Part shown: piece by piece, positions 1-64,000 of the stretch
How the letters are laid out: each line of letters opens with the position of its first letter
Numbering within the stretch: the stretch's first letter is position 1
Assembly: GCA_044356295.1 (NCBI GenBank)
Contig: JBIKWN010000008.1
Span: 1 to 64,000 of the forward strand
Direction of reading: 5' to 3'
DNA: 64,000 bases
From: Bdellovibrionota bacterium
Lineage (GTDB): Bacteria; Bdellovibrionota_C; UBA2361; JBIKWN01
Notes under the pieces: model-generated
Database searches by the model: none
Told to the model about the DNA's origin: nothing
The model's input: the letters and a program-made list of their open reading frames with translations, nothing else
Translations under genes and position numbers: made by a program

Positions 1-2
1 AG

Positions 3-33
3 TCCTTCGCGTACTTCGCGACCTTCGCGTTAC
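3..33. repeat. REP-like repeat arm (TCCTTCGCGTACTTCGCGACCTTCGCGTTAC); partner arm probably lies left of the window
   Basis: 31/31 identical to 52461-52491; internal CTTCGCG unit with 9-nt period. Confidence 0.85.
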
Positions 34-153
34 TAAAAATGTCTTTAATTACTTGCTACCGGACAGTAGTGCTCGAATGCTAGCTCACGCCTACGCTCAA
101 GCTCACGGTCACGGGGAACACAGTGCCAAAGACGGGACTTGCAGTATTGTTTT

Positions 154-173
154 GGGTTCAAGTCCCTGTGGGG
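154..173 (+). repeat. Inverted copy of the tRNA T-arm/acceptor 3' strand
   Basis: GGGTTCAAGTCCCTGTGGGG is the exact reverse complement of 205-224. Confidence 0.9.
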
Positions 174-201
174 AAATGATCTGAGAATAAATAAAAAAAT
201 A

Positions 202-275
<74 letters not shown>

Positions 276-299
276 ATAGCGTTGGGATAGGGGATAAAA

Positions 300-317
300 A
301 TAGCTTAGTTGGTCAGA
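300..317 (+). repeat. Inverted copy of the tRNA D-arm
   Basis: ATAGCTTAGTTGGTCAGA matches the reverse complement of 252-269 at 17/18. Confidence 0.85.
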
Positions 318-405
318 TATTTCAAATGCAGAAAGCCATTCTTCTGTTATTGAAATAATCAAGTGAATGCAGCGTGTTTAGGGGAAGAAAATCATTTGTC
401 AAACC

Positions 406-1176
406 ATGAGAAAGGGGGGTACAGTGATTACGATGAATGAGAATTTACTGCCTGCAATTATCGAATTAGCTGAAGTTGATAGTGTTATTGCCCGAGTAAC
501 AGGTGAAAAAAAGAAACTTGAAGCAGGTGCAGGAAAAAAGAAGCAAAGTTATTTAGACTTAATGAAGCTAGCTGATGCAAAGCTAAAAGCATTCAAAGAC
601 AAGAAAGCAGTCTATGACAAGGAAGAGCGATTTTTAAAAGAAGAGCGAGAGAAGATTACTGAGCGACGGAAAGGTCTTACTTCACACAACAATTACAAAG
701 TACAACAAGCAGCCGAAAAGGAATTGGATTTTTCAGTTCGTCAAATCAATCTGAAAGAAGAAGCGTTACTCGCAACTATTCCTGAATTTGAACAGCTAGA
801 AGCTGAATCAAAAGCAGCGTCTGAACTTGTGAAAGCAGATCGCAAAGAGTTAGAAGCTTTCCTTACTGAAGCCAAAGCCACGATGCCTTCGTTGGAAGAA
901 CGAATTAATCGACAGACTGCTCGCAGACAAGAGATTATCGTTACTATTGATCCCAAGCACTTGCTTTTTTACGACCGCGTTCGCAATCGTCATCCAATAG
1001 ATCCAGTAGTAGCAGTTAATGCACAGCAAGGTTGTGCTGGGTGTTTTATGACCGTTGGACCACAAATTATTGTTAAGATTTCTAAAAATGATTCTCTCAT
1101 TCAATGTCCTGGCTGCATGAGGATTCTTTATCTCTCGAATGAGCTAAAAGAGATCGCAGAAGCTAGTCACAAGTAG
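406..1176 (+). CDS. Coiled-coil protein with C-terminal C4 zinc ribbon (DUF164/CT398-like)
   Basis: Long coiled coil followed by CAGCFM...QCPGCMRILY. Confidence 0.85.
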   Translation: MRKGGTVITMNENLLPAIIELAEVDSVIARVTGEKKKLEAGAGKKKQSYLDLMKLADAKLKAFKDKKAVYDKEERFLKEEREKITERRKGLTSHNNYKVQQAAEKELDFSVRQINLKEEALLATIPEFEQLEAESKAASELVKADRKELEAFLTEAKATMPSLEERINRQTARRQEIIVTIDPKHLLFYDRVRNRHPIDPVVAVNAQQGCAGCFMTVGPQIIVKISKNDSLIQCPGCMRILYLSNELKEIAEASHK

Positions 1177-1210
1177 AATACGAAATAGCTCATAAGAATA
1201 ACGAGGAATC

Positions 1211-1978
1211 ATGAAGCTTCCAATAACAATAGTAATGCCTGCAAAAAATGAAGAAGAATCGATTGCAGCAGTATTGTGCCAATTAGCAACTTACAGTGAT
1301 GATGTTATTGTTATTGATGGGCACTCATTAGATCGGACAGTACAGGTGGCCACGAATCTTGGAGCACGCGTCATCAAAGATAATAAGAAAGGGAAAGGGG
1401 ATGCAGTTCGCATAGGCTTAGAGTACTCTAAAAGCCCCGTAACACTATTTATAGATGCGGATGGTTCACATGATCCAAAAGATATTCCAAAACTTGTTTT
1501 GCCAATATTAGAGGGTAAAGCCGATCTTGTTATTGGATCTAGAATGCGAGGTGGTAGTGATGAGTTATTCGGTACTATTTCTGAAGCTATTAGACTTGCA
1601 GGACAGGTTTTTATCACGCTAGTAATAAACTATAGGTTTGGTGTAAGAATGACTGACTATCAAAACGGTTTTCGTGCTATCCGAACATCTGTGGGGCAAG
1701 CATTAGTTATGCAAAGTAATTTGCCTACCATAGAACAGGAAATGGCGATGAAATGTTTACAGTACGGATATCGGGTGGAAGAGACTCCTTCTCATGAGTA
1801 TTCAAGAACCGGTGGTATTTCAAAAATTAATCCCCTTGAACTGGGGCATCGATTTGTTCTTTCACTTATTGCTGGGGTTTTTGTTTTTCGGAAAAAAAGC
1901 CCTACTGAAATCATTACCACTCGTATTGAGTATCCAGATTCAGAAGAATTCTTAACATCACTTAGAGTTGCTTCTTAG
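1211..1978 (+). CDS. GT2 glycosyltransferase, polyprenol-phosphate hexosyltransferase (DPM1/GtrB-like)
   Basis: PAKNEE, IDGHSLDRT, FIDADGSHDP, GSR, TDYQNGFRA motifs. Confidence 0.85.
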   Translation: MKLPITIVMPAKNEEESIAAVLCQLATYSDDVIVIDGHSLDRTVQVATNLGARVIKDNKKGKGDAVRIGLEYSKSPVTLFIDADGSHDPKDIPKLVLPILEGKADLVIGSRMRGGSDELFGTISEAIRLAGQVFITLVINYRFGVRMTDYQNGFRAIRTSVGQALVMQSNLPTIEQEMAMKCLQYGYRVEETPSHEYSRTGGISKINPLELGHRFVLSLIAGVFVFRKKSPTEIITTRIEYPDSEEFLTSLRVAS

Positions 1979-3623
1979 GATAGAGGTTGATCTGGTCAAG
2001 AAATTTTTTAAACTCTGAATATGTAGCAAAAACGTTAAGTTTTGCGTCTTTCAAATCAGAAAACTTTTTCCCATATTTATACGTTACAAAAAGCACAGAA
2101 TCTTTTGGAGCTTCCCAGCTTGAATCTGCATAGTAACCAATTACTTTTAGGTTATTGGACTCGGGTATTTCTTCAACTTTTTGACCAATTTGAATCATTC
2201 GACGATGGATTGGCCAAAGTCTTTGACTGACTCCCCAATCAGCTTGAAAATCTGAAATCGCTTGAGATTGATAGTGAGGAAAGAGTTGTGCTTGTTGTTC
2301 ACTGAGGTTGATAGTGACGATTGTAGTATGAATAGGAAGAATTTTCTGATCTATTTGACTCCAAATTTTTTGGTCGATACCTTTTTGATATTTCCAAATA
2401 CGATTTAATGTATACGTAGATAATGAAGACAGGTACATCACAAATACTACAATAGGTATCATTACCATTCGGAACCAAGATTTAGGTAAGCATTGAAGAA
2501 TAACTACTAATACCAAAATACATAATCCAAATATTGGAAATGCTGGGACAAAAAGATACCGCCATGAAGCACCTGGTCGTATCCCTGTAAGGGCTCCATA
2601 AATACATGGGGCTAGGCTAGCAAGTGCATAGATGAATAGAGCAGCTATTGTAATGACAGCTCGTTTGGTAGGGAGTTTCCAATCTGACTTTGAGCTCAGG
2701 AATAGGAAAACAAATCCAATTAATAATGACTCAATTATCGTTAATAGAATTGTTTTTAAGCCAAATGGCAGCGTACTAAAGGCATAAAACTCTGAATTTA
2801 AAGAAAGAGTTTGCCACAGAAAATCAAAGAATTGAACGAGATACAGATTAACCCGTTCCAGTGAATAGTCCATAGTGTTTTGCGTGACAGAGTAATCCAT
2901 CACAAATTTGATATAGAATAGTAGAGCAATACTTGATAAGGCTGTTGGAATAAGAACTCGTATCAGTTCAATTTTTCGAATTGAGTCTTTGTATAAAAGT
3001 AATTTTTCGAGAGTAAAAATACCAAAAGAAACGTAGAACATTAAGATTGTTTGCTCTCCAGAAAACTGTCCGCAGATTGTTACAAGTGAAAGAATAGTTA
3101 TATGTAAAAACAAATTCTTTATTGGAAAAGTAAGCATATAGAGCTGAAGTATTAACAAGAATACTGGAATCGAAAAAAACCAGTTATTAAGCCAAAAAAG
3201 GACATTAGTATTTGCTGGAGCAACTAAATAGATGCAACTCAATATTGTTGAAATTGCGGGTGCTTTTAAATGTTTGTTAAGAACTGAGAATAGAAGAACT
3301 GATGAAATAAAGTGCCAGGTTAGTATGAATAAGTAGTAGGGGACATAGTTAAACCTGTCTACAGATCCAACAGCGATCTGAATAAGCCATGAGAAGAAAA
3401 AGATACGACTCTGATTCATTCCTATCCAACGATTTGTGATTATATCAATTAAAAATGAAAAAGGGTTGTTGCTACTTAGTCCCCGGCTAAAATTACTGAT
3501 AGACGACCAATCATCCCTCACTAATCGTAAGGCGTTAAAACCAAATAGAAATACGAGAATGAAGAGAGCAAAGAGTAGAACTTTGAAATACCAATGATTT
3601 GGTTCTGCCTTAGATTCGTTCAT
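1962..3623 (-). CDS. Polytopic membrane protein, probable GT-C fold glycosyltransferase
   Basis: Many TM segments, DDW acidic motif after TM1, soluble C-terminal domain; adjacent to GT2. Confidence 0.5.
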   Translation of the reverse strand: MNESKAEPNHWYFKVLLFALFILVFLFGFNALRLVRDDWSSISNFSRGLSSNNPFSFLIDIITNRWIGMNQSRIFFFSWLIQIAVGSVDRFNYVPYYLFILTWHFISSVLLFSVLNKHLKAPAISTILSCIYLVAPANTNVLFWLNNWFFSIPVFLLILQLYMLTFPIKNLFLHITILSLVTICGQFSGEQTILMFYVSFGIFTLEKLLLYKDSIRKIELIRVLIPTALSSIALLFYIKFVMDYSVTQNTMDYSLERVNLYLVQFFDFLWQTLSLNSEFYAFSTLPFGLKTILLTIIESLLIGFVFLFLSSKSDWKLPTKRAVITIAALFIYALASLAPCIYGALTGIRPGASWRYLFVPAFPIFGLCILVLVVILQCLPKSWFRMVMIPIVVFVMYLSSLSTYTLNRIWKYQKGIDQKIWSQIDQKILPIHTTIVTINLSEQQAQLFPHYQSQAISDFQADWGVSQRLWPIHRRMIQIGQKVEEIPESNNLKVIGYYADSSWEAPKDSVLFVTYKYGKKFSDLKDAKLNVFATYSEFKKFLDQINLYPKKQL

Positions 3624-3733
3624 ATCATTAAAAATTAAAAAACTGTTATCGAGCTTTATTGGGGTATTTAGTTAATCTACGCAGTGTCTTGTTATTTTAC
3701 AATACTAAGTCATATATTTTAATTGCCTAGATA

Positions 3734-4918
3734 CTATGATTTGACAATTTCTCTGACGAATTTCCAATACGTAAAAAATCCCGATGACTTAGGAAAAAAT
3801 GATAGGGTATCCCAACGGCGATTTGCAAAAATGATTTGTTGGAAAAATTTGCAATCCGACAAGATCGCTAGGAACCGGTCCTTACAACTGCCTGTAAAAG
3901 GCATAAATGCGACTATAGAATTTGATACATTGGTATCCAGTATTTTTTCTAACTCAATTGTCGAATTACAAAAAAAGACTTCTTTTGCATGTATGGACAT
4001 ACGCATTCGTGCATCATGAAGAGCTGCTTCACGAAAAACCTTGCTACGTTGAGGCTCTTCATAAAAAGTAGGTATGAAAATAATTATCGATTTTTTTAGT
4101 GTTGATTCAGGAATAATGAATTCAAGTGACAATTCTTCTTCGTTAATTAATATAAAATAGCACTCATCATTGAATGTAAAATCTTTTATTGGTTGTGGGT
4201 TTTTGATTTCACAAACGTCTTGTTCCTCAATAGTATAAGGTATTGAAGCAAGTGTTCTATGCCCACTATTAAAAGCGCTACCAGTGAAAAGCGAAATATT
4301 TTCTGGTTTTGCAAGGTAGGATTTACCTTTTGTATGAAGTCCTGCTACCCATCGCCACGACAATGTATTTGAGGCTGGATCAGCATCATACAAATGTTTC
4401 ATAAAGAGCTGGGCACCGTACTGCCATGGAAGTTGTAATGTATGAATCCAGATCGAAGCGAAATACATTCTTATATGGTTGTGCAAATAACCAGTTTCTT
4501 TAAGTTGGATTACCCATTCATTAAATGTAGGTATTTCTGTTTGAGCATTTTCGGACAACGTTATCTCTTTAAGTATTGATGGTGAGAGTGAAACCGACAA
4601 GAAATGACTGTATTGGCTCCAAATGTGTGGATGCAGTTCTAGCCAGTTTTTCCAGTAGCTACGCCAACAAACTTCTTGTATAAATTTTTCTGCAATCTGT
4701 AAGGAATATTTCTCTAGAACTGTACTTATGACTTCTTCCTCGGAAATAAGACGTAAACGAATATACGGTGAAAGTGTTGATACCTCTTTAAGAGAAGGTG
4801 TAACAAAATTTCTTTTAGAACTATAGTATGGGATCTGGTTAAGAAAAGAATTTAATTGATTCAATCCATGAGACCGCGTTGGAGTAAATTCAAGTTTAGG
4901 ATTCATGAATATTTTCAA
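3734..4918 (-). CDS. Short DNA photolyase with N-terminal FAD-binding domain (NewPHL-like inverted domain order)
   Basis: STLSPY, KFIQEVCWR, TGYLHNHIRMYFASIW, DADPASNTLSWRWVAG all in the first ~200 aa. Confidence 0.8.
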   Translation of the reverse strand: MKIFMNPKLEFTPTRSHGLNQLNSFLNQIPYYSSKRNFVTPSLKEVSTLSPYIRLRLISEEEVISTVLEKYSLQIAEKFIQEVCWRSYWKNWLELHPHIWSQYSHFLSVSLSPSILKEITLSENAQTEIPTFNEWVIQLKETGYLHNHIRMYFASIWIHTLQLPWQYGAQLFMKHLYDADPASNTLSWRWVAGLHTKGKSYLAKPENISLFTGSAFNSGHRTLASIPYTIEEQDVCEIKNPQPIKDFTFNDECYFILINEEELSLEFIIPESTLKKSIIIFIPTFYEEPQRSKVFREAALHDARMRMSIHAKEVFFCNSTIELEKILDTNVSNSIVAFMPFTGSCKDRFLAILSDCKFFQQIIFANRRWDTLSFFPKSSGFFTYWKFVREIVKS

Positions 4919-5381
4919 CAGCAGTTTTCCTCAAAAGCTTTGATGCATATTGTGCATCTTCAAAAGTCAGTATCCACCTATCAAATTTATTATTCGAAAG
5001 CTTCAGGGCAATAAGAATGTCTAAAAACTTTTTATTAATAGAAGAAGATTGAGATTCAAATTTAGATGACGAGGTATCTTTTAAAGCTTCATCTGGATGA
5101 CGAACTATCAGATCAAAACTGCCATCAAATGTTCTAATAATACTTATAAAAAGTCGCCCTGTTGCACAACAAAAATTAAAGTATGTATTAATTAATGCAG
5201 GATTGAGGGCAGAGAGCGACCACATGTGTCCATGAGCTTTTGCTCGTTCAAACAGTGCTCGTTCAGTGTTATTTAAACGATGCGGTATTCGGCGACTTCC
5301 TTTTTTGGATGAGCTTCTCTTCCCATACGAAAGTCGCTCTACATCGTCTAAGGATAATCCTTGTGTGCTTTTTCTAGTCAT
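4896..5381 (-). CDS. Hypothetical protein, co-oriented with and overlapping the photolyase gene
   Basis: 161-aa ORF whose stop overlaps the photolyase start region. Confidence 0.65.
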   Translation of the reverse strand: MTRKSTQGLSLDDVERLSYGKRSSSKKGSRRIPHRLNNTERALFERAKAHGHMWSLSALNPALINTYFNFCCATGRLFISIIRTFDGSFDLIVRHPDEALKDTSSSKFESQSSSINKKFLDILIALKLSNNKFDRWILTFEDAQYASKLLRKTAVENIHES

Positions 5382-5446
5382 ACCATATCCTCATGGGATA
5401 AGGTTATCTGTGCAAGCACGTGCAATCAATAAGCTCACCAATGATT

Positions 5447-5455
5447 TTATCCACA
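5447..5455 (+). promoter_or_regulatory. Consensus DnaA box (TTATCCACA) in the divergent photolyase promoter region
   Basis: Exact 9-mer; a single copy could be chance. Confidence 0.35.
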
Positions 5456-5533
5456 ATGCTCATAGACTGTGGGCTATATTTTACTGTAGTAAATAATGAC
5501 ATACATAATTCAAACGTATTACTATTGTCTGCT

Positions 5534-5677
5534 ATGGCAAAGCACAGAAAGAAATCTGAACTTCCTCAGAAATACTGCGCTCATTGTTTGCGTCCATTTA
5601 CTTGGCGCAAAAAATGGAAGAACTGTTGGCATCTTGTTATGTACTGTAGTGAACGGTGTAAAAGGACAAAGGGATGA
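5534..5677 (+). CDS. DUF2256 small Cys-rich protein
   Basis: KYCAHCLRPFTWRKKW...YCSERCK; ATG 5534 preferred over 5420; ATGA overlap with the next gene. Confidence 0.85.
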   Translation: MAKHRKKSELPQKYCAHCLRPFTWRKKWKNCWHLVMYCSERCKRTKG

Positions 5678-7113
5678 AAGCTTGTCTTCTCTATCCTCAT
5701 CAACTTTTTGAACCAACAGTACTGCCTTTTTCAGATCTCTATGTCCTGGTAGAGGAACCACTTTATTTTACCCAATACAGATTTCATAAGAAAAAGTTAA
5801 TTTTTCACCGCAGTTCAATGAAAGCGTATGAATTAGAATTACAAAACGCTGGAAAGAAAGTTTTATATGTTGAGTCAAAGCATATTCAAAAAACCTCTGA
5901 CATTAAAACGATACTACTAACTCGCAATATTACTGAAATTGTTTACTTTGAATTTGATGACTATTTGTTAACCAAACGATTAAAGAAAGCACTTTCTTCT
6001 ATCCCTGCTGAAATTCTTTCACATCCATACTTTTTACTGTCGACTGAAGAAATTCAAAGTTACACCACCAAAAAAGATTTTTTCTTTTTTCACGATTTTT
6101 ATATTGATCAACGAAAAAAGCACAATATTTTAATTAATCAAATGAAACCAGAAGGTGGTCAGTGGAGTTTTGATAAAGAGAATAGAAAAAAATTACCTAA
6201 AAATATAACTGTTCCGACGATACCCTCTTACACTGCTTCTATTGATGAGAATACTATTTTGACGGATTTTCCTGATCATTATGGTTCGATCGAGGGATTC
6301 CATTTTCCAACAACACGCCAAGAAGCCCGTCATGCGTTAAAGAAATTTGTAGCTGAACGGTTTCAAGAGTTTGGCCCTTATGAGGACGCTATAGATACGA
6401 AAGAAAGTTTCCTCTTTCATTCAATCCTCTCAATTCCTCTTAACGTTGGGCTTCTTTCTGTGCAAGAAGTACTCAATGAAGTTTTATCTGCAGATGTCTC
6501 TCTATCTTCTAAAGAAGGTTTTATTAGACAGCTGATAGGTTGGAGAGAGTTTATTAGACTTCTGTATCATAGGATTGGCACGCAACAAAGGAATTCTAAT
6601 ATACTGCAACATAATTATTCACTTCCAGCGAGTTTCTATGATGGAACAACTGGAATTTTACCTGTGGATACGGTTATTCGCCGAGTACTAAAAGAAGGAT
6701 ACTGCCATCATATTGAGCGGTTAATGGTTTTAGGAAACTTTATGTTGCTTTGTGAAATACATCCTAACCATGTTTATCAATGGTTTATGGAATTATTTCT
6801 CGATGCATATGATTGGGTGATGGTAGCAAATGTCTACGGGATGAGTCAGTTTGCAGATGGTGGATTAATGGCAACGAAACCTTATATTAGTGGCTCTAGT
6901 TACATATTAAAAATGAGTAATTATCCAAAAGGCAGTTGGTGCGAAATTTGGGATGCACTGTACTGGAGGTTTATCGATCGTCATCAAGAACGTTTGAAAT
7001 CAAATCATCGCATGTCGATGATGATTGCAATGCATGGTAAACTTAAAAAATCTGGAGTACTTGAAAAACATTTAACGGTAGCGAATTCATTTCTTCAAAA
7101 ACTTCATCAATAA
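5674..7113 (+). CDS. Bacterial (6-4) photolyase/cryptochrome (PhrB/CryB, COG3046 family), apparently without the Fe-S cluster
   Basis: HKKKLIFHRSSM, GGQWSFDKENRK, GYCHHIERLM, DAYDWVM..NV.GMSQFADGG..ATKPY. Confidence 0.9.
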   Translation: MKACLLYPHQLFEPTVLPFSDLYVLVEEPLYFTQYRFHKKKLIFHRSSMKAYELELQNAGKKVLYVESKHIQKTSDIKTILLTRNITEIVYFEFDDYLLTKRLKKALSSIPAEILSHPYFLLSTEEIQSYTTKKDFFFFHDFYIDQRKKHNILINQMKPEGGQWSFDKENRKKLPKNITVPTIPSYTASIDENTILTDFPDHYGSIEGFHFPTTRQEARHALKKFVAERFQEFGPYEDAIDTKESFLFHSILSIPLNVGLLSVQEVLNEVLSADVSLSSKEGFIRQLIGWREFIRLLYHRIGTQQRNSNILQHNYSLPASFYDGTTGILPVDTVIRRVLKEGYCHHIERLMVLGNFMLLCEIHPNHVYQWFMELFLDAYDWVMVANVYGMSQFADGGLMATKPYISGSSYILKMSNYPKGSWCEIWDALYWRFIDRHQERLKSNHRMSMMIAMHGKLKKSGVLEKHLTVANSFLQKLHQ

Positions 7114-7142
7114 TATAAGCAGAATAAAAATGATTATCCTGT

Positions 7143-8468
7143 TTAACGAAGCATTATGAATCCTTTGATAATGCCCGAAACAACTGAGGGGAGTCTTAAA
7201 ATTCTTTTTGGATGATAACAAACAGTCAATAGCCACTCGATTCCAAGAGTATGTATTGGTGTAGGAAATAGCTTTTTATCCCCATAGAGTGCATCGAAAC
7301 TGCCGCCAACGAGTATTATGAGTGCATCTGGAAGGTATCGTGTTAACAGTTGCCCTCTAATCTCTTGCTCTGGACTATGTTGGCAAATAAATACAATCGT
7401 GGGGTTGTATTCTAAAATTTCAGTTATTGCATTTTTAATGCTTATTTCGCCATCATATCCACTGATATGTTTCCAAGGACACCCATATGATTGGTACGTT
7501 GTTCGATTCATCCCCCATACCAAAATCTTAGATTCTTTATTATGAGTGAGTATACACTGAGTGATATCAACTCCTCGTAATCGGGTTGTTCCCCAAAAGC
7601 GAGGAAGGATCTTAACTCCCAGTCCATCGATAAGTCCTTGTTTTATCTTGAATGGATTGGATTTTAGATTATTTATTACGATTGGATTAAATGAGTAAAG
7701 AAGACCACATTGAGGAACTTTTACTACACCTTGCCAACGAAGAGCCCACTTAAGAATCCTTTTATTTCTATTCTTGAGTTGAATTCGTTTCTTAATACTG
7801 AGATTTTTAGTCCATTCAGTATAGTTAATTATCTTGCTGTTATTATCTGGAAATTGAACGGGAATATCGCACTGATGAGCTGCAATGACAATATGTAGTC
7901 TATCGGTTGATATAAAAGAGGTATGCTGCTTGTTGTTGAGTAATGTGAGATGCCCAGATTGGAATAAAGATAATTTTTTTTCACTCGATGAGTACTGGAA
8001 AAGATTGAGGCTTCCTTCACAGAGATCAGCAGATTTAATTAAGCGTACAAATCTTGGATGAGTACCGTCTCTGGAACACCAAACCATGCGACCAGCAATA
8101 ATATTTAGAAAAAATTGTTCATATTGAGTGAGTGGACCAATGCCCTGAGAAAGAGCAATAAGAGGCTTACAACAAATTCTAGCTACAAATAGTAAACTGA
8201 GATAAAAATAAAAACTTTTTTTTGAAGTTAAGGATTGAAATAGATTGCCATTTCCAAAAACTATAAGTTCTGCTCTGAACAAATATAAATAATTTAATAA
8301 TAAGTTCTTAATGGTACGAGGGCTCAGAGACGTAATCACTTCATGGTGAGGAGCGATTTCATTCATCCAGGATTTTAAAACTCCTAGGCTCACCTCATCG
8401 CCCAAATTAGAATGGCCATAGTATCCAATACAAAATATCGTTGGGGAACGTTTATAAGGAATCGTCAT
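7143..8468 (-). CDS. Fusion of CsaB-like polysaccharide pyruvyltransferase (N-terminal) and WecG/TagA/CpsF glycosyltransferase (C-terminal)
   Basis: N: GYYGHSNLGDE, LFQSLTS..SFYFY, QGIGPL, RLH. C: DGLG, RLRGVD, PEQE, VGGSFD, GIEWL. Confidence 0.75.
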   Translation of the reverse strand: MTIPYKRSPTIFCIGYYGHSNLGDEVSLGVLKSWMNEIAPHHEVITSLSPRTIKNLLLNYLYLFRAELIVFGNGNLFQSLTSKKSFYFYLSLLFVARICCKPLIALSQGIGPLTQYEQFFLNIIAGRMVWCSRDGTHPRFVRLIKSADLCEGSLNLFQYSSSEKKLSLFQSGHLTLLNNKQHTSFISTDRLHIVIAAHQCDIPVQFPDNNSKIINYTEWTKNLSIKKRIQLKNRNKRILKWALRWQGVVKVPQCGLLYSFNPIVINNLKSNPFKIKQGLIDGLGVKILPRFWGTTRLRGVDITQCILTHNKESKILVWGMNRTTYQSYGCPWKHISGYDGEISIKNAITEILEYNPTIVFICQHSPEQEIRGQLLTRYLPDALIILVGGSFDALYGDKKLFPTPIHTLGIEWLLTVCYHPKRILRLPSVVSGIIKGFIMLR

Positions 8469-8551
8469 GGTTGCTTTGTAGGAGTAAGAGGAGATTGGCT
8501 ATATAATTGGACATATGTAAGATTGCCTATTATTGTTTGTGCTAATTAAAT

Positions 8552-9655
8552 ATGACAGCCAATAAAAAAAGAGTATTTTGCATATTTGGAACCAGACCTG
8601 AATCTATCAAACTCTTTCCGGTTGTCCAAGAATTACATAGGTCAAAATCCTTCTCTGCGGTTGCAGTTTGTGTGCACCAACAAGCTGATTTATTAAAGCA
8701 TACACTGAAGTTTTTTAATGAAACTCCATTGATAGAAGTTCCTTGTGACCGTAAGGCAGGAGACCTCATAGAATTAACGAACATTCTATTGGCAAAATTT
8801 GGTGAGCTTTTATCTTCTGAACAACCTGATCTAATTCTTGTCCAGGGAGACACCTCCACAGCATTTTGCGCTTCTCTTGCAGCATTTTATTTAGGTATTC
8901 CATTAGGTCATATTGAAGCAGGACTTCGAACATTTGAACCAGACAACCCTTATCCCGAAGAAGCTCATCGCTCTATGATAACAAATCTTGCCCGATGGCA
9001 CTTTTGTCCGTCTTCCATTGCATACGAAAATATTCTTAAAGCTGGCATAGACTCTAAAAATGTTCTTATGTGTGGAAATACAGTGATTGATGCCCTGCAA
9101 ACAATTGAGGTAGATGTTGGTCTCGAAAAAGATACGATTGAAAATACTGCCCAGTATTTTGTGATCACTGTCCATAGACGTGAGAATCGGGTACACGTTC
9201 CCGGAACATTTGAACAATTAATAATAGCATTATTAAACAAGTTCCCATCGCATGATGTGGTATGGGTGACACATCCATCTTGGACGACGGATATGATTAA
9301 TAGTGTTTTGCCTAATGAAAAACGTTTGATAAAACAGCCACCCCTTTCTTATGAACAATTTATTAGTTTGATCAAAGATGCAGCGCTCGTTTTAACTGAC
9401 TCAGGTGGAGTACAAGAAGAGATAACTTCACTCGGAGTCCCTGGTATAATTTTAAGGGAGATTACTGATAGACCTGAAAGCTTGAATTTAGATTACATCA
9501 AAGTTTTAGGTTGGTCTGTTGAGCAGATTGTACAAGGTGCTTATGAGCTCGTTGAATCTCAATCAAAACAAAAGCATGCAGCAAGTCAACTATTTGGTGA
9601 TGGAAATGCTTCTGGAAGAATTGTTTCCTTTTTAGAAAATCTTTATAGAGGATAA
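8552..9655 (+). CDS. wecB: UDP-N-acetylglucosamine 2-epimerase (non-hydrolysing)
   Basis: FGTRPESIK, VQGDT, HIEAGLRT, PEE, HRREN, TDSGGVQEE. Confidence 0.92.
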   Translation: MTANKKRVFCIFGTRPESIKLFPVVQELHRSKSFSAVAVCVHQQADLLKHTLKFFNETPLIEVPCDRKAGDLIELTNILLAKFGELLSSEQPDLILVQGDTSTAFCASLAAFYLGIPLGHIEAGLRTFEPDNPYPEEAHRSMITNLARWHFCPSSIAYENILKAGIDSKNVLMCGNTVIDALQTIEVDVGLEKDTIENTAQYFVITVHRRENRVHVPGTFEQLIIALLNKFPSHDVVWVTHPSWTTDMINSVLPNEKRLIKQPPLSYEQFISLIKDAALVLTDSGGVQEEITSLGVPGIILREITDRPESLNLDYIKVLGWSVEQIVQGAYELVESQSKQKHAASQLFGDGNASGRIVSFLENLYRG

Positions 9656-9730
9656 ATTTTGAACTTTAGATTAGTCTTCTGAATTTTTGATTATTAATTG
9701 ACCAGTCGAAATTAGAAACAAAAAAGCACA

Positions 9731-10249
9731 TCACTTTAATGCGATCATTCTAAACTCAATAGCCTGAATAATATTCCAAAGAAAGTAACCTAGTATTCTT
9801 TTGAACGGAATAAACTTAAAGAAAGAATTGTTATTGTAAATAAGCGTGACTGAGTCGATTTTAAATTTTGCGTGTGTGTAAAAACCAAGTACATTATCAG
9901 GCTCAAAATACTGCATAGTCTTTGTAGTAAAGCCTCTTTTATGGGTAGGGTCTGTAAAGGTGTCTTTATGCATATAATAAGGACCAGTCACTATCAGAAG
10001 ACCTCCAGGTCTAAGAACACGGTGTATTTCTTCGATGATAGATATAAAATTATCTACGTGCTCTAAGACATGATGGGCATAAATTTTATCAAAGGTATTA
10101 TCGTTGAACATTGACCAAGGGGTATCTTCCAAATTATGGACTACGTCGACACCAGGCAATTTAAGGATGTCAAGGTTTACTGCACCTTGCATTATTTTTC
10201 TGCCACAACCAATATTTAATATTTTTAATTGATTATTCACGGTTATCAA
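9731..10249 (-). CDS. Class I SAM-dependent methyltransferase (polysaccharide-cluster type)
   Basis: LNIGCG, HVLEH, RVLRPGG, DPTH. Confidence 0.85.
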   Translation of the reverse strand: MITVNNQLKILNIGCGRKIMQGAVNLDILKLPGVDVVHNLEDTPWSMFNDNTFDKIYAHHVLEHVDNFISIIEEIHRVLRPGGLLIVTGPYYMHKDTFTDPTHKRGFTTKTMQYFEPDNVLGFYTHAKFKIDSVTLIYNNNSFFKFIPFKRILGYFLWNIIQAIEFRMIALK

Positions 10250-10261
10250 AAAAAGTAAATT

Positions 10262-11467
10262 TTAAAGTTGCTGAGGTACATTGTGATATTTTTTGATGAC
10301 AAGTGCAGTTGTAGTGCTCAAAACTATTAACCACCATGGTGAAAATGAATACAGTAACCACCCTCCCGTTATATTAATAAGTGATAAGTAGAGCAAGAAA
10401 TTTTTCAAAAGGTCACATTCTAGACTTGAATAAAATGAATGAAGAGTTTTTCTGATGAGTAATGCAAAAAGTATAATCCCAAGAATCCCGTAATCAAAAA
10501 AGAGATTCAGGTATCCATTGTCGATATAGACATTGATGTCTCCTTGTAGTGATAATTGTGTATCAAGGAATCGTTTTTGAAAATCAATTGCAAACGGTTG
10601 CTTTTGAATATTTCCTGCACCAAGACCGAACCACATAGAATCAAAATGACGTAAGAAATAATGCCATTGAATCAGTCTTCCGTGAAGGAGCAGTAAAGAT
10701 AGAATATTTTTCCCGAAAAATAAGATATATGTTGTGACCAAAAGAGCGCTAAAGAAAATGAGCCTACGCAAAGTCATGCCATGGAGTCTGTGATAGTTCT
10801 CGATAAAAAAAACGACCAATAGTGCAATACATATAGAAATATTTTGCGTTAAAAAAATACATGCAGCTAATGAAGTGAGTAGGGAAGTTCGGTGAAGTTT
10901 CGAGAGGGAAGACTTTTGCGAATAGAAATCAATAGCGATAGCACCAATTATTACCGCAAGACTATTTGCTGAAGGAAGAAAACTTTTCCAAAGAGGTAAA
11001 CCAGCTGTAATAGTAAACGAAGAATCAAAAAAGAGAAGGGTATAAAGTACAGCCAAAGCAAACGTCAATCGACAACAAAAAAAGAAAGTAGAAAGTAGTT
11101 TTTCTAAAGGGAGTGCATGCCCGAGTACAATTCCACAAACAGAAATCAAAAATATACCATCTGCTTTTTCCAGAGACTCACTCGATGTATAGGCCCCAAG
11201 GTGTATCAGTGGCAGTAGCGCCAATGCCCAAAGCGTCCAATGTGCTTTGATATTCTCAATAATTTTTTTTAGGAAAAATGGTACTAATAATAATGTAAAG
11301 ATAAAGCTTAATTGACTTAGTGAAGCCAGAATCGAAATTAATGATGGCTCACTACTTGCTCCAGACCCGATACAAAGTCCAGAAATACACGCTACAATAA
11401 AGCATACTTGAGCAAACTTTTGAATATTTAGAGACTCAATGAAATCACCGTTAGAAAGAAATCTCAT
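10262..11467 (-). CDS. O-antigen ligase/polymerase-like membrane protein
   Basis: Multi-TM; GR..W, FGLG.G, DNGYL..FFDYGILG (Wzy_C-like). Confidence 0.65.
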   Translation of the reverse strand: MRFLSNGDFIESLNIQKFAQVCFIVACISGLCIGSGASSEPSLISILASLSQLSFIFTLLLVPFFLKKIIENIKAHWTLWALALLPLIHLGAYTSSESLEKADGIFLISVCGIVLGHALPLEKLLSTFFFCCRLTFALAVLYTLLFFDSSFTITAGLPLWKSFLPSANSLAVIIGAIAIDFYSQKSSLSKLHRTSLLTSLAACIFLTQNISICIALLVVFFIENYHRLHGMTLRRLIFFSALLVTTYILFFGKNILSLLLLHGRLIQWHYFLRHFDSMWFGLGAGNIQKQPFAIDFQKRFLDTQLSLQGDINVYIDNGYLNLFFDYGILGIILFALLIRKTLHSFYSSLECDLLKNFLLYLSLINITGGWLLYSFSPWWLIVLSTTTALVIKKYHNVPQQL

Positions 11468-12441
11468 AATTGACCAAAACGTTTTAAGGCTCTCTGAAGA
11501 TAGCGTTGTAGCAAAGCATTAAAGTTCATTTTTTTAAGTAAGAGAAGTTCCTGTTTGTTGGATTGTGTTGAAATAAGGAAAGTGATGCATGACTCAATCG
11601 TAGCATTCCAAAGCTTTCTAATATTTTCTTTACGATAAGCACTTATATCTATGTTTTCTGGTGTTGGAGTTTTAAGTACTTTTAAAATGGTATCCATGTC
11701 GTATTGGCTGTCATTTATATGTATTTGATGAAAACCTGGTATTTCAAAGTACTGTGAAAGTGCACCATTGAAACTAGTGAAAACGTTACACCCACAAGCA
11801 CGTGCCTCGAGCGGATGAAGACCAAAACCCTCTTCTGTATTATACGAGCTGAAATGCCATCTTGAATCATACAAAAGAATTTTACTTTTATTATACAGTT
11901 CCGAGAGGTCTTCTATGTGATTTGTCACTAAAAAAACATTAGAAACATTTTCAAGCTTAGGAAGAAGAAGTTTTTTAAGGTAGGGTGATATCTTTCGTTC
12001 AAAAATGAGAATATCGATCGGCCTATCATGTCCTTTATTGATAAAATGGTCATCGATGATTCCAGGAATTAAATAAAGAGGTCTAGCCGATTGGTAACGA
12101 GCCCAGTTTGAAAGGGTATAACGGCTTGAGCAAATAATTGGTGCAGATTCTGGGGGTCTTGCTGAACTTAAAAAGCTATGTGAGTTAATAATAATTCTAT
12201 TTTCAGGAATTTTTTTGGAAAGATACGTTATATGTGGGCCCCAGCCTATGAGAAAAAAATCAGAGTCTTTAATATTAAGATCGTTCAAGAAAAGATAGCC
12301 TTCTTCTCGATCGATGTACGTTACAATTCGAGTTTTAATAGTAAGATCTAAAGAAGCAGTGCTAATCAGTGACCATAACCCTCCACACTGCCATCGTTTG
12401 CCGAGTCCGGGAATAAGAATATTTAAACAGAATTCATTCAT
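11464..12441 (-). CDS. GT-B glycosyltransferase (GT4-like)
   Basis: EGFGLHPLEARACGC motif; N-terminal PG...CGGLW. Confidence 0.75.
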   Translation of the reverse strand: MNEFCLNILIPGLGKRWQCGGLWSLISTASLDLTIKTRIVTYIDREEGYLFLNDLNIKDSDFFLIGWGPHITYLSKKIPENRIIINSHSFLSSARPPESAPIICSSRYTLSNWARYQSARPLYLIPGIIDDHFINKGHDRPIDILIFERKISPYLKKLLLPKLENVSNVFLVTNHIEDLSELYNKSKILLYDSRWHFSSYNTEEGFGLHPLEARACGCNVFTSFNGALSQYFEIPGFHQIHINDSQYDMDTILKVLKTPTPENIDISAYRKENIRKLWNATIESCITFLISTQSNKQELLLLKKMNFNALLQRYLQRALKRFGQL

Positions 12442-12445
12442 TTTT

Positions 12446-13801
12446 TTATGTAGTTGTTTCTGGACTTATTGGAGAAAAAGTAAGAGCAAGGAAAAAACAG
12501 AATATACTTTGAGCTTGTATATGATGAATGAACGATTCTGACATGCCTGCAAGTAGCATAGAATAAACGCTCAAGGCAAAACAGGTTTGGTAAGAGAAAT
12601 GGTTTATTTTGAATTGATAGAGAGTTCTTCGGATCGATGAGAAAAGAATGAAAACAAACAGCAAGAGCCCAATCAGACCGAGCTGAAAATAGTATTCAAT
12701 AAAAATATTGTATGAACTCAGAATAGCGACTCGTGACGGAAGATAACTTTGTAGAAAAAAACTTGTATTGTTGAGTCCAGGACCAACCCCCCACAAAGGT
12801 ATATCAAGTATATTATTAGTAAGAGCTTTCCAAGCTATAAATCTTATATCAACAGAGGTATCAGTGGTAATAGTAAGTACTCTTTCGGTCCATAATACCC
12901 CGTGTCCTGCAATATAATTTATAAAGAATGCTGCAGCCAGAGTTAAAGAAAGTGCCAGTAACACTTCATAAGATTTATACAGTAATAGATATCCAGCTAT
13001 GAACAGGAAAATCAAAACGAACCCAAGCATTGGTCCACGAGAACCACTTGCAATTAGTGAATATATACCTGCAACAAGTGAAATTGTTATGAAAATTAAC
13101 TGAATACGACTTAATGTATAGAACTCTTTGACGAAGTAAACACATACAAATACAAGACAAGGTAGTATAAATATTGCGAAGGCGAGTGGATTGGATGGTT
13201 GGAGCAATCCGAATGAACGATTAAATTCAAACGATGAAAGTAAGTTGTAATCAATCCAGCCATTTTTTTGGAATAGATGAGGATCTATCGCTTGTGATAA
13301 GCATGCAGCGCCTTGAATCACCATAGTGAGCATAGAACAGCAGATTAAAAATTTGACATGTTTAGGAGCAATAACAAAGTCGTTAAAGCAAAACATAAAG
13401 ATTGGAAGTAATAAAAATCCGAATGTAGCAGAACCACCTGACCTGTCGATGACAGCATTATAAATTGAAAGAAAAATAGTTAGCAGAAATAAGAAGACAA
13501 AATATATTTTATTTCCAGACTTGTTTAAGTGAACCGTTGAAAAGCATTTATACACTGACAAAATAATGCAGATAAGTATTATGCAAGCAGAGATAGACTG
13601 TGGATCTTTAAAATTTAAAAGTGCCAGTATGACTAGTCCTGGAATAATCAATGAAACTAAATCCAACAAAAGATTAGCCCTTGATAGATAGTAGAATTGC
13701 TTTTGCGGAAAGTGCACCTGTTTCAAGAATGACATCTTGTCCAATTTTAGCGGGGGTGAGCCCGAGGTAGAGAGAATCTTCTTGCTCAAATATTTCAGCA
13801 T
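12446..13801 (-). CDS. O-antigen ligase family (WaaL/IctB-like) protein; true start probably downstream of 13801
   Basis: NPLAFA, SGSRG, R..AW, WGVGPG, SSYNIFIE...LGLIG; annotated N-terminus overlaps the upstream gene by 128 bp. Confidence 0.75.
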   Translation of the reverse strand: MLKYLSKKILSTSGSPPLKLDKMSFLKQVHFPQKQFYYLSRANLLLDLVSLIIPGLVILALLNFKDPQSISACIILICIILSVYKCFSTVHLNKSGNKIYFVFLFLLTIFLSIYNAVIDRSGGSATFGFLLLPIFMFCFNDFVIAPKHVKFLICCSMLTMVIQGAACLSQAIDPHLFQKNGWIDYNLLSSFEFNRSFGLLQPSNPLAFAIFILPCLVFVCVYFVKEFYTLSRIQLIFITISLVAGIYSLIASGSRGPMLGFVLIFLFIAGYLLLYKSYEVLLALSLTLAAAFFINYIAGHGVLWTERVLTITTDTSVDIRFIAWKALTNNILDIPLWGVGPGLNNTSFFLQSYLPSRVAILSSYNIFIEYYFQLGLIGLLLFVFILFSSIRRTLYQFKINHFSYQTCFALSVYSMLLAGMSESFIHHIQAQSIFCFFLALTFSPISPETTT

Positions 13802-14111
13802 CGCACGTTAGTATGCCTGAACTGAGATATCCATTGATTTGATTTCCAGTTTGACTAAATTCTCGAATCTGAACACGTGCAGTTTCTCGCGAACGAGCAA
13901 TAATTTTTGCTTCTTGACCAACAGATTCTCTCAGGTACGACTCTAGGATTGGAGATGTAATGAGAAAAGATATTTTTTTCTTTGAGGAAACTCCATTCGA
14001 AGGTTTGAGCGCTTCTGGTCGAAACTGAAAAATTATAAAACATAGAAAGGCAACAATAATTATAAGAGAAGTCGCAACGGTTGCTATTCTGTTATACAAC
14101 TGATTTTTCAT
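13674..14111 (-). CDS. Single-TM protein, DUF4330-like
   Basis: N-terminal TM; C-terminal LYLG...KIGQ...ET pattern; polysaccharide-cluster context. Confidence 0.45.
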   Translation of the reverse strand: MKNQLYNRIATVATSLIIIVAFLCFIIFQFRPEALKPSNGVSSKKKISFLITSPILESYLRESVGQEAKIIARSRETARVQIREFSQTGNQINGYLSSGILTCDAEIFEQEDSLYLGLTPAKIGQDVILETGALSAKAILLSIKG

Positions 14112-14120
14112 AATATTTTT

Positions 14121-15098
14121 TTAATGTATAAAGTAAAAAATAAAAATTGGAATTATGCAAATGCAATGCAACAGGCACAGAATTGAAAGTGTTTTGGGTA
14201 GTGAGTAATTTTTAGCTAAAAGTTGATGATGTAAGTGGTTAGTGTCTGCGACCACTATTGATAATAGAGATTTTACTATTCCCCTGCCAACACCTCGTGA
14301 ATATGCAATTCGTCGTATGCAGGTGCTTATGAGCTCAATCAAGGGAAGCCCAAAAATTAAGATATAAATAATGTACTGGTCTTTCGTGCCAAAATTTCCT
14401 GATTGTGCGGTTAGTATGAAGAATGTCGTAAGAGAAAAACCAATAAGCATACTTCCAGAGTCGCCGAGAAAAATCCTGGGGGACTTGAAATTCGATCGAG
14501 CTATCCCTAAAAGAGCACCAATGAATAGGGGAATAACTATCATTAATCCTGTATTCCCAAATAACTCCGAGTGAGACAATGACAATAAGCCCAACAAGGA
14601 TATCGTAGAAATAAATATACAAAGACCGTTTAAACCATCAATAAGATTGATGGCATTCATGAGCACGAGATAAAAGAAAAACAAATTAAAACGTTCGAAT
14701 ACGTTTACAGTTGAAATGCCAATAAATGATGGATGTAAACAAACAAAAAGGCAGATAAGAATTTGGAAGAAAAGTTTTGTTTTCCATTCGAGCTCAAAAC
14801 GGTCGTCAATCAGACCCAGTAATACAACAACGGAAGATAATAATAAAAAATTATGGTAGGAAAATGAGGAATCTAAAAGATCAGCGTGAGTTAACTTAAT
14901 AATAGTTAAAGAAATAACAAGAGTAAGCACTATTATTACTCCACCAGCTCTCGTAACTGGTTGTGAGTGTAAACGTCTCTCAGAGGGGTGATCGACAATC
15001 AAAAATAAGCAACAGAGACGCTCAATAGGGGCAACGAGCCCCAAACTGATAACTCCTGAGAGGAGCGTTAAAATCAACATATCGGTTAAAGGGAGCAT
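14121..15098 (-). CDS. Undecaprenyl-phosphate GlcNAc-1-phosphate transferase (WecA/TagO, MraY-like family)
   Basis: DHP..RRLH..P..RAGG, GLIDD, NAINLIDGLNGL, IFLGDSGS, HLHH. Confidence 0.88.
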   Translation of the reverse strand: MLPLTDMLILTLLSGVISLGLVAPIERLCCLFLIVDHPSERRLHSQPVTRAGGVIIVLTLVISLTIIKLTHADLLDSSFSYHNFLLLSSVVVLLGLIDDRFELEWKTKLFFQILICLFVCLHPSFIGISTVNVFERFNLFFFYLVLMNAINLIDGLNGLCIFISTISLLGLLSLSHSELFGNTGLMIVIPLFIGALLGIARSNFKSPRIFLGDSGSMLIGFSLTTFFILTAQSGNFGTKDQYIIYILIFGLPLIELISTCIRRIAYSRGVGRGIVKSLLSIVVADTNHLHHQLLAKNYSLPKTLSILCLLHCICIIPIFIFYFIH

Positions 15099-15213
15099 TG
15101 GCGGATAAGCTTATTTGGAATTGAATTGTAGGTAAAGCATAAGGTTGTTGGGGACAATAGGTGCTAATTGGATAAATATTGTCATTGCTTGGTAGTGTTT
15201 TATCAAACTACAA

Positions 15214-15693
15214 TTGTATTCTGTGAATATAAAGAATTTTCTAGAAAGAGAGTACCTCGTTCCTGTTACAGGTGGATTGATAGTTCTGTTTCTTATTCTG
15301 CAGTTCTTTATTGGTGGCGATGATAGATTGCTCAATGATCCTATACCTCAGCGAATTTCAGTTCCTATCTATATTCGAGGAGATATGAATGGATGGGGGC
15401 TGACAGATCCTCTTCACAGTGTCAAAGATGATACTGAGTTTCAGGCGATAGTTGAGCTGCCTCCTGGTAAATACGCTTTTAAAATTGGTGATGAAAACTG
15501 GAAAGATATCGATCTCGGTGGTTTGGAAATTAATCAGAAAATAAAGATCAAAGAGGATCTTCCTTTGACTATTCTGGGTGCTGATATATGGATTATTTCA
15601 GATGAGAAAGCTCCATATATTTTTACCCTAACCGGTGAAACAACTGAAGCGATGAAGCTTACTATCGAGAAAGGTAAGTTTAAGGAGCCTTAA
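15214..15693 (+). CDS. Membrane-anchored protein with a starch-binding-like (pullulanase X25/CBM48-like) beta domain
   Basis: TM then IYIRGDMNGWG...LPPGKYAFKIGDENW. Confidence 0.55.
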   Translation: MYSVNIKNFLEREYLVPVTGGLIVLFLILQFFIGGDDRLLNDPIPQRISVPIYIRGDMNGWGLTDPLHSVKDDTEFQAIVELPPGKYAFKIGDENWKDIDLGGLEINQKIKIKEDLPLTILGADIWIISDEKAPYIFTLTGETTEAMKLTIEKGKFKEP

Positions 15694-15718
15694 TTAACGA
15701 GTCTCTTAGGATACGTAA

Positions 15719-17533
15719 TTATCCAATGACGACATCTTTAAAATTATCCATAATTCTTTCTTGATTTAGTTTTTTCATTCGAGAAACAAATTCAGTACGA
15801 CTCATCGTAACTTGTTCCTGAGTACAATACCTCCTCAGTGTAACAGTATTATTTTCAACTTCCTTAGCCCCAAGAATAATCATATTAGGAATCTTATGAG
15901 TAACAGCTTCTCGAATTTTTTTATTAAACGAGTTATCTGAATTATCAATCTCAACTCTCACTAAATTATGGAGAAGTTCTTTTTCCAGAGATATTGCTGA
16001 TTCTAAAAATGCTTCTGAAACTGAAATAATTTTGACTTGAATAGGAGCCATCCATGTAGGGAATGCACCACCAAAATGTTCAATTAAAAATGCAATGAAG
16101 CGTTCATGTGTTCCTAGTGGTGCACGGTGGATAATGTAAGGATGGTGCTCTTTCCCATCTTGTCCAACATACGAAAGGTTAAATCGAAGTGGAGATGAAA
16201 AATCAAGTTGTGTCGTAGATATAGTTTCTTCTCTTCCTAAAAGAGTTCTTGCCTGAAAATCTAATTTTGGACCGTAAAAAGCAGCCTCACCTTCGCCAAT
16301 GTCGTAATCTACTTTCATCTCTTTGGCGACTTCTTCAACTATTTTCTCAGAGTATGCCCAAAGCTCAGGATTCTCGACAAACTTCTCTTTATTTTTAGGA
16401 TCATGTGTAGAAAGCCGTACTTTAATACCTTCAAAACGAAACATGTTAAAGTAAGAAAGAGTCAGATCGAATGTAGCTTTTAGTTCTGACTTTAGTTGTT
16501 CATTCGCGCAGTAGATATGAGCATCATTCATGCAAAGTGCTCGTACTCTGAGGAGTCCAGCAAGCGATCCAGACGATTCATATCGATAACAGCTTCCGTA
16601 TTCAGCTAACCGAAGTGGTAATTCACGATATGATCGTGGTCGATGACTAAAGATCATATGGTGATGCGGACAGTTCATTGCCTTTAAGTAATAGGCGCTT
16701 TCCCCTTCAAGTTGCATCGGCGGAAACATCGAATCTTTATAGTATGGAAGATGACCAGATGTATAATACAGTTCTTCTTTAGCTAAGTGTGGAGTTGATA
16801 CACGTTGGTATCCAAATCGTTGCTCAGTTTCTTTTGCAAGATTTTCTAAACTTTCTCGAATCACAGTTCCATGAGGAGTCCATAACGGAAGTCCAGGCCC
16901 AACTTGATCTGAAAAAATAAAAAGCTCTAGCTCTTTTCCAAGTTTTCTATGATCGCGCTCTTGAGCAAGTTTACGTCTTTCAATGTATTCGTTTAGCTGT
17001 TGTTTGTTTTCGAAAGCAAGACAATAAATTCGAGCAAGCTGAGGATTTTTCTCACTACCTCTCCAATATGCTCCCGCAACTGAATCTATGCAGAAAGCAT
17101 CAGGAGGAATTTGACCTGTATGCTCAAGATGAGGACCAGCACACATATCAACAAAAGGACCGTTCGTATAAAATCCAATTGTCGCCTCACCCCGTTCTTT
17201 TAACTCCTGACAATATTCGACTTTGAACTGTTGATCTTGAGAGGATAAGAAGGCTATCGCATCAGAGGTAGATTTTTGCTCCTCCTTAAATTCTTGACGT
17301 TGACCGATGATTTTTCGCATCCTTTTTTCGAGATCTTTAAAGTCTTCTGATGAAACAGGCTGATCAAAAAGAAAATCGTAGTAACAGCCAGTATCAATTG
17401 GAGGTCCAAATGCTAGTTTGGCATTAGGTCTAATCTCGAGCACCGCTTGGGCTAGTACATGGGACAGTGAATGTCTGATTCGGTAAAGGCGATCCTCTGC
17501 CGGCGATTGGGCTGAATTTTGTTTTGAGTCCAT
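15719..17533 (-). CDS. thrS: Threonine--tRNA ligase (short form without TGS domain)
   Basis: RHSLSH, DMCAGPH, RDHRKLG, KAMNCP, AAFYGPKLD, IHRA. Confidence 0.97.
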   Translation of the reverse strand: MDSKQNSAQSPAEDRLYRIRHSLSHVLAQAVLEIRPNAKLAFGPPIDTGCYYDFLFDQPVSSEDFKDLEKRMRKIIGQRQEFKEEQKSTSDAIAFLSSQDQQFKVEYCQELKERGEATIGFYTNGPFVDMCAGPHLEHTGQIPPDAFCIDSVAGAYWRGSEKNPQLARIYCLAFENKQQLNEYIERRKLAQERDHRKLGKELELFIFSDQVGPGLPLWTPHGTVIRESLENLAKETEQRFGYQRVSTPHLAKEELYYTSGHLPYYKDSMFPPMQLEGESAYYLKAMNCPHHHMIFSHRPRSYRELPLRLAEYGSCYRYESSGSLAGLLRVRALCMNDAHIYCANEQLKSELKATFDLTLSYFNMFRFEGIKVRLSTHDPKNKEKFVENPELWAYSEKIVEEVAKEMKVDYDIGEGEAAFYGPKLDFQARTLLGREETISTTQLDFSSPLRFNLSYVGQDGKEHHPYIIHRAPLGTHERFIAFLIEHFGGAFPTWMAPIQVKIISVSEAFLESAISLEKELLHNLVRVEIDNSDNSFNKKIREAVTHKIPNMIILGAKEVENNTVTLRRYCTQEQVTMSRTEFVSRMKKLNQERIMDNFKDVVIG

Positions 17534-17542
17534 AGAATTATA

Positions 17543-17803
17543 TTATTTGAAAAAGATCTCTTCTACTTTAATAGCATCACCAGCGAAAACTGCAAGTTGA
17601 GTTTTGACTGCAGGTTTTGAAAGGTACTCGAGGTCGGACTTTGTATGGCATTCAATATGCAGGCTATTGCCTTCAAAGTGAAAAGATTTAGCTGAACGGA
17701 GCTTTTCTAGAAGTCCAAGTTGAAACTTCTTATCAAGTTCAGTCAAAAGAGTATTCCAACGAGGAGAATCATTTCCAGGCACGGGTGCATCGTCACTATC
17801 CAT
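17543..17803 (-). CDS. Small hypothetical protein
   Basis: 86-aa ORF directly upstream of thrS; TATACT 7 nt before the ATG. Confidence 0.65.
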   Translation of the reverse strand: MDSDDAPVPGNDSPRWNTLLTELDKKFQLGLLEKLRSAKSFHFEGNSLHIECHTKSDLEYLSKPAVKTQLAVFAGDAIKVEEIFFK

Positions 17804-17873
17804 AACTGAAAGTATAAGGCTCCTTGGATTTCTTTGAGAAGGGGTGAAAATACTTCACTGAGGGGCTAAAATG

Positions 17874-17907
17874 AAAAAAGCACTGCATAAATATTTATGC
17901 AGTGCTT
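17874..17907 (-). terminator. Intrinsic terminator of the 17938-18228 gene
   Basis: Perfect 30-bp palindrome AAGCACTGCATAAATATTTATGCAGTGCTT (17878-17907) running into a T-tract on the minus strand. Confidence 0.85.
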
Positions 17908-17937
17908 CCAATAATGTAAGGCATCTAGAACTAGATG

Positions 17938-18228
17938 TTACATAGCAACTTGAGCAAGCTCAGCACCATTTGCAGCAGCTACAGCTTGAGCTTGAATTGC
18001 AGTTCTTAAACCATCTTTATCGAGGTCAAGAGCTTCACAAACGAATCCAAACGTTAAAGGTGCGTCTGTCGGCTCATCATCAAAAAGCCAGTAATCAGCG
18101 CCTTCCTTAACCTCTCCATCACCAGTGATGAAGTCAGTTATTGCGCGTTGTAAAACAGCAGCAAGAAGACGTTTTTCAGGGATTTGCTCACCAGCAGTGG
18201 GAACATCAGAATTTGACCAACCTTTCAT
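17938..18228 (-). CDS. Conserved hypothetical protein
   Basis: PEKRLLAAVL.RAI.D...W.F...F..VCEAL.LD pattern; AAGGA SD; own terminator. Confidence 0.75.
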   Translation of the reverse strand: MKGWSNSDVPTAGEQIPEKRLLAAVLQRAITDFITGDGEVKEGADYWLFDDEPTDAPLTFGFVCEALDLDKDGLRTAIQAQAVAAANGAELAQVAM

Positions 18229-19006
18229 GTTTTTCCTTATCTAAACTAAACAGTAATAAAAATCTAAATACACACTCACAACACAAACGCTCAAAGAGCC
18301 CATAGCCGAAAAAATCGACTCCAAATCTTACTAAGTGACGACAAAAAGCAGTCAAGGGCTTCAAGGCTTTAGATACGAGAGCGAAAAAATCGCAATCGTG
18401 TCTGAACCTTAAGGCGCAAAGCAAAGATAATATTTATGTGGGGAAACTAATCGAAACTTCTGATTAGAACTATGTATCCGCTAGTGCCGTAGATTTATTA
18501 ACGTCACTTGAGGCTACACAGCCCAATTCTCACCAGAAGAACTATTCGGTCTCCGTGTAAGAGTTTTATCGCCCTAGTACTCGGTAGTCAACGAAAAAAT
18601 GCATATCGCTGAAAATAATTGTTTCTTAAATGCATAATTGTAAAATCTTCAAGCAGAAATCAATTTAAGAACGATTTTGTTAGATATGAATATATTGTAA
18701 TTTTGAATTAACAACTAACCTCATGGTATTAAAGCTAAAATTCGATTCTTCTGAATTATTCAATAATCTAAAAAAATCTTCAGTTGAGAATAACTTCTGC
18801 TCAGTAGTGATATTTTCCCGAAATATAGTCAAAAAAAGATTTATGGATGCTCGCAAGGCTTTTCTTTATCGTATTTTTATTAAGATAGTTTCCGTCAGAG
18901 CGAAACTACTATTTTATTGAATTTATTCATTATTTTAACGAAAAACAACGGATTTTTACTGTTAGAAATGTATTCGTTGTGAGAGAATCAACCTAGAAAA
19001 ACCAGA

Positions 19007-19783
19007 ATGATCACAAAAATTGACAGTGATATTTACCGCGGCCCAGAGGTTCCTGCTGAAATAAGCGCTTATGTGGCTTTGAATCCCAATAAAAGACCTG
19101 GAAGTCTCGTCTTTGGAGGAGCTGTCTCTGGAACGGACGGATTAACTGGTCAAATCGCCTGCAAACTTGCTTTAGAGAGTTTTACTGATGGAGTAATGAG
19201 TTTTTTTGAAAGCCTTACTTCTGTCGGCTCAGCCCAGGATCAAGCTCTCGCTGAGTCGCTCACTGTTCAAGTACTTGAATCTTCCTTTAAGGCAGCCAAC
19301 AACTCTGTCTATAATTTTGGACATTCAATGGCAGCAGGCGGAAAAATGGGTGCCGCCCTTATTGGTCTTGTTGTGCATGATAGTATCACTGCTGCAGCTC
19401 GAGTAGGATCAAGTGCAGTATATCTCGTGCGTGCAGGCGAAACTTTTCCTTTTTTTGAGAAAAAACCTCCTTCACCTGCTGACAATTCCAAAACTCTTTC
19501 GACTTCGTCTCTTATCGGTCAAAATGCAATTGTTCAGGTTGAACTAGCATCAATACCTGTTAAAAGTGGTGATGCTTTGGTAGTACTGTCAGAAGAACTC
19601 GATTCTTCTCAGGAAAAAGTGTTAGCGGATTTCCTAAATGAGTACGATTTTACCGACAAGCTTGCAGCACATGATCTTTGTCACTTTGTTTTTCCAGAGT
19701 TACAAGAAGTGCACTTTGCTCTCGCTATAAAACTTGGAGTTGATGCAATTTACCTTTCCGACGTAGTAAGGACAGATTTTTAG
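19007..19783 (+). CDS. PP2C/PPM-fold protein lacking the metal-binding aspartates
   Basis: GQIACKLA, AANNSVY, MGAAL, ARVGSSAVYLVR, GDALVVLSEEL align to the PP2C layout. Confidence 0.65.
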   Translation: MITKIDSDIYRGPEVPAEISAYVALNPNKRPGSLVFGGAVSGTDGLTGQIACKLALESFTDGVMSFFESLTSVGSAQDQALAESLTVQVLESSFKAANNSVYNFGHSMAAGGKMGAALIGLVVHDSITAAARVGSSAVYLVRAGETFPFFEKKPPSPADNSKTLSTSSLIGQNAIVQVELASIPVKSGDALVVLSEELDSSQEKVLADFLNEYDFTDKLAAHDLCHFVFPELQEVHFALAIKLGVDAIYLSDVVRTDF

Positions 19784-19821
19784 AAATTTTTAATGAAGAT
19801 TTTTTTATTGAGAAAATAATT

Positions 19822-22089
19822 ATGGATAAACAAGATTTTGAATTAGCAGTAACACTGTATAAAACGTTAGAAGAGAAACATAAAATTGCTAGAGAAAAAC
19901 TTGGGAAGGCACTAACGCTTTCCGAGAAGATCCTTTTTTCTCATATTAAAGAGTGGCCAAAAGCTGAGCCAGTACGTGGAAAAGATACTTTAAACTTTAT
20001 GCCTGACAGAGTCGCTATGCAGGATGCAACTGCACAGATGGCATTGTTACAATTTATTGTGACTGGGCGAGATACTGTTGCAGTACCGACTACGGTGCAC
20101 TGCGATCACTTGATTCAAGCAAAAGTTGGAGCAGAAAAAGATCTTTTAAAAGCATTTGATGAAAACAAAGAAGTGTATGATTTTCTTTTGTCAGCATCAC
20201 AGCGATACGGACTTGGATTTTGGAAAGCAGGGGCTGGAATTATTCACCAAGTCGTTCTTGAACAGTATGCTTTTCCAGGCGGTATGATGATTGGTACAGA
20301 TAGCCATACTCCTAATGCTGGAGGACTTGGAATGGTTGCAATTGGTGTTGGTGGTGCTGATGCGGTAGATGTGATGGCGGGTCAACCTTGGGGGCTCCTC
20401 AATCCAAGACTTATCGGAATAAAACTTACAGGAACATTATCTGGTTGGGCTTCTCCAAAAGATGTCATTTTAAAGGTTGCCGGTCTTCTTACTGTAAAAG
20501 GTGGCACTGGAAAAATCGTTGAATATTTTGGTCCTGGAACAGAAAGTATTTCTTGTACTGGTAAAGCTACAATTACGAACATGGGTGCAGAGCTTGGAGC
20601 AACGACTTCTGTATTTCCTTACGACTCTCGTATGGCAAGTTATCTTCGCTCATCAAACCGTGCGGAACTTGCTGATCTTGCTGACACATATAAAGAGTAC
20701 CTTTGTGCAGATCAAGAAGTTATTGCAAATCCAGAGAGGTATTATGATGAGCTTATTGAAATCAATCTCTCTGAATTGAAACCGCAATGGGTTGGACCTC
20801 ATACACCAGATCTACTTCGTAAAGCTTCAGAGATGAAAAATGTTGTAAAGAATGAAGATATAGAAGATTCAATTCGGTTTGCGCTTATAGGAAGTTGCAC
20901 TAATTCTTCTTACGAAGATATTGCGCGAGCCGCACATGTTGCTAAGCAAGCACGTGATCACGGATTAAAAGTTCAGATTCCATTTATGATAACTCCTGGT
21001 TCGGATCAAGTATTTCAAACTATTAAAAGAGATGGATTCATGGAGATATTTGAATCTATCGGAGCAACGGTTTTAGCGAATGCTTGTGGTCCGTGTATTG
21101 GTCAATGGTCAAGAGACGATATCAAACCGAATGAAAAAAACACTATTGTTACGAGCTACAATAGAAATTTTAGAAAACGAAATGATGGTAATGCAGAAAC
21201 AGCAGCATTTATCGGATCTCCTGAATTAGTTACTGCAGTAGCATTTGCTGGAAAAATATCATTTGATCCGGAGCAAGATTCAATCCCTGATTCAAAAGGT
21301 CAGATGTTTACATTAAAGGAGCCAACTGGGGATGAGCTACCACCAAAAGGTTTTGTTTTAAGTCGTGAAGGCTACGAAGCTTCACTTGGAAGCGAAGCTG
21401 AGCGTAAAAAACTTCCCGTCGCAATTTCACCTACCAGTGACCGACTTTCGTTTCTTGAAGTGTTCAAACCATGGGAAGGAACAGAGTTAAAAGATCTTGT
21501 TATTGGAGTAAAAGCGTTAGGTAAGTGTACAACAGACCATATTTCACAGGCGGGGCCTTGGTTGAAGTATCGTGGTCATTTAGCTCGAATCTCTGATAAC
21601 TGCTACCTTGGAGCAATTAATGCTTTTACGAATGAAACTGGAAAAGGAACCAATGTACTCACCGGAGAAACAGGAGTCTCATTCCCTGAGCTCGGTAAGT
21701 CTTATAAAGCAAAAAATCAAGACTGGATTGCTGTTGGTGATGAAAATTACGGAGAAGGATCATCAAGAGAACACGCTGCAATGTCACCACGATTTTTAGG
21801 TTGCAGAATTGTTGTCGCAAGAAGTTTTGCGCGAATTGCAGAGACAAATCTAAAAAAACAAGGTCTGATTCCATTAACGTTTGCTGATCCGGCAGATTAC
21901 GATCGTTTATATCAAGATGATCGAATTAGTACTGAAGGGTTAACTCAGCTAAAACCAGGATCAGCCGTTTTATTGAAAGTGCGATCAAAGGACGGGTCGG
22001 AGCGAACTATTAAAACAAATCATTCAATGACAGATGAGCAGATAGTTTGGTTTAAAGCAGGTTCAGCTTTAAACACTTTAAAACCTTAA
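19822..22089 (+). CDS. acnA: Aconitate hydratase (mitochondrial-like type)
   Basis: DRVAMQDATAQMA, VHCDH, GTDSHT, IGSCTN, ACGPCIGQW, TTDHIS, GEGSSREHAA. Confidence 0.95.
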   Translation: MDKQDFELAVTLYKTLEEKHKIAREKLGKALTLSEKILFSHIKEWPKAEPVRGKDTLNFMPDRVAMQDATAQMALLQFIVTGRDTVAVPTTVHCDHLIQAKVGAEKDLLKAFDENKEVYDFLLSASQRYGLGFWKAGAGIIHQVVLEQYAFPGGMMIGTDSHTPNAGGLGMVAIGVGGADAVDVMAGQPWGLLNPRLIGIKLTGTLSGWASPKDVILKVAGLLTVKGGTGKIVEYFGPGTESISCTGKATITNMGAELGATTSVFPYDSRMASYLRSSNRAELADLADTYKEYLCADQEVIANPERYYDELIEINLSELKPQWVGPHTPDLLRKASEMKNVVKNEDIEDSIRFALIGSCTNSSYEDIARAAHVAKQARDHGLKVQIPFMITPGSDQVFQTIKRDGFMEIFESIGATVLANACGPCIGQWSRDDIKPNEKNTIVTSYNRNFRKRNDGNAETAAFIGSPELVTAVAFAGKISFDPEQDSIPDSKGQMFTLKEPTGDELPPKGFVLSREGYEASLGSEAERKKLPVAISPTSDRLSFLEVFKPWEGTELKDLVIGVKALGKCTTDHISQAGPWLKYRGHLARISDNCYLGAINAFTNETGKGTNVLTGETGVSFPELGKSYKAKNQDWIAVGDENYGEGSSREHAAMSPRFLGCRIVVARSFARIAETNLKKQGLIPLTFADPADYDRLYQDDRISTEGLTQLKPGSAVLLKVRSKDGSERTIKTNHSMTDEQIVWFKAGSALNTLKP

Positions 22090-22090
22090 A

Positions 22091-24220
22091 TTATGCCCCG
22101 CAAAAGCTAAGATTATTCTTGGCTCTTTCGACAATCCCTGCAGCAGGAGTAAAGCGAGAACCATATTCACGCTCAAACTTCTGCATGCCCTCGTAAATGG
22201 TCTTTGCTCCTAATGTGTCAGCAAAATAAAGAACACCACCTCTAAATGGAGGGAAGCCCATTCCCATAACGGTGCCAAGATTAATTTGTGAAGCAGCATC
22301 TTTGCCAGCATTACCAGCGACTCCTTCATCGAGGCATTTCACTGCTTCATTAATAAGACTCATGATGAGTCGTTCTTGAAGCGGTGTAATGTTTGTAACT
22401 TCCTTAGAATTTTTAGGTAGCTTTAAAAGTTCTCTTGCTGCCATTGAGGGGACTGATTTGTTATCTGCAAAATCGTAAAATCCAGAACCAGATTTTTTCC
22501 CAGTCTTTCCATGTGAAGAAAGTATTTTTGCATATTGTGGTGCTTTCATTCTGTCGCCGTATCCCGCAACCATGATCTCTGAAACGTGAGCAGCAACATC
22601 AAGTCCGACTTCATCAAGAAGACGGATTGGACCCATTGGCATTCCAAACTTCGTAGCAGCAGTATCGATATCTTCAATGCTATATCCTTCCTGTAACAAG
22701 AATGCAGCTTCGTTTAAATATGGAGACAAAATTCGGTTTACTAAAAATCCAGGAACATCTTTGACGAGTATTGGATATTTACCGAGTTTTGCAGTGAGTG
22801 CAGCGATAATACTAAGTGTTTTATCGCTTGTTGCATCGCCCATAACAATTTCCACAAGCGGCATTTTTTCGACGGGATTAAAAAAGTGCATACCAACAAC
22901 GCGGTCAGGATTTTCAATTCCTGATGCTATTTTTGAAACAGAAAGAGAAGAAGTGTTTGTAGCAATTATTGCGTCGCCTGGAATCTGATTTGCAATATCA
23001 TTTAATAATTTTGTTTTAAGAGTTAAATCTTCATACACTGCTTCAATTGCAAATCCAATAGTGCTGCCGTTGGTTAAATCTCGAGATGTTGTTTCAACTC
23101 TATTCAGAATAAAACTTTTTTCAGTTTCACTGAGGTATTTAACTTTTTGTAGTCCTTTTTGAATGTGATCTTTTCCACGGCTGAGCGCTGCATCACTAAC
23201 GTCTTTTAGAGTAACAGCAAATCCAGCACGAGCTAAACTTCCTGCAATGCCAGCGCCCATCACACCTGCGCCAATAACGACTGAATTGAGTGACTCAATA
23301 TATTTTTTACCAGATTTCCCGATCGCTTTTGCATTTTCAGAGAGGAAAAAAACGTTCACTAATGCTTTGCTCTCTGGACTAACAATGAGTCGGCCGAGTT
23401 CTCGTGCTTCAAATGGATAGCCTACCGTAAGGCCTTGCTCTAGACCTATAATGCAACTTTCTAAAGCAGCAGGAGGAGCTGGATAAAAACCTTTCGTTTC
23501 TTTTCGAATAGATTTTTTTACTTTATTTTTTACAAAGGCTCTGCCGAGCTTTGTAAAGGTTAGAATCCTATCGATGAAACTTGGGGCAATCTCTTTTGTT
23601 GATGAATTCTTTGAAGCAATTGATTCTGCACGTTCTAACAGTCTTGAACTTTGAATCACTTCATTAACAAGACCATAGTTTTGCGCTTGTCGTGGACGAA
23701 GTGTTTTTCCAGCAAGAATGATATCAAGTGCTTTTGGAAGTCCGATTAATCGCGGAAGGCGCTGCGTTCCGCCAAAGCCAGGTAGTATTCCTAATTTAAT
23801 TTCAGGTAATCCGATTAAACTAGTTTTTTCGTCACTAATAATTCTATAACGACAAGCAAGTGCAAGTTCACAACCACCACCAACGCATGGACCTGAAATT
23901 GCTGCAACGGTGACGCAAGGAAGTTCTTCAATTAATTTAAAAACTTCTTGCCCCTGTTTCGCCAAAGCTTGACCTTCACTTGGATCGTTAACAGTTTGGA
24001 TGATGGTAATGTCAGCACCAACAGTGAACATATCAAGAGATGGTCCAGTAATTATTAATCCTTTCGGGGGAGAGGCTTTTAATGCATTTAGAGTGTCTGC
24101 TAAAGACTTGATTCTAGTAGGAGTAAGAGTTGTGACCCGCTCGGATTTGTCGCCTAATGTTAATACGGCGACTCCAGATTCAAGAAAAGAGAGATGTACG
24201 GTACCGGTTGGCTGATTCAT
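22091..24220 (-). CDS. fadJ: Fatty-acid oxidation complex alpha subunit (enoyl-CoA hydratase/3-hydroxyacyl-CoA dehydrogenase, FadJ/FadB-like)
   Basis: GGGCELALAC, LPEIKLGILPGFGGTQRLPRL, GAGVMG, TNTSSL, GMHFFNP. Confidence 0.9.
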   Translation of the reverse strand: MNQPTGTVHLSFLESGVAVLTLGDKSERVTTLTPTRIKSLADTLNALKASPPKGLIITGPSLDMFTVGADITIIQTVNDPSEGQALAKQGQEVFKLIEELPCVTVAAISGPCVGGGCELALACRYRIISDEKTSLIGLPEIKLGILPGFGGTQRLPRLIGLPKALDIILAGKTLRPRQAQNYGLVNEVIQSSRLLERAESIASKNSSTKEIAPSFIDRILTFTKLGRAFVKNKVKKSIRKETKGFYPAPPAALESCIIGLEQGLTVGYPFEARELGRLIVSPESKALVNVFFLSENAKAIGKSGKKYIESLNSVVIGAGVMGAGIAGSLARAGFAVTLKDVSDAALSRGKDHIQKGLQKVKYLSETEKSFILNRVETTSRDLTNGSTIGFAIEAVYEDLTLKTKLLNDIANQIPGDAIIATNTSSLSVSKIASGIENPDRVVGMHFFNPVEKMPLVEIVMGDATSDKTLSIIAALTAKLGKYPILVKDVPGFLVNRILSPYLNEAAFLLQEGYSIEDIDTAATKFGMPMGPIRLLDEVGLDVAAHVSEIMVAGYGDRMKAPQYAKILSSHGKTGKKSGSGFYDFADNKSVPSMAARELLKLPKNSKEVTNITPLQERLIMSLINEAVKCLDEGVAGNAGKDAASQINLGTVMGMGFPPFRGGVLYFADTLGAKTIYEGMQKFEREYGSRFTPAAGIVERAKNNLSFCGA

Positions 24221-24326
24221 GTTATTGATTTAACTAGAGGAAAGTGGCTAGAGCAAGGTATTACTGTAAAATAGGGGAAATATTAAAATGTTTAACTAGC
24301 TGGGCGATTTTTGCCATAATTCCTCT

Positions 24327-25283
24327 ATGTTATCCCAAGATACGAAAATCTCTATTCAGGTTGAAAAGCTAAGCCCTGTTCAAAAAGCAGCTCTTATTAT
24401 TTATTGTGCAGTACCTTCGTTGACTCGTACAGTTGAATTAGACCAAGTTCTGAAAGGGTTGAGGGATTCTCATCAAAAATTGTTTTCTGTAAGTAGCTTA
24501 ACTGAGCATGGAGCAGAATGGGCATACGAGGCTAGTCGACAACTTTTTCCTCCAGATTATGTAGCTATTGAAAAAGACGCTGAAGATGAAATAGATAGTT
24601 TTGCCTCAGATGGGTTGCCGCTTTTTGGTAAACTACTAGAAATGATTTCTAGTGATACAAACGAACTTGATGAAGGTGATGAATACTTAGATGGAGATGA
24701 TATTGACCAGCTCATATTTCAGGGAAATAGCTCTAATTTTGAAGAAGAAATTGTTCAACAGGCGTCAAGATATAGAGTAATGATGCGTAAAAAATATGGA
24801 GTCCATGTAGGAAGGTTCCCAGAAATTCAAGATAAGTCGCCGCAGGTAAAAAAATCACCTGTCTCAAATCAAGATCCGATTATTGGCGCATCCTTCCAGA
24901 CTTACCCAACTAGTGCTGATAAACCTGAGCATCGTACTATGCTTGGGGAGGATTTTGTTCCTGCCAAAACTACCCACCAGTCTGATGTTAGTAATACTGA
25001 GTATAAACACAGTTTAAGAGAAATATTTGAAATCTTAGCTAAATCATATGGAATTGTGACACCGCCTAAAAAAACTTCTCAGTTCATAACGACCGTACAA
25101 AAGGATCCAGATCTAGCCAATGCAAAATGTTCAATAAGTAGAAATTCATACGGTTTAATTATTAAGATACGAGACCAAGAATCAACAAAATCCGAAATAC
25201 AGATTATGCTCGCTTCTGATGGAAAAATTTTAAATACGTATGGTTTAGAAAATCACGATACCTCTAAAGATACAGCATGGTGA
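24327..25283 (+). CDS. Hypothetical protein
   Basis: 318-aa ORF filling the gap between fadJ and ileS; TGcCATAAT 6 nt before the ATG. Confidence 0.7.
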   Translation: MLSQDTKISIQVEKLSPVQKAALIIYCAVPSLTRTVELDQVLKGLRDSHQKLFSVSSLTEHGAEWAYEASRQLFPPDYVAIEKDAEDEIDSFASDGLPLFGKLLEMISSDTNELDEGDEYLDGDDIDQLIFQGNSSNFEEEIVQQASRYRVMMRKKYGVHVGRFPEIQDKSPQVKKSPVSNQDPIIGASFQTYPTSADKPEHRTMLGEDFVPAKTTHQSDVSNTEYKHSLREIFEILAKSYGIVTPPKKTSQFITTVQKDPDLANAKCSISRNSYGLIIKIRDQESTKSEIQIMLASDGKILNTYGLENHDTSKDTAW

Positions 25284-28200
25284 TTACTTCACCACCCCAA
25301 CCTGAAGCTCAGCACCAGTAACAGGAACCTTAGAAAACTCTAACTGCTTTCCATTACTAGTAGTATCAGTGGCAAAGAAAAATTTCTTAGCTAACACTTG
25401 CTCTTCAATATACTTCTGATGAGTGGTAAGCGAATTCCTAATATGCTCTGGAGCAACCACCGTAACCTCAATATGGTCTGCCACATGGAATCCTTTCTCT
25501 TTGCGAAGCTGTTGAACACCACGCACGAAGTCCCTTGCAAGTCCTTCAGATTCAAGCTCGGCTGTAACCGCAGTATCAAGCACAACAACACCACTCCTAT
25601 CTGATAAACTGATTGCAGCAACACCTTCTTTAGAAATTAAGCGAAGTGTGTACTCAGTTTCTAAGAGGACTTCTCCTTCAACAGAAACTTTTCCATCATT
25701 GGCAAATTTCCAATCTCCTGCTTTAGCAGATGCTAAAAGAGTTTTCATTTTTTCACCAAGGCGTGGTCCAATTGCACGAGCATTAAGAGCAAGTTGATAC
25801 GAGGCAAAAGCAGAAAAATCCGTAGCAAATTCTACAGATTTAACATTGATCTCATCTTTAATGAGGAAATCGTACGGTGCGATTTTTTCAAGACCATTTC
25901 CGGCAACAGTAATTTTAGAAAGCGGTAGTCGTGTTCGCAGATTATGAGCTTCACGAAGTGATAATCCAGAAGAGCAAACTGCCCTTACCGTATCCATTGT
26001 TGTTGCAAGTTCAACTTCTGAAGGGAAATCACTGACCTTTGGAAATGAAGCCAAGTGCACACTCTCTTCACCAGTTAATGTACGGTAAATCTCTTCAGTA
26101 AGCATTGGAAGCACAGGAGCCGCAACTTTACAAAGGGTTACAAGAACCGTGTAGAGAGTATTGTATGCATCTGTCTTATCTTGATCTTTATCAGCTTTCC
26201 AGAACCTATCTCGACTTCGTCGAATGTACCAGTTATTAAGGGCATCAATAAATTGCAGTATTGAATTACACGAAGCTGCAAGATCGTAGGCATCAAAGTA
26301 TTTTGTTGTATCAGCAACAAGTACTTGAAGTTTTCCAAGGATATATCTATCGAGGAGTGCCTTTGAAGAGCAATTAACTTCACCTTTAATTCCGTCGGTA
26401 TTAGCGTACAGCGTAAAAAAGTAAAATGCGTTCCAGATTGGATTTATTACCGTTCTAACGATTTCACTGATTCCTTTCCCATCTTTATCGATGTTTAAGT
26501 CACCGCCTCTAAGGATCGGACTAGCAATTAAAAACCAACGAAGCGCATCGGATCCAACTTTTTCAAACATTTCCTCTGGATCAGGATAGTTTCGAAGACG
26601 TTTTGAAAGTTTTTCTCCTTTCTCATCCAACACAACACCGTGGCACATACAGTTTAAGAAAGGTGGTTTATCAAACAATGCAGTCGATAGAACCATCAAT
26701 GTATAAAACCAACCTCTCGTTTGGGCAACGTATTCAACAATAAAATCAGCAGGGAAATGTTTCTCGAACCATTCCTTATTTTCAAACGGATAATGCATCT
26801 GAGCATACGGCATCGATCCTGACTCAAACCAGCAATCAAATACTTCTTCAACACGACGCATCGTGCTTTTACCAGTTGGATCGTCAGGATTAGGACGTGT
26901 TAATTGATCAATATAGGGACGATGAAGGTCTGTAACTTTTACACCGAAATCTTTTTCAATATCAGCTAAACTTCCGTATACATCAGTTCGAGGATAACGA
27001 GGGTCATCACTCTTCCAAATAGGAATCGGTGTTCCCCAAAATCTATTACGAGAGATCGACCAATCACGTGCATTAGCAAGCCATTTGCCGAACTGTCCAT
27101 CTTTTATGTGTTCAGGGATCCAATTGATCTGTTGATTCAGTTCAACCATTCGATCTTTGAAATCAGTGACTCGAACATACCATGAGCTTACTGCTTTATA
27201 GATAAGTGGCGTATCTGTCCTCCAGCAGTGTGGATAGTTGTGCTCAATGGTGTCTTGTCTAATGAGCTGACCACGTTCCTTAAGATTTTTAATGATATCT
27301 TTATTGCATTCTTGAACTTGTCGTCCTGCATAGTCGCTGACTTCCACCGTAAACTTACCAGCGATATCAACAGGGCAGACAAGCTCAATATCATTTGCTT
27401 CGCAGACTCGTTGATCGTCTTCACCAAATCCTGGGGCCATATGAACGATTCCAGTGCCGTCTTCAGTCGTTACAAAATCACCAGAGATTACTTTGAATGA
27501 GTTTTTATGGTTCTTAAAATAATCAAAAGGAGGAAGATAGGTAATTCCAAGAAGCTCTTTCCCAAGAAACGTCTGAACAACTGTGTGACCTTCAAATTCT
27601 TTTTTAAAGCGAGCCAGGGCTGCGGTTGCTAAAATATACCGAACACCATCTTTTTCAATTTTTGAGTATTCAACTTCTTCACCAACTGCAACAGCTAAGT
27701 TTGATGGAAGTGTCCAAGGCGTTGTTGTCCAGATAAGAATTTTAGTTTGAACGCCGTCGCTGTCTTTTTCTGAAAGATTATATGCAACAGTAATTGCAGG
27801 GTCTTGTCTAGAACGATACGAGTTATCCATTCGAATTTCAAAATTCGAAAGTGGCGTTTCGCATGCCCATGAATACGGCATAACGCGGTAGCCCTCATAG
27901 ATGAGTCCTTTTTTGTACAGTTCACTAAATGCCCATACAACACTTTCCATGTACGGCAGATCCATCGTTTTGTAATCATTTTCGAACGAAACCCATCGAC
28001 CTTGTCTGTTAACGTATCGTTCCCATTCATGAGCATATTTTAAAACTGACTTACGACAGTTCTCATTGAACTTATCAATTCCAAATTCTTGAATTGCTTG
28101 TCGTCCTGAAACTTTTAATTCTTTTTCGGATTCCATTTCAGCAGGAAGTCCGTGACAGTCCCAACCAAATCGTCTATCAACTTTTCTTCCTTGCATTGCG

Positions 28201-28439
28201 TGATAACGAGGAACGGTATCTTTCACATACCCAGTTAAGAGGTGACCATAGTGTGGAAGTCCATTTGCGAACGGAGGCCCATCAAAAAATACATACTCTT
28301 TCGAGTTCCCAATTGATTTACCAGCAGGAGTATCAACAGATTTCTGGAATATTTTATTTTGTTTCCAAAATTCAAGTGTTTTTCGCTCTAGTTCAGGGTA
28401 GCTGACTTGTGATGGGACGTGGGGGTAGGGTGATTTCAT
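25284..28439 (-). CDS. ileS: Isoleucine--tRNA ligase, type 2 (eukaryote-like)
   Basis: DGPPFANGLPHYGH, GWDCHGLP, WTTTPWTLPSN, SRNRFWGTP, KLSKR; type-2 C-terminus without zinc finger. Confidence 0.97.
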   Translation of the reverse strand: MKSPYPHVPSQVSYPELERKTLEFWKQNKIFQKSVDTPAGKSIGNSKEYVFFDGPPFANGLPHYGHLLTGYVKDTVPRYHAMQGRKVDRRFGWDCHGLPAEMESEKELKVSGRQAIQEFGIDKFNENCRKSVLKYAHEWERYVNRQGRWVSFENDYKTMDLPYMESVVWAFSELYKKGLIYEGYRVMPYSWACETPLSNFEIRMDNSYRSRQDPAITVAYNLSEKDSDGVQTKILIWTTTPWTLPSNLAVAVGEEVEYSKIEKDGVRYILATAALARFKKEFEGHTVVQTFLGKELLGITYLPPFDYFKNHKNSFKVISGDFVTTEDGTGIVHMAPGFGEDDQRVCEANDIELVCPVDIAGKFTVEVSDYAGRQVQECNKDIIKNLKERGQLIRQDTIEHNYPHCWRTDTPLIYKAVSSWYVRVTDFKDRMVELNQQINWIPEHIKDGQFGKWLANARDWSISRNRFWGTPIPIWKSDDPRYPRTDVYGSLADIEKDFGVKVTDLHRPYIDQLTRPNPDDPTGKSTMRRVEEVFDCWFESGSMPYAQMHYPFENKEWFEKHFPADFIVEYVAQTRGWFYTLMVLSTALFDKPPFLNCMCHGVVLDEKGEKLSKRLRNYPDPEEMFEKVGSDALRWFLIASPILRGGDLNIDKDGKGISEIVRTVINPIWNAFYFFTLYANTDGIKGEVNCSSKALLDRYILGKLQVLVADTTKYFDAYDLAASCNSILQFIDALNNWYIRRSRDRFWKADKDQDKTDAYNTLYTVLVTLCKVAAPVLPMLTEEIYRTLTGEESVHLASFPKVSDFPSEVELATTMDTVRAVCSSGLSLREAHNLRTRLPLSKITVAGNGLEKIAPYDFLIKDEINVKSVEFATDFSAFASYQLALNARAIGPRLGEKMKTLLASAKAGDWKFANDGKVSVEGEVLLETEYTLRLISKEGVAAISLSDRSGVVVLDTAVTAELESEGLARDFVRGVQQLRKEKGFHVADHIEVTVVAPEHIRNSLTTHQKYIEEQVLAKKFFFATDTTSNGKQLEFSKVPVTGAELQVGVVK

Positions 28440-28582
28440 AGGGGCTTACTCTACCATAGTCATGAAGTCGAATGAAGGTGATATGTGTTAGGTATCTAGG
28501 CGGAATCAAAATCAGAATCTTCAACTAATTTGACATGACAGCGAAGAAAGCATGTAAAAGAGCCTTACTACGAGAGAAATAA

Positions 28583-28654
28583 TTGGTACAAGGTAACTCG
28601 GATTACTAAATACTGTCAGTAGTTTAACTCACAGGGAAAGTTACCCTGTACTAA
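28583..28654. repeat. REP-doublet (REPIN)-like 72-bp element, copy 1
   Basis: TTGGTACAAGGTAACT-N40-AGTTACCCTGTACTAA imperfect inverted arms. Confidence 0.8.
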
Positions 28655-28756
28655 AGACCTCTTCATGATTTTATTACAAAGAGGCAGGTTTCTATTTTCA
28701 AAATTTGAATTTTGTAATTCTTTACTGCTTAAAGATGGATTGATTTATGTAGGAAT

Positions 28757-29260
28757 TTAAAAGTCTTTAAAAGTTGGGGTAGAAGAATTCTTTAATTCTA
28801 AGAATTTTCGTCCTTCCTCAGAGACAAAACCTGTACACATACACTGCCTTCGCATGTTAAGCGTAACGGGAACAGGGAGAATAGCCCAAAATTTCGTACC
28901 TTCGCTAGTTTGTTGTACGCATTTGGGTTCGCTGGGAGACCAAAAAAACTTGGTGCTACTCTTATCGCAGCTCCATGTTCCACTAGCTTCTTCACAGCTT
29001 TTTTGAAGGCTCGCGAGTTGGCGGAGAAAGTCTGCTCTCACATCAAGATCCATTTCCGCCTTGAAATCCTTCAATGTATTCTTACAGTCTTCGAATCCAT
29101 CAGTGGGTCCGGGAGATTGTGTGACGCCGCCCGTTGGATACTCTATATACATGTTGAGTCCACTATGATAGCTATCAATTTTTCTTTCATCCTGTGAATG
29201 AGCAGTCAAGACTAATCCAAATGTAAATAACAACAAAAATCCTAGAACTCGAAATTTCAT
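28757..29260 (-). CDS. Secreted Cys-rich hypothetical protein
   Basis: Signal-peptide-like N-terminus; six Cys in the mature part. Confidence 0.7.
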   Translation of the reverse strand: MKFRVLGFLLLFTFGLVLTAHSQDERKIDSYHSGLNMYIEYPTGGVTQSPGPTDGFEDCKNTLKDFKAEMDLDVRADFLRQLASLQKSCEEASGTWSCDKSSTKFFWSPSEPKCVQQTSEGTKFWAILPVPVTLNMRRQCMCTGFVSEEGRKFLELKNSSTPTFKDF

Positions 29261-29460
29261 AAATCATCTCACTAAAAATTACCAAAAGAGATATGTGTAT
29301 ATACATTCTTTTGTGAGCAATTTGTACACTAAACAAAATAAATGAACATACGCTGAATATATCGTTTATTTTCAGAAAAACTTTAGAAATATTTGGCGAA
29401 AATTTATTGGTACAGGGTCACGACCATTAAGTTAAGAAATAACACCCTTCAAAAAACGAC

Positions 29461-29555
29461 AATAATAATTGGTACAATAATAATTGGTACAAGGTAACTA
29501 GGATTATATAATGATTTCAGAAGTTTAAATCATATTGAAAGTTACCCTGTACCAA
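29461..29555. repeat. REP-doublet-like element, copy 2 (29484-29555), with a 15-bp tandem duplication at its left end
   Basis: Same arms and 40-bp spacer as copy 1; AATAATAATTGGTAC twice at 29461-29490; further degenerate arm at 29407-29421. Confidence 0.8.
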
Positions 29556-29666
29556 AAACCTCTTTTTTACTACTGCTTTCACAGTGCTTGGGCTTCTAGT
29601 GCATATTATGGCTATTTCTCGAAACGATAACCGCTCTCCATACATCCTAACATTGTTTGGAGTTCA

Positions 29667-29703
29667 GAGAGAAAATAATTGGTACAAGGTAACTCGGATT
29701 ACT
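29667..29703. repeat. REP-like element, copy 3 (left arm only)
   Basis: GAGAGAAAATAATTGGTACAAGGTAACTCGGATTACT is near-identical to 28572-28607. Confidence 0.8.
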
Positions 29704-29812
29704 TAATAAAATTGATAGTTAGTAATGTAATAGTAAGATGGAAATTTTAAGAAAGTGTAGTCATTAAAGTTGGGCGCCACCAGGACCTATAAGTTAATTA
29801 CATACAAAATAA

Positions 29813-30406
29813 TCATCGGCAAAACCGCCCACTAATCTTATCCTGACCAGTTCGCACCCATTTGGTGGCGTTTCTTACCCCTACGTTTATACAAGGCTCA
29901 GTATCGCTGGTGTGACAACGCTCAATTTCGCACTGTCCGGATCCGTCTGAAACATACCTGAGGCTCCCTTCTACACAAGAGCACTGGATTTGAACGGTTG
30001 CAGGTACTACATTAGTTCCATTATACGTCCCAGAATTTTTGCAATCGTACTTCTTGTCTAGCGGAGTCCAATATTCAAACCGACAAGGAGAGCCGTACTC
30101 AACAGAATTTTTACACGCTGCAAGTTGTGCATCGATAAACGACTTTTCGATTGTGAGCTCATTACCTCCTACCTTGACTTCATACGACCCACAACGAGAT
30201 GGTTGTGGGCTTGAACCTTCGATACAGAAATCCTCACCACTGGTTACAAAATCAGATGTATAAACCGTACAAGCCCGAGTGTCAGAGCCCACTTTGGGGC
30301 AAACTCCCTCGACAAAAACTTTTCTACATGACTCCTCTGCGTTCGCAGAAAAAGAAACTACCAAAAGTAACGTGATAGCAGATGTTATAAATACCTTAAT
30401 CTTCAT
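29813..30406 (-). CDS. Secreted Cys-rich hypothetical protein
   Basis: Signal peptide ending ANA; many Cys; starts 2 bp after the caspase stop. Confidence 0.75.
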   Translation of the reverse strand: MKIKVFITSAITLLLVVSFSANAEESCRKVFVEGVCPKVGSDTRACTVYTSDFVTSGEDFCIEGSSPQPSRCGSYEVKVGGNELTIEKSFIDAQLAACKNSVEYGSPCRFEYWTPLDKKYDCKNSGTYNGTNVVPATVQIQCSCVEGSLRYVSDGSGQCEIERCHTSDTEPCINVGVRNATKWVRTGQDKISGRFCR

Positions 30407-30408
30407 CT

Positions 30409-31287
30409 CTAATACTCACCACTACTTGTATTTGACTCTAATGAACTCCTTGTTCCGAAACATTTAATCTTAGTATCTGCGATCTCTTCTCCAAAGACAC
30501 CAAAAGGCCTCTGAATTGGAGTGACAGGACCTTCTTTCCTCTTAGGCCCATGAAGATTGTAATTCGGATAATCGGCCCCCATGGAAAGATATGACTTTTC
30601 AGAAACTAACCATCTGGATAACTCTTCAACATCAACACAGTTATCATTGTCTACATCAGCATCTCTCATATGAGTTTTTAGATGCTTCATAAGAACACTC
30701 CCGTCTTTTTTCTCAAAAGCCAATTCATTGGAACCGCAAGCGGCAAAAAGTGCCAAATTTGAATCTAAAAGTGGATAAATGGGAATTTTAGGACAGAAGA
30801 ATGCGAATGCCCCTGAATAACAGGAATCTAATAATAAGATTCGTCTTACAGAAGTTCTCTGAAATAATAGCGCGTTCAGTAATGACTCTTCTGAGATATT
30901 TGCCTGCCTCGAATAAGCTAGAGCCTCAACAGGATAAAAAGAATACCTTCCACCTTCATGAGTACCGTGGCCTGACATGTGAATGATTACAAGATCATCA
31001 GGCGCAGCCTTTGCTATTGTGTAGCGAATATTTGACACAATAGCGTGCCACGTTGCTTGTTTATTTATAATTGTCGTTACATTTCCCTTAGAAAGCTGGG
31101 AGGTTTGATAGAAGAATTCTTTGCCTAATGAAATGTCAGTAGGAGGAGCATTTAACTTCAGAGCCCGTGAAGTATAGTCTCCAACTCCTACACCAACATA
31201 ATGAATTGTTTCGGCGGCAATCTGCTCAACAGGCAGAATTGAAATCAGAATTGATAGTAGTATGCTCTTAATATTCTTCTGGATCAT
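30409..31287 (-). CDS. Caspase-family (peptidase C14) protein with putative signal peptide
   Basis: IHMSGHG and LLDSCYSG dyad; EF-hand-like DADVDNDNCVDVEEL. Confidence 0.85.
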   Translation of the reverse strand: MIQKNIKSILLSILISILPVEQIAAETIHYVGVGVGDYTSRALKLNAPPTDISLGKEFFYQTSQLSKGNVTTIINKQATWHAIVSNIRYTIAKAAPDDLVIIHMSGHGTHEGGRYSFYPVEALAYSRQANISEESLLNALLFQRTSVRRILLLDSCYSGAFAFFCPKIPIYPLLDSNLALFAACGSNELAFEKKDGSVLMKHLKTHMRDADVDNDNCVDVEELSRWLVSEKSYLSMGADYPNYNLHGPKRKEGPVTPIQRPFGVFGEEIADTKIKCFGTRSSLESNTSSGEY

Positions 31288-32965
31288 TACTACCTCTTTT
31301 TATATCTGAATTTTCGTAAGAATTTTTATCAACTGATTTTTCAGCTGTCTCGGTTAATTTGATATCAGTAAAATCTTTCTGGGGAGATTGTGCATTTGAC
31401 CTGTTTGCAAAGATGCTCTTTGATTTTGGTAAAACAGATAATTCATAAACCTGAGATGAAAAATAAGCTGAGCTTCCCTTCCTCTTACTCTTGAATGAAA
31501 CAACCTTTTCGAATTCATCAACAGAGAAGGCAAAATATCCATTGATAATCTTACCGTTCTTAAGAATCGGACGAGCTCGAGTGCTCTTTGGAGGATACCA
31601 ATCGTCACCCCAAGAATTCTGAACTATATAGTGTTTTTTTGAGTTAATAATAGTCCTACCAACTATCACAGATCCATGAAGACCGGTATGAATTTGGCCC
31701 TTCGGAGGCTTTATAAGACCGTCGGTTATGTAACTAACGCCTATTGGACGCCTCATTTTTAAATACCTATCAACAAAACTTTCAGCACTCGCACGCCATC
31801 TTTTGACCGAAGCAATATTTGGTGAAATAGATAATCCATGTGAAATAGTTACTGGATATTGTCTCAGCACTATCGTTGCACGAATATTAGGCTTTTTTCC
31901 TATTCCTGGTCTTATATTAGGGCTGCATTTTATTTCTGTTATTCGATGAAGCATCTCATTGTATGAATCAAGCCTTTTTGAATGAGTACCTTTTGCAACG
32001 TCCTCTTTCATCAGTTTCATAAAATTTTCATTTTGTTTGGGACTGTAAATTCCAGAATGAAATTTCAAAAGCTCATTTAAAACGCTTTCATAGCTTTCTT
32101 TATATGAACTTAAATGAGTAAACATGACTCTATTATCCCCCCTAACTTCAGTCGTCAGATACCCAAAAGACACACATTCACCGATACTTTTGAATGGAGA
32201 CTGTAATTTAGTGTTAGAGAAGATTTTCTTACACCAATTTTCTATGATTAAAGAATCTAAACTGAAGGCATCGATATCTGATAAAGAATTTCGTTTCTTT
32301 AGCACTTCGGAAAGTTCAGATCCATCGAAAGTAGCCGTGGCCTTCTGCTCTAAGTATTTAAAATTAATTTCTGTTTCGGATTTATTCAAATAAAATGGAA
32401 ATCTCATTCCCAAAAGGTCGGTATGTTCCGAAAACAACTCCAGCATAGAATCTTGTGAATCATCTGAAAGGCACATACCGCGTAATGTAAATGGCGGATT
32501 TGAATTTATTGGAAACGTACGTGAACCAGGAGGAATACCAACTCTGTTTGGAATATTAAGCCCAGTATAATCAGATGATTTATTGCTTAGAATTCTACCC
32601 CCGCTAAATCCATAAATAGGACTCCTAAATGGTAAACCTTTGTATCTATCAGGATCGGTCTTCCTCAGACGCATTCCTGCCATATGTGCCAACACAGTGT
32701 AGTTAATTTTTCTGCCTGATACAGCGATTGGAGTGCTTGGAGATCCTTCAAAAGCATTGTAAATGAGGTAGTCTCCATTTGATGACATTGTTTTCATTGC
32801 ATGTTCAAGCATAAGACCTGCTGCGTACGCATAGCAGGTTCCATCGGGGCCCTGATCGGACACCGGACTTAGTTCATCTTTTAAAAAAATTGTTTGAGCA
32901 AAACAAATTGAGCTGGATAATGAAATTGCAAGAATAAAGTTTAGATTTATAAAAAATTTTCTCAT
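31268..32965 (-). CDS. Papain-like (C1) cysteine peptidase, secreted, with a large insertion
   Basis: DQGPDGTCYAY, GLHGSVIVG, YIVQNSWG; ATG 32965 overlaps the upstream TGA (ATGA) and precedes a signal peptide. Confidence 0.82.
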   Translation of the reverse strand: MRKFFINLNFILAISLSSSICFAQTIFLKDELSPVSDQGPDGTCYAYAAGLMLEHAMKTMSSNGDYLIYNAFEGSPSTPIAVSGRKINYTVLAHMAGMRLRKTDPDRYKGLPFRSPIYGFSGGRILSNKSSDYTGLNIPNRVGIPPGSRTFPINSNPPFTLRGMCLSDDSQDSMLELFSEHTDLLGMRFPFYLNKSETEINFKYLEQKATATFDGSELSEVLKKRNSLSDIDAFSLDSLIIENWCKKIFSNTKLQSPFKSIGECVSFGYLTTEVRGDNRVMFTHLSSYKESYESVLNELLKFHSGIYSPKQNENFMKLMKEDVAKGTHSKRLDSYNEMLHRITEIKCSPNIRPGIGKKPNIRATIVLRQYPVTISHGLSISPNIASVKRWRASAESFVDRYLKMRRPIGVSYITDGLIKPPKGQIHTGLHGSVIVGRTIINSKKHYIVQNSWGDDWYPPKSTRARPILKNGKIINGYFAFSVDEFEKVVSFKSKRKGSSAYFSSQVYELSVLPKSKSIFANRSNAQSPQKDFTDIKLTETAEKSVDKNSYENSDIKRGSNDPEEY

Positions 32966-35055
32966 GGCGCCAAACACCCTGCATAAGTCCACTGGCATGC
33001 ATACTGACAAGCACCACAGGTATCACCGTAACCAAGATATTCCCCCGTGCATGAACCTGTTTCACTATCAAAGCATGCAGATAAACATTCCTGTTTACAC
33101 TGTTCACACATTGGCCGGTTCTGATTTACTGGATTAATAGCATCAACGCACTCTTGTGATGGTCGATTGCCGTAGTATGGTTCTTGAAGATTACGCTCAC
33201 CACCGCAGGTGAAATAAACTTGAGTTCTCAGTCCACTAATATTTAGTTCAGAGGGATAACTTCTATCGTTTAGTTGGTAAATGTGTGTTCCCTGTGGCTC
33301 CATTCCTGCTGATACGGGGTCAGTTGAAATCTTATGACAGGTCCAGTACCGATCCTCGACCTCAATCTGTTCACCAAGATCGTTTTGTTCAAAAACAGGG
33401 GTCCCAACTGGGGGAACAAAATAGCAACTTAAAACCTTCTGACCATTCGGGCAAACATTTGGAGCATCACACGCAGAGTTTGATTCATCTCCACAACTTT
33501 CTCCACTGTCTTCAGCAATACTAACAGGAGTTTGCCATTGATCTGTCACACCTGCTTGCTTATGTAATGCATAAGAAGCAGCCATATAGTAAGGCATCGA
33601 TGAAATAAAACTTTGCTTCATTGGATCATCAACATCCGCAAAAGCACAGTGCTCTTCGGTATACTCCTTGCCGTCCCACGTAAATGTCATCAGACGATTT
33701 GCTCCACCTCTAATTTCACACAATGATGAAGCTGGATTAGACCCATCTATAATATGCTCTGCACTTAAAATTGCACCGTAATCAACGGGTGGAATAAGGG
33801 CTCTGCAATTTTTACTCAAACAGTCTTTAGTAAATAAAACTCCCGTTTCTGGGTTAAAACAGATCTCTCTTGTATCTGTAAGTGTTACCGGTGCATGAAT
33901 TTCAATGTCCAGCATTCTGCATGCAGTATCAGCAGGAGGCCAATTCGAAAACGAAGGAATACTTTTTAGTGTTGGTAATGGACTTACTACAGGCGTGGCA
34001 ACTGGAGTGTTCGTGGGATTACTGCCAGGAGGGATGGTTGAAGTTGCCTGGGGCGGCGGCGCGGTGACAGTGGGTGTTGATGAAACACCAGGTTGGGTTG
34101 TTGGAGTTCTGGGTGGAGTTCTGGTTGGAGTATTTGTTGCTGTTGGTGATGCTGAAGAAGGTGGCGAAGTCGTTGGATTCGCAATATTTGCAACAGTTAA
34201 TTGTTCAAGGTTGCTAGAAGCAACCACCCCTCCTGAGACATCAAAAAACTTTGCGCCGAATGAATATTGTCCATTTTGCAAACTTGTGGAATTCCAAGGT
34301 GCTGTAAAACGCTTAGAGTTATACGCTATCATTTCGAAGTTAGTGGCAGAAACTAAGTAAGAAGATGTGGTGGTTGTCTGCAACGCTGCTCTGCTTACTG
34401 AAAGTAGTGACTCAACGATCCTTTGATTTGATTGGACACAAAGGGGATCGGATGAGCCCTCATTACAACTGATCGCACAGCGAGGAGAATTACTCGCAAT
34501 TGGACAAAAGCAAGCTGTTACTGTCATCTGAACATCATAACTGCCAGATAAGCTAGATTGTGTAGGTAGGGGTAAAAAGCGATGCGCTCCTTTGAGACCG
34601 TACGAATTAAATCCAGGACAGGGTGCAACAATCAATGGACGGACTGTGGCTTGAGGAGATGAAGGAATACTGGTGGTTACAGGAAAGAGTGGCCCAATAG
34701 TAATTATGGGCGGCACAGGTTCATCTGAGCCCGGGGCCCCAGGTAAAGGCTCATCAAAGCCTGGAGGAACTCGAGTAGAAACAGGACGAGTAGAGACAGG
34801 AACTGACGAGGCAGTGGGTGAAATTGTAGTGTTAAAAGTCGGTAGTGGCGTCCTAGTGCTCAAAGGAGTGAGGTCAACTGTTGGGGAAGAATTTGGGACT
34901 TGAGTCGAAATTGCAATCGTCTCCCTTAACTCAGGCTGATTTTCGATCGTATCTGCAAGCGTGTTAAATGGAAACAATACCCAGATCAGCAGAGCAGAGA
35001 GCAGAGCAAGGGAAACTGGTAATCTGCGCAATTTTGACCTCAAATTAAACTGCAA
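32962..35055 (-). CDS. Exported modular protein: Pro/Thr linkers, Ig-like segment, DUF333-like motif, Cys-rich C-terminus
   Basis: Signal/TM; PT-rich tracts; WNSTSLQNGQYSFGAKFFD; GSNPASSLCEIRGG; upstream TTGACT-17-TAATTT. Confidence 0.7.
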   Translation of the reverse strand: MQFNLRSKLRRLPVSLALLSALLIWVLFPFNTLADTIENQPELRETIAISTQVPNSSPTVDLTPLSTRTPLPTFNTTISPTASSVPVSTRPVSTRVPPGFDEPLPGAPGSDEPVPPIITIGPLFPVTTSIPSSPQATVRPLIVAPCPGFNSYGLKGAHRFLPLPTQSSLSGSYDVQMTVTACFCPIASNSPRCAISCNEGSSDPLCVQSNQRIVESLLSVSRAALQTTTTSSYLVSATNFEMIAYNSKRFTAPWNSTSLQNGQYSFGAKFFDVSGGVVASSNLEQLTVANIANPTTSPPSSASPTATNTPTRTPPRTPTTQPGVSSTPTVTAPPPQATSTIPPGSNPTNTPVATPVVSPLPTLKSIPSFSNWPPADTACRMLDIEIHAPVTLTDTREICFNPETGVLFTKDCLSKNCRALIPPVDYGAILSAEHIIDGSNPASSLCEIRGGANRLMTFTWDGKEYTEEHCAFADVDDPMKQSFISSMPYYMAASYALHKQAGVTDQWQTPVSIAEDSGESCGDESNSACDAPNVCPNGQKVLSCYFVPPVGTPVFEQNDLGEQIEVEDRYWTCHKISTDPVSAGMEPQGTHIYQLNDRSYPSELNISGLRTQVYFTCGGERNLQEPYYGNRPSQECVDAINPVNQNRPMCEQCKQECLSACFDSETGSCTGEYLGYGDTCGACQYACQWTYAGCLAP

Positions 35056-35157
35056 GTTATATCCATAAAATTACATGTGCCATATCTGCTAGTCAACTTA
35101 ATAGTAATCTCTGTTGGGGCCCAACTTTGGCAGGAACCCTGGATCATTTGAGGGGGG

Positions 35158-35184
35158 TAACGGTGACGGGTAGCGTCACCGTTA
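35158..35184. other. Perfect 11-bp GC-rich stem-loop without a U-tract
   Basis: TAACGGTGACG-GGTAG-CGTCACCGTTA. Confidence 0.55.
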
Positions 35185-35242
35185 GTTCAGGTTCTCATCA
35201 GAGATAGATTGAAGAGCCAGGAGTATTGTTTTTTTAAAAATT

Positions 35243-35306
35243 GAGAATCATCAAAAATCAGGTCCAGGATCAATAAACCCATAAGTAGCAGTCTCGCCCG
35301 ATTCCC
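35243..35306 (-). repeat. Displaced duplicate of the dnaB 3' end
   Basis: 63/64 identical to 36372-36435; encodes ESGETATYGFIDPGPDF*. Confidence 0.95.
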
Positions 35307-35427
35307 TCGTTATCAATCAACTGTTTTTTCTGAACAGACCTAGCCCTAGAGGAGTAGGCACCATAATACCTAGTAGTAGAAGTCTCATTAGCATCGAATA
35401 ATCATCAGTTCATGATAGAGATGGGAT

Positions 35428-35841
35428 CTAGATTAAAGGGTTAACAACTCGAACGGATCCATAAAGACGATTATTTTGAAAATCCTCTGAGAGAATTAAA
35501 TCTGCTTTTATGGACTGCGCCGTGGCAAGAATAAGAGAATCCCAATATGATAGTTTTCGATTAATCTGCTCTTTAATAGCTGCAAGAATAATCTCTTCAT
35601 GTATTTGTACAACCTGCCACTGACAATAGTCCTTGATTATTTTTTGGCTTTGAGGTGCTGAAAGACCTCTTTTCAGAAAAGTTACGTGCAATTCGCTCAA
35701 AACTTGAGTGCTGATGTAGGGCCTTTCTAATTTATTCCAAAGATCTAAAACGATCCTCTGGGCTTTTTTCCTTTTTTCTCCAGCTGATGCATCGATAGCG
35801 TATACAAGTATATTAGTGTCTATAAAAACTTTGTTAGTCAT
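35428..35841 (-). CDS. PIN-domain toxin (VapC-like)
   Basis: VFIDTNILVYA, STQVLSE, SYWDSLI, LSEDFQ. Confidence 0.92.
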   Translation of the reverse strand: MTNKVFIDTNILVYAIDASAGEKRKKAQRIVLDLWNKLERPYISTQVLSELHVTFLKRGLSAPQSQKIIKDYCQWQVVQIHEEIILAAIKEQINRKLSYWDSLILATAQSIKADLILSEDFQNNRLYGSVRVVNPLI

Positions 35842-36061
35842 AAAGATTCTCCCTTAAGAGCTTCTTGGAATTTAACTTCACACCTTTATTCAGAATATTT
35901 AATGCGTGCTTTTTGGATTTGAGAAATCCTTTTCGTCGCAAAATCTCGTTTTCTATAAGCTTACTAACCCATGCAGAGATAGATTCATCGTCTTTTGCCG
36001 CAAATTGCTTGGTTTCATTAAGAATCGTATCAGCGAGTTTAAGTGTAATATTTTTTGCCAT
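35834..36061 (-). CDS. Antitoxin (ribbon-helix-helix/CopG-like)
   Basis: MAKNITLKL..., ends RENLYD overlapping the toxin start; ATG 36061 preferred over 36103. Confidence 0.8.
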   Translation of the reverse strand: MAKNITLKLADTILNETKQFAAKDDESISAWVSKLIENEILRRKGFLKSKKHALNILNKGVKLNSKKLLRENLYD

Positions 36062-36379
36062 AATAAAAGCACAGTAGCACAAAAACAGTGTAAAATCAAA
36101 CACGCAAAAGGTACGGGTAATAGGTAAGAAAAATCAAAATACCAACTAATACCTAGTAGTGGATTCCCATTTGTTTGGAATATGGGGAGTAATTCTTGCA
36201 AGAAATTCTAAAGCGGAGAATTCGTGGGTTTTGTTATCTTTTTCAGTTAGATAAGTAACAATATCGTCATCAATCTGTATTTTAGAATTAGCAACAGGTC
36301 CTCTATCGATGTATCTTGCAGACAGGTTGCTATCAATTTGAGAAGCCTGGAGTGTTGTTTTTTTTAGAATAGAGAATCA

Positions 36380-37849
36380 TCAAAAATCAGGTCCAGGATC
36401 AATAAACCCAAAAGTAGCAGTCTCGCCCGATTCCCCTTCACTTAACGAAACAACATCATCTCGCTCTTCAAGGTTATCGAATCGTGTAATCTCACCACTA
36501 AAGGCAAGTCGAATAATTCCAGTTGGACCACTTCTATGTTTACCAACGATTATCTCAGCAACACCTTTATCAGGACTATCTTGGTTGTACACTTCATCTC
36601 GGTAGATAAACATAATGATATCTGCATCCTGCTCGATTGCTCCTGACTCACGAAGATCCGACATCATTGGACGTTTATCATTTCGTTGCTCGAGTGATCG
36701 GTTAAGTTGTGACAGCGCAACAACAGGAACATTTAATTCTTTCGCGAGTGCTTTTAAAGAACGAGAAATATCAGCAATCTCTTGCTCACGACTATTTTGA
36801 TACGCAGGAGAGCGCATCAACTGCAAGTAATCGACAACGATAAGAGATAACTTATGCTCACGGTGTAACCTACGACATTTTGCACGCAGCTCATTGATTG
36901 GAAGAGCAGGGGTATCATCAATAAAAATCGGAGCTTCAGCAATTTTACTTGCAGAACTGACAAGCCGAGGAAAGTCATGTTCAGCAAGATTTCCAACTCG
37001 AACTTTTTGGTTCGGCACTCGAGCTTCAGAACAAAGCATACGAAGCACTAATTGTTCTTTACTCATCTCTAAACTAAAAAGAGCAACTGCACCGTGGCAA
37101 GTAATTCCTACGTGTTGCAAAATCGATAATGCCAGAGCTGTTTTCCCCATTGAAGGACGAGCTGCGATAATTATCAGATCTGAAGGTTGAAGCCCTGCAG
37201 TTTTTGCATCAAGTTTTATAAACCCAGTAGGAATACCTGTGATAGCGTTTTTGTTATCAAAGAGCTCTTCAATTTTACGAATCGAACCTTGAACAACATC
37301 GCTAATCTTATGAAACTCCGACCGTGCACGTGATTCTGAAACAGCTAAGATTTCTTGCTCTGAAGTATCAAGAAAAGTTTCAATATTTGCATCGTCAGTA
37401 TAAGCGTTACCAATGACATTACCAGCAGCGCGGATCATCTTGCGCCGCAGTGATTTTTCTTTAACAAGCTTTGCGTAATACAAAGTATTAGCAGCCGAAG
37501 GCACAGCAGTAGAGAGCCTTCCTAAATATTCAAGTCCTCCAATTTCATCGAGGCAACTTTTACTTCTTAACGCTTCACCTAATGTGATGATATCGATAGG
37601 CTTACTCTCTTTATCAAGAGTAGACATTGCTTCGAAAATTTTTTGGTGACTAATACGGTAGAAATCTTCAGCAGTAAGTACTTGAAGCGCCTCACTCATT
37701 ACTTGGTTATCAATAAGCACTGCACCTAGGACAGATTCCTCTGCTTCGTTGGTATGAGGAGGCATGCGCCCAGGCGAAAAGCTCTGAGAATTTGAATCGT
37801 TAAGATCTACTGGACGTTTTTTGTTATTAGCAGATTTAGGATACGACAT
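36380..37849 (-). CDS. dnaB: Replicative DNA helicase
   Basis: AARPSMGKT, FSLEMS, VDYLQL, LSQLNR, DLRESGAIEQDAD. Confidence 0.98.
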   Translation of the reverse strand: MSYPKSANNKKRPVDLNDSNSQSFSPGRMPPHTNEAEESVLGAVLIDNQVMSEALQVLTAEDFYRISHQKIFEAMSTLDKESKPIDIITLGEALRSKSCLDEIGGLEYLGRLSTAVPSAANTLYYAKLVKEKSLRRKMIRAAGNVIGNAYTDDANIETFLDTSEQEILAVSESRARSEFHKISDVVQGSIRKIEELFDNKNAITGIPTGFIKLDAKTAGLQPSDLIIIAARPSMGKTALALSILQHVGITCHGAVALFSLEMSKEQLVLRMLCSEARVPNQKVRVGNLAEHDFPRLVSSASKIAEAPIFIDDTPALPINELRAKCRRLHREHKLSLIVVDYLQLMRSPAYQNSREQEIADISRSLKALAKELNVPVVALSQLNRSLEQRNDKRPMMSDLRESGAIEQDADIIMFIYRDEVYNQDSPDKGVAEIIVGKHRSGPTGIIRLAFSGEITRFDNLEERDDVVSLSEGESGETATFGFIDPGPDF

Positions 37850-37861
37850 GCACTCTATGTT

Positions 37862-38551
37862 CTAGCGCCAAATCGATTCGGAATCAATCAAATCTACCCA
37901 TTTTGCAGCAGATTTCATTTTATCTCCGGTAGCCATAGTACTAAAATCTGCCGTCACTGTGTCTGCTCCAAAAAATGAAGCCAGCGAAATAGGATAACTT
38001 AAATCCCTACCAGGTGTAACAACAGTTACAACCCTAAGAACTGAACTATTCGCTTGTTTTTCTTCGTCGATATTTGCATCTTTTTGTGGTGCATCATCTT
38101 TTTGCTGATTACCATTTGAAAAAAGATATGAATCGAATGCCCGTGTGTGATCGTCTGGGAGGTAACTAAAGTCTCGGCTTAATTCATTTTTCCCTAGAGC
38201 AAAGGCAATCATGTCTGCTGCCATTTCGACATCAGTTGTTACTTGGCGTTCAATGCCTACTGGGGGAAGTCTTTTTAAGATAACTTCAAATCCAGCACGA
38301 TAGACAACATCAAAGAATGAATGTTGACGAGAATCATCTTCATTAGGAATAACTGAATAGTAACGAGCTACTTTCGGTTCAAGTCCACCAGAGAGGCTCT
38401 TTAAAAGAGCTGCAAAGTCTACTTTCTTATTGGTACGACGTGACGCTCGGTCAAGGTTGATACCGTCTACAAAAATCCCAATTTCTCTTCGCTGAGTGCG
38501 CTTAACAACGCCTTTTTTAACCTTCTCAAAGGACATAGAACTTCTTCCCAA
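37862..38551 (-). CDS. NYN domain protein (LabA/DUF88-like)
   Basis: IFVDGINL, ARYY, DVEMAADM. Confidence 0.7.
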   Translation of the reverse strand: MGRSSMSFEKVKKGVVKRTQRREIGIFVDGINLDRASRRTNKKVDFAALLKSLSGGLEPKVARYYSVIPNEDDSRQHSFFDVVYRAGFEVILKRLPPVGIERQVTTDVEMAADMIAFALGKNELSRDFSYLPDDHTRAFDSYLFSNGNQQKDDAPQKDANIDEEKQANSSVLRVVTVVTPGRDLSYPISLASFFGADTVTADFSTMATGDKMKSAAKWVDLIDSESIWR

Positions 38552-38671
38552 AATAAAAATTCAATAGATTTGCATTGAAGCAGATACAGACCAATCGCAA
38601 TAAATAAGTATGACCTTTAAACTAAAGGGTCTACAGAAAAAGAGGAAAGGTGAGAACCTGAAGAGCAGGGG

Positions 38672-39280
38672 TTAGGGAATAACCTGAACCTTTGCTCCGA
38701 CATCAAGAGAATAATATATCTTTTTCATCTTCTCGTCATCTATGCGAAGTCCGCCAACTTCTTCAGTCCATACAGGTGCCGAGTGAATTGATGCATCGCT
38801 GTCGACAAAAAGGGCAAAATCTCCAAGAGCTCCGCGACGATAGCGCTCTTTGTCACCTATTGAGGGGACAGCTAATCCACGCAAGGAAAAGTACTCGTCT
38901 CCAGCATACCAAAGAGGGGAGCGCTGTTTATGTTGTACTGAATAGACACCAGGCTGAAGTGGAAGAACGCCTTCAATCTTTGACTCATCCACTACATTTG
39001 AGCCTTTCATTAAAACTAATTTGTTTTCAGCTAATTCAACTTTAAGCCAAATCGAATCTTTATCGGAAACAGAGTCAGGCATAAAGCCAAGAAGCGTTGC
39101 AGGAGAAGCGACTGGAGGAGCGACTCTATTTAAGGAAATATAACCACCAGCATACTGGGTTTTTTGAAGGTCGATATCTGTTGGACTTTTGTAGAGTGAG
39201 CATCCAGAAAATGCTAATCCGCTAAAAATCAAAACTGATAAAGAAAGAGTAAAACGAGCAAAACCAACATTGTTATTCAT
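38672..39280 (-). CDS. L,D-transpeptidase (YkuD)-like lipoprotein lacking the catalytic Cys
   Basis: Lipobox FSGC; PG.Y.V..K...PLW, GALG, IH, but GGLR in place of HGCIR. Confidence 0.65.
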   Translation of the reverse strand: MNNNVGFARFTLSLSVLIFSGLAFSGCSLYKSPTDIDLQKTQYAGGYISLNRVAPPVASPATLLGFMPDSVSDKDSIWLKVELAENKLVLMKGSNVVDESKIEGVLPLQPGVYSVQHKQRSPLWYAGDEYFSLRGLAVPSIGDKERYRRGALGDFALFVDSDASIHSAPVWTEEVGGLRIDDEKMKKIYYSLDVGAKVQVIP

Positions 39281-39399
39281 AAGAGTGGAGTTTAGCAGGG
39301 GAAGGGGGAAAAGAAGAAGTATTAAAATAATATAACAATGTTATGAAATATGCCAAAAGCGGGGCTTGGAGCTCTTCCCTTATCTAGTGGTTTTAGTCC

Positions 39400-40191
39400 A
39401 TGATCTATCTCGCCATGAAAAGCCCTACTCGAAATAAATACAAAATTGTCCTTATACTGGCAGCCCTCTTCCTGCTTTCAGGATGTTCCACTCTATCTTC
39501 TATTGTTTTGTTTGGACCTGAGGATTCTAACCCTACCCCTCCAGTTCTTGTGTCTAAAGTCCCTGTTCTTAAAACTACCGAATCTCAAAAAACAACAATC
39601 GCTGCAAAACGTGCTTCAAAGCTTCCAGCAGTTGAGCTCACGATGAACCGAGCGGTTCAGAAAGAGCTCGATAATCTGAAATCTCAACCTAGAACTGTTG
39701 AGCGTGCTCTAGTAGGACGAGATGAACATGCTAATCAAATTGAACAGATTTTTAAGGACGAGGGAGTACCTGCTGACTTGGTAAATGTCGCTTTCGTTGA
39801 AAGTGGTTTTAACGAGAAAGCAAAAAGCCCTGCTGGAGCAGTTGGTCTTTGGCAACTTATGAAATCTACAGCTCAGTATTACGGTTTGAAAGTTAATCAT
39901 TCTGAGGATCAACGTAAGGATGTTGTGCTCTCTAGTTTGGCAGCAGCTAGACACCTACGAGATCTCTATAACAACTATGACGATTGGCACTTAGCTCTTG
40001 CGGCTTATAACTTTGGTGTCGGTGGCATCGAAAGAGCAATGGCGCGGGGTAATACTCGTGACTTCTGGGAGCTTGTTCAAAAAGGTCTAGTTCCTAAGGA
40101 GACAGCTCGGTTTGTTCCAAAAATTCTTGCCGCTGCAATTATTATGAAAAATCCTGAAGAACACGGATTTGATTCTGTAAATATCGGTTAA
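39400..40191 (+). CDS. Lytic transglycosylase (SLT/MltD-like) lipoprotein
   Basis: LSGC lipobox; VESGF, AGAVGLWQLM, LALAAYN, ETARFVPK. Confidence 0.9.
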   Translation: MIYLAMKSPTRNKYKIVLILAALFLLSGCSTLSSIVLFGPEDSNPTPPVLVSKVPVLKTTESQKTTIAAKRASKLPAVELTMNRAVQKELDNLKSQPRTVERALVGRDEHANQIEQIFKDEGVPADLVNVAFVESGFNEKAKSPAGAVGLWQLMKSTAQYYGLKVNHSEDQRKDVVLSSLAAARHLRDLYNNYDDWHLALAAYNFGVGGIERAMARGNTRDFWELVQKGLVPKETARFVPKILAAAIIMKNPEEHGFDSVNIG

Positions 40192-40682
40192 TGGCTACCC
40201 CAGTCCCTCAGATACGAGTCGGTCAAGGAATCGACCTTCATCGATTTTGTGAAGGAAGCTCTGTAACGCTTGGTGGAATTAAGATCCCATTTGATAAATC
40301 TCTTGAGGGGCATTCAGATGCTGACGTCTTGCTTCATGCGATAATGGATGCGCTCCTCGGAGCAGCAGGTTTAAAGGATATCGGCCATTTTTTTCCTAAT
40401 ACTGACCCTACATTACGAGGCATCAGTAGTTTAAAGCTACTTGAAAAGGTAAGACTTGAATTATTAAAAAGCGGCTGGTTAGTTGGAAATATAGACGCAA
40501 CGATTGTGGCTGAAGCTCCAAAAATTAATCCTCATGTGTCATTGATGAAAGAAATAATATCGCGGGCTCTTTGTGTGGACTTGGATCAGATTGGTATCAA
40601 AGCTACCACTGCCGAGTCTCTCGGTAGCATTGGAAGAGGTGAAGGGATATTTGCATCTGCTGTCGCTCTCATTTACAAATAG
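40191..40682 (+). CDS. ispF: 2-C-methyl-D-erythritol 2,4-cyclodiphosphate synthase
   Basis: RVGQGIDLH, GHSDADV..HA..DALLGA, DIG..FP, IKATTAE. Confidence 0.95.
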   Translation: MATPVPQIRVGQGIDLHRFCEGSSVTLGGIKIPFDKSLEGHSDADVLLHAIMDALLGAAGLKDIGHFFPNTDPTLRGISSLKLLEKVRLELLKSGWLVGNIDATIVAEAPKINPHVSLMKEIISRALCVDLDQIGIKATTAESLGSIGRGEGIFASAVALIYK

Positions 40683-40686
40683 GATA

Positions 40687-41043
40687 ATGAAACAAGATTC
40701 TCTTTTAGTCCGTGGTATTAAACAAAAATTTAAAATTGGTTGCACTGCCGATGAGCGTGCATGGCCTCAGCTTTTAACTTTAGATATCAAAGTTGAATTT
40801 GATATGAAAAAAGCGATCGTGTCGGATGAGCTTACAGATACCGTTGATTATGTTTCGCTTATCAGTTTAGTTGAGTCACAAGCTTTGGAAAACGAATGGA
40901 AGTTAGTTGAAAAGCTTTCGTTTGATATTGGGCAAACGATTCTTGCGAAATGGAAGTTTGTTGACAGCACAACTGTTTCAGTTGCAAAGCGTATTAGTGA
41001 AAAATGTGATGATATTGTTTGCGAAGTTATTTGTTCCCGTTGA
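40687..41043 (+). CDS. folB: Dihydroneopterin aldolase
   Basis: IG...ER..PQ, SDEL.DTVDY, LVE; ATG 40687 just after ispF. Confidence 0.85.
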   Translation: MKQDSLLVRGIKQKFKIGCTADERAWPQLLTLDIKVEFDMKKAIVSDELTDTVDYVSLISLVESQALENEWKLVEKLSFDIGQTILAKWKFVDSTTVSVAKRISEKCDDIVCEVICSR

Positions 41044-41072
41044 GCAGTAGCATTACACTGCGCCCAGTAACC

Positions 41073-42269
41073 CTAGCTAAGAATTCCAGTGTCAAAAATC
41101 CTTTGCAATCCATGCATCCAAGGTAAGATCGAAACGTCATCAACTTTGCGCGGATGATTTTCTCTGCACAAAATCAGCAGATCCGAATTCTTAAAATCAT
41201 TTTTAAAGCGAGAGAGTTTATTAATTTCAACATCAGATACTTTGGTTGAAGATTTTATCTCAATGAGCAGAGTCTTTTCTCCAGGTTTTTGCATAATGAG
41301 GTCAATTTCAGCATCATCTTTTGTTCTAAGATATGAGCATGAATAATCTTTTCGATAATAACTGTTCAGACGATGAATTTCTAAAATAATAAAATGTTCG
41401 AATAAATTTCCAAATTCATATGATTGTTCAGAAACTGGTATGTCAAGCATAGTCCGCAGTGCTCTCTGGACTCCGATATCGAAAAAATAGAATTTAGGAT
41501 TTTGACGTTGCTGTTTCCTTACTGATTCATGATGAGCCGGTAAGAATAGGCCGAGTAATGTCTCTTCTAATATTTGAAAATATCTTGCGACGGTTTTCGA
41601 ATCTGTTTGGCAATCTCTTCCTATAGCAGCATAGTTGATAATTTTACCAGAGGACTGAGCCGAAACTTCAAGAAAACGAACAAATGGATCTAAATTTCGG
41701 ATGATTTGTTCTTCTCTAATTTCTTCTCGAAGATAGGTTCCAATGTAGCTCTTAAGGAGTTCCTTTTTAACAGTTATATTTTGTTCGACGGAAATATGCG
41801 GTAGCGACCCAAATTGTAATACCTCCAATAAATTAAAATCCACCCCAAGTTCTGTAGAAGTAAACGGAAATAAATTATTCATCAATGCACGTCCACCTAG
41901 TAAATTGGCACCACCGTGTTTTAACTTTCTTGCGCTTGAACCAGTCAGAGCAAAGAGTAACTTATGTTTGTAGGACCCATGTTCTATGAGGCGATGAACC
42001 TCGTTAAGAAGTTTTGGTATTTTTTGAACTTCATCGATGACAACAAAAAGAGGTGATGCATCAGCAGTAGATAATTTTTCATCAATCCTATGCTGCAAAG
42101 TCTTAGGCGCACGACTAAATTGCAGATAATTTTCATCGTCAAGAAGATCAATCCAAAGGTGATTTCGACCCTCAAAAATGCTTTTTAATAATGAAGATTT
42201 ACCTGTAGATCTTGCTCCAAAAAGAAAAAAACTATTTGATATTAATGGGTTACATAGCCTGCGGTACAT
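41073..42269 (-). CDS. AAA+ ATPase with DUF4143 / PD-(D/E)XK-like C-terminus
   Basis: GARSTGKS, IDEVQK, TGSSA, KFYFFDIG, EIDLI...IEIK. Confidence 0.9.
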   Translation of the reverse strand: MYRRLCNPLISNSFFLFGARSTGKSSLLKSIFEGRNHLWIDLLDDENYLQFSRAPKTLQHRIDEKLSTADASPLFVVIDEVQKIPKLLNEVHRLIEHGSYKHKLLFALTGSSARKLKHGGANLLGGRALMNNLFPFTSTELGVDFNLLEVLQFGSLPHISVEQNITVKKELLKSYIGTYLREEIREEQIIRNLDPFVRFLEVSAQSSGKIINYAAIGRDCQTDSKTVARYFQILEETLLGLFLPAHHESVRKQQRQNPKFYFFDIGVQRALRTMLDIPVSEQSYEFGNLFEHFIILEIHRLNSYYRKDYSCSYLRTKDDAEIDLIMQKPGEKTLLIEIKSSTKVSDVEINKLSRFKNDFKNSDLLILCRENHPRKVDDVSILPWMHGLQRIFDTGILS

Positions 42270-42314
42270 GTGCCGAAATTATCGGCTATTTTAGGCCCTA
42301 ATGCAAGGTTAAGA

Positions 42315-42356
42315 AAAAATGCGATGATATTGTTTGCGCGGTCACTTGCGAGCGTT
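42315..42356 (+). repeat. Displaced, diverged duplicate of the folB 3' end
   Basis: 42315-42338 matches 41000-41023 at 23/24; translates KCDDIVCAVTCER versus folB KCDDIVCEVICSR. Confidence 0.85.
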
Positions 42357-42368
42357 TACTTCGAGTTT

Positions 42369-44054
42369 CTAGAATAGACTCGAAAGACCTTTCAACGCCC
42401 CACCTTTTTTACCAAGCCCCTTTTCAAGGGCTTTAACAGCAGCATCTTTGAGCGCAGCTCCAGCAGCAGACTTCATAATTTTTTGAACATCAGGAAGCAC
42501 AACAACATTTGGAACAGTCCCTTCAATTTTTACAGGGATTGAAAGTGAACCATCAGGATTTAATGCTTTTTGAAGATCTTTTGCAGAAGCTACCAACATT
42601 GTTGCAAGCTCAGGTTTGATCGTGAGTGTTGAATTAAGTTTTGTTGCACCGCTTAATGCGTACGTTCCTGAAAGCTCAATCGAGTAAGGGAGTGCATCTA
42701 ATATAACGTTAGAAAGAGTTGCGGTTGTTCCTTTCACTCCAAGAGAACCTTTCAAAGACAGAAAAGTAGTATCCGAAGCATCGACAAGTGTTTTAACGGC
42801 AGGAGTCATAGACATCGAAAGTGAGTCACCTAGAACGGGAATTGAAGTGAGTTTCTTGATAGATTCCCCAAGGATATTGATTCCTTTAATCCCACCATTT
42901 TCAACGACAAAATTAAAAGAACCTGATGCGCTATTCATAGCGTCGAGAACTTTTGCATCAAGAGAACCAGTCACACTTGTGATAGTACCAAATAATGTTA
43001 CTGGTAGTGCTGGTGCTACTCCTTTCATAGCTTGTTCAATCGATATGCCTTTTATCTCGATATCTTTTGAAGAGAACAGATTAGGGACTAATTGATCGAA
43101 AGAAAGCTCACCCTTTACAGAGAATGTTCCATTAAACACATCTGCAACAAACTGAGTAATAGTGGCGGTTGAGCCATTTTTAGCAATAGAGCCATTGATA
43201 GTGCCAGGAACATTCAATGCAGAAAGTGCAGGAGCAATCTGTTTTAGGACTGTAAGAATTTTATCAATTGAAAGTACTTTGAGATCAACTTTGATTTCAT
43301 CTTTTTCTGTTGGAGCAAAGATTTCTCTTAAGGCACCTTGAATATCGATTGAACCATCAAATATTTTTAATGATAGATTTGATGGAATAAGTTCTTTATT
43401 TTGAAGATTTACTAAAATGTTATCAGCTGCAATTTGTAAAGGTGCTTGTAGCGCATTAGCCAAGAGCTTGACGTTTGTAAGTGTTGAAGTACCTGTACTG
43501 ATAGATGCACCAGAAGAAAAATGAATATCTGAAATCACGACCGGATTAGCTGTAAATCCGTCCATCGAGATTTTTCCATTTTCAACAGAGAGCCTTTCGA
43601 GATTAAGCGTAATTGGAATTTGAGGGATATCTTTTGAGCCAATATTTTTTTCGTTTGATAATGGCTTTACGGTATTGTTTTTGGTGCTCGGCGCAGTTTC
43701 AACCTTACCCTTAGTAACAGTTACATTAGGTTCTTTTAAAGAGAGCTCGTGTATGACGATTTCACCTTTAAGAAGGGGGAATAAAGAAGCAAGAAGAGTT
43801 GCATTGTTGAGTGTGATGACTGAGGGACTGTTTGGCTCGCCAATTGAGAGCATTTCAAGAACAAAAACGGTCTCGGGGAATACTTTTGCTTTAATTTTAC
43901 CAAAGGTAACTTTTGTTCCAAGGCTCGTAGATAGTGTCTCCTCGAGCTGAGGTTTGACGCTGGCAATGAGTGATTCAGCCTTGTAGCTAGCAATGAAAAG
44001 AGCTCCACAAAAAAGCAGGAAAGCAAGGGCGAGAAACGCAAGTATCTTTTTCAT
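42369..44054 (-). CDS. AsmA-family protein
   Basis: N-terminal TM, SL.PLL.GEI.I.E..L..P motif, beta-rich repeats, IPVKIEGT..N..V.PD end. Confidence 0.75.
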   Translation of the reverse strand: MKKILAFLALAFLLFCGALFIASYKAESLIASVKPQLEETLSTSLGTKVTFGKIKAKVFPETVFVLEMLSIGEPNSPSVITLNNATLLASLFPLLKGEIVIHELSLKEPNVTVTKGKVETAPSTKNNTVKPLSNEKNIGSKDIPQIPITLNLERLSVENGKISMDGFTANPVVISDIHFSSGASISTGTSTLTNVKLLANALQAPLQIAADNILVNLQNKELIPSNLSLKIFDGSIDIQGALREIFAPTEKDEIKVDLKVLSIDKILTVLKQIAPALSALNVPGTINGSIAKNGSTATITQFVADVFNGTFSVKGELSFDQLVPNLFSSKDIEIKGISIEQAMKGVAPALPVTLFGTITSVTGSLDAKVLDAMNSASGSFNFVVENGGIKGINILGESIKKLTSIPVLGDSLSMSMTPAVKTLVDASDTTFLSLKGSLGVKGTTATLSNVILDALPYSIELSGTYALSGATKLNSTLTIKPELATMLVASAKDLQKALNPDGSLSIPVKIEGTVPNVVVLPDVQKIMKSAAGAALKDAAVKALEKGLGKKGGALKGLSSLF

Positions 44055-44143
44055 GAAATATGTTCTAACAAATTGATATAGTTAACGTTTTTCGGTAGTA
44101 TCGGTGTTTCTCTAGTCAAAAGTCAAACTCTTCTTCTAACTGC

Positions 44144-45313
44144 ATGAATGCCCCCACGATTTTTATTTCAGCCGGTGAACTTAGTGGCGATATGCACGGC
44201 GGGGCACTCGTTGCTGCTATTAAAAAACAGTATCCAGATGCTGAATTCTTAGGCATTGGTGGCGACAGTATGCGAACCGCCGGAGTCCATCTGATTGAGC
44301 ATTTTGCCATTTTTGGTGGAGTTATGGGTTTTGGAGCTGTTTTCAAAAAAATAAGACAGATTTATTCAATTTTTCGTTCATGTGTCGCTATTCTGAGAAG
44401 AACAAAACCTGCGATTTTAATTGTGATAGATTTCCCTGATTTTAATCTGCGTTTAGCTAAAGCATGTAAACGATTTGGAATCCCTGTTCTTTATTTTATT
44501 CCACCTAAAGTTTGGGCATGGCGGGAGGGAAGAGTGAAAACGCTTCGACAATATTGTGCGAGCATTGCTTCCATCTTACCGTTCGAAAAAGATTTTTATG
44601 ATCGACATAATGCGAAGCAAGTGACATTTGTTGGTCATCCATTTTGTGAAGAGCCACAACTTTCTTTATTAGATAATGAAAAAACTGATTTAAAAAGTAA
44701 AATTTTTGAATCACTTGAACTTGATACACGTTGTCCAACTTTACTTGTGCTTGCTGGGAGCCGTAAGCAAGAGATAGAAATGCATGTTCCTGTTATTTTG
44801 CGTGCATTGCACATATTGAAAAAAAATATCCCTTCAATTCAAGTGATTTTTTCAAAAGCGCCCACCATCTCATCACTCACGATACCAAGTGATTATAGTA
44901 GTTGGGTAAAAACTTCAGATGTTTCTTCACGAGTACTGATGCAGATCTGTGATGTTGGTATTATTAAATCAGGGACTTCAACATTAGAGGCAGCATTTGC
45001 AGGGCTACCCTCACTTTGTATCTATATGACGTCACCAACAACAGCTTTTATTGGAAAGCGTTTGATAGGTGTGAACGCAATCTCACTCCCTAATCTTATC
45101 TGCAAAGATACCCTGACGGAACTTGTTCAAGAAACGTGTACTCCCGAGAATATTGCTTCAGAAGTAACGTCATTATTTACAAAAGAAGCCCAAGTAGTAG
45201 TTAAAAATCGATATAATGAGATAAAAAAGACGTGCAGTGTTCAAGGTATCGGGCAAGAAACTGCTTATGATAGAGTGGCGTCAATTGCCGATAAGCTCAT
45301 GAGGAATCAGTAA
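44144..45313 (+). CDS. lpxB: Lipid-A-disaccharide synthase
   Basis: AGELSGD, IDFPDFN, P.VWAWR, ILPFE, VGHP, GSR..E, SGT.TLE. Confidence 0.93.
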   Translation: MNAPTIFISAGELSGDMHGGALVAAIKKQYPDAEFLGIGGDSMRTAGVHLIEHFAIFGGVMGFGAVFKKIRQIYSIFRSCVAILRRTKPAILIVIDFPDFNLRLAKACKRFGIPVLYFIPPKVWAWREGRVKTLRQYCASIASILPFEKDFYDRHNAKQVTFVGHPFCEEPQLSLLDNEKTDLKSKIFESLELDTRCPTLLVLAGSRKQEIEMHVPVILRALHILKKNIPSIQVIFSKAPTISSLTIPSDYSSWVKTSDVSSRVLMQICDVGIIKSGTSTLEAAFAGLPSLCIYMTSPTTAFIGKRLIGVNAISLPNLICKDTLTELVQETCTPENIASEVTSLFTKEAQVVVKNRYNEIKKTCSVQGIGQETAYDRVASIADKLMRNQ

Positions 45314-47037
45314 TGAAAAAAAGAGTGCTTCTTTATCTCAAGCCCTATACTCCTACATTTTTGTGGGCACTTGGTTGTATGGTGCTTTTTGGTGCGAGTG
45401 ATGGTGTTGTTCCATTTTTGATTAAAAATGTACTCGATAAAGTTTTTCAAGCTCAAGATACGATGCTGTTAAAACTTATCATGATTGCGCTTGTTATTTT
45501 TGCTGTGGTACGTGCCGTTGCTGATTTTGGACAGCAATATTTAATGTCAAAAGTTGGTCATAATATCGTTCGCGATATTCGAAATGAGATTAATAGACAT
45601 TTTCTCAAGTTGTCCCCTGGTTATTTTGTAAGACACTCAACTGCTGATCTTATTTCACGAACAACCAGTGATGTATTGTTGGTACGAGGACTGCTGACTG
45701 ATTCGGTAGCATCAATAATACGTGATTCGATACGAGTTATCGCTTTGCTCATGAGTGCAATTTATCTTGATCCAGTACTGGCGGGCATAGCAGTAGTTGT
45801 TCTTCCTTTTGGATTTTATCCTGTATACAGAATTTCTAGGCAAATGCGAAAGCTTAGCCGTCGAGGGCAGCAAGAGATCGGTTCTTTGACTGCAACGATG
45901 CAAGAATCAGTAATGGGTTCTCGTGTCGTTCGATTATTTGGGCGTGAAGATTTCGAGATAGCTCGTTATCAAGCAGAAAATGAACGACTGAATAAAACAT
46001 TTATTAAAAGCGAAATTATTAGAGCTCTCACAGGTCCCGTAAACGAAGTGCTTGCATCAATGGCAATTGGTGGCGTTATTTTGTATGGAGGATATTCTGT
46101 TATTAATGGTGTGCGAACGCAGGGAGCATTTATTGCTTTTCTTGTTTCTGTATTTCTTCTCTACGATCCAATCAAGCGGCTTACCCGAGTTTCTTCTTCA
46201 GTCGCTCAAGGTCTTGCTGGAGCAGAGAGAATCTTTGAAGTGCTCGATGAAAAACCAGATATTGTGTCTCCTGAAAATCCAAAGCCTCTTGGAACGAGCA
46301 ACTCAATTGAGCTTCGAGATGTTATGTTCATGTATCCAAGCCAGGAAGTTCCAACCCTTTCTAAAATATCTCTTACGATTCCTGAAGGTAAAAAAGTTGC
46401 AATTGTTGGATTCTCTGGAGCAGGAAAGAGTACGTTAATTGATCTGTTACCACGGTTTATTGACCCTTCTTCAGGTACTGTTTTAATTGGTGGCGTTGAC
46501 TTGAAAACAGCTTCACTAACAGAAGTTCGAAAAAGAATAGCTGTTGTTGGACAACATACCTTTCTATTTCACGATACAATTTATAATAACATTGCATACG
46601 GTCATGAAGATGCCAGTGAGGATCAAGTTCGAAGTGCCGCACGCGCTGCCTATGCAATTGATTTTATTGAGGCTCTTCCTAATGGTTTTCAATCAATCGT
46701 TGGAGAAGGGGGGCATTCGTTAAGTGGAGGAGAAAGACAACGAATTGCAATAGCTCGAGCTATTTTAAAAAATTCACCGATTCTTATTCTTGATGAAGCA
46801 ACAGCTTCACTTGATAACCGCTCTGAGCGAGAAGTTCAGTCGGCACTTGATACGCTCGAACAAGGGCGAACCACTATAGTGATCGCACACAGGCTTTCAA
46901 CTATTCAAAACGCAGATCTTATTGTTGTTATGCAAGAAGGGCGGATTGTTGAACTTGGAAAACATGATGAATTATTAACTAACAAAGGTGAATTTTTTAG
47001 ATTGCATTCATTGCAATTTCGAGAGGTTGCTGCGTGA
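45313..47037 (+). CDS. msbA: Lipid A ABC exporter
   Basis: TM domain plus GFSGAGKS, LSGGERQR, LDEAT; located in the lipid A operon. Confidence 0.88.
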   Translation: MKKRVLLYLKPYTPTFLWALGCMVLFGASDGVVPFLIKNVLDKVFQAQDTMLLKLIMIALVIFAVVRAVADFGQQYLMSKVGHNIVRDIRNEINRHFLKLSPGYFVRHSTADLISRTTSDVLLVRGLLTDSVASIIRDSIRVIALLMSAIYLDPVLAGIAVVVLPFGFYPVYRISRQMRKLSRRGQQEIGSLTATMQESVMGSRVVRLFGREDFEIARYQAENERLNKTFIKSEIIRALTGPVNEVLASMAIGGVILYGGYSVINGVRTQGAFIAFLVSVFLLYDPIKRLTRVSSSVAQGLAGAERIFEVLDEKPDIVSPENPKPLGTSNSIELRDVMFMYPSQEVPTLSKISLTIPEGKKVAIVGFSGAGKSTLIDLLPRFIDPSSGTVLIGGVDLKTASLTEVRKRIAVVGQHTFLFHDTIYNNIAYGHEDASEDQVRSAARAAYAIDFIEALPNGFQSIVGEGGHSLSGGERQRIAIARAILKNSPILILDEATASLDNRSEREVQSALDTLEQGRTTIVIAHRLSTIQNADLIVVMQEGRIVELGKHDELLTNKGEFFRLHSLQFREVAA

Positions 47038-47699
47038 GTCGAAATAACAGCTTTAAAAACTTTATTAAGGTTTACCTTGCTCCTGTATTTGCAGCATTCT
47101 TGATAAAACTGATTCATCTGACCATACGATGGGAAAAAGACGATCTTAATTCCCTTCATTTGGATGGTCCTGCTATTTTTGTTTTTTGGCACGGTCGTCA
47201 ATTAATGTTGGCGCCACTCTATGCGGACCGGAAGCAGCCTTTTCCATTCGCAATGTTGATAAGTACTCATGCTGATGGTCAGTTGATTTCAAAAGCAGTT
47301 TCTTGGTTCGGAATTAATGCAGTGTACGGCTCGTCCTCTCAAGGTGGCCCCGAAGCATTTCAATCAATGATATCAATGCTTGATGATGGCGCGTGTGTTG
47401 GAATTACTCCTGATGGTCCTCGAGGGCCTAAATATGTTGCAAAAAAAGGTGCAATTAAATTAGCGAGTATTACTGGTAAAAAAATTATTCCTCTCACATA
47501 TAGCGTCGAAAAGTTTTGGCGTATTAAGAGTTGGGATGAAATGATTGTTCCTAAACCATTTTCGAGAGGTGTCTGTATGATAGGTGAACCTTTGACTGTC
47601 AAAGCTGACCTCGACGATGAAAGTGCAATAAAGATGTCAGAAACGCTTTCGACGCATCTTTCGAACGTCATGAATAAAGCTGATTCATATTTTGGGTGA
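47034..47699 (+). CDS. DUF374 lysophospholipid acyltransferase family protein (LpxJ-like)
   Basis: FWHG, S...DG, GSS..GG, ITPDGPRGP, SWD...PKPF. Confidence 0.85.
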   Translation: MSRNNSFKNFIKVYLAPVFAAFLIKLIHLTIRWEKDDLNSLHLDGPAIFVFWHGRQLMLAPLYADRKQPFPFAMLISTHADGQLISKAVSWFGINAVYGSSSQGGPEAFQSMISMLDDGACVGITPDGPRGPKYVAKKGAIKLASITGKKIIPLTYSVEKFWRIKSWDEMIVPKPFSRGVCMIGEPLTVKADLDDESAIKMSETLSTHLSNVMNKADSYFG

Positions 47700-48954
47700 A
47701 GCATACACAATGATGCTTTACAGTTTTTTTATTACTTTTATTTCTCCGATACTTGCCCTCTGGGTTGCCAGAAAACCACGTGGAAGAGTCAGAATACTAG
47801 AGCGATTTGGTTTCTGGGCGCCTTTATCATCTCATGAAACCTATGTATGGTTTCATGCAGCTTCAGTTGGTGAAGTGAAAGGTATTCGAACTATTATTGA
47901 GTTGTACCGAAAAGAGTTTCCTGCTGAGAAAGTACTCATTACAGTTACGTCTACGACAGCCATTGATGAAGCTTTAAAAATAGCAGACGAAGTTCGGATT
48001 CTTCCATTTGATTCGTTGCTTTTTTATTCTTTGGCGATAAAAAATTCAAAAATATCAAAAGTCATTATTACTGAGACAGAAGTATGGCCATCTCTTCTTA
48101 GGTTTTTACGTTTAAAAAATTGTAATGTTTTTTGGGTAAATGCCAGGATTGCTCAATCAACAGCTCATTCGATAAAAATATTTCAAAAAATCTTTGGGAG
48201 TATTTTTTCATCTGTTAAAAAAATTATTACTATAGATTCAACAAATGCATCACGTTTTCAAGATGCGGGGGTTTTGAAATCAGTTATTGCTGTTTTGCCA
48301 AATTCAAAATATGACAGAGTGCCGCTAACAATCGAAGAAGCGAGGCGAGTTGTTTTTGTAAAGCAGATTCGAGAAAAAGTTATTACAATAGGAAATGTCA
48401 GAATAGATGAAGCAGCAGATATTTTTAAATCATTAATTCAATTCTCTGAATATGCACTGATTTTTATTACGCCAAGGCATCCCGAAAGCTTTACAACTAT
48501 TAAAGAAGTTTTAGAGACGGTCTTGGAAAATGCTCGTTCTAAAAATAAGCTTGTCGATTTTGATAGTTACCTAAACAATCCGCTAGACTCAGGGTTTGTT
48601 TTTGTTAATACTTTTGGTGTACTGGAAGCGCTTTATGCTCAGTCCGGTATAGCTATCAGTGCAGGTAGTTTCTTGCCTCAATATAAAGGGCATAATCTTT
48701 TAGAAGCCTCGCCGTATCAGACACTTCTTATGACTGGCTCATACAATGAAAGTAGCAGGGAAGTTTTTGAAGTCTTAAAAAAGAAAGAAGCACTGATTGA
48801 AATAGCAAATAGAGATCATATGAGTGATGTTATTTCGCAGTATTTAAATGATCCCAAACTCTTTGAATCTACGATAGATCGTTACAGTGCCTATGGGCTG
48901 TCTTTTCAAGGTTCGAGTAAACGTATATTTGAATTATTAAAGAGTACGTTTTAA
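47692..48954 (+). CDS. waaA: 3-deoxy-D-manno-octulosonate transferase
   Basis: WFHAASVGE, P.D, ETEVWP, NAR, PRHPE, GHNLLE. Confidence 0.9.
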   Translation: MGEAYTMMLYSFFITFISPILALWVARKPRGRVRILERFGFWAPLSSHETYVWFHAASVGEVKGIRTIIELYRKEFPAEKVLITVTSTTAIDEALKIADEVRILPFDSLLFYSLAIKNSKISKVIITETEVWPSLLRFLRLKNCNVFWVNARIAQSTAHSIKIFQKIFGSIFSSVKKIITIDSTNASRFQDAGVLKSVIAVLPNSKYDRVPLTIEEARRVVFVKQIREKVITIGNVRIDEAADIFKSLIQFSEYALIFITPRHPESFTTIKEVLETVLENARSKNKLVDFDSYLNNPLDSGFVFVNTFGVLEALYAQSGIAISAGSFLPQYKGHNLLEASPYQTLLMTGSYNESSREVFEVLKKKEALIEIANRDHMSDVISQYLNDPKLFESTIDRYSAYGLSFQGSSKRIFELLKSTF

Positions 48955-50030
48955 TGATACAGATTTTACTTTTTCCTCTATCGCTACTCTTTGAAGTTAT
49001 AACAAGCATAAGAAACTTTTGTTTTGATATAGGGATATTTAAAACATATAAGTCTGCAATTCCTGTCATTTCTATTGGAAACATTACTGTGGGTGGTACT
49101 GGTAAAACACCACTTGTATTGTTTCTTGCTGAGAAACTGATCGCAGATGGCAGGAAACCAGTCATCCTCAGTCGTGGATACAAAGGAAAACGTAAAGGGC
49201 CTGCATTAGTAGTTACCGATTTTCCTTCAGAGCAGTGCGCGAGTAGTAGCGAAGCTACGACACTTTACGGTGATGAGCCCGTACTTATGGCGCTTCGTAA
49301 GCTATGTCCTGTGGTAATTGCTCGAAAAAGAGTCGATGGTGCTAAAATGATTGAACAAGAAAAGCTTGGTGACATCATTTTACTTGATGATGGATATCAA
49401 CATCGTTGGCTTTCTCGTGATATTGATATTGTCTGTATTGATTGCAGCTGTGATGCATCAATAAAAGCATTCCAAGATGGAAAGCTTTTACCTTCTGGAA
49501 TATTCAGAGAAAATAAAAAAAACGGACTGAAGCGAGCATCATATTTTTGTTTTTCTTTTAGAAGAATTATCCCTCCTCATTTAGTTGCAGAACAATATCA
49601 GAAAACAGTGAATGTACTATCCCAAGATCTGGGAGAAACCAAAAATTTTGCATCCTATTTTTCAGGGATGGAAGTCAAAAATAGTAAAGGCGATATTTTA
49701 AATCCTTGTCATGTGATTCCACTTGCAGGTATTGCAAAACCACAAGGTTTTCTTACCTCTTTAAAAGATTTAGGATTTTCATTTGATGATACAAGTTTGT
49801 TATTTAGTGACCATCATCAATTTTCCACTCAAGATATCTCACGAATCGATGATCTGATAAGAAGTGGTGTACCAATAGTTTGTACAGAAAAAGATCTAGT
49901 AAGACTGCCTGAAGATATTAATAAAAAAGTATATGTGCTTTACGGAACGCTAGCTTTAGAGACAACTCATCTGTCTCGTCCCATTTTTTCTTTTACTTCT
50001 GATGGGATTACTAACCAACTTTTCCTTTGA
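48954..50030 (+). CDS. lpxK: Tetraacyldisaccharide 4'-kinase
   Basis: SIGNITVGGTGKTP, SRGY, GDEP, LDDGYQH, DHH, TEKD. Confidence 0.95.
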   Translation: MIQILLFPLSLLFEVITSIRNFCFDIGIFKTYKSAIPVISIGNITVGGTGKTPLVLFLAEKLIADGRKPVILSRGYKGKRKGPALVVTDFPSEQCASSSEATTLYGDEPVLMALRKLCPVVIARKRVDGAKMIEQEKLGDIILLDDGYQHRWLSRDIDIVCIDCSCDASIKAFQDGKLLPSGIFRENKKNGLKRASYFCFSFRRIIPPHLVAEQYQKTVNVLSQDLGETKNFASYFSGMEVKNSKGDILNPCHVIPLAGIAKPQGFLTSLKDLGFSFDDTSLLFSDHHQFSTQDISRIDDLIRSGVPIVCTEKDLVRLPEDINKKVYVLYGTLALETTHLSRPIFSFTSDGITNQLFL

Positions 50031-51244
50031 GACCCCGTCTCTTTTGCCATAGCACCAAAGAGAGGTTCAGCATCAGCTAAGTGTCGTTTCCTGCCATCTT
50101 CCATTATGACGAGCATGCTTTGTTTATAATCCGAGAGGTTGATATTCGATGTATTTATGTGGTGGACATAATACGCTGGATCAAATCCAAGATTGCGCGC
50201 TGTCTCTTCTGCAAGTTTTGTAAGTGCTTGACCAGTATCTGTTTCATGAACTCGGATAGTTTTAAACAATTTGCGATTTAGTAATCGTGAAGCCAGATCC
50301 GCTAAGACTGGATCTTTTGCATACTGCCAGTGTGACAGATGGTATCGCCACCAAGACTCCCTCATTGAAAAAATTGTTGTCAGTGATAATTCTTCGGGAG
50401 TACGAGCTGCTAACACTTCTTGCATACACTGATCAGCAAATGGGAGTTCGTTTTTAAGCTCTCGTGCTCTCTTTGCGAGAGCAAGATTTATTGTATCAGC
50501 GGCAAGTAGGACTCGATGTTGATAGATCTGTCTGTACATTGCATGACGTGACAGCGCAAAGTGCATCATGGCATCGAGCCGATTTTCTTCAAAAGCTAAA
50601 TGTTTGTCATCTGAAATAACCATTGATTCAGTTAATGCCGAGACATTATATCGACCGTAACTAACACCTGCTAAAATGCTATCGACCAAACACCAGTTAC
50701 CTCGATCCACATTCCATCCACCACCAGAGATGATTTCCCAGATCCAAGGAGGCAAATCATCTGATTCTTGAAGGATTTTTTGAATAGTTGTCAGTGTGTC
50801 TGTTCCAAAACTATTGCAGATAGAAGCTATCTCGTTATCTTCTGCGATAATTCGAGTGGCAATTGATTCATGTGAGTCCTCTAAGTCAGGAAACCACGTC
50901 TTGAAAGCTGTATGAGACCCTGGGGCAAGATGCCCTATATCGTGAAGGAGAGCTGCTGCACTGACTGCAATTGCAAAAGGTTCAATCTCTTTTGCGTATC
51001 GTTTCGATAGTTTTTCCATCAAAAGATTAGCAAGATTACAAACACCGATAGAATGCCCAAACCTAGAATGTTCAGAGAACATATAGACAAGCCGAGTATT
51101 TGCTGTTTGGCTGATATCACGAAGTCTTTGAAACCATTTGGTATCAATTAATTTCAGTGCGATTGAATGAGCAGGAATTCCAGTTTGAAATGAAACAGAG
51201 GTTTCAGTCACATCTGCAAAGGTAATAGTTTTGCCCGTAGTCAT
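49967..51244 (-). CDS. HD-domain phosphohydrolase (YwfO/SAMHD1-like dNTPase family)
   Basis: FQRLR.I.Q, HSRFGHSIG, ALLHDIGH, R..MY.QIY.H. Confidence 0.85.
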   Translation of the reverse strand: MTTGKTITFADVTETSVSFQTGIPAHSIALKLIDTKWFQRLRDISQTANTRLVYMFSEHSRFGHSIGVCNLANLLMEKLSKRYAKEIEPFAIAVSAAALLHDIGHLAPGSHTAFKTWFPDLEDSHESIATRIIAEDNEIASICNSFGTDTLTTIQKILQESDDLPPWIWEIISGGGWNVDRGNWCLVDSILAGVSYGRYNVSALTESMVISDDKHLAFEENRLDAMMHFALSRHAMYRQIYQHRVLLAADTINLALAKRARELKNELPFADQCMQEVLAARTPEELSLTTIFSMRESWWRYHLSHWQYAKDPVLADLASRLLNRKLFKTIRVHETDTGQALTKLAEETARNLGFDPAYYVHHINTSNINLSDYKQSMLVIMEDGRKRHLADAEPLFGAMAKETGSQRKSWLVIPSEVKEKMGRDR

Positions 51245-52351
51245 TTATGCAATCCTTGTTTGAGTTATAATTTCTAGTCCAAACGATTGCAATCCTACCA
51301 ATGCCTTTGTTGATTGAGTCAGTAGTTCAATCTTTTTAACGCCAAGTGAACTTAAAATCTGAGCCCCAATTCCGTACTCCCTCATTTCGGACCCACGTCC
51401 TAGCTGTTGTGTTTGATCGATCATAGAAGTTGCATCAGGCTTTCTCAAATACAAAAGAATTCCACTTCCTCTTTCAGCAATTGTTTCTAGTGATTTCCTC
51501 AGAAGGTCACGTGAGGAATTATCTCCACCAAAAACATCAGTAATAGTAGATTCATTTTGAACACGAACTAAAATTGGTTTAGACGAATCTATTTCACCTA
51601 ATACAACAGCCATGTGCTCTCCCTCTTGATATCGAGCACGAAAAATATGTGCTTTATAGTTTGGTGAGAAAGAAGATGGCAGTTTTGCCTCTGCAATTTG
51701 TTCGATAAGTGGTGTTGAAGCGATAGTCTCTTTGAGAAGCTCACTCAATGTAAAAAGAGGAATTTCGAATTGAGAAGCAATGGTTTGAAGCGCATCTGTT
51801 GAATAATAGTTGCCATCACTATCAATTGCTTCAACAAACAAAGCTGCATCACAATCTATTTTCTTTGTTGATTGTAAAAGTTTAGAAGATACAGCAAGTG
51901 CTCCTTCAGCAAGTCCTAATTTTTGTAATATTCCACCTTCTTTAGTGAGCACAGGGAAAATGTGTCCTGGTGTAATCAGATCTCTATTGAGTGATTCAGG
52001 ATTGCCCAGTACGTGAATAGTTTTTGCACGATCAAAAGCACTAATACCAGTAGTGACATCGTTTCTTGATTCAACTGAAGCAAGGCTTAATCCAGAATCT
52101 TTATCCTTATTGATGCCGTGAGTAATTCTTCTGGGCGTTGCAGTTAATTGTAATTTTTCTGCTCGTGAAGGAGTAATAGCAACAGTGAATAAGCCGCTTG
52201 TAAATTTAGTAATAAAATTTACAAGTTGTGGCGTGATGCACATTGCAGGGACAACACAAGCTGTTTTAGTCCTCGTGCTTAGGTCATCAACTAAAAAAGA
52301 GAAGCCAGTATTTTTAAGAACTAGATGAGGGAATGTCTGAGCTATTGCCAC
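51245..52351 (-). CDS. RibBA-like protein (DHBP synthase + GTP cyclohydrolase II folds) with both active sites degenerate
   Basis: TTGISA.DRAKT, PGHIFP, REYGIGAQIL..LGV retained; GTG 52351 is 6 nt after a perfect TATAAT. Confidence 0.8.
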   Translation of the reverse strand: MAIAQTFPHLVLKNTGFSFLVDDLSTRTKTACVVPAMCITPQLVNFITKFTSGLFTVAITPSRAEKLQLTATPRRITHGINKDKDSGLSLASVESRNDVTTGISAFDRAKTIHVLGNPESLNRDLITPGHIFPVLTKEGGILQKLGLAEGALAVSSKLLQSTKKIDCDAALFVEAIDSDGNYYSTDALQTIASQFEIPLFTLSELLKETIASTPLIEQIAEAKLPSSFSPNYKAHIFRARYQEGEHMAVVLGEIDSSKPILVRVQNESTITDVFGGDNSSRDLLRKSLETIAERGSGILLYLRKPDATSMIDQTQQLGRGSEMREYGIGAQILSSLGVKKIELLTQSTKALVGLQSFGLEIITQTRIA

Positions 52352-52415
52352 AAAAAAATTATAGTCGGTTTTTTGTGAATTTCCTATTTTCGGTCTTTTA
52401 ATATGCTGTAGAAAG

Positions 52416-52495
52416 TTTTGTAACGCGAAGGTCGCGAAGTACCCGAAGTTGTTAATGAAATCCTTCGCGTACTTCGCGACCTTCGCGTTACAAAA
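52416..52495. repeat. REP-like inverted repeat, 33-bp arms with a 14-nt loop
   Basis: TTTTGTAACGCGAAGGTCGCGAAGTACCCGAAG / CTTCGCGTACTTCGCGACCTTCGCGTTACAAAA, one mismatch. Confidence 0.9.
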
Positions 52496-52619
52496 AGAAA
52501 TATGAAAAACTCGCACCAAATCATACAAGATCGTGCCCTCCTAACTATCTGAAAATACTAATAAAAAGCTAAAAAATTTTCCCCTCAAGAGAACCTCCAT
52601 ACCGGTCGACTTCATTGGT

Positions 52620-53072
52620 ATGAGCCAGGCAGTAGTGGAAACAACAATACAATCGCAAGCACCGATCCCTCTTACCGAAGAGGCAAAGGCGCTTATTCGT
52701 GCAAGACGCACATCTTTTACCGCGCGATTTATCGTGCTGAGGGAAGGCAAGCGTAGTCGCTCACATCGAATTATAGAGATGATGTCTTGGGATGACTTAA
52801 CAACGGCAGAGGATCTCTACGCGAAGTTCCGAAAAGCTTTCATTGATAATAAAGACAGTATGATGCCTGTTGATCGTGATCTTAAGCGAGCTCTTGCTCA
52901 CGCAGATCGTTCACTTACATTTTTTGTTAGAGAATATAATACTCGTTCTACAAAATCATTTATCGAATCATTAGAAGATTACGGTAAATCTAATCAATTG
53001 CTGTTTGGTGATGACGAGCAACCAAAGCCAGGTGGATGGAGACTGCCGTCTGAGTTAAGAAAGCTTAAGTAG
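52620..53072 (+). CDS. Hypothetical protein
   Basis: 150-aa ORF filling the interval, natural composition. Confidence 0.7.
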   Translation: MSQAVVETTIQSQAPIPLTEEAKALIRARRTSFTARFIVLREGKRSRSHRIIEMMSWDDLTTAEDLYAKFRKAFIDNKDSMMPVDRDLKRALAHADRSLTFFVREYNTRSTKSFIESLEDYGKSNQLLFGDDEQPKPGGWRLPSELRKLK

Positions 53073-53547
53073 ATTCAAAGCGATTAAGCTCAACATTTTT
53101 TCTTACTGAGAAAGGATTAAAAACCCTGCCATTAATAGCTATATAGGTTCCTGCTGGAAGTGTTTGTAAAGCACCGATAGCACAACCAACATTAAATGGA
53201 GCGTCGGTGGTTTTAAAATTTGCTGGAGCAAGAGATCCAGTGAGTACTATAGTTTTGTGAGGAATTGTCGCAAGTACTCTTGCAGTCTCAACCATAGTAT
53301 CGGTGCCATGGGTGACCAATATTTTATCTTCAGTATCTGCTGCTACACGTGAACGAATAAATTCCCTATCTTCGTCGGTAAGTTTAAGGCTGTCTTTTCT
53401 AAGGAGTGACTCAATTTCAAAAGAGAAGCCAGCTCCACCTTCTTTAAAAATTGTATCAATAGAAGGTGCACCGACCTCATATTGGCTTTTTGCATCAAAA
53501 TATATTTTGTCGATGGTTCCGCCGGTCGTGAATACCTTAATTCTCAT
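53065..53547 (-). CDS. Short L-asparaginase (N-terminal domain only)
   Basis: TTGGTIDK, DS, THGTDTM, VLTGS. Confidence 0.9.
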   Translation of the reverse strand: MRIKVFTTGGTIDKIYFDAKSQYEVGAPSIDTIFKEGGAGFSFEIESLLRKDSLKLTDEDREFIRSRVAADTEDKILVTHGTDTMVETARVLATIPHKTIVLTGSLAPANFKTTDAPFNVGCAIGALQTLPAGTYIAINGRVFNPFSVRKNVELNRFEST

Positions 53548-53571
53548 ATGATCAGATTAGATTAAAAAGGC

Positions 53572-53730
53572 TTAAAATAAAGCATAAATAAATGGGCTAA
53601 GAGCGGATCCTTTTGTGAGAACAATAAGTAATCCAAGCAGTAAGAAAACCGAAACCATAGGTATCATCCACCAGATTTTCTTTTCGATAAGTAGCGCGAA
53701 TAATTGGTTTACAGTACCTAACTTGCTCAT
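53572..53730 (-). CDS. DUF5989-family small membrane protein (52 aa; absent from the ORF track)
   Basis: Hand translation MSKLGTVNQLFALLIEKKIWWMIPMVSVFLLLGLLIVLTKGSALSPFIYALF; KK.WW..P and PFIY.LF hallmarks. Confidence 0.85.
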   Translation of the reverse strand: MSKLGTVNQLFALLIEKKIWWMIPMVSVFLLLGLLIVLTKGSALSPFIYALF

Positions 53731-53851
53731 AGCTGTGTAATTTAACCCCTTAAATAAAAATCAATCAAGCAAATGAGAATGATCATTCCTAAGCTCTAAT
53801 CAGCGAGCTCAAAGGAATTTCAAAGAATTCATCCGATAAGGGTGGATACTA

Positions 53852-54373
53852 CTACGCCGCTATAACTTTTTCTAGAGCGGCAGGAGTCTCAGAAGTAGTT
53901 GAAGTATCATTTTGCTCAATAATCTTCTGTACTTCTTCAATCAGGGAGCCAATAGCGTAAGCCCAAACATATTGACCGGCTTTCTTTCCAGTTAATGCCT
54001 CAGCTATTTCACCTTTGTCGTCTATACGATTTTTAAGGAAAAGTTGTTTGCCATCTGTTAGGAGGATCATGTCCTGAGGATTTTTTTGAAGCTTTGGCAT
54101 TTTCTTCCGAAGGTAATCAATACCTCTTCGGAATCTGTTGACAGGTAGACCTTCGGCTTTCATGCGGAAAAGCCAACACAATAGTATGACATCAGGGTAT
54201 GAATATTTCGCTCGACCACGGCTCATCTCTTTACCTGTTGTCGGCACAAGATTAGTTCTCGCATAGTAATTCAATAGGGCGAGACCTATCTTTTCATCTC
54301 CACTCGTTAGACGACGTAGAATATTTTGTGTATCTTTTGCTGTGAACTCACGTTCAAGTGTATGAACTTTCAT
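53852..54373 (-). CDS. MerR-family-like HTH transcriptional regulator
   Basis: LNYYARTNLVP...GRAKYSYPDV..L...K.EGL; ATG 54373 preferred. Confidence 0.7.
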   Translation of the reverse strand: MKVHTLEREFTAKDTQNILRRLTSGDEKIGLALLNYYARTNLVPTTGKEMSRGRAKYSYPDVILLCWLFRMKAEGLPVNRFRRGIDYLRKKMPKLQKNPQDMILLTDGKQLFLKNRIDDKGEIAEALTGKKAGQYVWAYAIGSLIEEVQKIIEQNDTSTTSETPAALEKVIAA

Positions 54374-54423
54374 AAACCTACTTCTTTTCAAATACCGTAA
54401 CTGCGCTTAAACCACTTAAAACC

Positions 54424-54478
54424 TTCAAGATTAACTTGAACTAGGTTAAAGGTAAGTGGCTGTAACCCATTATGTCAA
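54424..54478 (-). promoter_or_regulatory. Sigma70 promoter (TTGACA-18-TACCTT) with a downstream dyad TTCAAG-N5-CTTGAA
   Basis: -35 at 54473-54478, -10 at 54449-54454, dyad at 54424-54440. Confidence 0.55.
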
Positions 54479-54536
54479 TCGGCAATTTTTGAAATAATTA
54501 CTTTAACTTACTTATAGTATTATGTTTTTCAGGACC

Positions 54537-55391
54537 TTAAGCAATTGGGAAAAATCCAAGGGCGACGGGAACCTCATCTTCGCTAGCAATTTCAAACGGT
54601 TGTCCTGATAATTGGGTCGAAGAGCCCCCGTCCAGATTGAGTGCATCGATACAACCAATATCCTGTTGAATCAGTCTAAGTTGAACTTCACGAATAGAAA
54701 TTCCAAACAGCGGTGCAGTAACAGCATAAAAAATCACTCGCTTTTTCTTATCGATACAAATACCACTCCTCCTACCAGAGATATCTTCTTCCTTTAAACC
54801 TGCTACAAGTGCGCCATTAGATAGTAAGCGGGGACCTGCTTGAATCGCTTCAAAAATTTTAGTTTGAGAAAACTGATCTCGAGAAATAATAGAAACATTG
54901 TCTCGACTTAGTTGGAAAATCCCCGTTAATAAGTTACCGCCTCGTTGAACTTTTTGGATCAGTGCTCCTTTTTCAATGATGAGTCCAAGAGGCCGTGATT
55001 GTTCATCGAAGAATGATGCATTAATACAGACAGCTGCTTTTGCCAGTTTACACAGTTCTTTAACCGGAGCTTTACGTAAACCAAATCGTTGAGCTCTTAT
55101 CACTTCGACTGTGTATTTTGAAAGTTGGGAGCGATATAAAAAAACTCTCGCTGAAGAGAGCATGCCAAATGAAATGGAAGTTGCTGCTGTGTCGAGGTCT
55201 TCTGAAACAGATTGCCAATTGCATTCTGGTGAAGAGGCATACTGTTGGGTTACTGCACTTTGTGTGAAAAAAAAGAAAGTAAATATAAAAGTGAATACCG
55301 TATAGTAAATACGGGTAGAGAAATTTCTAGTAAAGGCTGACCAAAGTGTCATTTCAGGGCATACTAGCATCCTAATTGACCGGAATGCCAC
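54537..55391 (-). CDS. Phosphodiester glycosidase (NAGPA) family protein; start probably downstream of 55391
   Basis: INASFF, GL.I..G, QAGPRL, RSGI, ALNLDGGSS. Confidence 0.8.
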   Translation of the reverse strand: MAFRSIRMLVCPEMTLWSAFTRNFSTRIYYTVFTFIFTFFFFTQSAVTQQYASSPECNWQSVSEDLDTAATSISFGMLSSARVFLYRSQLSKYTVEVIRAQRFGLRKAPVKELCKLAKAAVCINASFFDEQSRPLGLIIEKGALIQKVQRGGNLLTGIFQLSRDNVSIISRDQFSQTKIFEAIQAGPRLLSNGALVAGLKEEDISGRRSGICIDKKKRVIFYAVTAPLFGISIREVQLRLIQQDIGCIDALNLDGGSSTQLSGQPFEIASEDEVPVALGFFPIA

Positions 55392-55392
55392 A

Positions 55393-56415
55393 ATGACGAA
55401 ATCTAGTTTTTCTCCTTCAGAGCCAGACGGCTTTGATTTCTTACCGCCCCATATTTCTGAAGAAAAAAGTAAGGAAATCGCAGTCTATTCTCGAATCAAA
55501 CGAGAATCGCTGTATCTTACAGCATTTTGGAATGAAACTAGAGAAAAATTAATTGTACTGAATAAGCAGCTTTCTTCTAAAAAAATCTCTCAGTGGAGTG
55601 TGGATGAAACTTCAGGATTAGTCGTATTCAATAGCACGTGTGACTCAATGAGTTCTTTGATGCCTCTCATTGATGAACTGATTGAAATTCTTCATCCATG
55701 GAGGAAAGGTCCATTTCAAATCTGTGGAAAACAAATCGATGCCGAATGGCAATCATGGATGAAATGGGATCGCATAAAAAGCTTCCTACCGGATCTTCGT
55801 GGCAAAGTCGTTGCCGACATTGGCTGTAATAATGGTTATTATCTTTTTCGACTAGCAGCACTTGGTGCAAAATTGGTATGGGGTTGTGATCCTACTGATA
55901 GATTTTTCTTTCAATACTCATTTCTGCAGGCTCTTGCACAAGAATCAAGAATTCGTTTTGAGCCGTTTGGAGTAGAGGACTGTATTTTTTTTCCAGAAAC
56001 GTTTGATCTGATCCTTTGTTTGGGTGTGTTGTATCACCGAAGAGACCCGCTCGGGATGCTCGATGATATAAAACGATCTTTAAAGAAAGGTGGTCATGCC
56101 ATTATTGAATCAATCGTGATTCCTGAATCATATCTTCAAGGAAATGATGGAGCTCTTTTTATCAAGAATCGTTACCAGATGATGAGAAATGTCTATTTTA
56201 TACCGAGTGCATCAATGCTTGCCGCATGGATGCAGCGCGTTGGTTTTAAATCAGTTGAGATTTTAGACGAAAGTATTACTACTATAGAAGAGCAGCGAAC
56301 AACTCAAAATGCTCGGTTTCTCTCGTTGAAAGATACTTTGATGAAAGATGACCCTTCCAAAACGATTGAAGGTTTCCCTGCTCCTCGAAGAGCGCTTATT
56401 AGAGGGTTTGTTTAA
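55393..56415 (+). CDS. cmoB: tRNA U34 carboxymethyltransferase
   Basis: PWRKGPF, IDAEW.S..KW, DIGCNNGYY, GVLYHRRDP, RY..MRNVYF.PS, TIEGFPAP. Confidence 0.93.
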   Translation: MTKSSFSPSEPDGFDFLPPHISEEKSKEIAVYSRIKRESLYLTAFWNETREKLIVLNKQLSSKKISQWSVDETSGLVVFNSTCDSMSSLMPLIDELIEILHPWRKGPFQICGKQIDAEWQSWMKWDRIKSFLPDLRGKVVADIGCNNGYYLFRLAALGAKLVWGCDPTDRFFFQYSFLQALAQESRIRFEPFGVEDCIFFPETFDLILCLGVLYHRRDPLGMLDDIKRSLKKGGHAIIESIVIPESYLQGNDGALFIKNRYQMMRNVYFIPSASMLAAWMQRVGFKSVEILDESITTIEEQRTTQNARFLSLKDTLMKDDPSKTIEGFPAPRRALIRGFV

Positions 56416-56984
56416 AGGAATAAGACAATCAGTATTATAAAGAGTAACAAAATTACCATGAGAGCCCCGATGATATACCAAACTGAATTCCTGATTTTCT
56501 CACTTGATACTAAAGTGACTTTAGAGGGATCTTCTGCAGCGGCAGCAGCCTGTTGTCTTTGCAAGGATCGAAGACGTTCCATTTGATTTTGAAATGCCTC
56601 TTTAGATTGAGGAGCAGAGGATGTTGTTGCTTTTGCTGTATTTTCTTGTTTTGACTTTTGACGTTCAGGGGGCTTTGGACGAAAGTGAAATTCTTCTACA
56701 ACATCTTTTTCCCAATCTGGAAGGTCAGGAGGGAGCGTCTTGTCATATTGGGTACGCGATTCGGCATTGAGTAATGTATTATACGCATGCGTAATATATT
56801 TAAAGACCTCATCATCTTCAGGATCGGTACCACCAGGAATAATTTCTGAAAAAAAGTTTGAATCAGGATGGTAAATTTTAGCAATTTCTTTATACGACGC
56901 TTTAATCAGATCGCTCGTTGCTGTTTTTTCAACGTTTAAAATTTCATAAAAAGTTTTGCTTTTCAGCCGTTCAAGTTTACTCAA
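56412..56984 (-). CDS. DnaJ (J-domain) protein with a C-terminal TM anchor
   Basis: FYEIL.V, YHPD, AY.TL...R..YD. Confidence 0.85.
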   Translation of the reverse strand: MSKLERLKSKTFYEILNVEKTATSDLIKASYKEIAKIYHPDSNFFSEIIPGGTDPEDDEVFKYITHAYNTLLNAESRTQYDKTLPPDLPDWEKDVVEEFHFRPKPPERQKSKQENTAKATTSSAPQSKEAFQNQMERLRSLQRQQAAAAAEDPSKVTLVSSEKIRNSVWYIIGALMVILLLFIILIVLFL

Positions 56985-57049
56985 AATCTAAGCTCCTAGA
57001 GAGGTCTTCCCTTGCGGAAAACCTACGTTACAGACCACAATCAAAGTGT

Positions 57050-57499
57050 ATGACGAAATCTCAAGAAGAAAAACCAAGAATCAATCTTTCATCAGGAACG
57101 CCATGGGAACCTATGAGGGGGTATTCCCGTGCAGTAGTAGTAAATGACCAGATTTTCATTAGCGGTACAACCTCAGTCGATGATCGAGGGGATGTGATAT
57201 ATCCAAATCAGCCGTATGAACAGACTCGATATGTTTTAAATAAGATCCGATCTATTTTAAGTTCACAAGGATTTCGGCTTGATGATGTCGTCAGGACCCG
57301 GCTCTTTGTCACTAATATTAATTTTTGGGATGAATATGCTCGGGCTCATCGTGAAGTATTTGATAGTATACGACCTGCCTCGGGAGTTGTTCAGGTTACC
57401 CGACTCACCGATCCTAGACTTTTAATCGAAATAGAAGCAGATGGAATTCGAGGTTTATCGATTCCGACCACGATTCAAATTACGAATCAATCACGTTGA
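57050..57499 (+). CDS. RidA/YjgF family protein
   Basis: WE...GYSRAV, ISGTT, DVVRTR, LIEIEA; ATG 57050 preferred over 56918. Confidence 0.88.
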   Translation: MTKSQEEKPRINLSSGTPWEPMRGYSRAVVVNDQIFISGTTSVDDRGDVIYPNQPYEQTRYVLNKIRSILSSQGFRLDDVVRTRLFVTNINFWDEYARAHREVFDSIRPASGVVQVTRLTDPRLLIEIEADGIRGLSIPTTIQITNQSR

Positions 57500-57502
57500 G
57501 TG

Positions 57503-58588
57503 CTAAGGAGTATTTGAACTCCAAGCTTTGAGCATTACTTTGAGTCGACTTGAATCGGTTGTTGAGTAGGTAGAAACTGATTTTTTATCACTCATTTCAA
57601 GATTCCAAATTGTGGCTCCTCGGTACGAGTGGTACGTCCAGTCAAAACGGTAACGTTTAAAGATGTTTGTGATATCTTTAAGATAACGGGCTCCTGAGCC
57701 TTTTGGTGCCCAACGAGCTACGCTAAATTCTCCGATATACATTCGAGATTTATTTTTACGTGCAAAATTTTGAAGAGGTCTCAGTGAACGTGTAAACTTG
57801 GAAAGATTACCAAGCTTTGAAGGATACGTTGCTCCGAGCGGTACTCCAAGTACACCTTGGTGGATAAATTTCCAAGGATCATAAAAATGAATAGTGTAAT
57901 AAACGTTTGGGACAGTGAGTTTCTTCATCCCAGCAAACCTTGTTAATTTGCCATAAATTGGCGTCATGATTATTGGAGTCGTCGGATCGATCGCCCGAAT
58001 TATTTCTGCGGTTTGTTGAGCAAGATCATTCCATGACAATACACCACTTGGGAGTTTTTTTGTCTGTGCAGGCTCGTTAAGAATATCATAAGCCCAGATA
58101 GTACTATTTCCATTATATCGGGAAGCGATTATCTGCCATGTTTTTACATAGGTACTTTGAAAAGAAGCGTTTTCAAAGAGGCGATGGGAAGCTTTGCTCC
58201 CTCTTGAAGAAAAACCTCCAGGAGGCGAATGGAGGTTCAGTGCTACTTTTATTCCACGAGCTTGGAGTTTACCAAGAGTGACATCAAATTCATCCAGTGC
58301 TGCGTTAAGCCAAGCTAAATATGAAGCTTCATTCGATGCATCAAGCGCAGAAGGATTTCCCCAAATTAATGTATACCGAACAAGGTTAACATTCCAAGCT
58401 TTGAGCTGATCTGCAGCAGCATCTTCAATGATTCCATGAAAAACAACTCCACGTCTTATGGTTAGGTCATCGGCATGTGAGGTGGGAAGAACCGAATTAT
58501 TGAGAGTAAGAAAAAAAATAATTAAAAAAATTATAGGTTTGTATGAGAGAGACGTTTTATTGGAACTACAGAGGTGAGACAAATGCAT
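57503..58588 (-). CDS. Secreted glycoside hydrolase family 5 (cellulase-like)
   Basis: LH..PGG, YDILNEP (acid/base), HFY, YIGEF (nucleophile). Confidence 0.88.
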   Translation of the reverse strand: MHLSHLCSSNKTSLSYKPIIFLIIFFLTLNNSVLPTSHADDLTIRRGVVFHGIIEDAAADQLKAWNVNLVRYTLIWGNPSALDASNEASYLAWLNAALDEFDVTLGKLQARGIKVALNLHSPPGGFSSRGSKASHRLFENASFQSTYVKTWQIIASRYNGNSTIWAYDILNEPAQTKKLPSGVLSWNDLAQQTAEIIRAIDPTTPIIMTPIYGKLTRFAGMKKLTVPNVYYTIHFYDPWKFIHQGVLGVPLGATYPSKLGNLSKFTRSLRPLQNFARKNKSRMYIGEFSVARWAPKGSGARYLKDITNIFKRYRFDWTYHSYRGATIWNLEMSDKKSVSTYSTTDSSRLKVMLKAWSSNTP

Positions 58589-58758
58589 ACTATTTAAAAA
58601 TCAAAGCAGGTAACTATATATCTTAACAGTAACACAGATACAAAATAGATTTCATTAATCTAAGTGATAAAGATTCTGAGGCTTAGAAGATCGTCCGAAA
58701 AAAGACAGTGTTATTAAACGTGTACCCTGTCTGGAAACGATTATTTTTTGGGAGATTT

Positions 58759-58795
58759 AAAAAGAAAAAACCGGTCTGGGAGCTCATCAGACCGG
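58759..58795 (-). terminator. Intrinsic terminator
   Basis: Minus strand CCGGTCTG-N9-CAGACCGG followed by TTTTTTCTTTTT. Confidence 0.85.
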
Positions 58796-58959
58796 CAAAG
58801 AAAGTACAACTTTCGAATACCTCGCTAGGTGTGCAAAAGTCAATCTTACTGTCTGTTCACGATGACTACTCTCTCTAAGACCCATGAGCAGTGTGTGTGT
58901 GGTAACGGGGCAGTCTTAGAAAAACTATCACCGCATACTAACAGCAAGAGAAGCTCTGA
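58760..58959 (-). ncRNA. Candidate sigma-54-dependent small RNA (~200 nt)
   Basis: Lies between a -24/-12 promoter and a terminator; internal hairpin 58874-58920 with a CA-repeat loop; only a 32-codon SD-less ORF inside. Confidence 0.6.
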
Positions 58960-58969
58960 AGGTAGTTAA

Positions 58970-58985
58970 AGCAATAGTGATGCCA
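58970..58985 (-). promoter_or_regulatory. Sigma-54 (-24/-12) promoter
   Basis: Minus strand TGGCATCACTATTGCT fits TGGCAC-N5-TTGCW with exact spacing. Confidence 0.7.
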
Positions 58986-59057
58986 ACCCTTAAGGGCTCG
59001 CTGAAGGTCCTAAAATGGAAAAGGGCCTTAGAGGGTGTCAGAAATGATGAAATTGTG

Positions 59058-59093
59058 GAAAATTTTGCCCTATCGTGATAGGTAAAAATTTTC
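59058..59093. promoter_or_regulatory. 36-bp imperfect palindrome, candidate activator-binding site
   Basis: GAAAATTTTGCCCTATCGTGATAGGTAAAAATTTTC, 15 of 17 pairs; about 100-135 bp upstream of the sigma-54 start. Confidence 0.5.
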
Positions 59094-59133
59094 TTTTTGA
59101 CTTATTCTGCCGCTTTAGTATCTTTAGCCCCCC

Positions 59134-59736
59134 ATGGATTCAGTACAACTTCGCTCACGCCTCCTTAAACTCCTTCAGAAAAGCCGAAAAGCTGTTCGTT
59201 TATATTCATCAGTCGATACCACATTAGTTGGTAAGTACCTTGTTAGTGGAGACGGTCAAATCTCAGAAACTAAGGTTCGTGAACTGCAATCAGACGAGTG
59301 GAAGAGAGTTACTACAGAACTCATGAGGGATCTTTCCTCTGCTCTTGAGAACCCAAATCCTAAACGATTAGTGCATGACCTTTATGCGCTTCGTGATCGC
59401 TCTTATTCAGATTGGCGATTGGCAGAAGCTGAACTTCATAGACATCAAAAAGATTTAGTAACTGCAGCTGAGACAAGTGATTTTATTAAAGCATCAGTAC
59501 TATCGATAAAGCTCATTCGAATGAAGGCTCACTTTCAAGCCAGTCAAGCGGTATATCAAGAAATGCAAGAAGTGCTTTCAAAATCGAGTGCAGTTTCACC
59601 AGCTCAAGTGGTTATGCTCTCTGAGGATATGAAGGATCAAGAAGTGCTTCTTAAAGAGGGAAATCATCAAGAAGAGTTTCAACCACGTATAGCCAATGTA
59701 ATTCCACTTCGACAAAAGCGTGTGCTTGGTGCTTAA
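59134..59736 (+). CDS. Hypothetical helical protein
   Basis: 200-aa ORF; TTGACT-16-TATCTT immediately upstream. Confidence 0.7.
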   Translation: MDSVQLRSRLLKLLQKSRKAVRLYSSVDTTLVGKYLVSGDGQISETKVRELQSDEWKRVTTELMRDLSSALENPNPKRLVHDLYALRDRSYSDWRLAEAELHRHQKDLVTAAETSDFIKASVLSIKLIRMKAHFQASQAVYQEMQEVLSKSSAVSPAQVVMLSEDMKDQEVLLKEGNHQEEFQPRIANVIPLRQKRVLGA

Positions 59737-59758
59737 TTTTTATAACGCTTTTTAACCG

Positions 59759-60607
59759 CTACCCAAAGATCATAATCGCAATACCAATAATGGTAATTAA
59801 AGCACCACATAATTTTCGAAAAAATCCGATCTCGCCAAATAATTTATTGCCACTAATAATAGTAAAAATAAGGTTAACCCTCATGAGAGCTGCGAGTTCT
59901 GGGCCTGTAATAAAACGAAGTGCATTTAATTTTAAACACATAAAAACAGCTTCAAAAAACCCTCGAAGAGAAAATGCTTTTGCATGAGACCTTAATTCAT
60001 GCAGCGATTTTCTTTTCAACATCAGGGTTGGTAAGAGGAAAAGCCCAGCAAGAATATTCATGAAAAGTCCGCTGACAATAGGGGAACCTGCACCTACACT
60101 GAGTCGATCAAAACAGGTATTAATACTAAAAAAGAAAGCTGTAAGAAGGCTATAAACGATTGCTTTTTTTGAAGGCAGCGCTCTTCCTGATGTCATAATA
60201 ATAAGATTTCCTGCCACAGCAAGGATGACACCGATTATCATTGGGGTTGTAATTGGATCATTGGTGATAAGTGGCGATGTTAATAGGGTAACGACAGGAT
60301 GAAGCGAAATAAGAGCGGATACAGAAGAAAACTCACCGTGGCTTAAAGCATGCATCTTAAAACTTTCTGCGAACATGTCAGAAAAACTTCTTAAGAAAAC
60401 AAAAAGAAAAAAGCCTGCCCCAATATGAGGTTGCTCCCATCCTAATGCTACTGCAACCAAAAGAAGCACAAGGTAAAATGGGATTGCAAATGCAAAAGAA
60501 GCAAAAGCAGAGATGGTACCATCCACTGTAAAGCTTACCTTTTTACTGATGGTGTCTTTGGCGCTCCCTGTTAATGCTGCCAATATCGCAAAGCTATATC
60601 CGATCAT
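59759..60607 (-). CDS. EamA/DMT family transporter
   Basis: About ten TM segments in two repeats. Confidence 0.8.
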   Translation of the reverse strand: MIGYSFAILAALTGSAKDTISKKVSFTVDGTISAFASFAFAIPFYLVLLLVAVALGWEQPHIGAGFFLFVFLRSFSDMFAESFKMHALSHGEFSSVSALISLHPVVTLLTSPLITNDPITTPMIIGVILAVAGNLIIMTSGRALPSKKAIVYSLLTAFFFSINTCFDRLSVGAGSPIVSGLFMNILAGLFLLPTLMLKRKSLHELRSHAKAFSLRGFFEAVFMCLKLNALRFITGPELAALMRVNLIFTIISGNKLFGEIGFFRKLCGALITIIGIAIMIFG

Positions 60608-60628
60608 GTCTTAGAATTTTTAAAAAAA

Positions 60629-61792
60629 TTAATAATCGAGCTGTAAAAGTAGACCTTTTAAATAGCGACCTTCAGGATGGAAAACAGATTCAGGATGGCA
60701 GCATGCCTGAGTAAAGCGGTGAATGATTCGTGCAGGGCGACCGACTTCTACACAAGCACTTGTTACTGCTGATTCAAAACTTGAAGCTGAAATAACTTGA
60801 GAGCAAGAAAAAGTAGCAAATAGTCCATCTGGGGCGACTTTTTCAAGAGCAGCTTTATTAAGCCTGGCATAACCTTTAATTGCAGCTTTTTCTGCCGAAA
60901 CGTGTTTTGCAAAAGCAGGGGGGTCGCACACTACAATATCAAAAAGTTCTTTTGATTCTTTTAAGTAATCAAACACATCTGAATCGATTGCTCGGTGGGA
61001 TGTACCTTGATTGAGCTCTATATTTTTTTTACAAAATTCAATTGCATGTTTAGAACTGTCAACCGAGACCACATCTGAGGCGCCACCTTTAATTGCAGCA
61101 ACTGAAAAGCCTCCAGAGTAGGAAAATAGATTTAAGACTTTTTTATTATCACTGAGCGTTGAGATAAAAGCTCTGCTGTCTCGTTGGTCAAGGAAGAATC
61201 CAGTTTTTTGACCATCAAGAGGTGATACGAAAAACTGCATTCCGTTTTCTTTTATGATGATTGCATCAGGTATAGATCCATAGACAACTTCGTTCTTACC
61301 ATCTTGTACAGTGGTTTGGCTTTTTAAAATAATTGCTTCAGGTTTAACTGTTTCAATCAAACAATCGAGAATTATTTGTAGGTGAGGTAAAAGCCCCACG
61401 CTGTGAATCTGAACGACAAGAATTGCATTGAAATAATCAACAATTAAGCCTGAGCATTCATCGCCTTCGCCGTGAATGAGCCGGTATGCGTTAGTTTCAT
61501 TTCGGTTCATCGGCAAGCTTTGTCGAAGCCGAAATGCATTTTGGATCCTTTTAAGAAATAGATTTTTTAATGAAATTTCAGAATTTTTATCAAAACTAAG
61601 GATTCGAACAGCGATTGAACTTTCTTGAAAATATCCTAACCCCAAAGATTCTTTCTTGTGACTCAATACTTCGACGTAATCACCATTCTTAAATCCTGAA
61701 AGAGGTGATTTAATCGCTCCTGAAAAGACCCACGGATGGCGTCGTAAGATTGGAGCTTCTTTTCCTGGTTTGAGTTCGATAGCCTTATACAT
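60629..61792 (-). CDS. rlmI: 23S rRNA m5C1962 methyltransferase (RlmI-like)
   Basis: HPWVFSGAI, RLIHGEGD..SGL.VD, GQKTGFFLDQR, LNLFSYSGGF, DPPAF, FSCS, YLK. Confidence 0.9.
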   Translation of the reverse strand: MYKAIELKPGKEAPILRRHPWVFSGAIKSPLSGFKNGDYVEVLSHKKESLGLGYFQESSIAVRILSFDKNSEISLKNLFLKRIQNAFRLRQSLPMNRNETNAYRLIHGEGDECSGLIVDYFNAILVVQIHSVGLLPHLQIILDCLIETVKPEAIILKSQTTVQDGKNEVVYGSIPDAIIIKENGMQFFVSPLDGQKTGFFLDQRDSRAFISTLSDNKKVLNLFSYSGGFSVAAIKGGASDVVSVDSSKHAIEFCKKNIELNQGTSHRAIDSDVFDYLKESKELFDIVVCDPPAFAKHVSAEKAAIKGYARLNKAALEKVAPDGLFATFSCSQVISASSFESAVTSACVEVGRPARIIHRFTQACCHPESVFHPEGRYLKGLLLQLDY

Positions 61793-61794
61793 AG

Positions 61795-62268
61795 ATGGCT
61801 AATCTTATACTAATTCGACATGGTGATGCACTTCATCCGGCTGAGGCGATGATACAGGGTCTTTTGGATTCAGAAAGACCTTTAACTCAGCTTGGGCAGG
61901 AGCAAGTCTTACGGTCGGCCAGTGAGATATCGAAGAAATTGGTACAGACAAAACCGCTACTCATCGTATCGAGCCCCTATGTTCGAGCTGTTCAAACAGC
62001 GGAGCTTATTATGAACCAACTTAAGAAAGATAATTTTCATATTACTGAAATGAAGCAAAATGCATGCTTTGTTCCCGACGAAGACTCTTCTTTAGCAGTT
62101 GATGTTATAGGTGAGTATGTGGATGAAGGTAAGAATGATCAGGTTATAGTCGTTTCACATCTTCCTATAATTTCTGAGATGTTTAGTGAACTTTGTAGGC
62201 GAGTAAAGCAGGATAAGAAAAGTAGTGCGTCATTTAGTACGGCTGAGTGGAAGTTTGTGGTATTATAA
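61795..62268 (+). CDS. sixA: Phosphohistidine phosphatase SixA-like
   Basis: LIRHGDA, D.ERPLT..G, SSP.VRA.QTA, VSHLP. Confidence 0.85.
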   Translation: MANLILIRHGDALHPAEAMIQGLLDSERPLTQLGQEQVLRSASEISKKLVQTKPLLIVSSPYVRAVQTAELIMNQLKKDNFHITEMKQNACFVPDEDSSLAVDVIGEYVDEGKNDQVIVVSHLPIISEMFSELCRRVKQDKKSSASFSTAEWKFVVL

Positions 62269-62364
62269 CGTGTCAGAAAAATCAAAACCGTGGGGATTTT
62301 TCTTAAACAACAAAGAATCCATCGCTATCTCAACTGAATCTAACACTATGGTAGATATATTCCG

Positions 62365-63162
62365 ATGAAACCAGACATCCGTTACACAAACCGCCATTCA
62401 ATAGAATATTTGCCCAGCTGGAGTAATCACCAAAGCATCTATCTTAACGAAGAACATAAAAATATTTATTCAAAAACAGAGCATCTTGAAGGTTGGCAAG
62501 CCGTTGGAGATAGCCTAAAACTTTTCGAGATGGGCTACTACTGCGGAGATGTAATACTAGAAATAGGAATGTACGGTGGGCGTTCTGCAACTGTTGAACT
62601 ACTCGGAGCACTCAATAATCCTAATAGAATATCACCGTAATATTACGGCATAGATATTTCACCTGAAGTAATTGTACGCACAAGAAAAAACTTAAGAGCA
62701 CAGGACTCAGAAAAATACGCCGTATTATTTGGCGGAGATATCGGAAGCTTTGAATCCCAAATTGATATTACTCCAACAATGGTTTTTCTTGATGGAGACC
62801 ATTCATATAAAGGAGTAAAATCGGATTTAAATGTTCTCTCACGAATGCTCGTTGAAAATACTCCAGTCCTTTGTCATGACTATGCAGGGCCAGAAGTTAT
62901 AGATCCTAAGGTTTTTGATAATTTACCAGATAACTACGAAGTTACTCCTGACGTCATGTGGATAGGTGTTCAGAAAGCTTGTCGTGAATGGGAGCAAGAC
63001 GGATACGCAGTTTTCTTGGGTACATTCGGATGCTCTGGTTTATATCTTACAACTTCTAAATGTACAGGTAGTAAACAAGGATTAAGAAGTAGTAAGTTTA
63101 CTAATATTCAGACTGTTTTAGATGAACAGTATACAAAGATGTTTACTTCGATTGGGTATTAA
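62365..63162 (+). pseudogene. Class I SAM methyltransferase (Methyltransf_24-like) interrupted by an in-frame TAA at 62638-62640
   Basis: LEIGMYGGRS...SP*YYGIDIS...VFLDGDHSY...HDY continue in one frame across the stop. Confidence 0.8.
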
Positions 63163-63222
63163 AGATCCCATTTCATTTCCCTGCTCGTTGGTTCTATACG
63201 AATAGTAGGTTATAGAATAACT

Positions 63223-63999
63223 TTACCTTTTAATTCGATATGGAATTGAAGGAAATAAATTGTAGTTTTTAATTCCATCAGAAAGATAAAAAGCAGTTGA
63301 TTCAATATACCCATCTGTTGATGCATACGTGTAAACAGTGTGAGAGTCATAGCGTATAGCTAGTGCAGCTTGTCTAGAAGTAAGCAGAATAGGTGATACT
63401 TCTATAGGTTGTGTAAGAAGTGTTACCTGTTTTTTCCATTCCTTATTAACAAGAGTATAAAGAGAGCTCTGATTATCTGAATCAATTCCAACTACAGCTA
63501 CTTCGTTGCCAAATGGTACTGCGTGAGTAATTTTTATATTTGGTAAGAGAGGAATAGTGCTCTTTGATAATGATTTCGTGACACCAAAAATTGAAACCTT
63601 TTTTCCGACGAGTGAGGCAATGAGTGATGTTGATTGACCTTTCGGAGTGTAACAGAAAAAAGATGGATTTTTCGAGACAGGCAGCAAGCCTAGTTTTTTA
63701 TTGCCAAGGAATATTTCAATTCCTTTTGCGCTTCTGCGAGTTCGTGCAACGACAATCTTATTCTTTAACATACACCCATCAATAAATGTTGTATTTTTTA
63801 CTTTTCTTGGTGCGATAGAGAACCTTTCAATTTTTGAAGGATTTGACTTTCTTTTTGGTTTCTCTGTTAAAACTGTTGGTGCAAGCTCGCTGTCTTTAAG
63901 TAATCTAAGAGGCTTTCCAACGACTGTTACAGCGACACCTCTGGCTGTTAGTAATGAGAGACGATTAGAAAGAATAAAAGAATCCGCTTCTTGGGCCCC
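63223..63999 (-). CDS. Hypothetical protein, 5'-truncated by the window edge
   Basis: Frame stays open upstream of ATG 63771 to the end of the window. Confidence 0.65.
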   Translation of the reverse strand, partial: GAQEADSFILSNRLSLLTARGVAVTVVGKPLRLLKDSELAPTVLTEKPKRKSNPSKIERFSIAPRKVKNTTFIDGCMLKNKIVVARTRRSAKGIEIFLGNKKLGLLPVSKNPSFFCYTPKGQSTSLIASLVGKKVSIFGVTKSLSKSTIPLLPNIKITHAVPFGNEVAVVGIDSDNQSSLYTLVNKEWKKQVTLLTQPIEVSPILLTSRQAALAIRYDSHTVYTYASTDGYIESTAFYLSDGIKNYNLFPSIPYRIKR

Positions 64000-64000
64000 T

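Follow-up and report, generated by a model that had tools for sequence, protein, structure and literature searches.

Two accessory islets lie behind the housekeeping genes dnaB and folB of a Bdellovibrionota bacterium, each followed by an orphan copy of the last codons of the gene it abuts, and both are best read, at a probability of about 60%, as recombination scars rather than as a system, left where DNA from relatives was joined in by illegitimate recombination with a homologous anchor. They lie in a window of 64,000 nt (assembly GCA_044356295.1, contig JBIKWN010000008.1, positions 1 to 64,000), which is the whole stretch of DNA analysed. The observed basis comprises insertion polymorphism, the anatomy of the repeats, remains of an IS91-family gene, recurrence, coding-type divergence and one native orphan. 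An initial annotation of this DNA had proposed a target-independent route of this kind, and that proposal is favoured by the empty sites in a genome of the same genus (G002), by further cases elsewhere, by differences at third codon positions and by the orphan on contig C52, which is native.

Anatomy of the dnaB and folB islets

The intact replicative helicase gene dnaB (36380..37849, minus strand, 489 aa; Pfam DnaB_C E = 1.4e-112, DnaB E = 2.1e-33) encodes a protein with 88% amino acid identity to its G002 orthologue. Its last 53 coding nt, the stop codon and 42 nt downstream (36338..36435, minus strand) recur as an orphan copy at 35209..35306 on the same strand. The pair (repeat family D1) measures 98 nt with 90/98 positions identical (92%), a longest identical run of 39 nt and a spacing of 1129 nt, and its sequence occurs twice in the whole genome and no more. 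The orphan encodes ESGETATYGFIDPGPDF, with a single F>Y difference, and retains the stop codon. Between the repeats, an insert of 1031 nt carries a PIN toxin-antitoxin pair in a 766-nt cassette (35381..36146, minus strand), in which the PIN gene (35428-35841, minus strand; Pfam PF01850 E = 1.2e-12) overlaps by 8 nt a small upstream ORF (35834-36103, minus strand) whose DUF6364 match (E = 2.5e-4, 21.9 bits) is below the cut-off of 27.3. Judged by domains and gene order, this arrangement of a PIN toxin gene behind a small overlapping putative antitoxin gene would fit a type II toxin-antitoxin of the VapBC kind. A search of metagenomes with the PIN protein returned no donor genome, its nearest relatives being at most 37% identical. 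Between the orphan tail and ileS (25284-28439 of the window) lies extra DNA absent from G002 (28440..35208), in which genes for secreted proteins are accompanied by a dispersed repeat of 75 nt in three copies (28575-28648, 29479-29549 and 29673-29707).

The second islet follows folB (40687..41043, plus strand, 118 aa; Pfam FolB E = 5e-18). The gene-attached tail, up to the stop codon (41000..41043, plus strand), is matched by an orphan tail at 42315..42358 (plus strand), which encodes KKCDDIVCAVTCERL and has TTA at the stop position. This pair is 44 nt long with 34/44 positions identical and a longest identical run of 16, and the repeat search scored it as 34 nt at 85%. The insert of 1271 nt carries the gene for an AAA_14-DUF4143 ATPase (41073..42269, minus strand, 398 aa; Pfam E = 1.2e-18 for AAA_14 and 1.2e-31 for DUF4143), one of eight DUF4143 genes in the genome. 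A sequence TTGCAT-N17-GATAAT, noticed by eye, ends 8 nt ahead of the ATG of this gene. The folB stop codon is followed by a 21-nt filler (41044..41064, by direct reading) without a match elsewhere in the genome. The site is bounded by a convergent gene (42369..44054, minus strand, 561 aa; weak YhdP/DUF748 matches, below cut-off), whose stop is 10 nt from the orphan tail.

Both orphan copies, which the initial annotation had pointed out, are real and score above a null of reversed tails; its description of the cargo as toxin-antitoxin and ATPase-type agrees with the Pfam assignments, and the two repeat pairs are indeed unrelated and differ in divergence (90/98 versus 34/44). The leaderless-type promoters that it described did not emerge from a consensus scan of the region, which gave 12 sites versus 16.4 expected and none at the cargo starts.

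Contigs assembled by Logan from independent lake-water runs span the junctions (X1 record 7, equivalent to 36381-42600; X2 records 13 and 16; X3 record 18, equivalent to 35277-36401), which rules out misassembly as their source. Neither insert is present in G002. There, folB has one tail copy, its stop codon separated by 2 nt from that of the convergent gene's orthologue, and dnaB is followed by 57 nt and then ileS; the 3' flank of G002 dnaB is not alignable, so that a single copy is demonstrated for the coding tail only.

Pieces of an IS91-family transposase gene were found in both islets. The first (36147..36320, minus strand; about residues 265-321 of 415) matches Pfam Y2_Tnp at 25.9 bits, above the cut-off of 20.9, and a copy on contig C66 at 93% over 57 aa (tblastn) and 87% over 174 nt (blastn); elevated contig depth at this piece stems from other copies of the IS. 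The second (35310..35380, minus strand; about residues 317-340) matches the C66 copy at 86% over 71 nt (blastn) and 87.5% over 24 aa (tblastn), and the C66 coordinates of the two pieces overlap by 17 nt. The toxin-antitoxin cassette is nested between these two pieces, with 17 nt of IS91 sequence present in duplicate at its borders (36147-36163 and 35364-35380, 16/17 identical). In the folB islet, the filler is followed by a 24-nt piece (41065..41088, minus strand) holding the codons for LEFLARVT (about residues 300-307), which is identical to two C66 copies at 22/22 and 23/24 positions; the ATPase ORF takes its last five codons and its stop from this piece, and a metagenome contig links homologous IS sequence across this point. 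The remains in both islets are dead internal gene pieces and not an element: no intact gene with Zn_Tnp_IS91 and Y2_Tnp domains and element ends is present in either, no ends were identified, and Pfam found no recombinase domain among the islet ORFs. The earlier description of islets without any recombinase gene therefore holds for an intact recombinase, but not for the transposase pieces (174 and 71 nt in the dnaB islet, 24 nt in the folB islet). The initial annotation had itself named the tracing of each case to a decayed integrase-bearing element in relatives as evidence against its idea, and the IS91 fragments in both islets go part of the way towards that.

Recurrence in this and other genomes

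The genome-wide alignment of gene tails that the initial annotation had suggested was carried out with 2491 tails against their own downstream DNA and with reversed tails as the null. Scores of at least 17 were obtained for 15 tails versus 0 reversed tails (null maximum 16), dnaB scoring 53 and folB 21. On our own reading five of the 15 are cargo-bearing orphan tails, namely those of dnaB, folB, a GT87 gene (C52), a greA/B-type gene (C128) and a cupin gene (C57). The others comprise a cargo-less tandem copy on C4 (a unit of about 385 nt) and one segmental duplication, and the rest are explained by paralogy, by a CRISPR array or by a repeat element. Orphaned gene heads with cargo also occur in two places, on C34 and C70. 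The cargo had been characterized as defence-type, a label that proved too narrow, as panE and a gene for a methyltransferase-domain protein are also carried.

Homologues of the folB-islet ATPase occupy 80 loci in other genomes, mostly Bdellovibrionota MAGs, at identities of at most 52%. Flanking direct repeats of at least 33 bits were found at 8 of the 67 testable loci, the reversed null reaching a maximum of 29.5, and five of these eight are tight duplications of 17-106 nt. Three of the five overlap the 3' end of a neighbour gene (lysR, cobD and Smr), one is placed just beyond a HEPN-type gene's stop codon, and the last has no recognised anchor. At a further locus, L020, a gpx tail of 24 nt, complete with its stop codon, scores exactly the null maximum. 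When three paralogue or tandem cases are removed, the enrichment of repeats at ATPase loci is weak (5/67 versus 10/364, p = 0.067). No integrase was found in or beside the islets, or among 40 ORFs of six such ATPase loci.

Divergence of the copies and origin of the islets

Under the preferred reading, DNA of another, related strain or species would bring its own dnaB (or folB) 3' end with accessory DNA behind it. One end of the incoming DNA would pair homologously with the resident gene and the other would be joined illegitimately inside or just ahead of the resident gene's tail; the gene would then end in the incoming tail, followed by the cargo, and the resident tail would be stranded downstream as an orphan. 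Homology-facilitated illegitimate recombination would in this way yield an insertion with long target duplication. The survivors would be only those outcomes that leave an essential gene intact, and the cargo would be whatever adjoined the gene in the donor: at dnaB a dead IS91 copy with the PIN toxin-antitoxin cassette nested in it, and at folB the gene for the DUF4143 ATPase, joined to a scrap of IS91. Because gene spacing is tight (2 nt behind folB and 57 nt behind dnaB in G002), the duplicated stretch would almost always include a gene end, and because duplications of 17-24 nt, like the 16-nt identical run of folB, are too short to serve as anchors, the anchor would in this model lie further upstream in the gene. 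We infer from the model the direction of transfer at dnaB and folB, the route of uptake and how enzymes made the illegitimate joint. Recombination of this type would be expected to leave a few bases of microhomology at that joint and to depend on RecA and on the uptake of DNA.

The differences between the copies bear on this reading and on the alternative that the copies were identical at birth and the orphan decayed afterwards, which we regard as unlikely. Over seven tail pairs and 142 codons, with cores delimited by eye and four pairs left out, the differences fall at codon positions 1:2:3 as 16:14:47 (chi-square p = 1.6e-6), and 35 codon differences are synonymous and 27 non-synonymous. The third-position share of 47/77 exceeds the 0.44 that we assumed for a copy made in situ and then decaying (p = 0.002). 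Differences lying mostly at position 3 indicate that both copies evolved as coding tails. Within the dnaB repeat, mismatches number 1/56 in coding versus 7/42 in non-coding positions (Fisher p = 0.019). Neither the excess nor this contrast is expected under neutral decay of an orphan, and together they suggest that the two copies of a repeat are probably alleles, the incoming DNA having carried a diverged homologue of the anchor, rather than fresh duplicates.

On C52 it is the tail attached to the gene that departs from G002, rather than the orphan. Nucleotide homology to G002 ends inside the gene at C52:891 and restarts at 2396, which is the start of the orphan; identity of the GT87 protein to G002 is about 0.70 and drops to 0.17-0.62 past residue 100. 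The orphan matches the G002 tail at 90/186 versus 78/187 for the gene-attached tail, and shares diagnostic residues with it. The orphan is thus the native tail, and the 3' part of the gene together with the cargo is foreign, reaching about 800 nt back into the gene. The phylogenetic check of which copy is native, also suggested in the initial annotation, gave an answer here, but did not discriminate at dnaB, folB or C128. The dnaB copies are one coding base apart (the non-synonymous F>Y in the orphan), leaving little to compare; the folB tails match G002 equally by our own count; the C128 tails match it at 60 versus 57 of 90; and identity to G002 shows no breakpoint along dnaB, folB and ileS. 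The folB orphan, with its stop lost and four non-synonymous versus three synonymous codon differences, fits decay as well as allelic origin.

Further observations would suit copies identical at birth: some pairs are identical (L057, 33/33; L055, 17/17), the duplications are nested (17 nt round the cassette within the 98-nt duplication), unrelated scraps lie at joints (the 24-nt IS91 piece and the 21-nt filler) as from serial template switches, the C4 tail is repeated in tandem without cargo, and homologous pairing would need longer stretches than the shortest duplications offer. Exchange between near-identical strains, however, predicts identical pairs equally.

An element of the IS91/ISCR type might instead have taken up the gene tail by rolling-circle read-through, its circle re-entering there by homologous recombination, duplicating the tail and later eroding. 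Such read-through capture and re-entry by homologous recombination have been suggested to explain ISCR1 and the class 1 integron 3' conserved segment, where an IS91-family element stands beside the conserved sequence and the cargo lies between two partial copies of it. The islets resemble that arrangement in having IS91 sequence by cargo between duplicated segments, with pieces of one transposase gene in both. Additionally, the only intact copies in the genome, two on C66, flank another ATPase gene, Y2_Tnp genes occur in 14/31 related genomes (G000 counted), and the 39-nt identical core of the dnaB repeat suffices for homologous recombination. We consider this origin improbable nevertheless: unlike ISCR1-type capture, the islets hold dead internal fragments only, a search for IS91 fragments gave no significant match in the C52, C128, C57, C34 and C70 cases or in the ATPase loci of other genomes, 80 in number (best E values there 0.068 and 0.56), the divergence of the folB repeat leaves too little identity for homologous recombination, and to our knowledge IS91 transposition makes no long duplication.

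The 3' ends of genes are frequent targets of integrative elements, which often bring a replacement tail, and the genome has three Phage_integrase genes, but integrase-less, CIME-like island remnants moved in trans by a tyrosine recombinase of the genome, with the gene tails as att sites, are a very improbable source of the islets, since those three genes (C38, C116 and C18) are all off the islet contig, no integrase lies in or beside any islet examined, the repeats range from 17 to about 116 nt without a common att core, gene heads are duplicated too, and depth is equal over islet and flanks with no excess of empty sites (a weak test, on contigs only).

Relation to described rearrangements

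The initial annotation had called the islets its best candidate for an undescribed system, a view that does not stand beside two earlier papers, in the portions of them drawn on here. Insertion with long target duplication (Nobusato et al., 2000, cited as reference 37 in Furuta, Abe & Kobayashi, 2010, PMC2853133) is a small insert missing in a related genome and flanked by imperfect direct repeats of more than 30 bp, for which the empty site has a single copy, without a linked integrase; in two H. influenzae cases a 46-bp repeat overlaps a gene 3' end by 15 and 2 bp. The islets fall within the sizes set in that survey (duplication >30 bp, insert <20 kb), with repeats of 98 and 44 nt and inserts of 1031 and 1271 nt, and the inserts are absent from G002 (the folB site being single-copy, dnaB shown for the coding tail only). 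Unlike the survey cases, from which linked mobile-element genes were excluded by design, both inserts contain IS91 gene fragments. The cargo also differs, being PIN plus a small ORF and AAA_14-DUF4143 instead of restriction-modification genes, although the latter were a criterion of the survey and not of the rearrangement. The mechanism was left open there, whereas in the present genome both the bias in codon position and the comparison of C52 with G002 favour an exchange of diverged alleles.

A mechanism is supplied by Kirchberger et al. (2017, PMC5361080; citing Jackson 2009, Prudhomme 2002 and de Vries & Wackernagel 2002), who explain the displaced C-termini and orphaned 3' regions of Rhs, CDI and T6SS effector loci by homology-facilitated illegitimate recombination. 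The islets agree with that model, in which homology to the conserved upstream portion of a gene anchors the incoming module, an illegitimate joint forms downstream and the old 3' part is kept as an orphan. Unlike those loci, which are polymorphic toxin genes with a variable 3' payload, the islets displace housekeeping tails that differ little from their replacements, and their payload consists of separate genes behind the stop codon. As far as those portions of the two papers go, this kind of scar is already described, in its anatomy as insertion with long target duplication (PMC2853133) and in its mechanism by the model for orphaned 3' regions (PMC5361080). The pattern is general: it affects unrelated genes, at their heads as well as their tails, and is found in other phyla too.

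Duplicated gene tails behind dnaB and folB

In the genome under study (G000; 2.96 Mb, 128 contigs, 38.6% G+C), of which the window belongs to contig C23, the dnaB gene (36380-37849, minus strand, assigned by Pfam) carries at its end a 98-nt repeat (36338-36435, minus) that consists of 53 coding nucleotides, the stop codon and 42 nt past it. An orphan copy identical at 90 of the 98 positions is found 1031 nt away (35209-35306, minus), and the space between them (islet 1) harbors a PIN toxin gene (35428-35841, minus, Pfam) that overlaps by 8 nt a small ORF (35834-36103, minus) whose match to DUF6364 falls under the curated cut-off. In islet 2, the final 44 nt of folB (40687-41043, plus) recur as an orphan tail (42315-42358, plus; 34/44 identical), and the 1271 nt between the copies contain a gene for an ATPase with AAA_14 and DUF4143 domains (41073-42269, minus, Pfam). 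The junctions of both islets are spanned by contigs of independent lake-water runs, with equal depth over islet and flanks, and since the repeat copies also differ from each other an assembly artefact was rejected. The read-level evidence consists of assembled contigs, and the absence of empty-site or excised joints across either islet among the contigs listed for these runs therefore carries little weight. A search of metagenome contigs for a PIN donor found none, returning three loci with 29-37% protein identity, and a promoter scan of the region gave no excess over chance.

The dnaB repeat was found nowhere else in a whole-genome search and was rejected as a dispersed repeat, given its two copies against the 10 to ~160 matches in four dispersed-repeat families. 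A 75-nt dispersed repeat with 24 matches genome-wide is present in the window at 28575-28648, 29479-29549 and 29673-29707; it ends in terminal inverted repeats (GGTAACTT...AAGTTACC) and sits between small genes for secreted proteins. Five copies form a cassette-like array at C27:2643-8132, and other copies adjoin IS91 gene fragments (C12:24108-24171 and C39:5431-5496).

The one usable relative in the genus, G002, is ~24% diverged in nucleotides; its DnaB is 88% identical to that of the window and the region is collinear. Both islets are absent from it: the stop codons of folB and the convergent gene are 2 nt apart, and ileS comes 57 nt after dnaB. In the window ileS occupies 25284-28439, so the whole of 28440-36379 is additional DNA by comparison with G002; the orphan dnaB tail lies in mid-position within this stretch. 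The 697-aa protein encoded downstream has no homologue in G002; in a second related genome, G001, it has a single weak match of 61 residues.

Orphan tails across the genome and at related ATPase loci

The tails of 2491 genes, called with a crude custom ORF picker, were aligned to their downstream 5 kb, with a reversed-tail null maximum of 16. dnaB scored 53 and folB 21, and 15 tails reached at least 17; by eye, these comprise five orphan tails with cargo, one tandem copy without cargo (C4), one segmental duplication and eight other matches, which are due to paralogues, to a CRISPR array or to a repeat element. The initial annotation had predicted further cases, and beyond dnaB and folB three more with cargo were indeed found: on C52 at a GT87 gene (DUF433 and a decayed DUF5615 ORF as cargo, Pfam), on C128 at a greA/B-type gene (an 860-aa protein of no named family) and on C57 at a cupin gene (Pfam), which also carries cargo. 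Gene heads are duplicated as well, with the cargo between the gene and an upstream copy, on C34 (repeat of 135 nt, 98%; a protein with a methyltransferase domain) and C70 (putative glmU by eye; panE), so the process is not specific to tails. The cargo is not exclusively of defence type either, since panE and the methyltransferase-domain protein also serve as cargo.

At C4:20521-21296, an SDR-like gene (by eye) has its last ~100 nt and the region downstream repeated in tandem, as a unit of ~385 nt with 77-81% identity and no gene between the copies. The CRISPR array (C100, ~2800-6700, 29-nt repeat CGGTTCATCCCCGCGCACGCGGGGAACAC) was a source of false tail and head matches. Additionally, at C128:43485-44343 the greA/B-type gene is preceded by a 147-aa ORF, in whose place the orthologous site of G002 has 36 nt; this makes a second small insertion at the locus.

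Homologues of the islet 2 ATPase (identity ≤52%) were collected at 80 loci, mainly from Bdellovibrionota metagenome-assembled genomes (MAGs) and also from several other phyla, and 67 had sufficient flank for a repeat test. Direct repeats of at least 33 bits across the gene were present at 8/67 (reversed-sequence null maximum 29.5), three being flanking paralogues or tandem arrays and five tight duplications of 17-106 nt. The latter overlap the 3′ end of the neighbor at L055 (lysR), L058 (cobD) and L080 (an Smr-domain ORF), follow closely on the stop codon of a HEPN-type gene at L057 (33 nt), and have no recognised anchor gene at L061; at L020, a 24-nt gpx tail including its own stop codon scored at the null maximum. 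Among random G000 genes of like size, 10/364 showed such repeats, most of them in cassette-like arrays of dispersed repeats, which gives an excess at the ATPase loci of p = 0.003; once the paralogues and tandem arrays are set aside, the ATPase count is 5/67 (p = 0.067). No conserved cassette ends were found among seven ATPase inserts, three of which have just a promoter-like GACTATACT motif in common. DUF4143 ATPase genes also occur in clusters: three are consecutive at L061:4001-8075 (a Pseudomonadota MAG contig), and two flank gpx, adjoining recA, at L020:4001-6976 (a Bdellovibrio MAG).

Allele exchange, in-situ duplication and mobile elements

If the tails had been duplicated on the spot, the orphan would decay freely beside a constrained gene. 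Gene-attached and orphan copies were compared by codon in alignable cores, set by eye, of seven pairs (dnaB, folB, C52, C128, C57, L020 and L058; 142 codons), leaving aside L055 and L057, whose copies are identical, and L061 and L080, whose frame was not set. Differences at codon positions 1, 2 and 3 amount to 16:14:47 (chi-square p = 1.6e-6). Of the codons that differ, 35 do so synonymously and 27 non-synonymously, and the third-position share (47/77) exceeds the ~0.44 assumed for a freely decaying copy (p = 0.002). The orphan stop codon is co-positioned with that of the gene in dnaB, C128, C57, L020 and L055, and mismatches in the dnaB repeat affect 1/56 coding against 7/42 non-coding positions (p = 0.019). 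On these counts, both copies were under coding constraint as gene tails through most of the time they diverged, and on this basis allele exchange is preferred to in-situ duplication. On C52, nucleotide homology with G002 ends within the GT87 gene at position 891 and restarts at 2396, where the orphan starts; of the two tails, the orphan is the one closer to that of G002, with which it shares the diagnostic residues. This is direct evidence that on C52 it is the orphan that was resident, the 3′ two-thirds of the gene and the TA pair being foreign. The same comparison, proposed for deciding which copy is native, does not separate the copies of dnaB, folB and C128.

The islets had also been described as free of any recombinase gene, which stands in part: no intact recombinase gene is present, but both islets contain pieces of an IS91-family transposase gene. 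At the ATPase loci elsewhere, the 40 ORFs inspected include no integrase, and an ISL3 transposase fragment adjoins the L057 orphan. From the dnaB repeat, the minus strand translates as ...ARYIDRGPVANSKIQIDDDIVTYLTEKDNKTHEFSALEFLARITPHIPNKWESTTRY* and continues past the PIN gene as STTRYYGAYSSRARSVQKKQLIDNE; these stretches are 87% (174 nt) and 86% (71 nt) identical to an intact copy on C66 (415 aa, with Zn_Tnp_IS91 and Y2_Tnp), and the Y2_Tnp Pfam model matches 36149-36319 over its cut-off. On the transposase gene the two pieces have 17 nt in common, so the TA cassette (35381-36146, minus, 766 nt) is itself an insertion, with these 17 nt duplicated on its two sides (36147-36163 and 35364-35380). 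In islet 2, a 24-nt piece (41065-41088, minus; 22/22 identical to one C66 copy), separated from the folB stop by a 21-nt filler, provides the final five codons and the stop of the ATPase ORF. An ISCR-like route, in which an IS91-type element picked up the gene tail, has low odds; the pieces in both islets speak for it, and no significant IS91 traces were found at the other orphan-tail loci or the 80 ATPase loci. Most simply, the pieces belonged to the DNA that followed dnaB and folB in the donor genomes.

Elsewhere, at C66:1-4665, a gene for a 487-aa ATPase (1579-3042) lies between two IS91-family transposase genes that are 87% identical to each other, one of them truncated at the contig end; the arrangement is a candidate composite or read-through unit. 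Several dead IS91 fragments (C89:5731-5928, C40:13757-13933, C12:24005-24115, C104:30954-31045 and window 36147-36320) have an end within the same ~40 codons (residues ~265-305), and both window cargo cassettes adjoin residues 300-321; the region may be a hotspot of breakage or insertion. The final 34 nt of the TA cassette (35380-35413) recur at C126:2245-2278 (91%), on a 2.6-kb contig whose translations indicate a RelE/ParE-like pair, a split resolvase-like gene and a reverse-transcriptase fragment.

A far less probable reading, to which we give little credence, is that AAA_14-DUF4143 (COG1373) genes are single-gene selfish elements that insert themselves behind gene ends, the protein making a break that leads to a long and variable target duplication, much as self-insertion has been suspected for restriction-modification genes. 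A table in PMC3424549 lists their C-terminal domain under PD-(D/E)XK nucleases. If true, this would account for the eight DUF4143 copies in a 3-Mb genome, and for at least 6/68 copies, from several phyla, lying between duplicated flanks that mostly overlap or abut the 3′ end of a neighbor; in G000, a duplicated gene tail accompanies one of the eight, that at folB.

An integron cassette was rejected for the TA pair, because attC sites are longer than the 47 nt that follow the PIN stop. Outside the window, C38:54182-63800 comprises a Phage_integrase-family gene (54182-54781) and a gene array spaced by ~92-nt imperfect-palindrome repeats (~55728, 58781, 60942, 61421 and 63695), with a second repeat type at 56231 and 62080, and looks like a putative chromosomal integron with attC sites.

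A known mechanism as the probable origin, and its implications

Homology-anchored illegitimate recombination with DNA of relatives accounts best for the scars, and among the options first named it is the one favored by the codon-position bias and the C52 comparison. The suggestion of an undescribed system is not borne out and the mechanism is not new, as anatomy and mechanism are both in print: the scars match in anatomy the "insertion with long target duplication" of PMC2853133, where two H. influenzae repeats also overlap gene 3′ ends, and the same mechanism was proposed for orphaned 3′ regions in Rhs and T6SS loci (PMC5361080). The codon-position test distinguishes allele exchange from on-the-spot duplication, and orphan-tail scars offer a cheap marker of recent gene gain in metagenome-assembled genomes, where the stranded tails can document which DNA was resident and which was incoming. 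In this uncultured freshwater bacterium, ordinary recombination with the DNA of relatives can thus place accessory genes behind essential genes without a dedicated recombinase.
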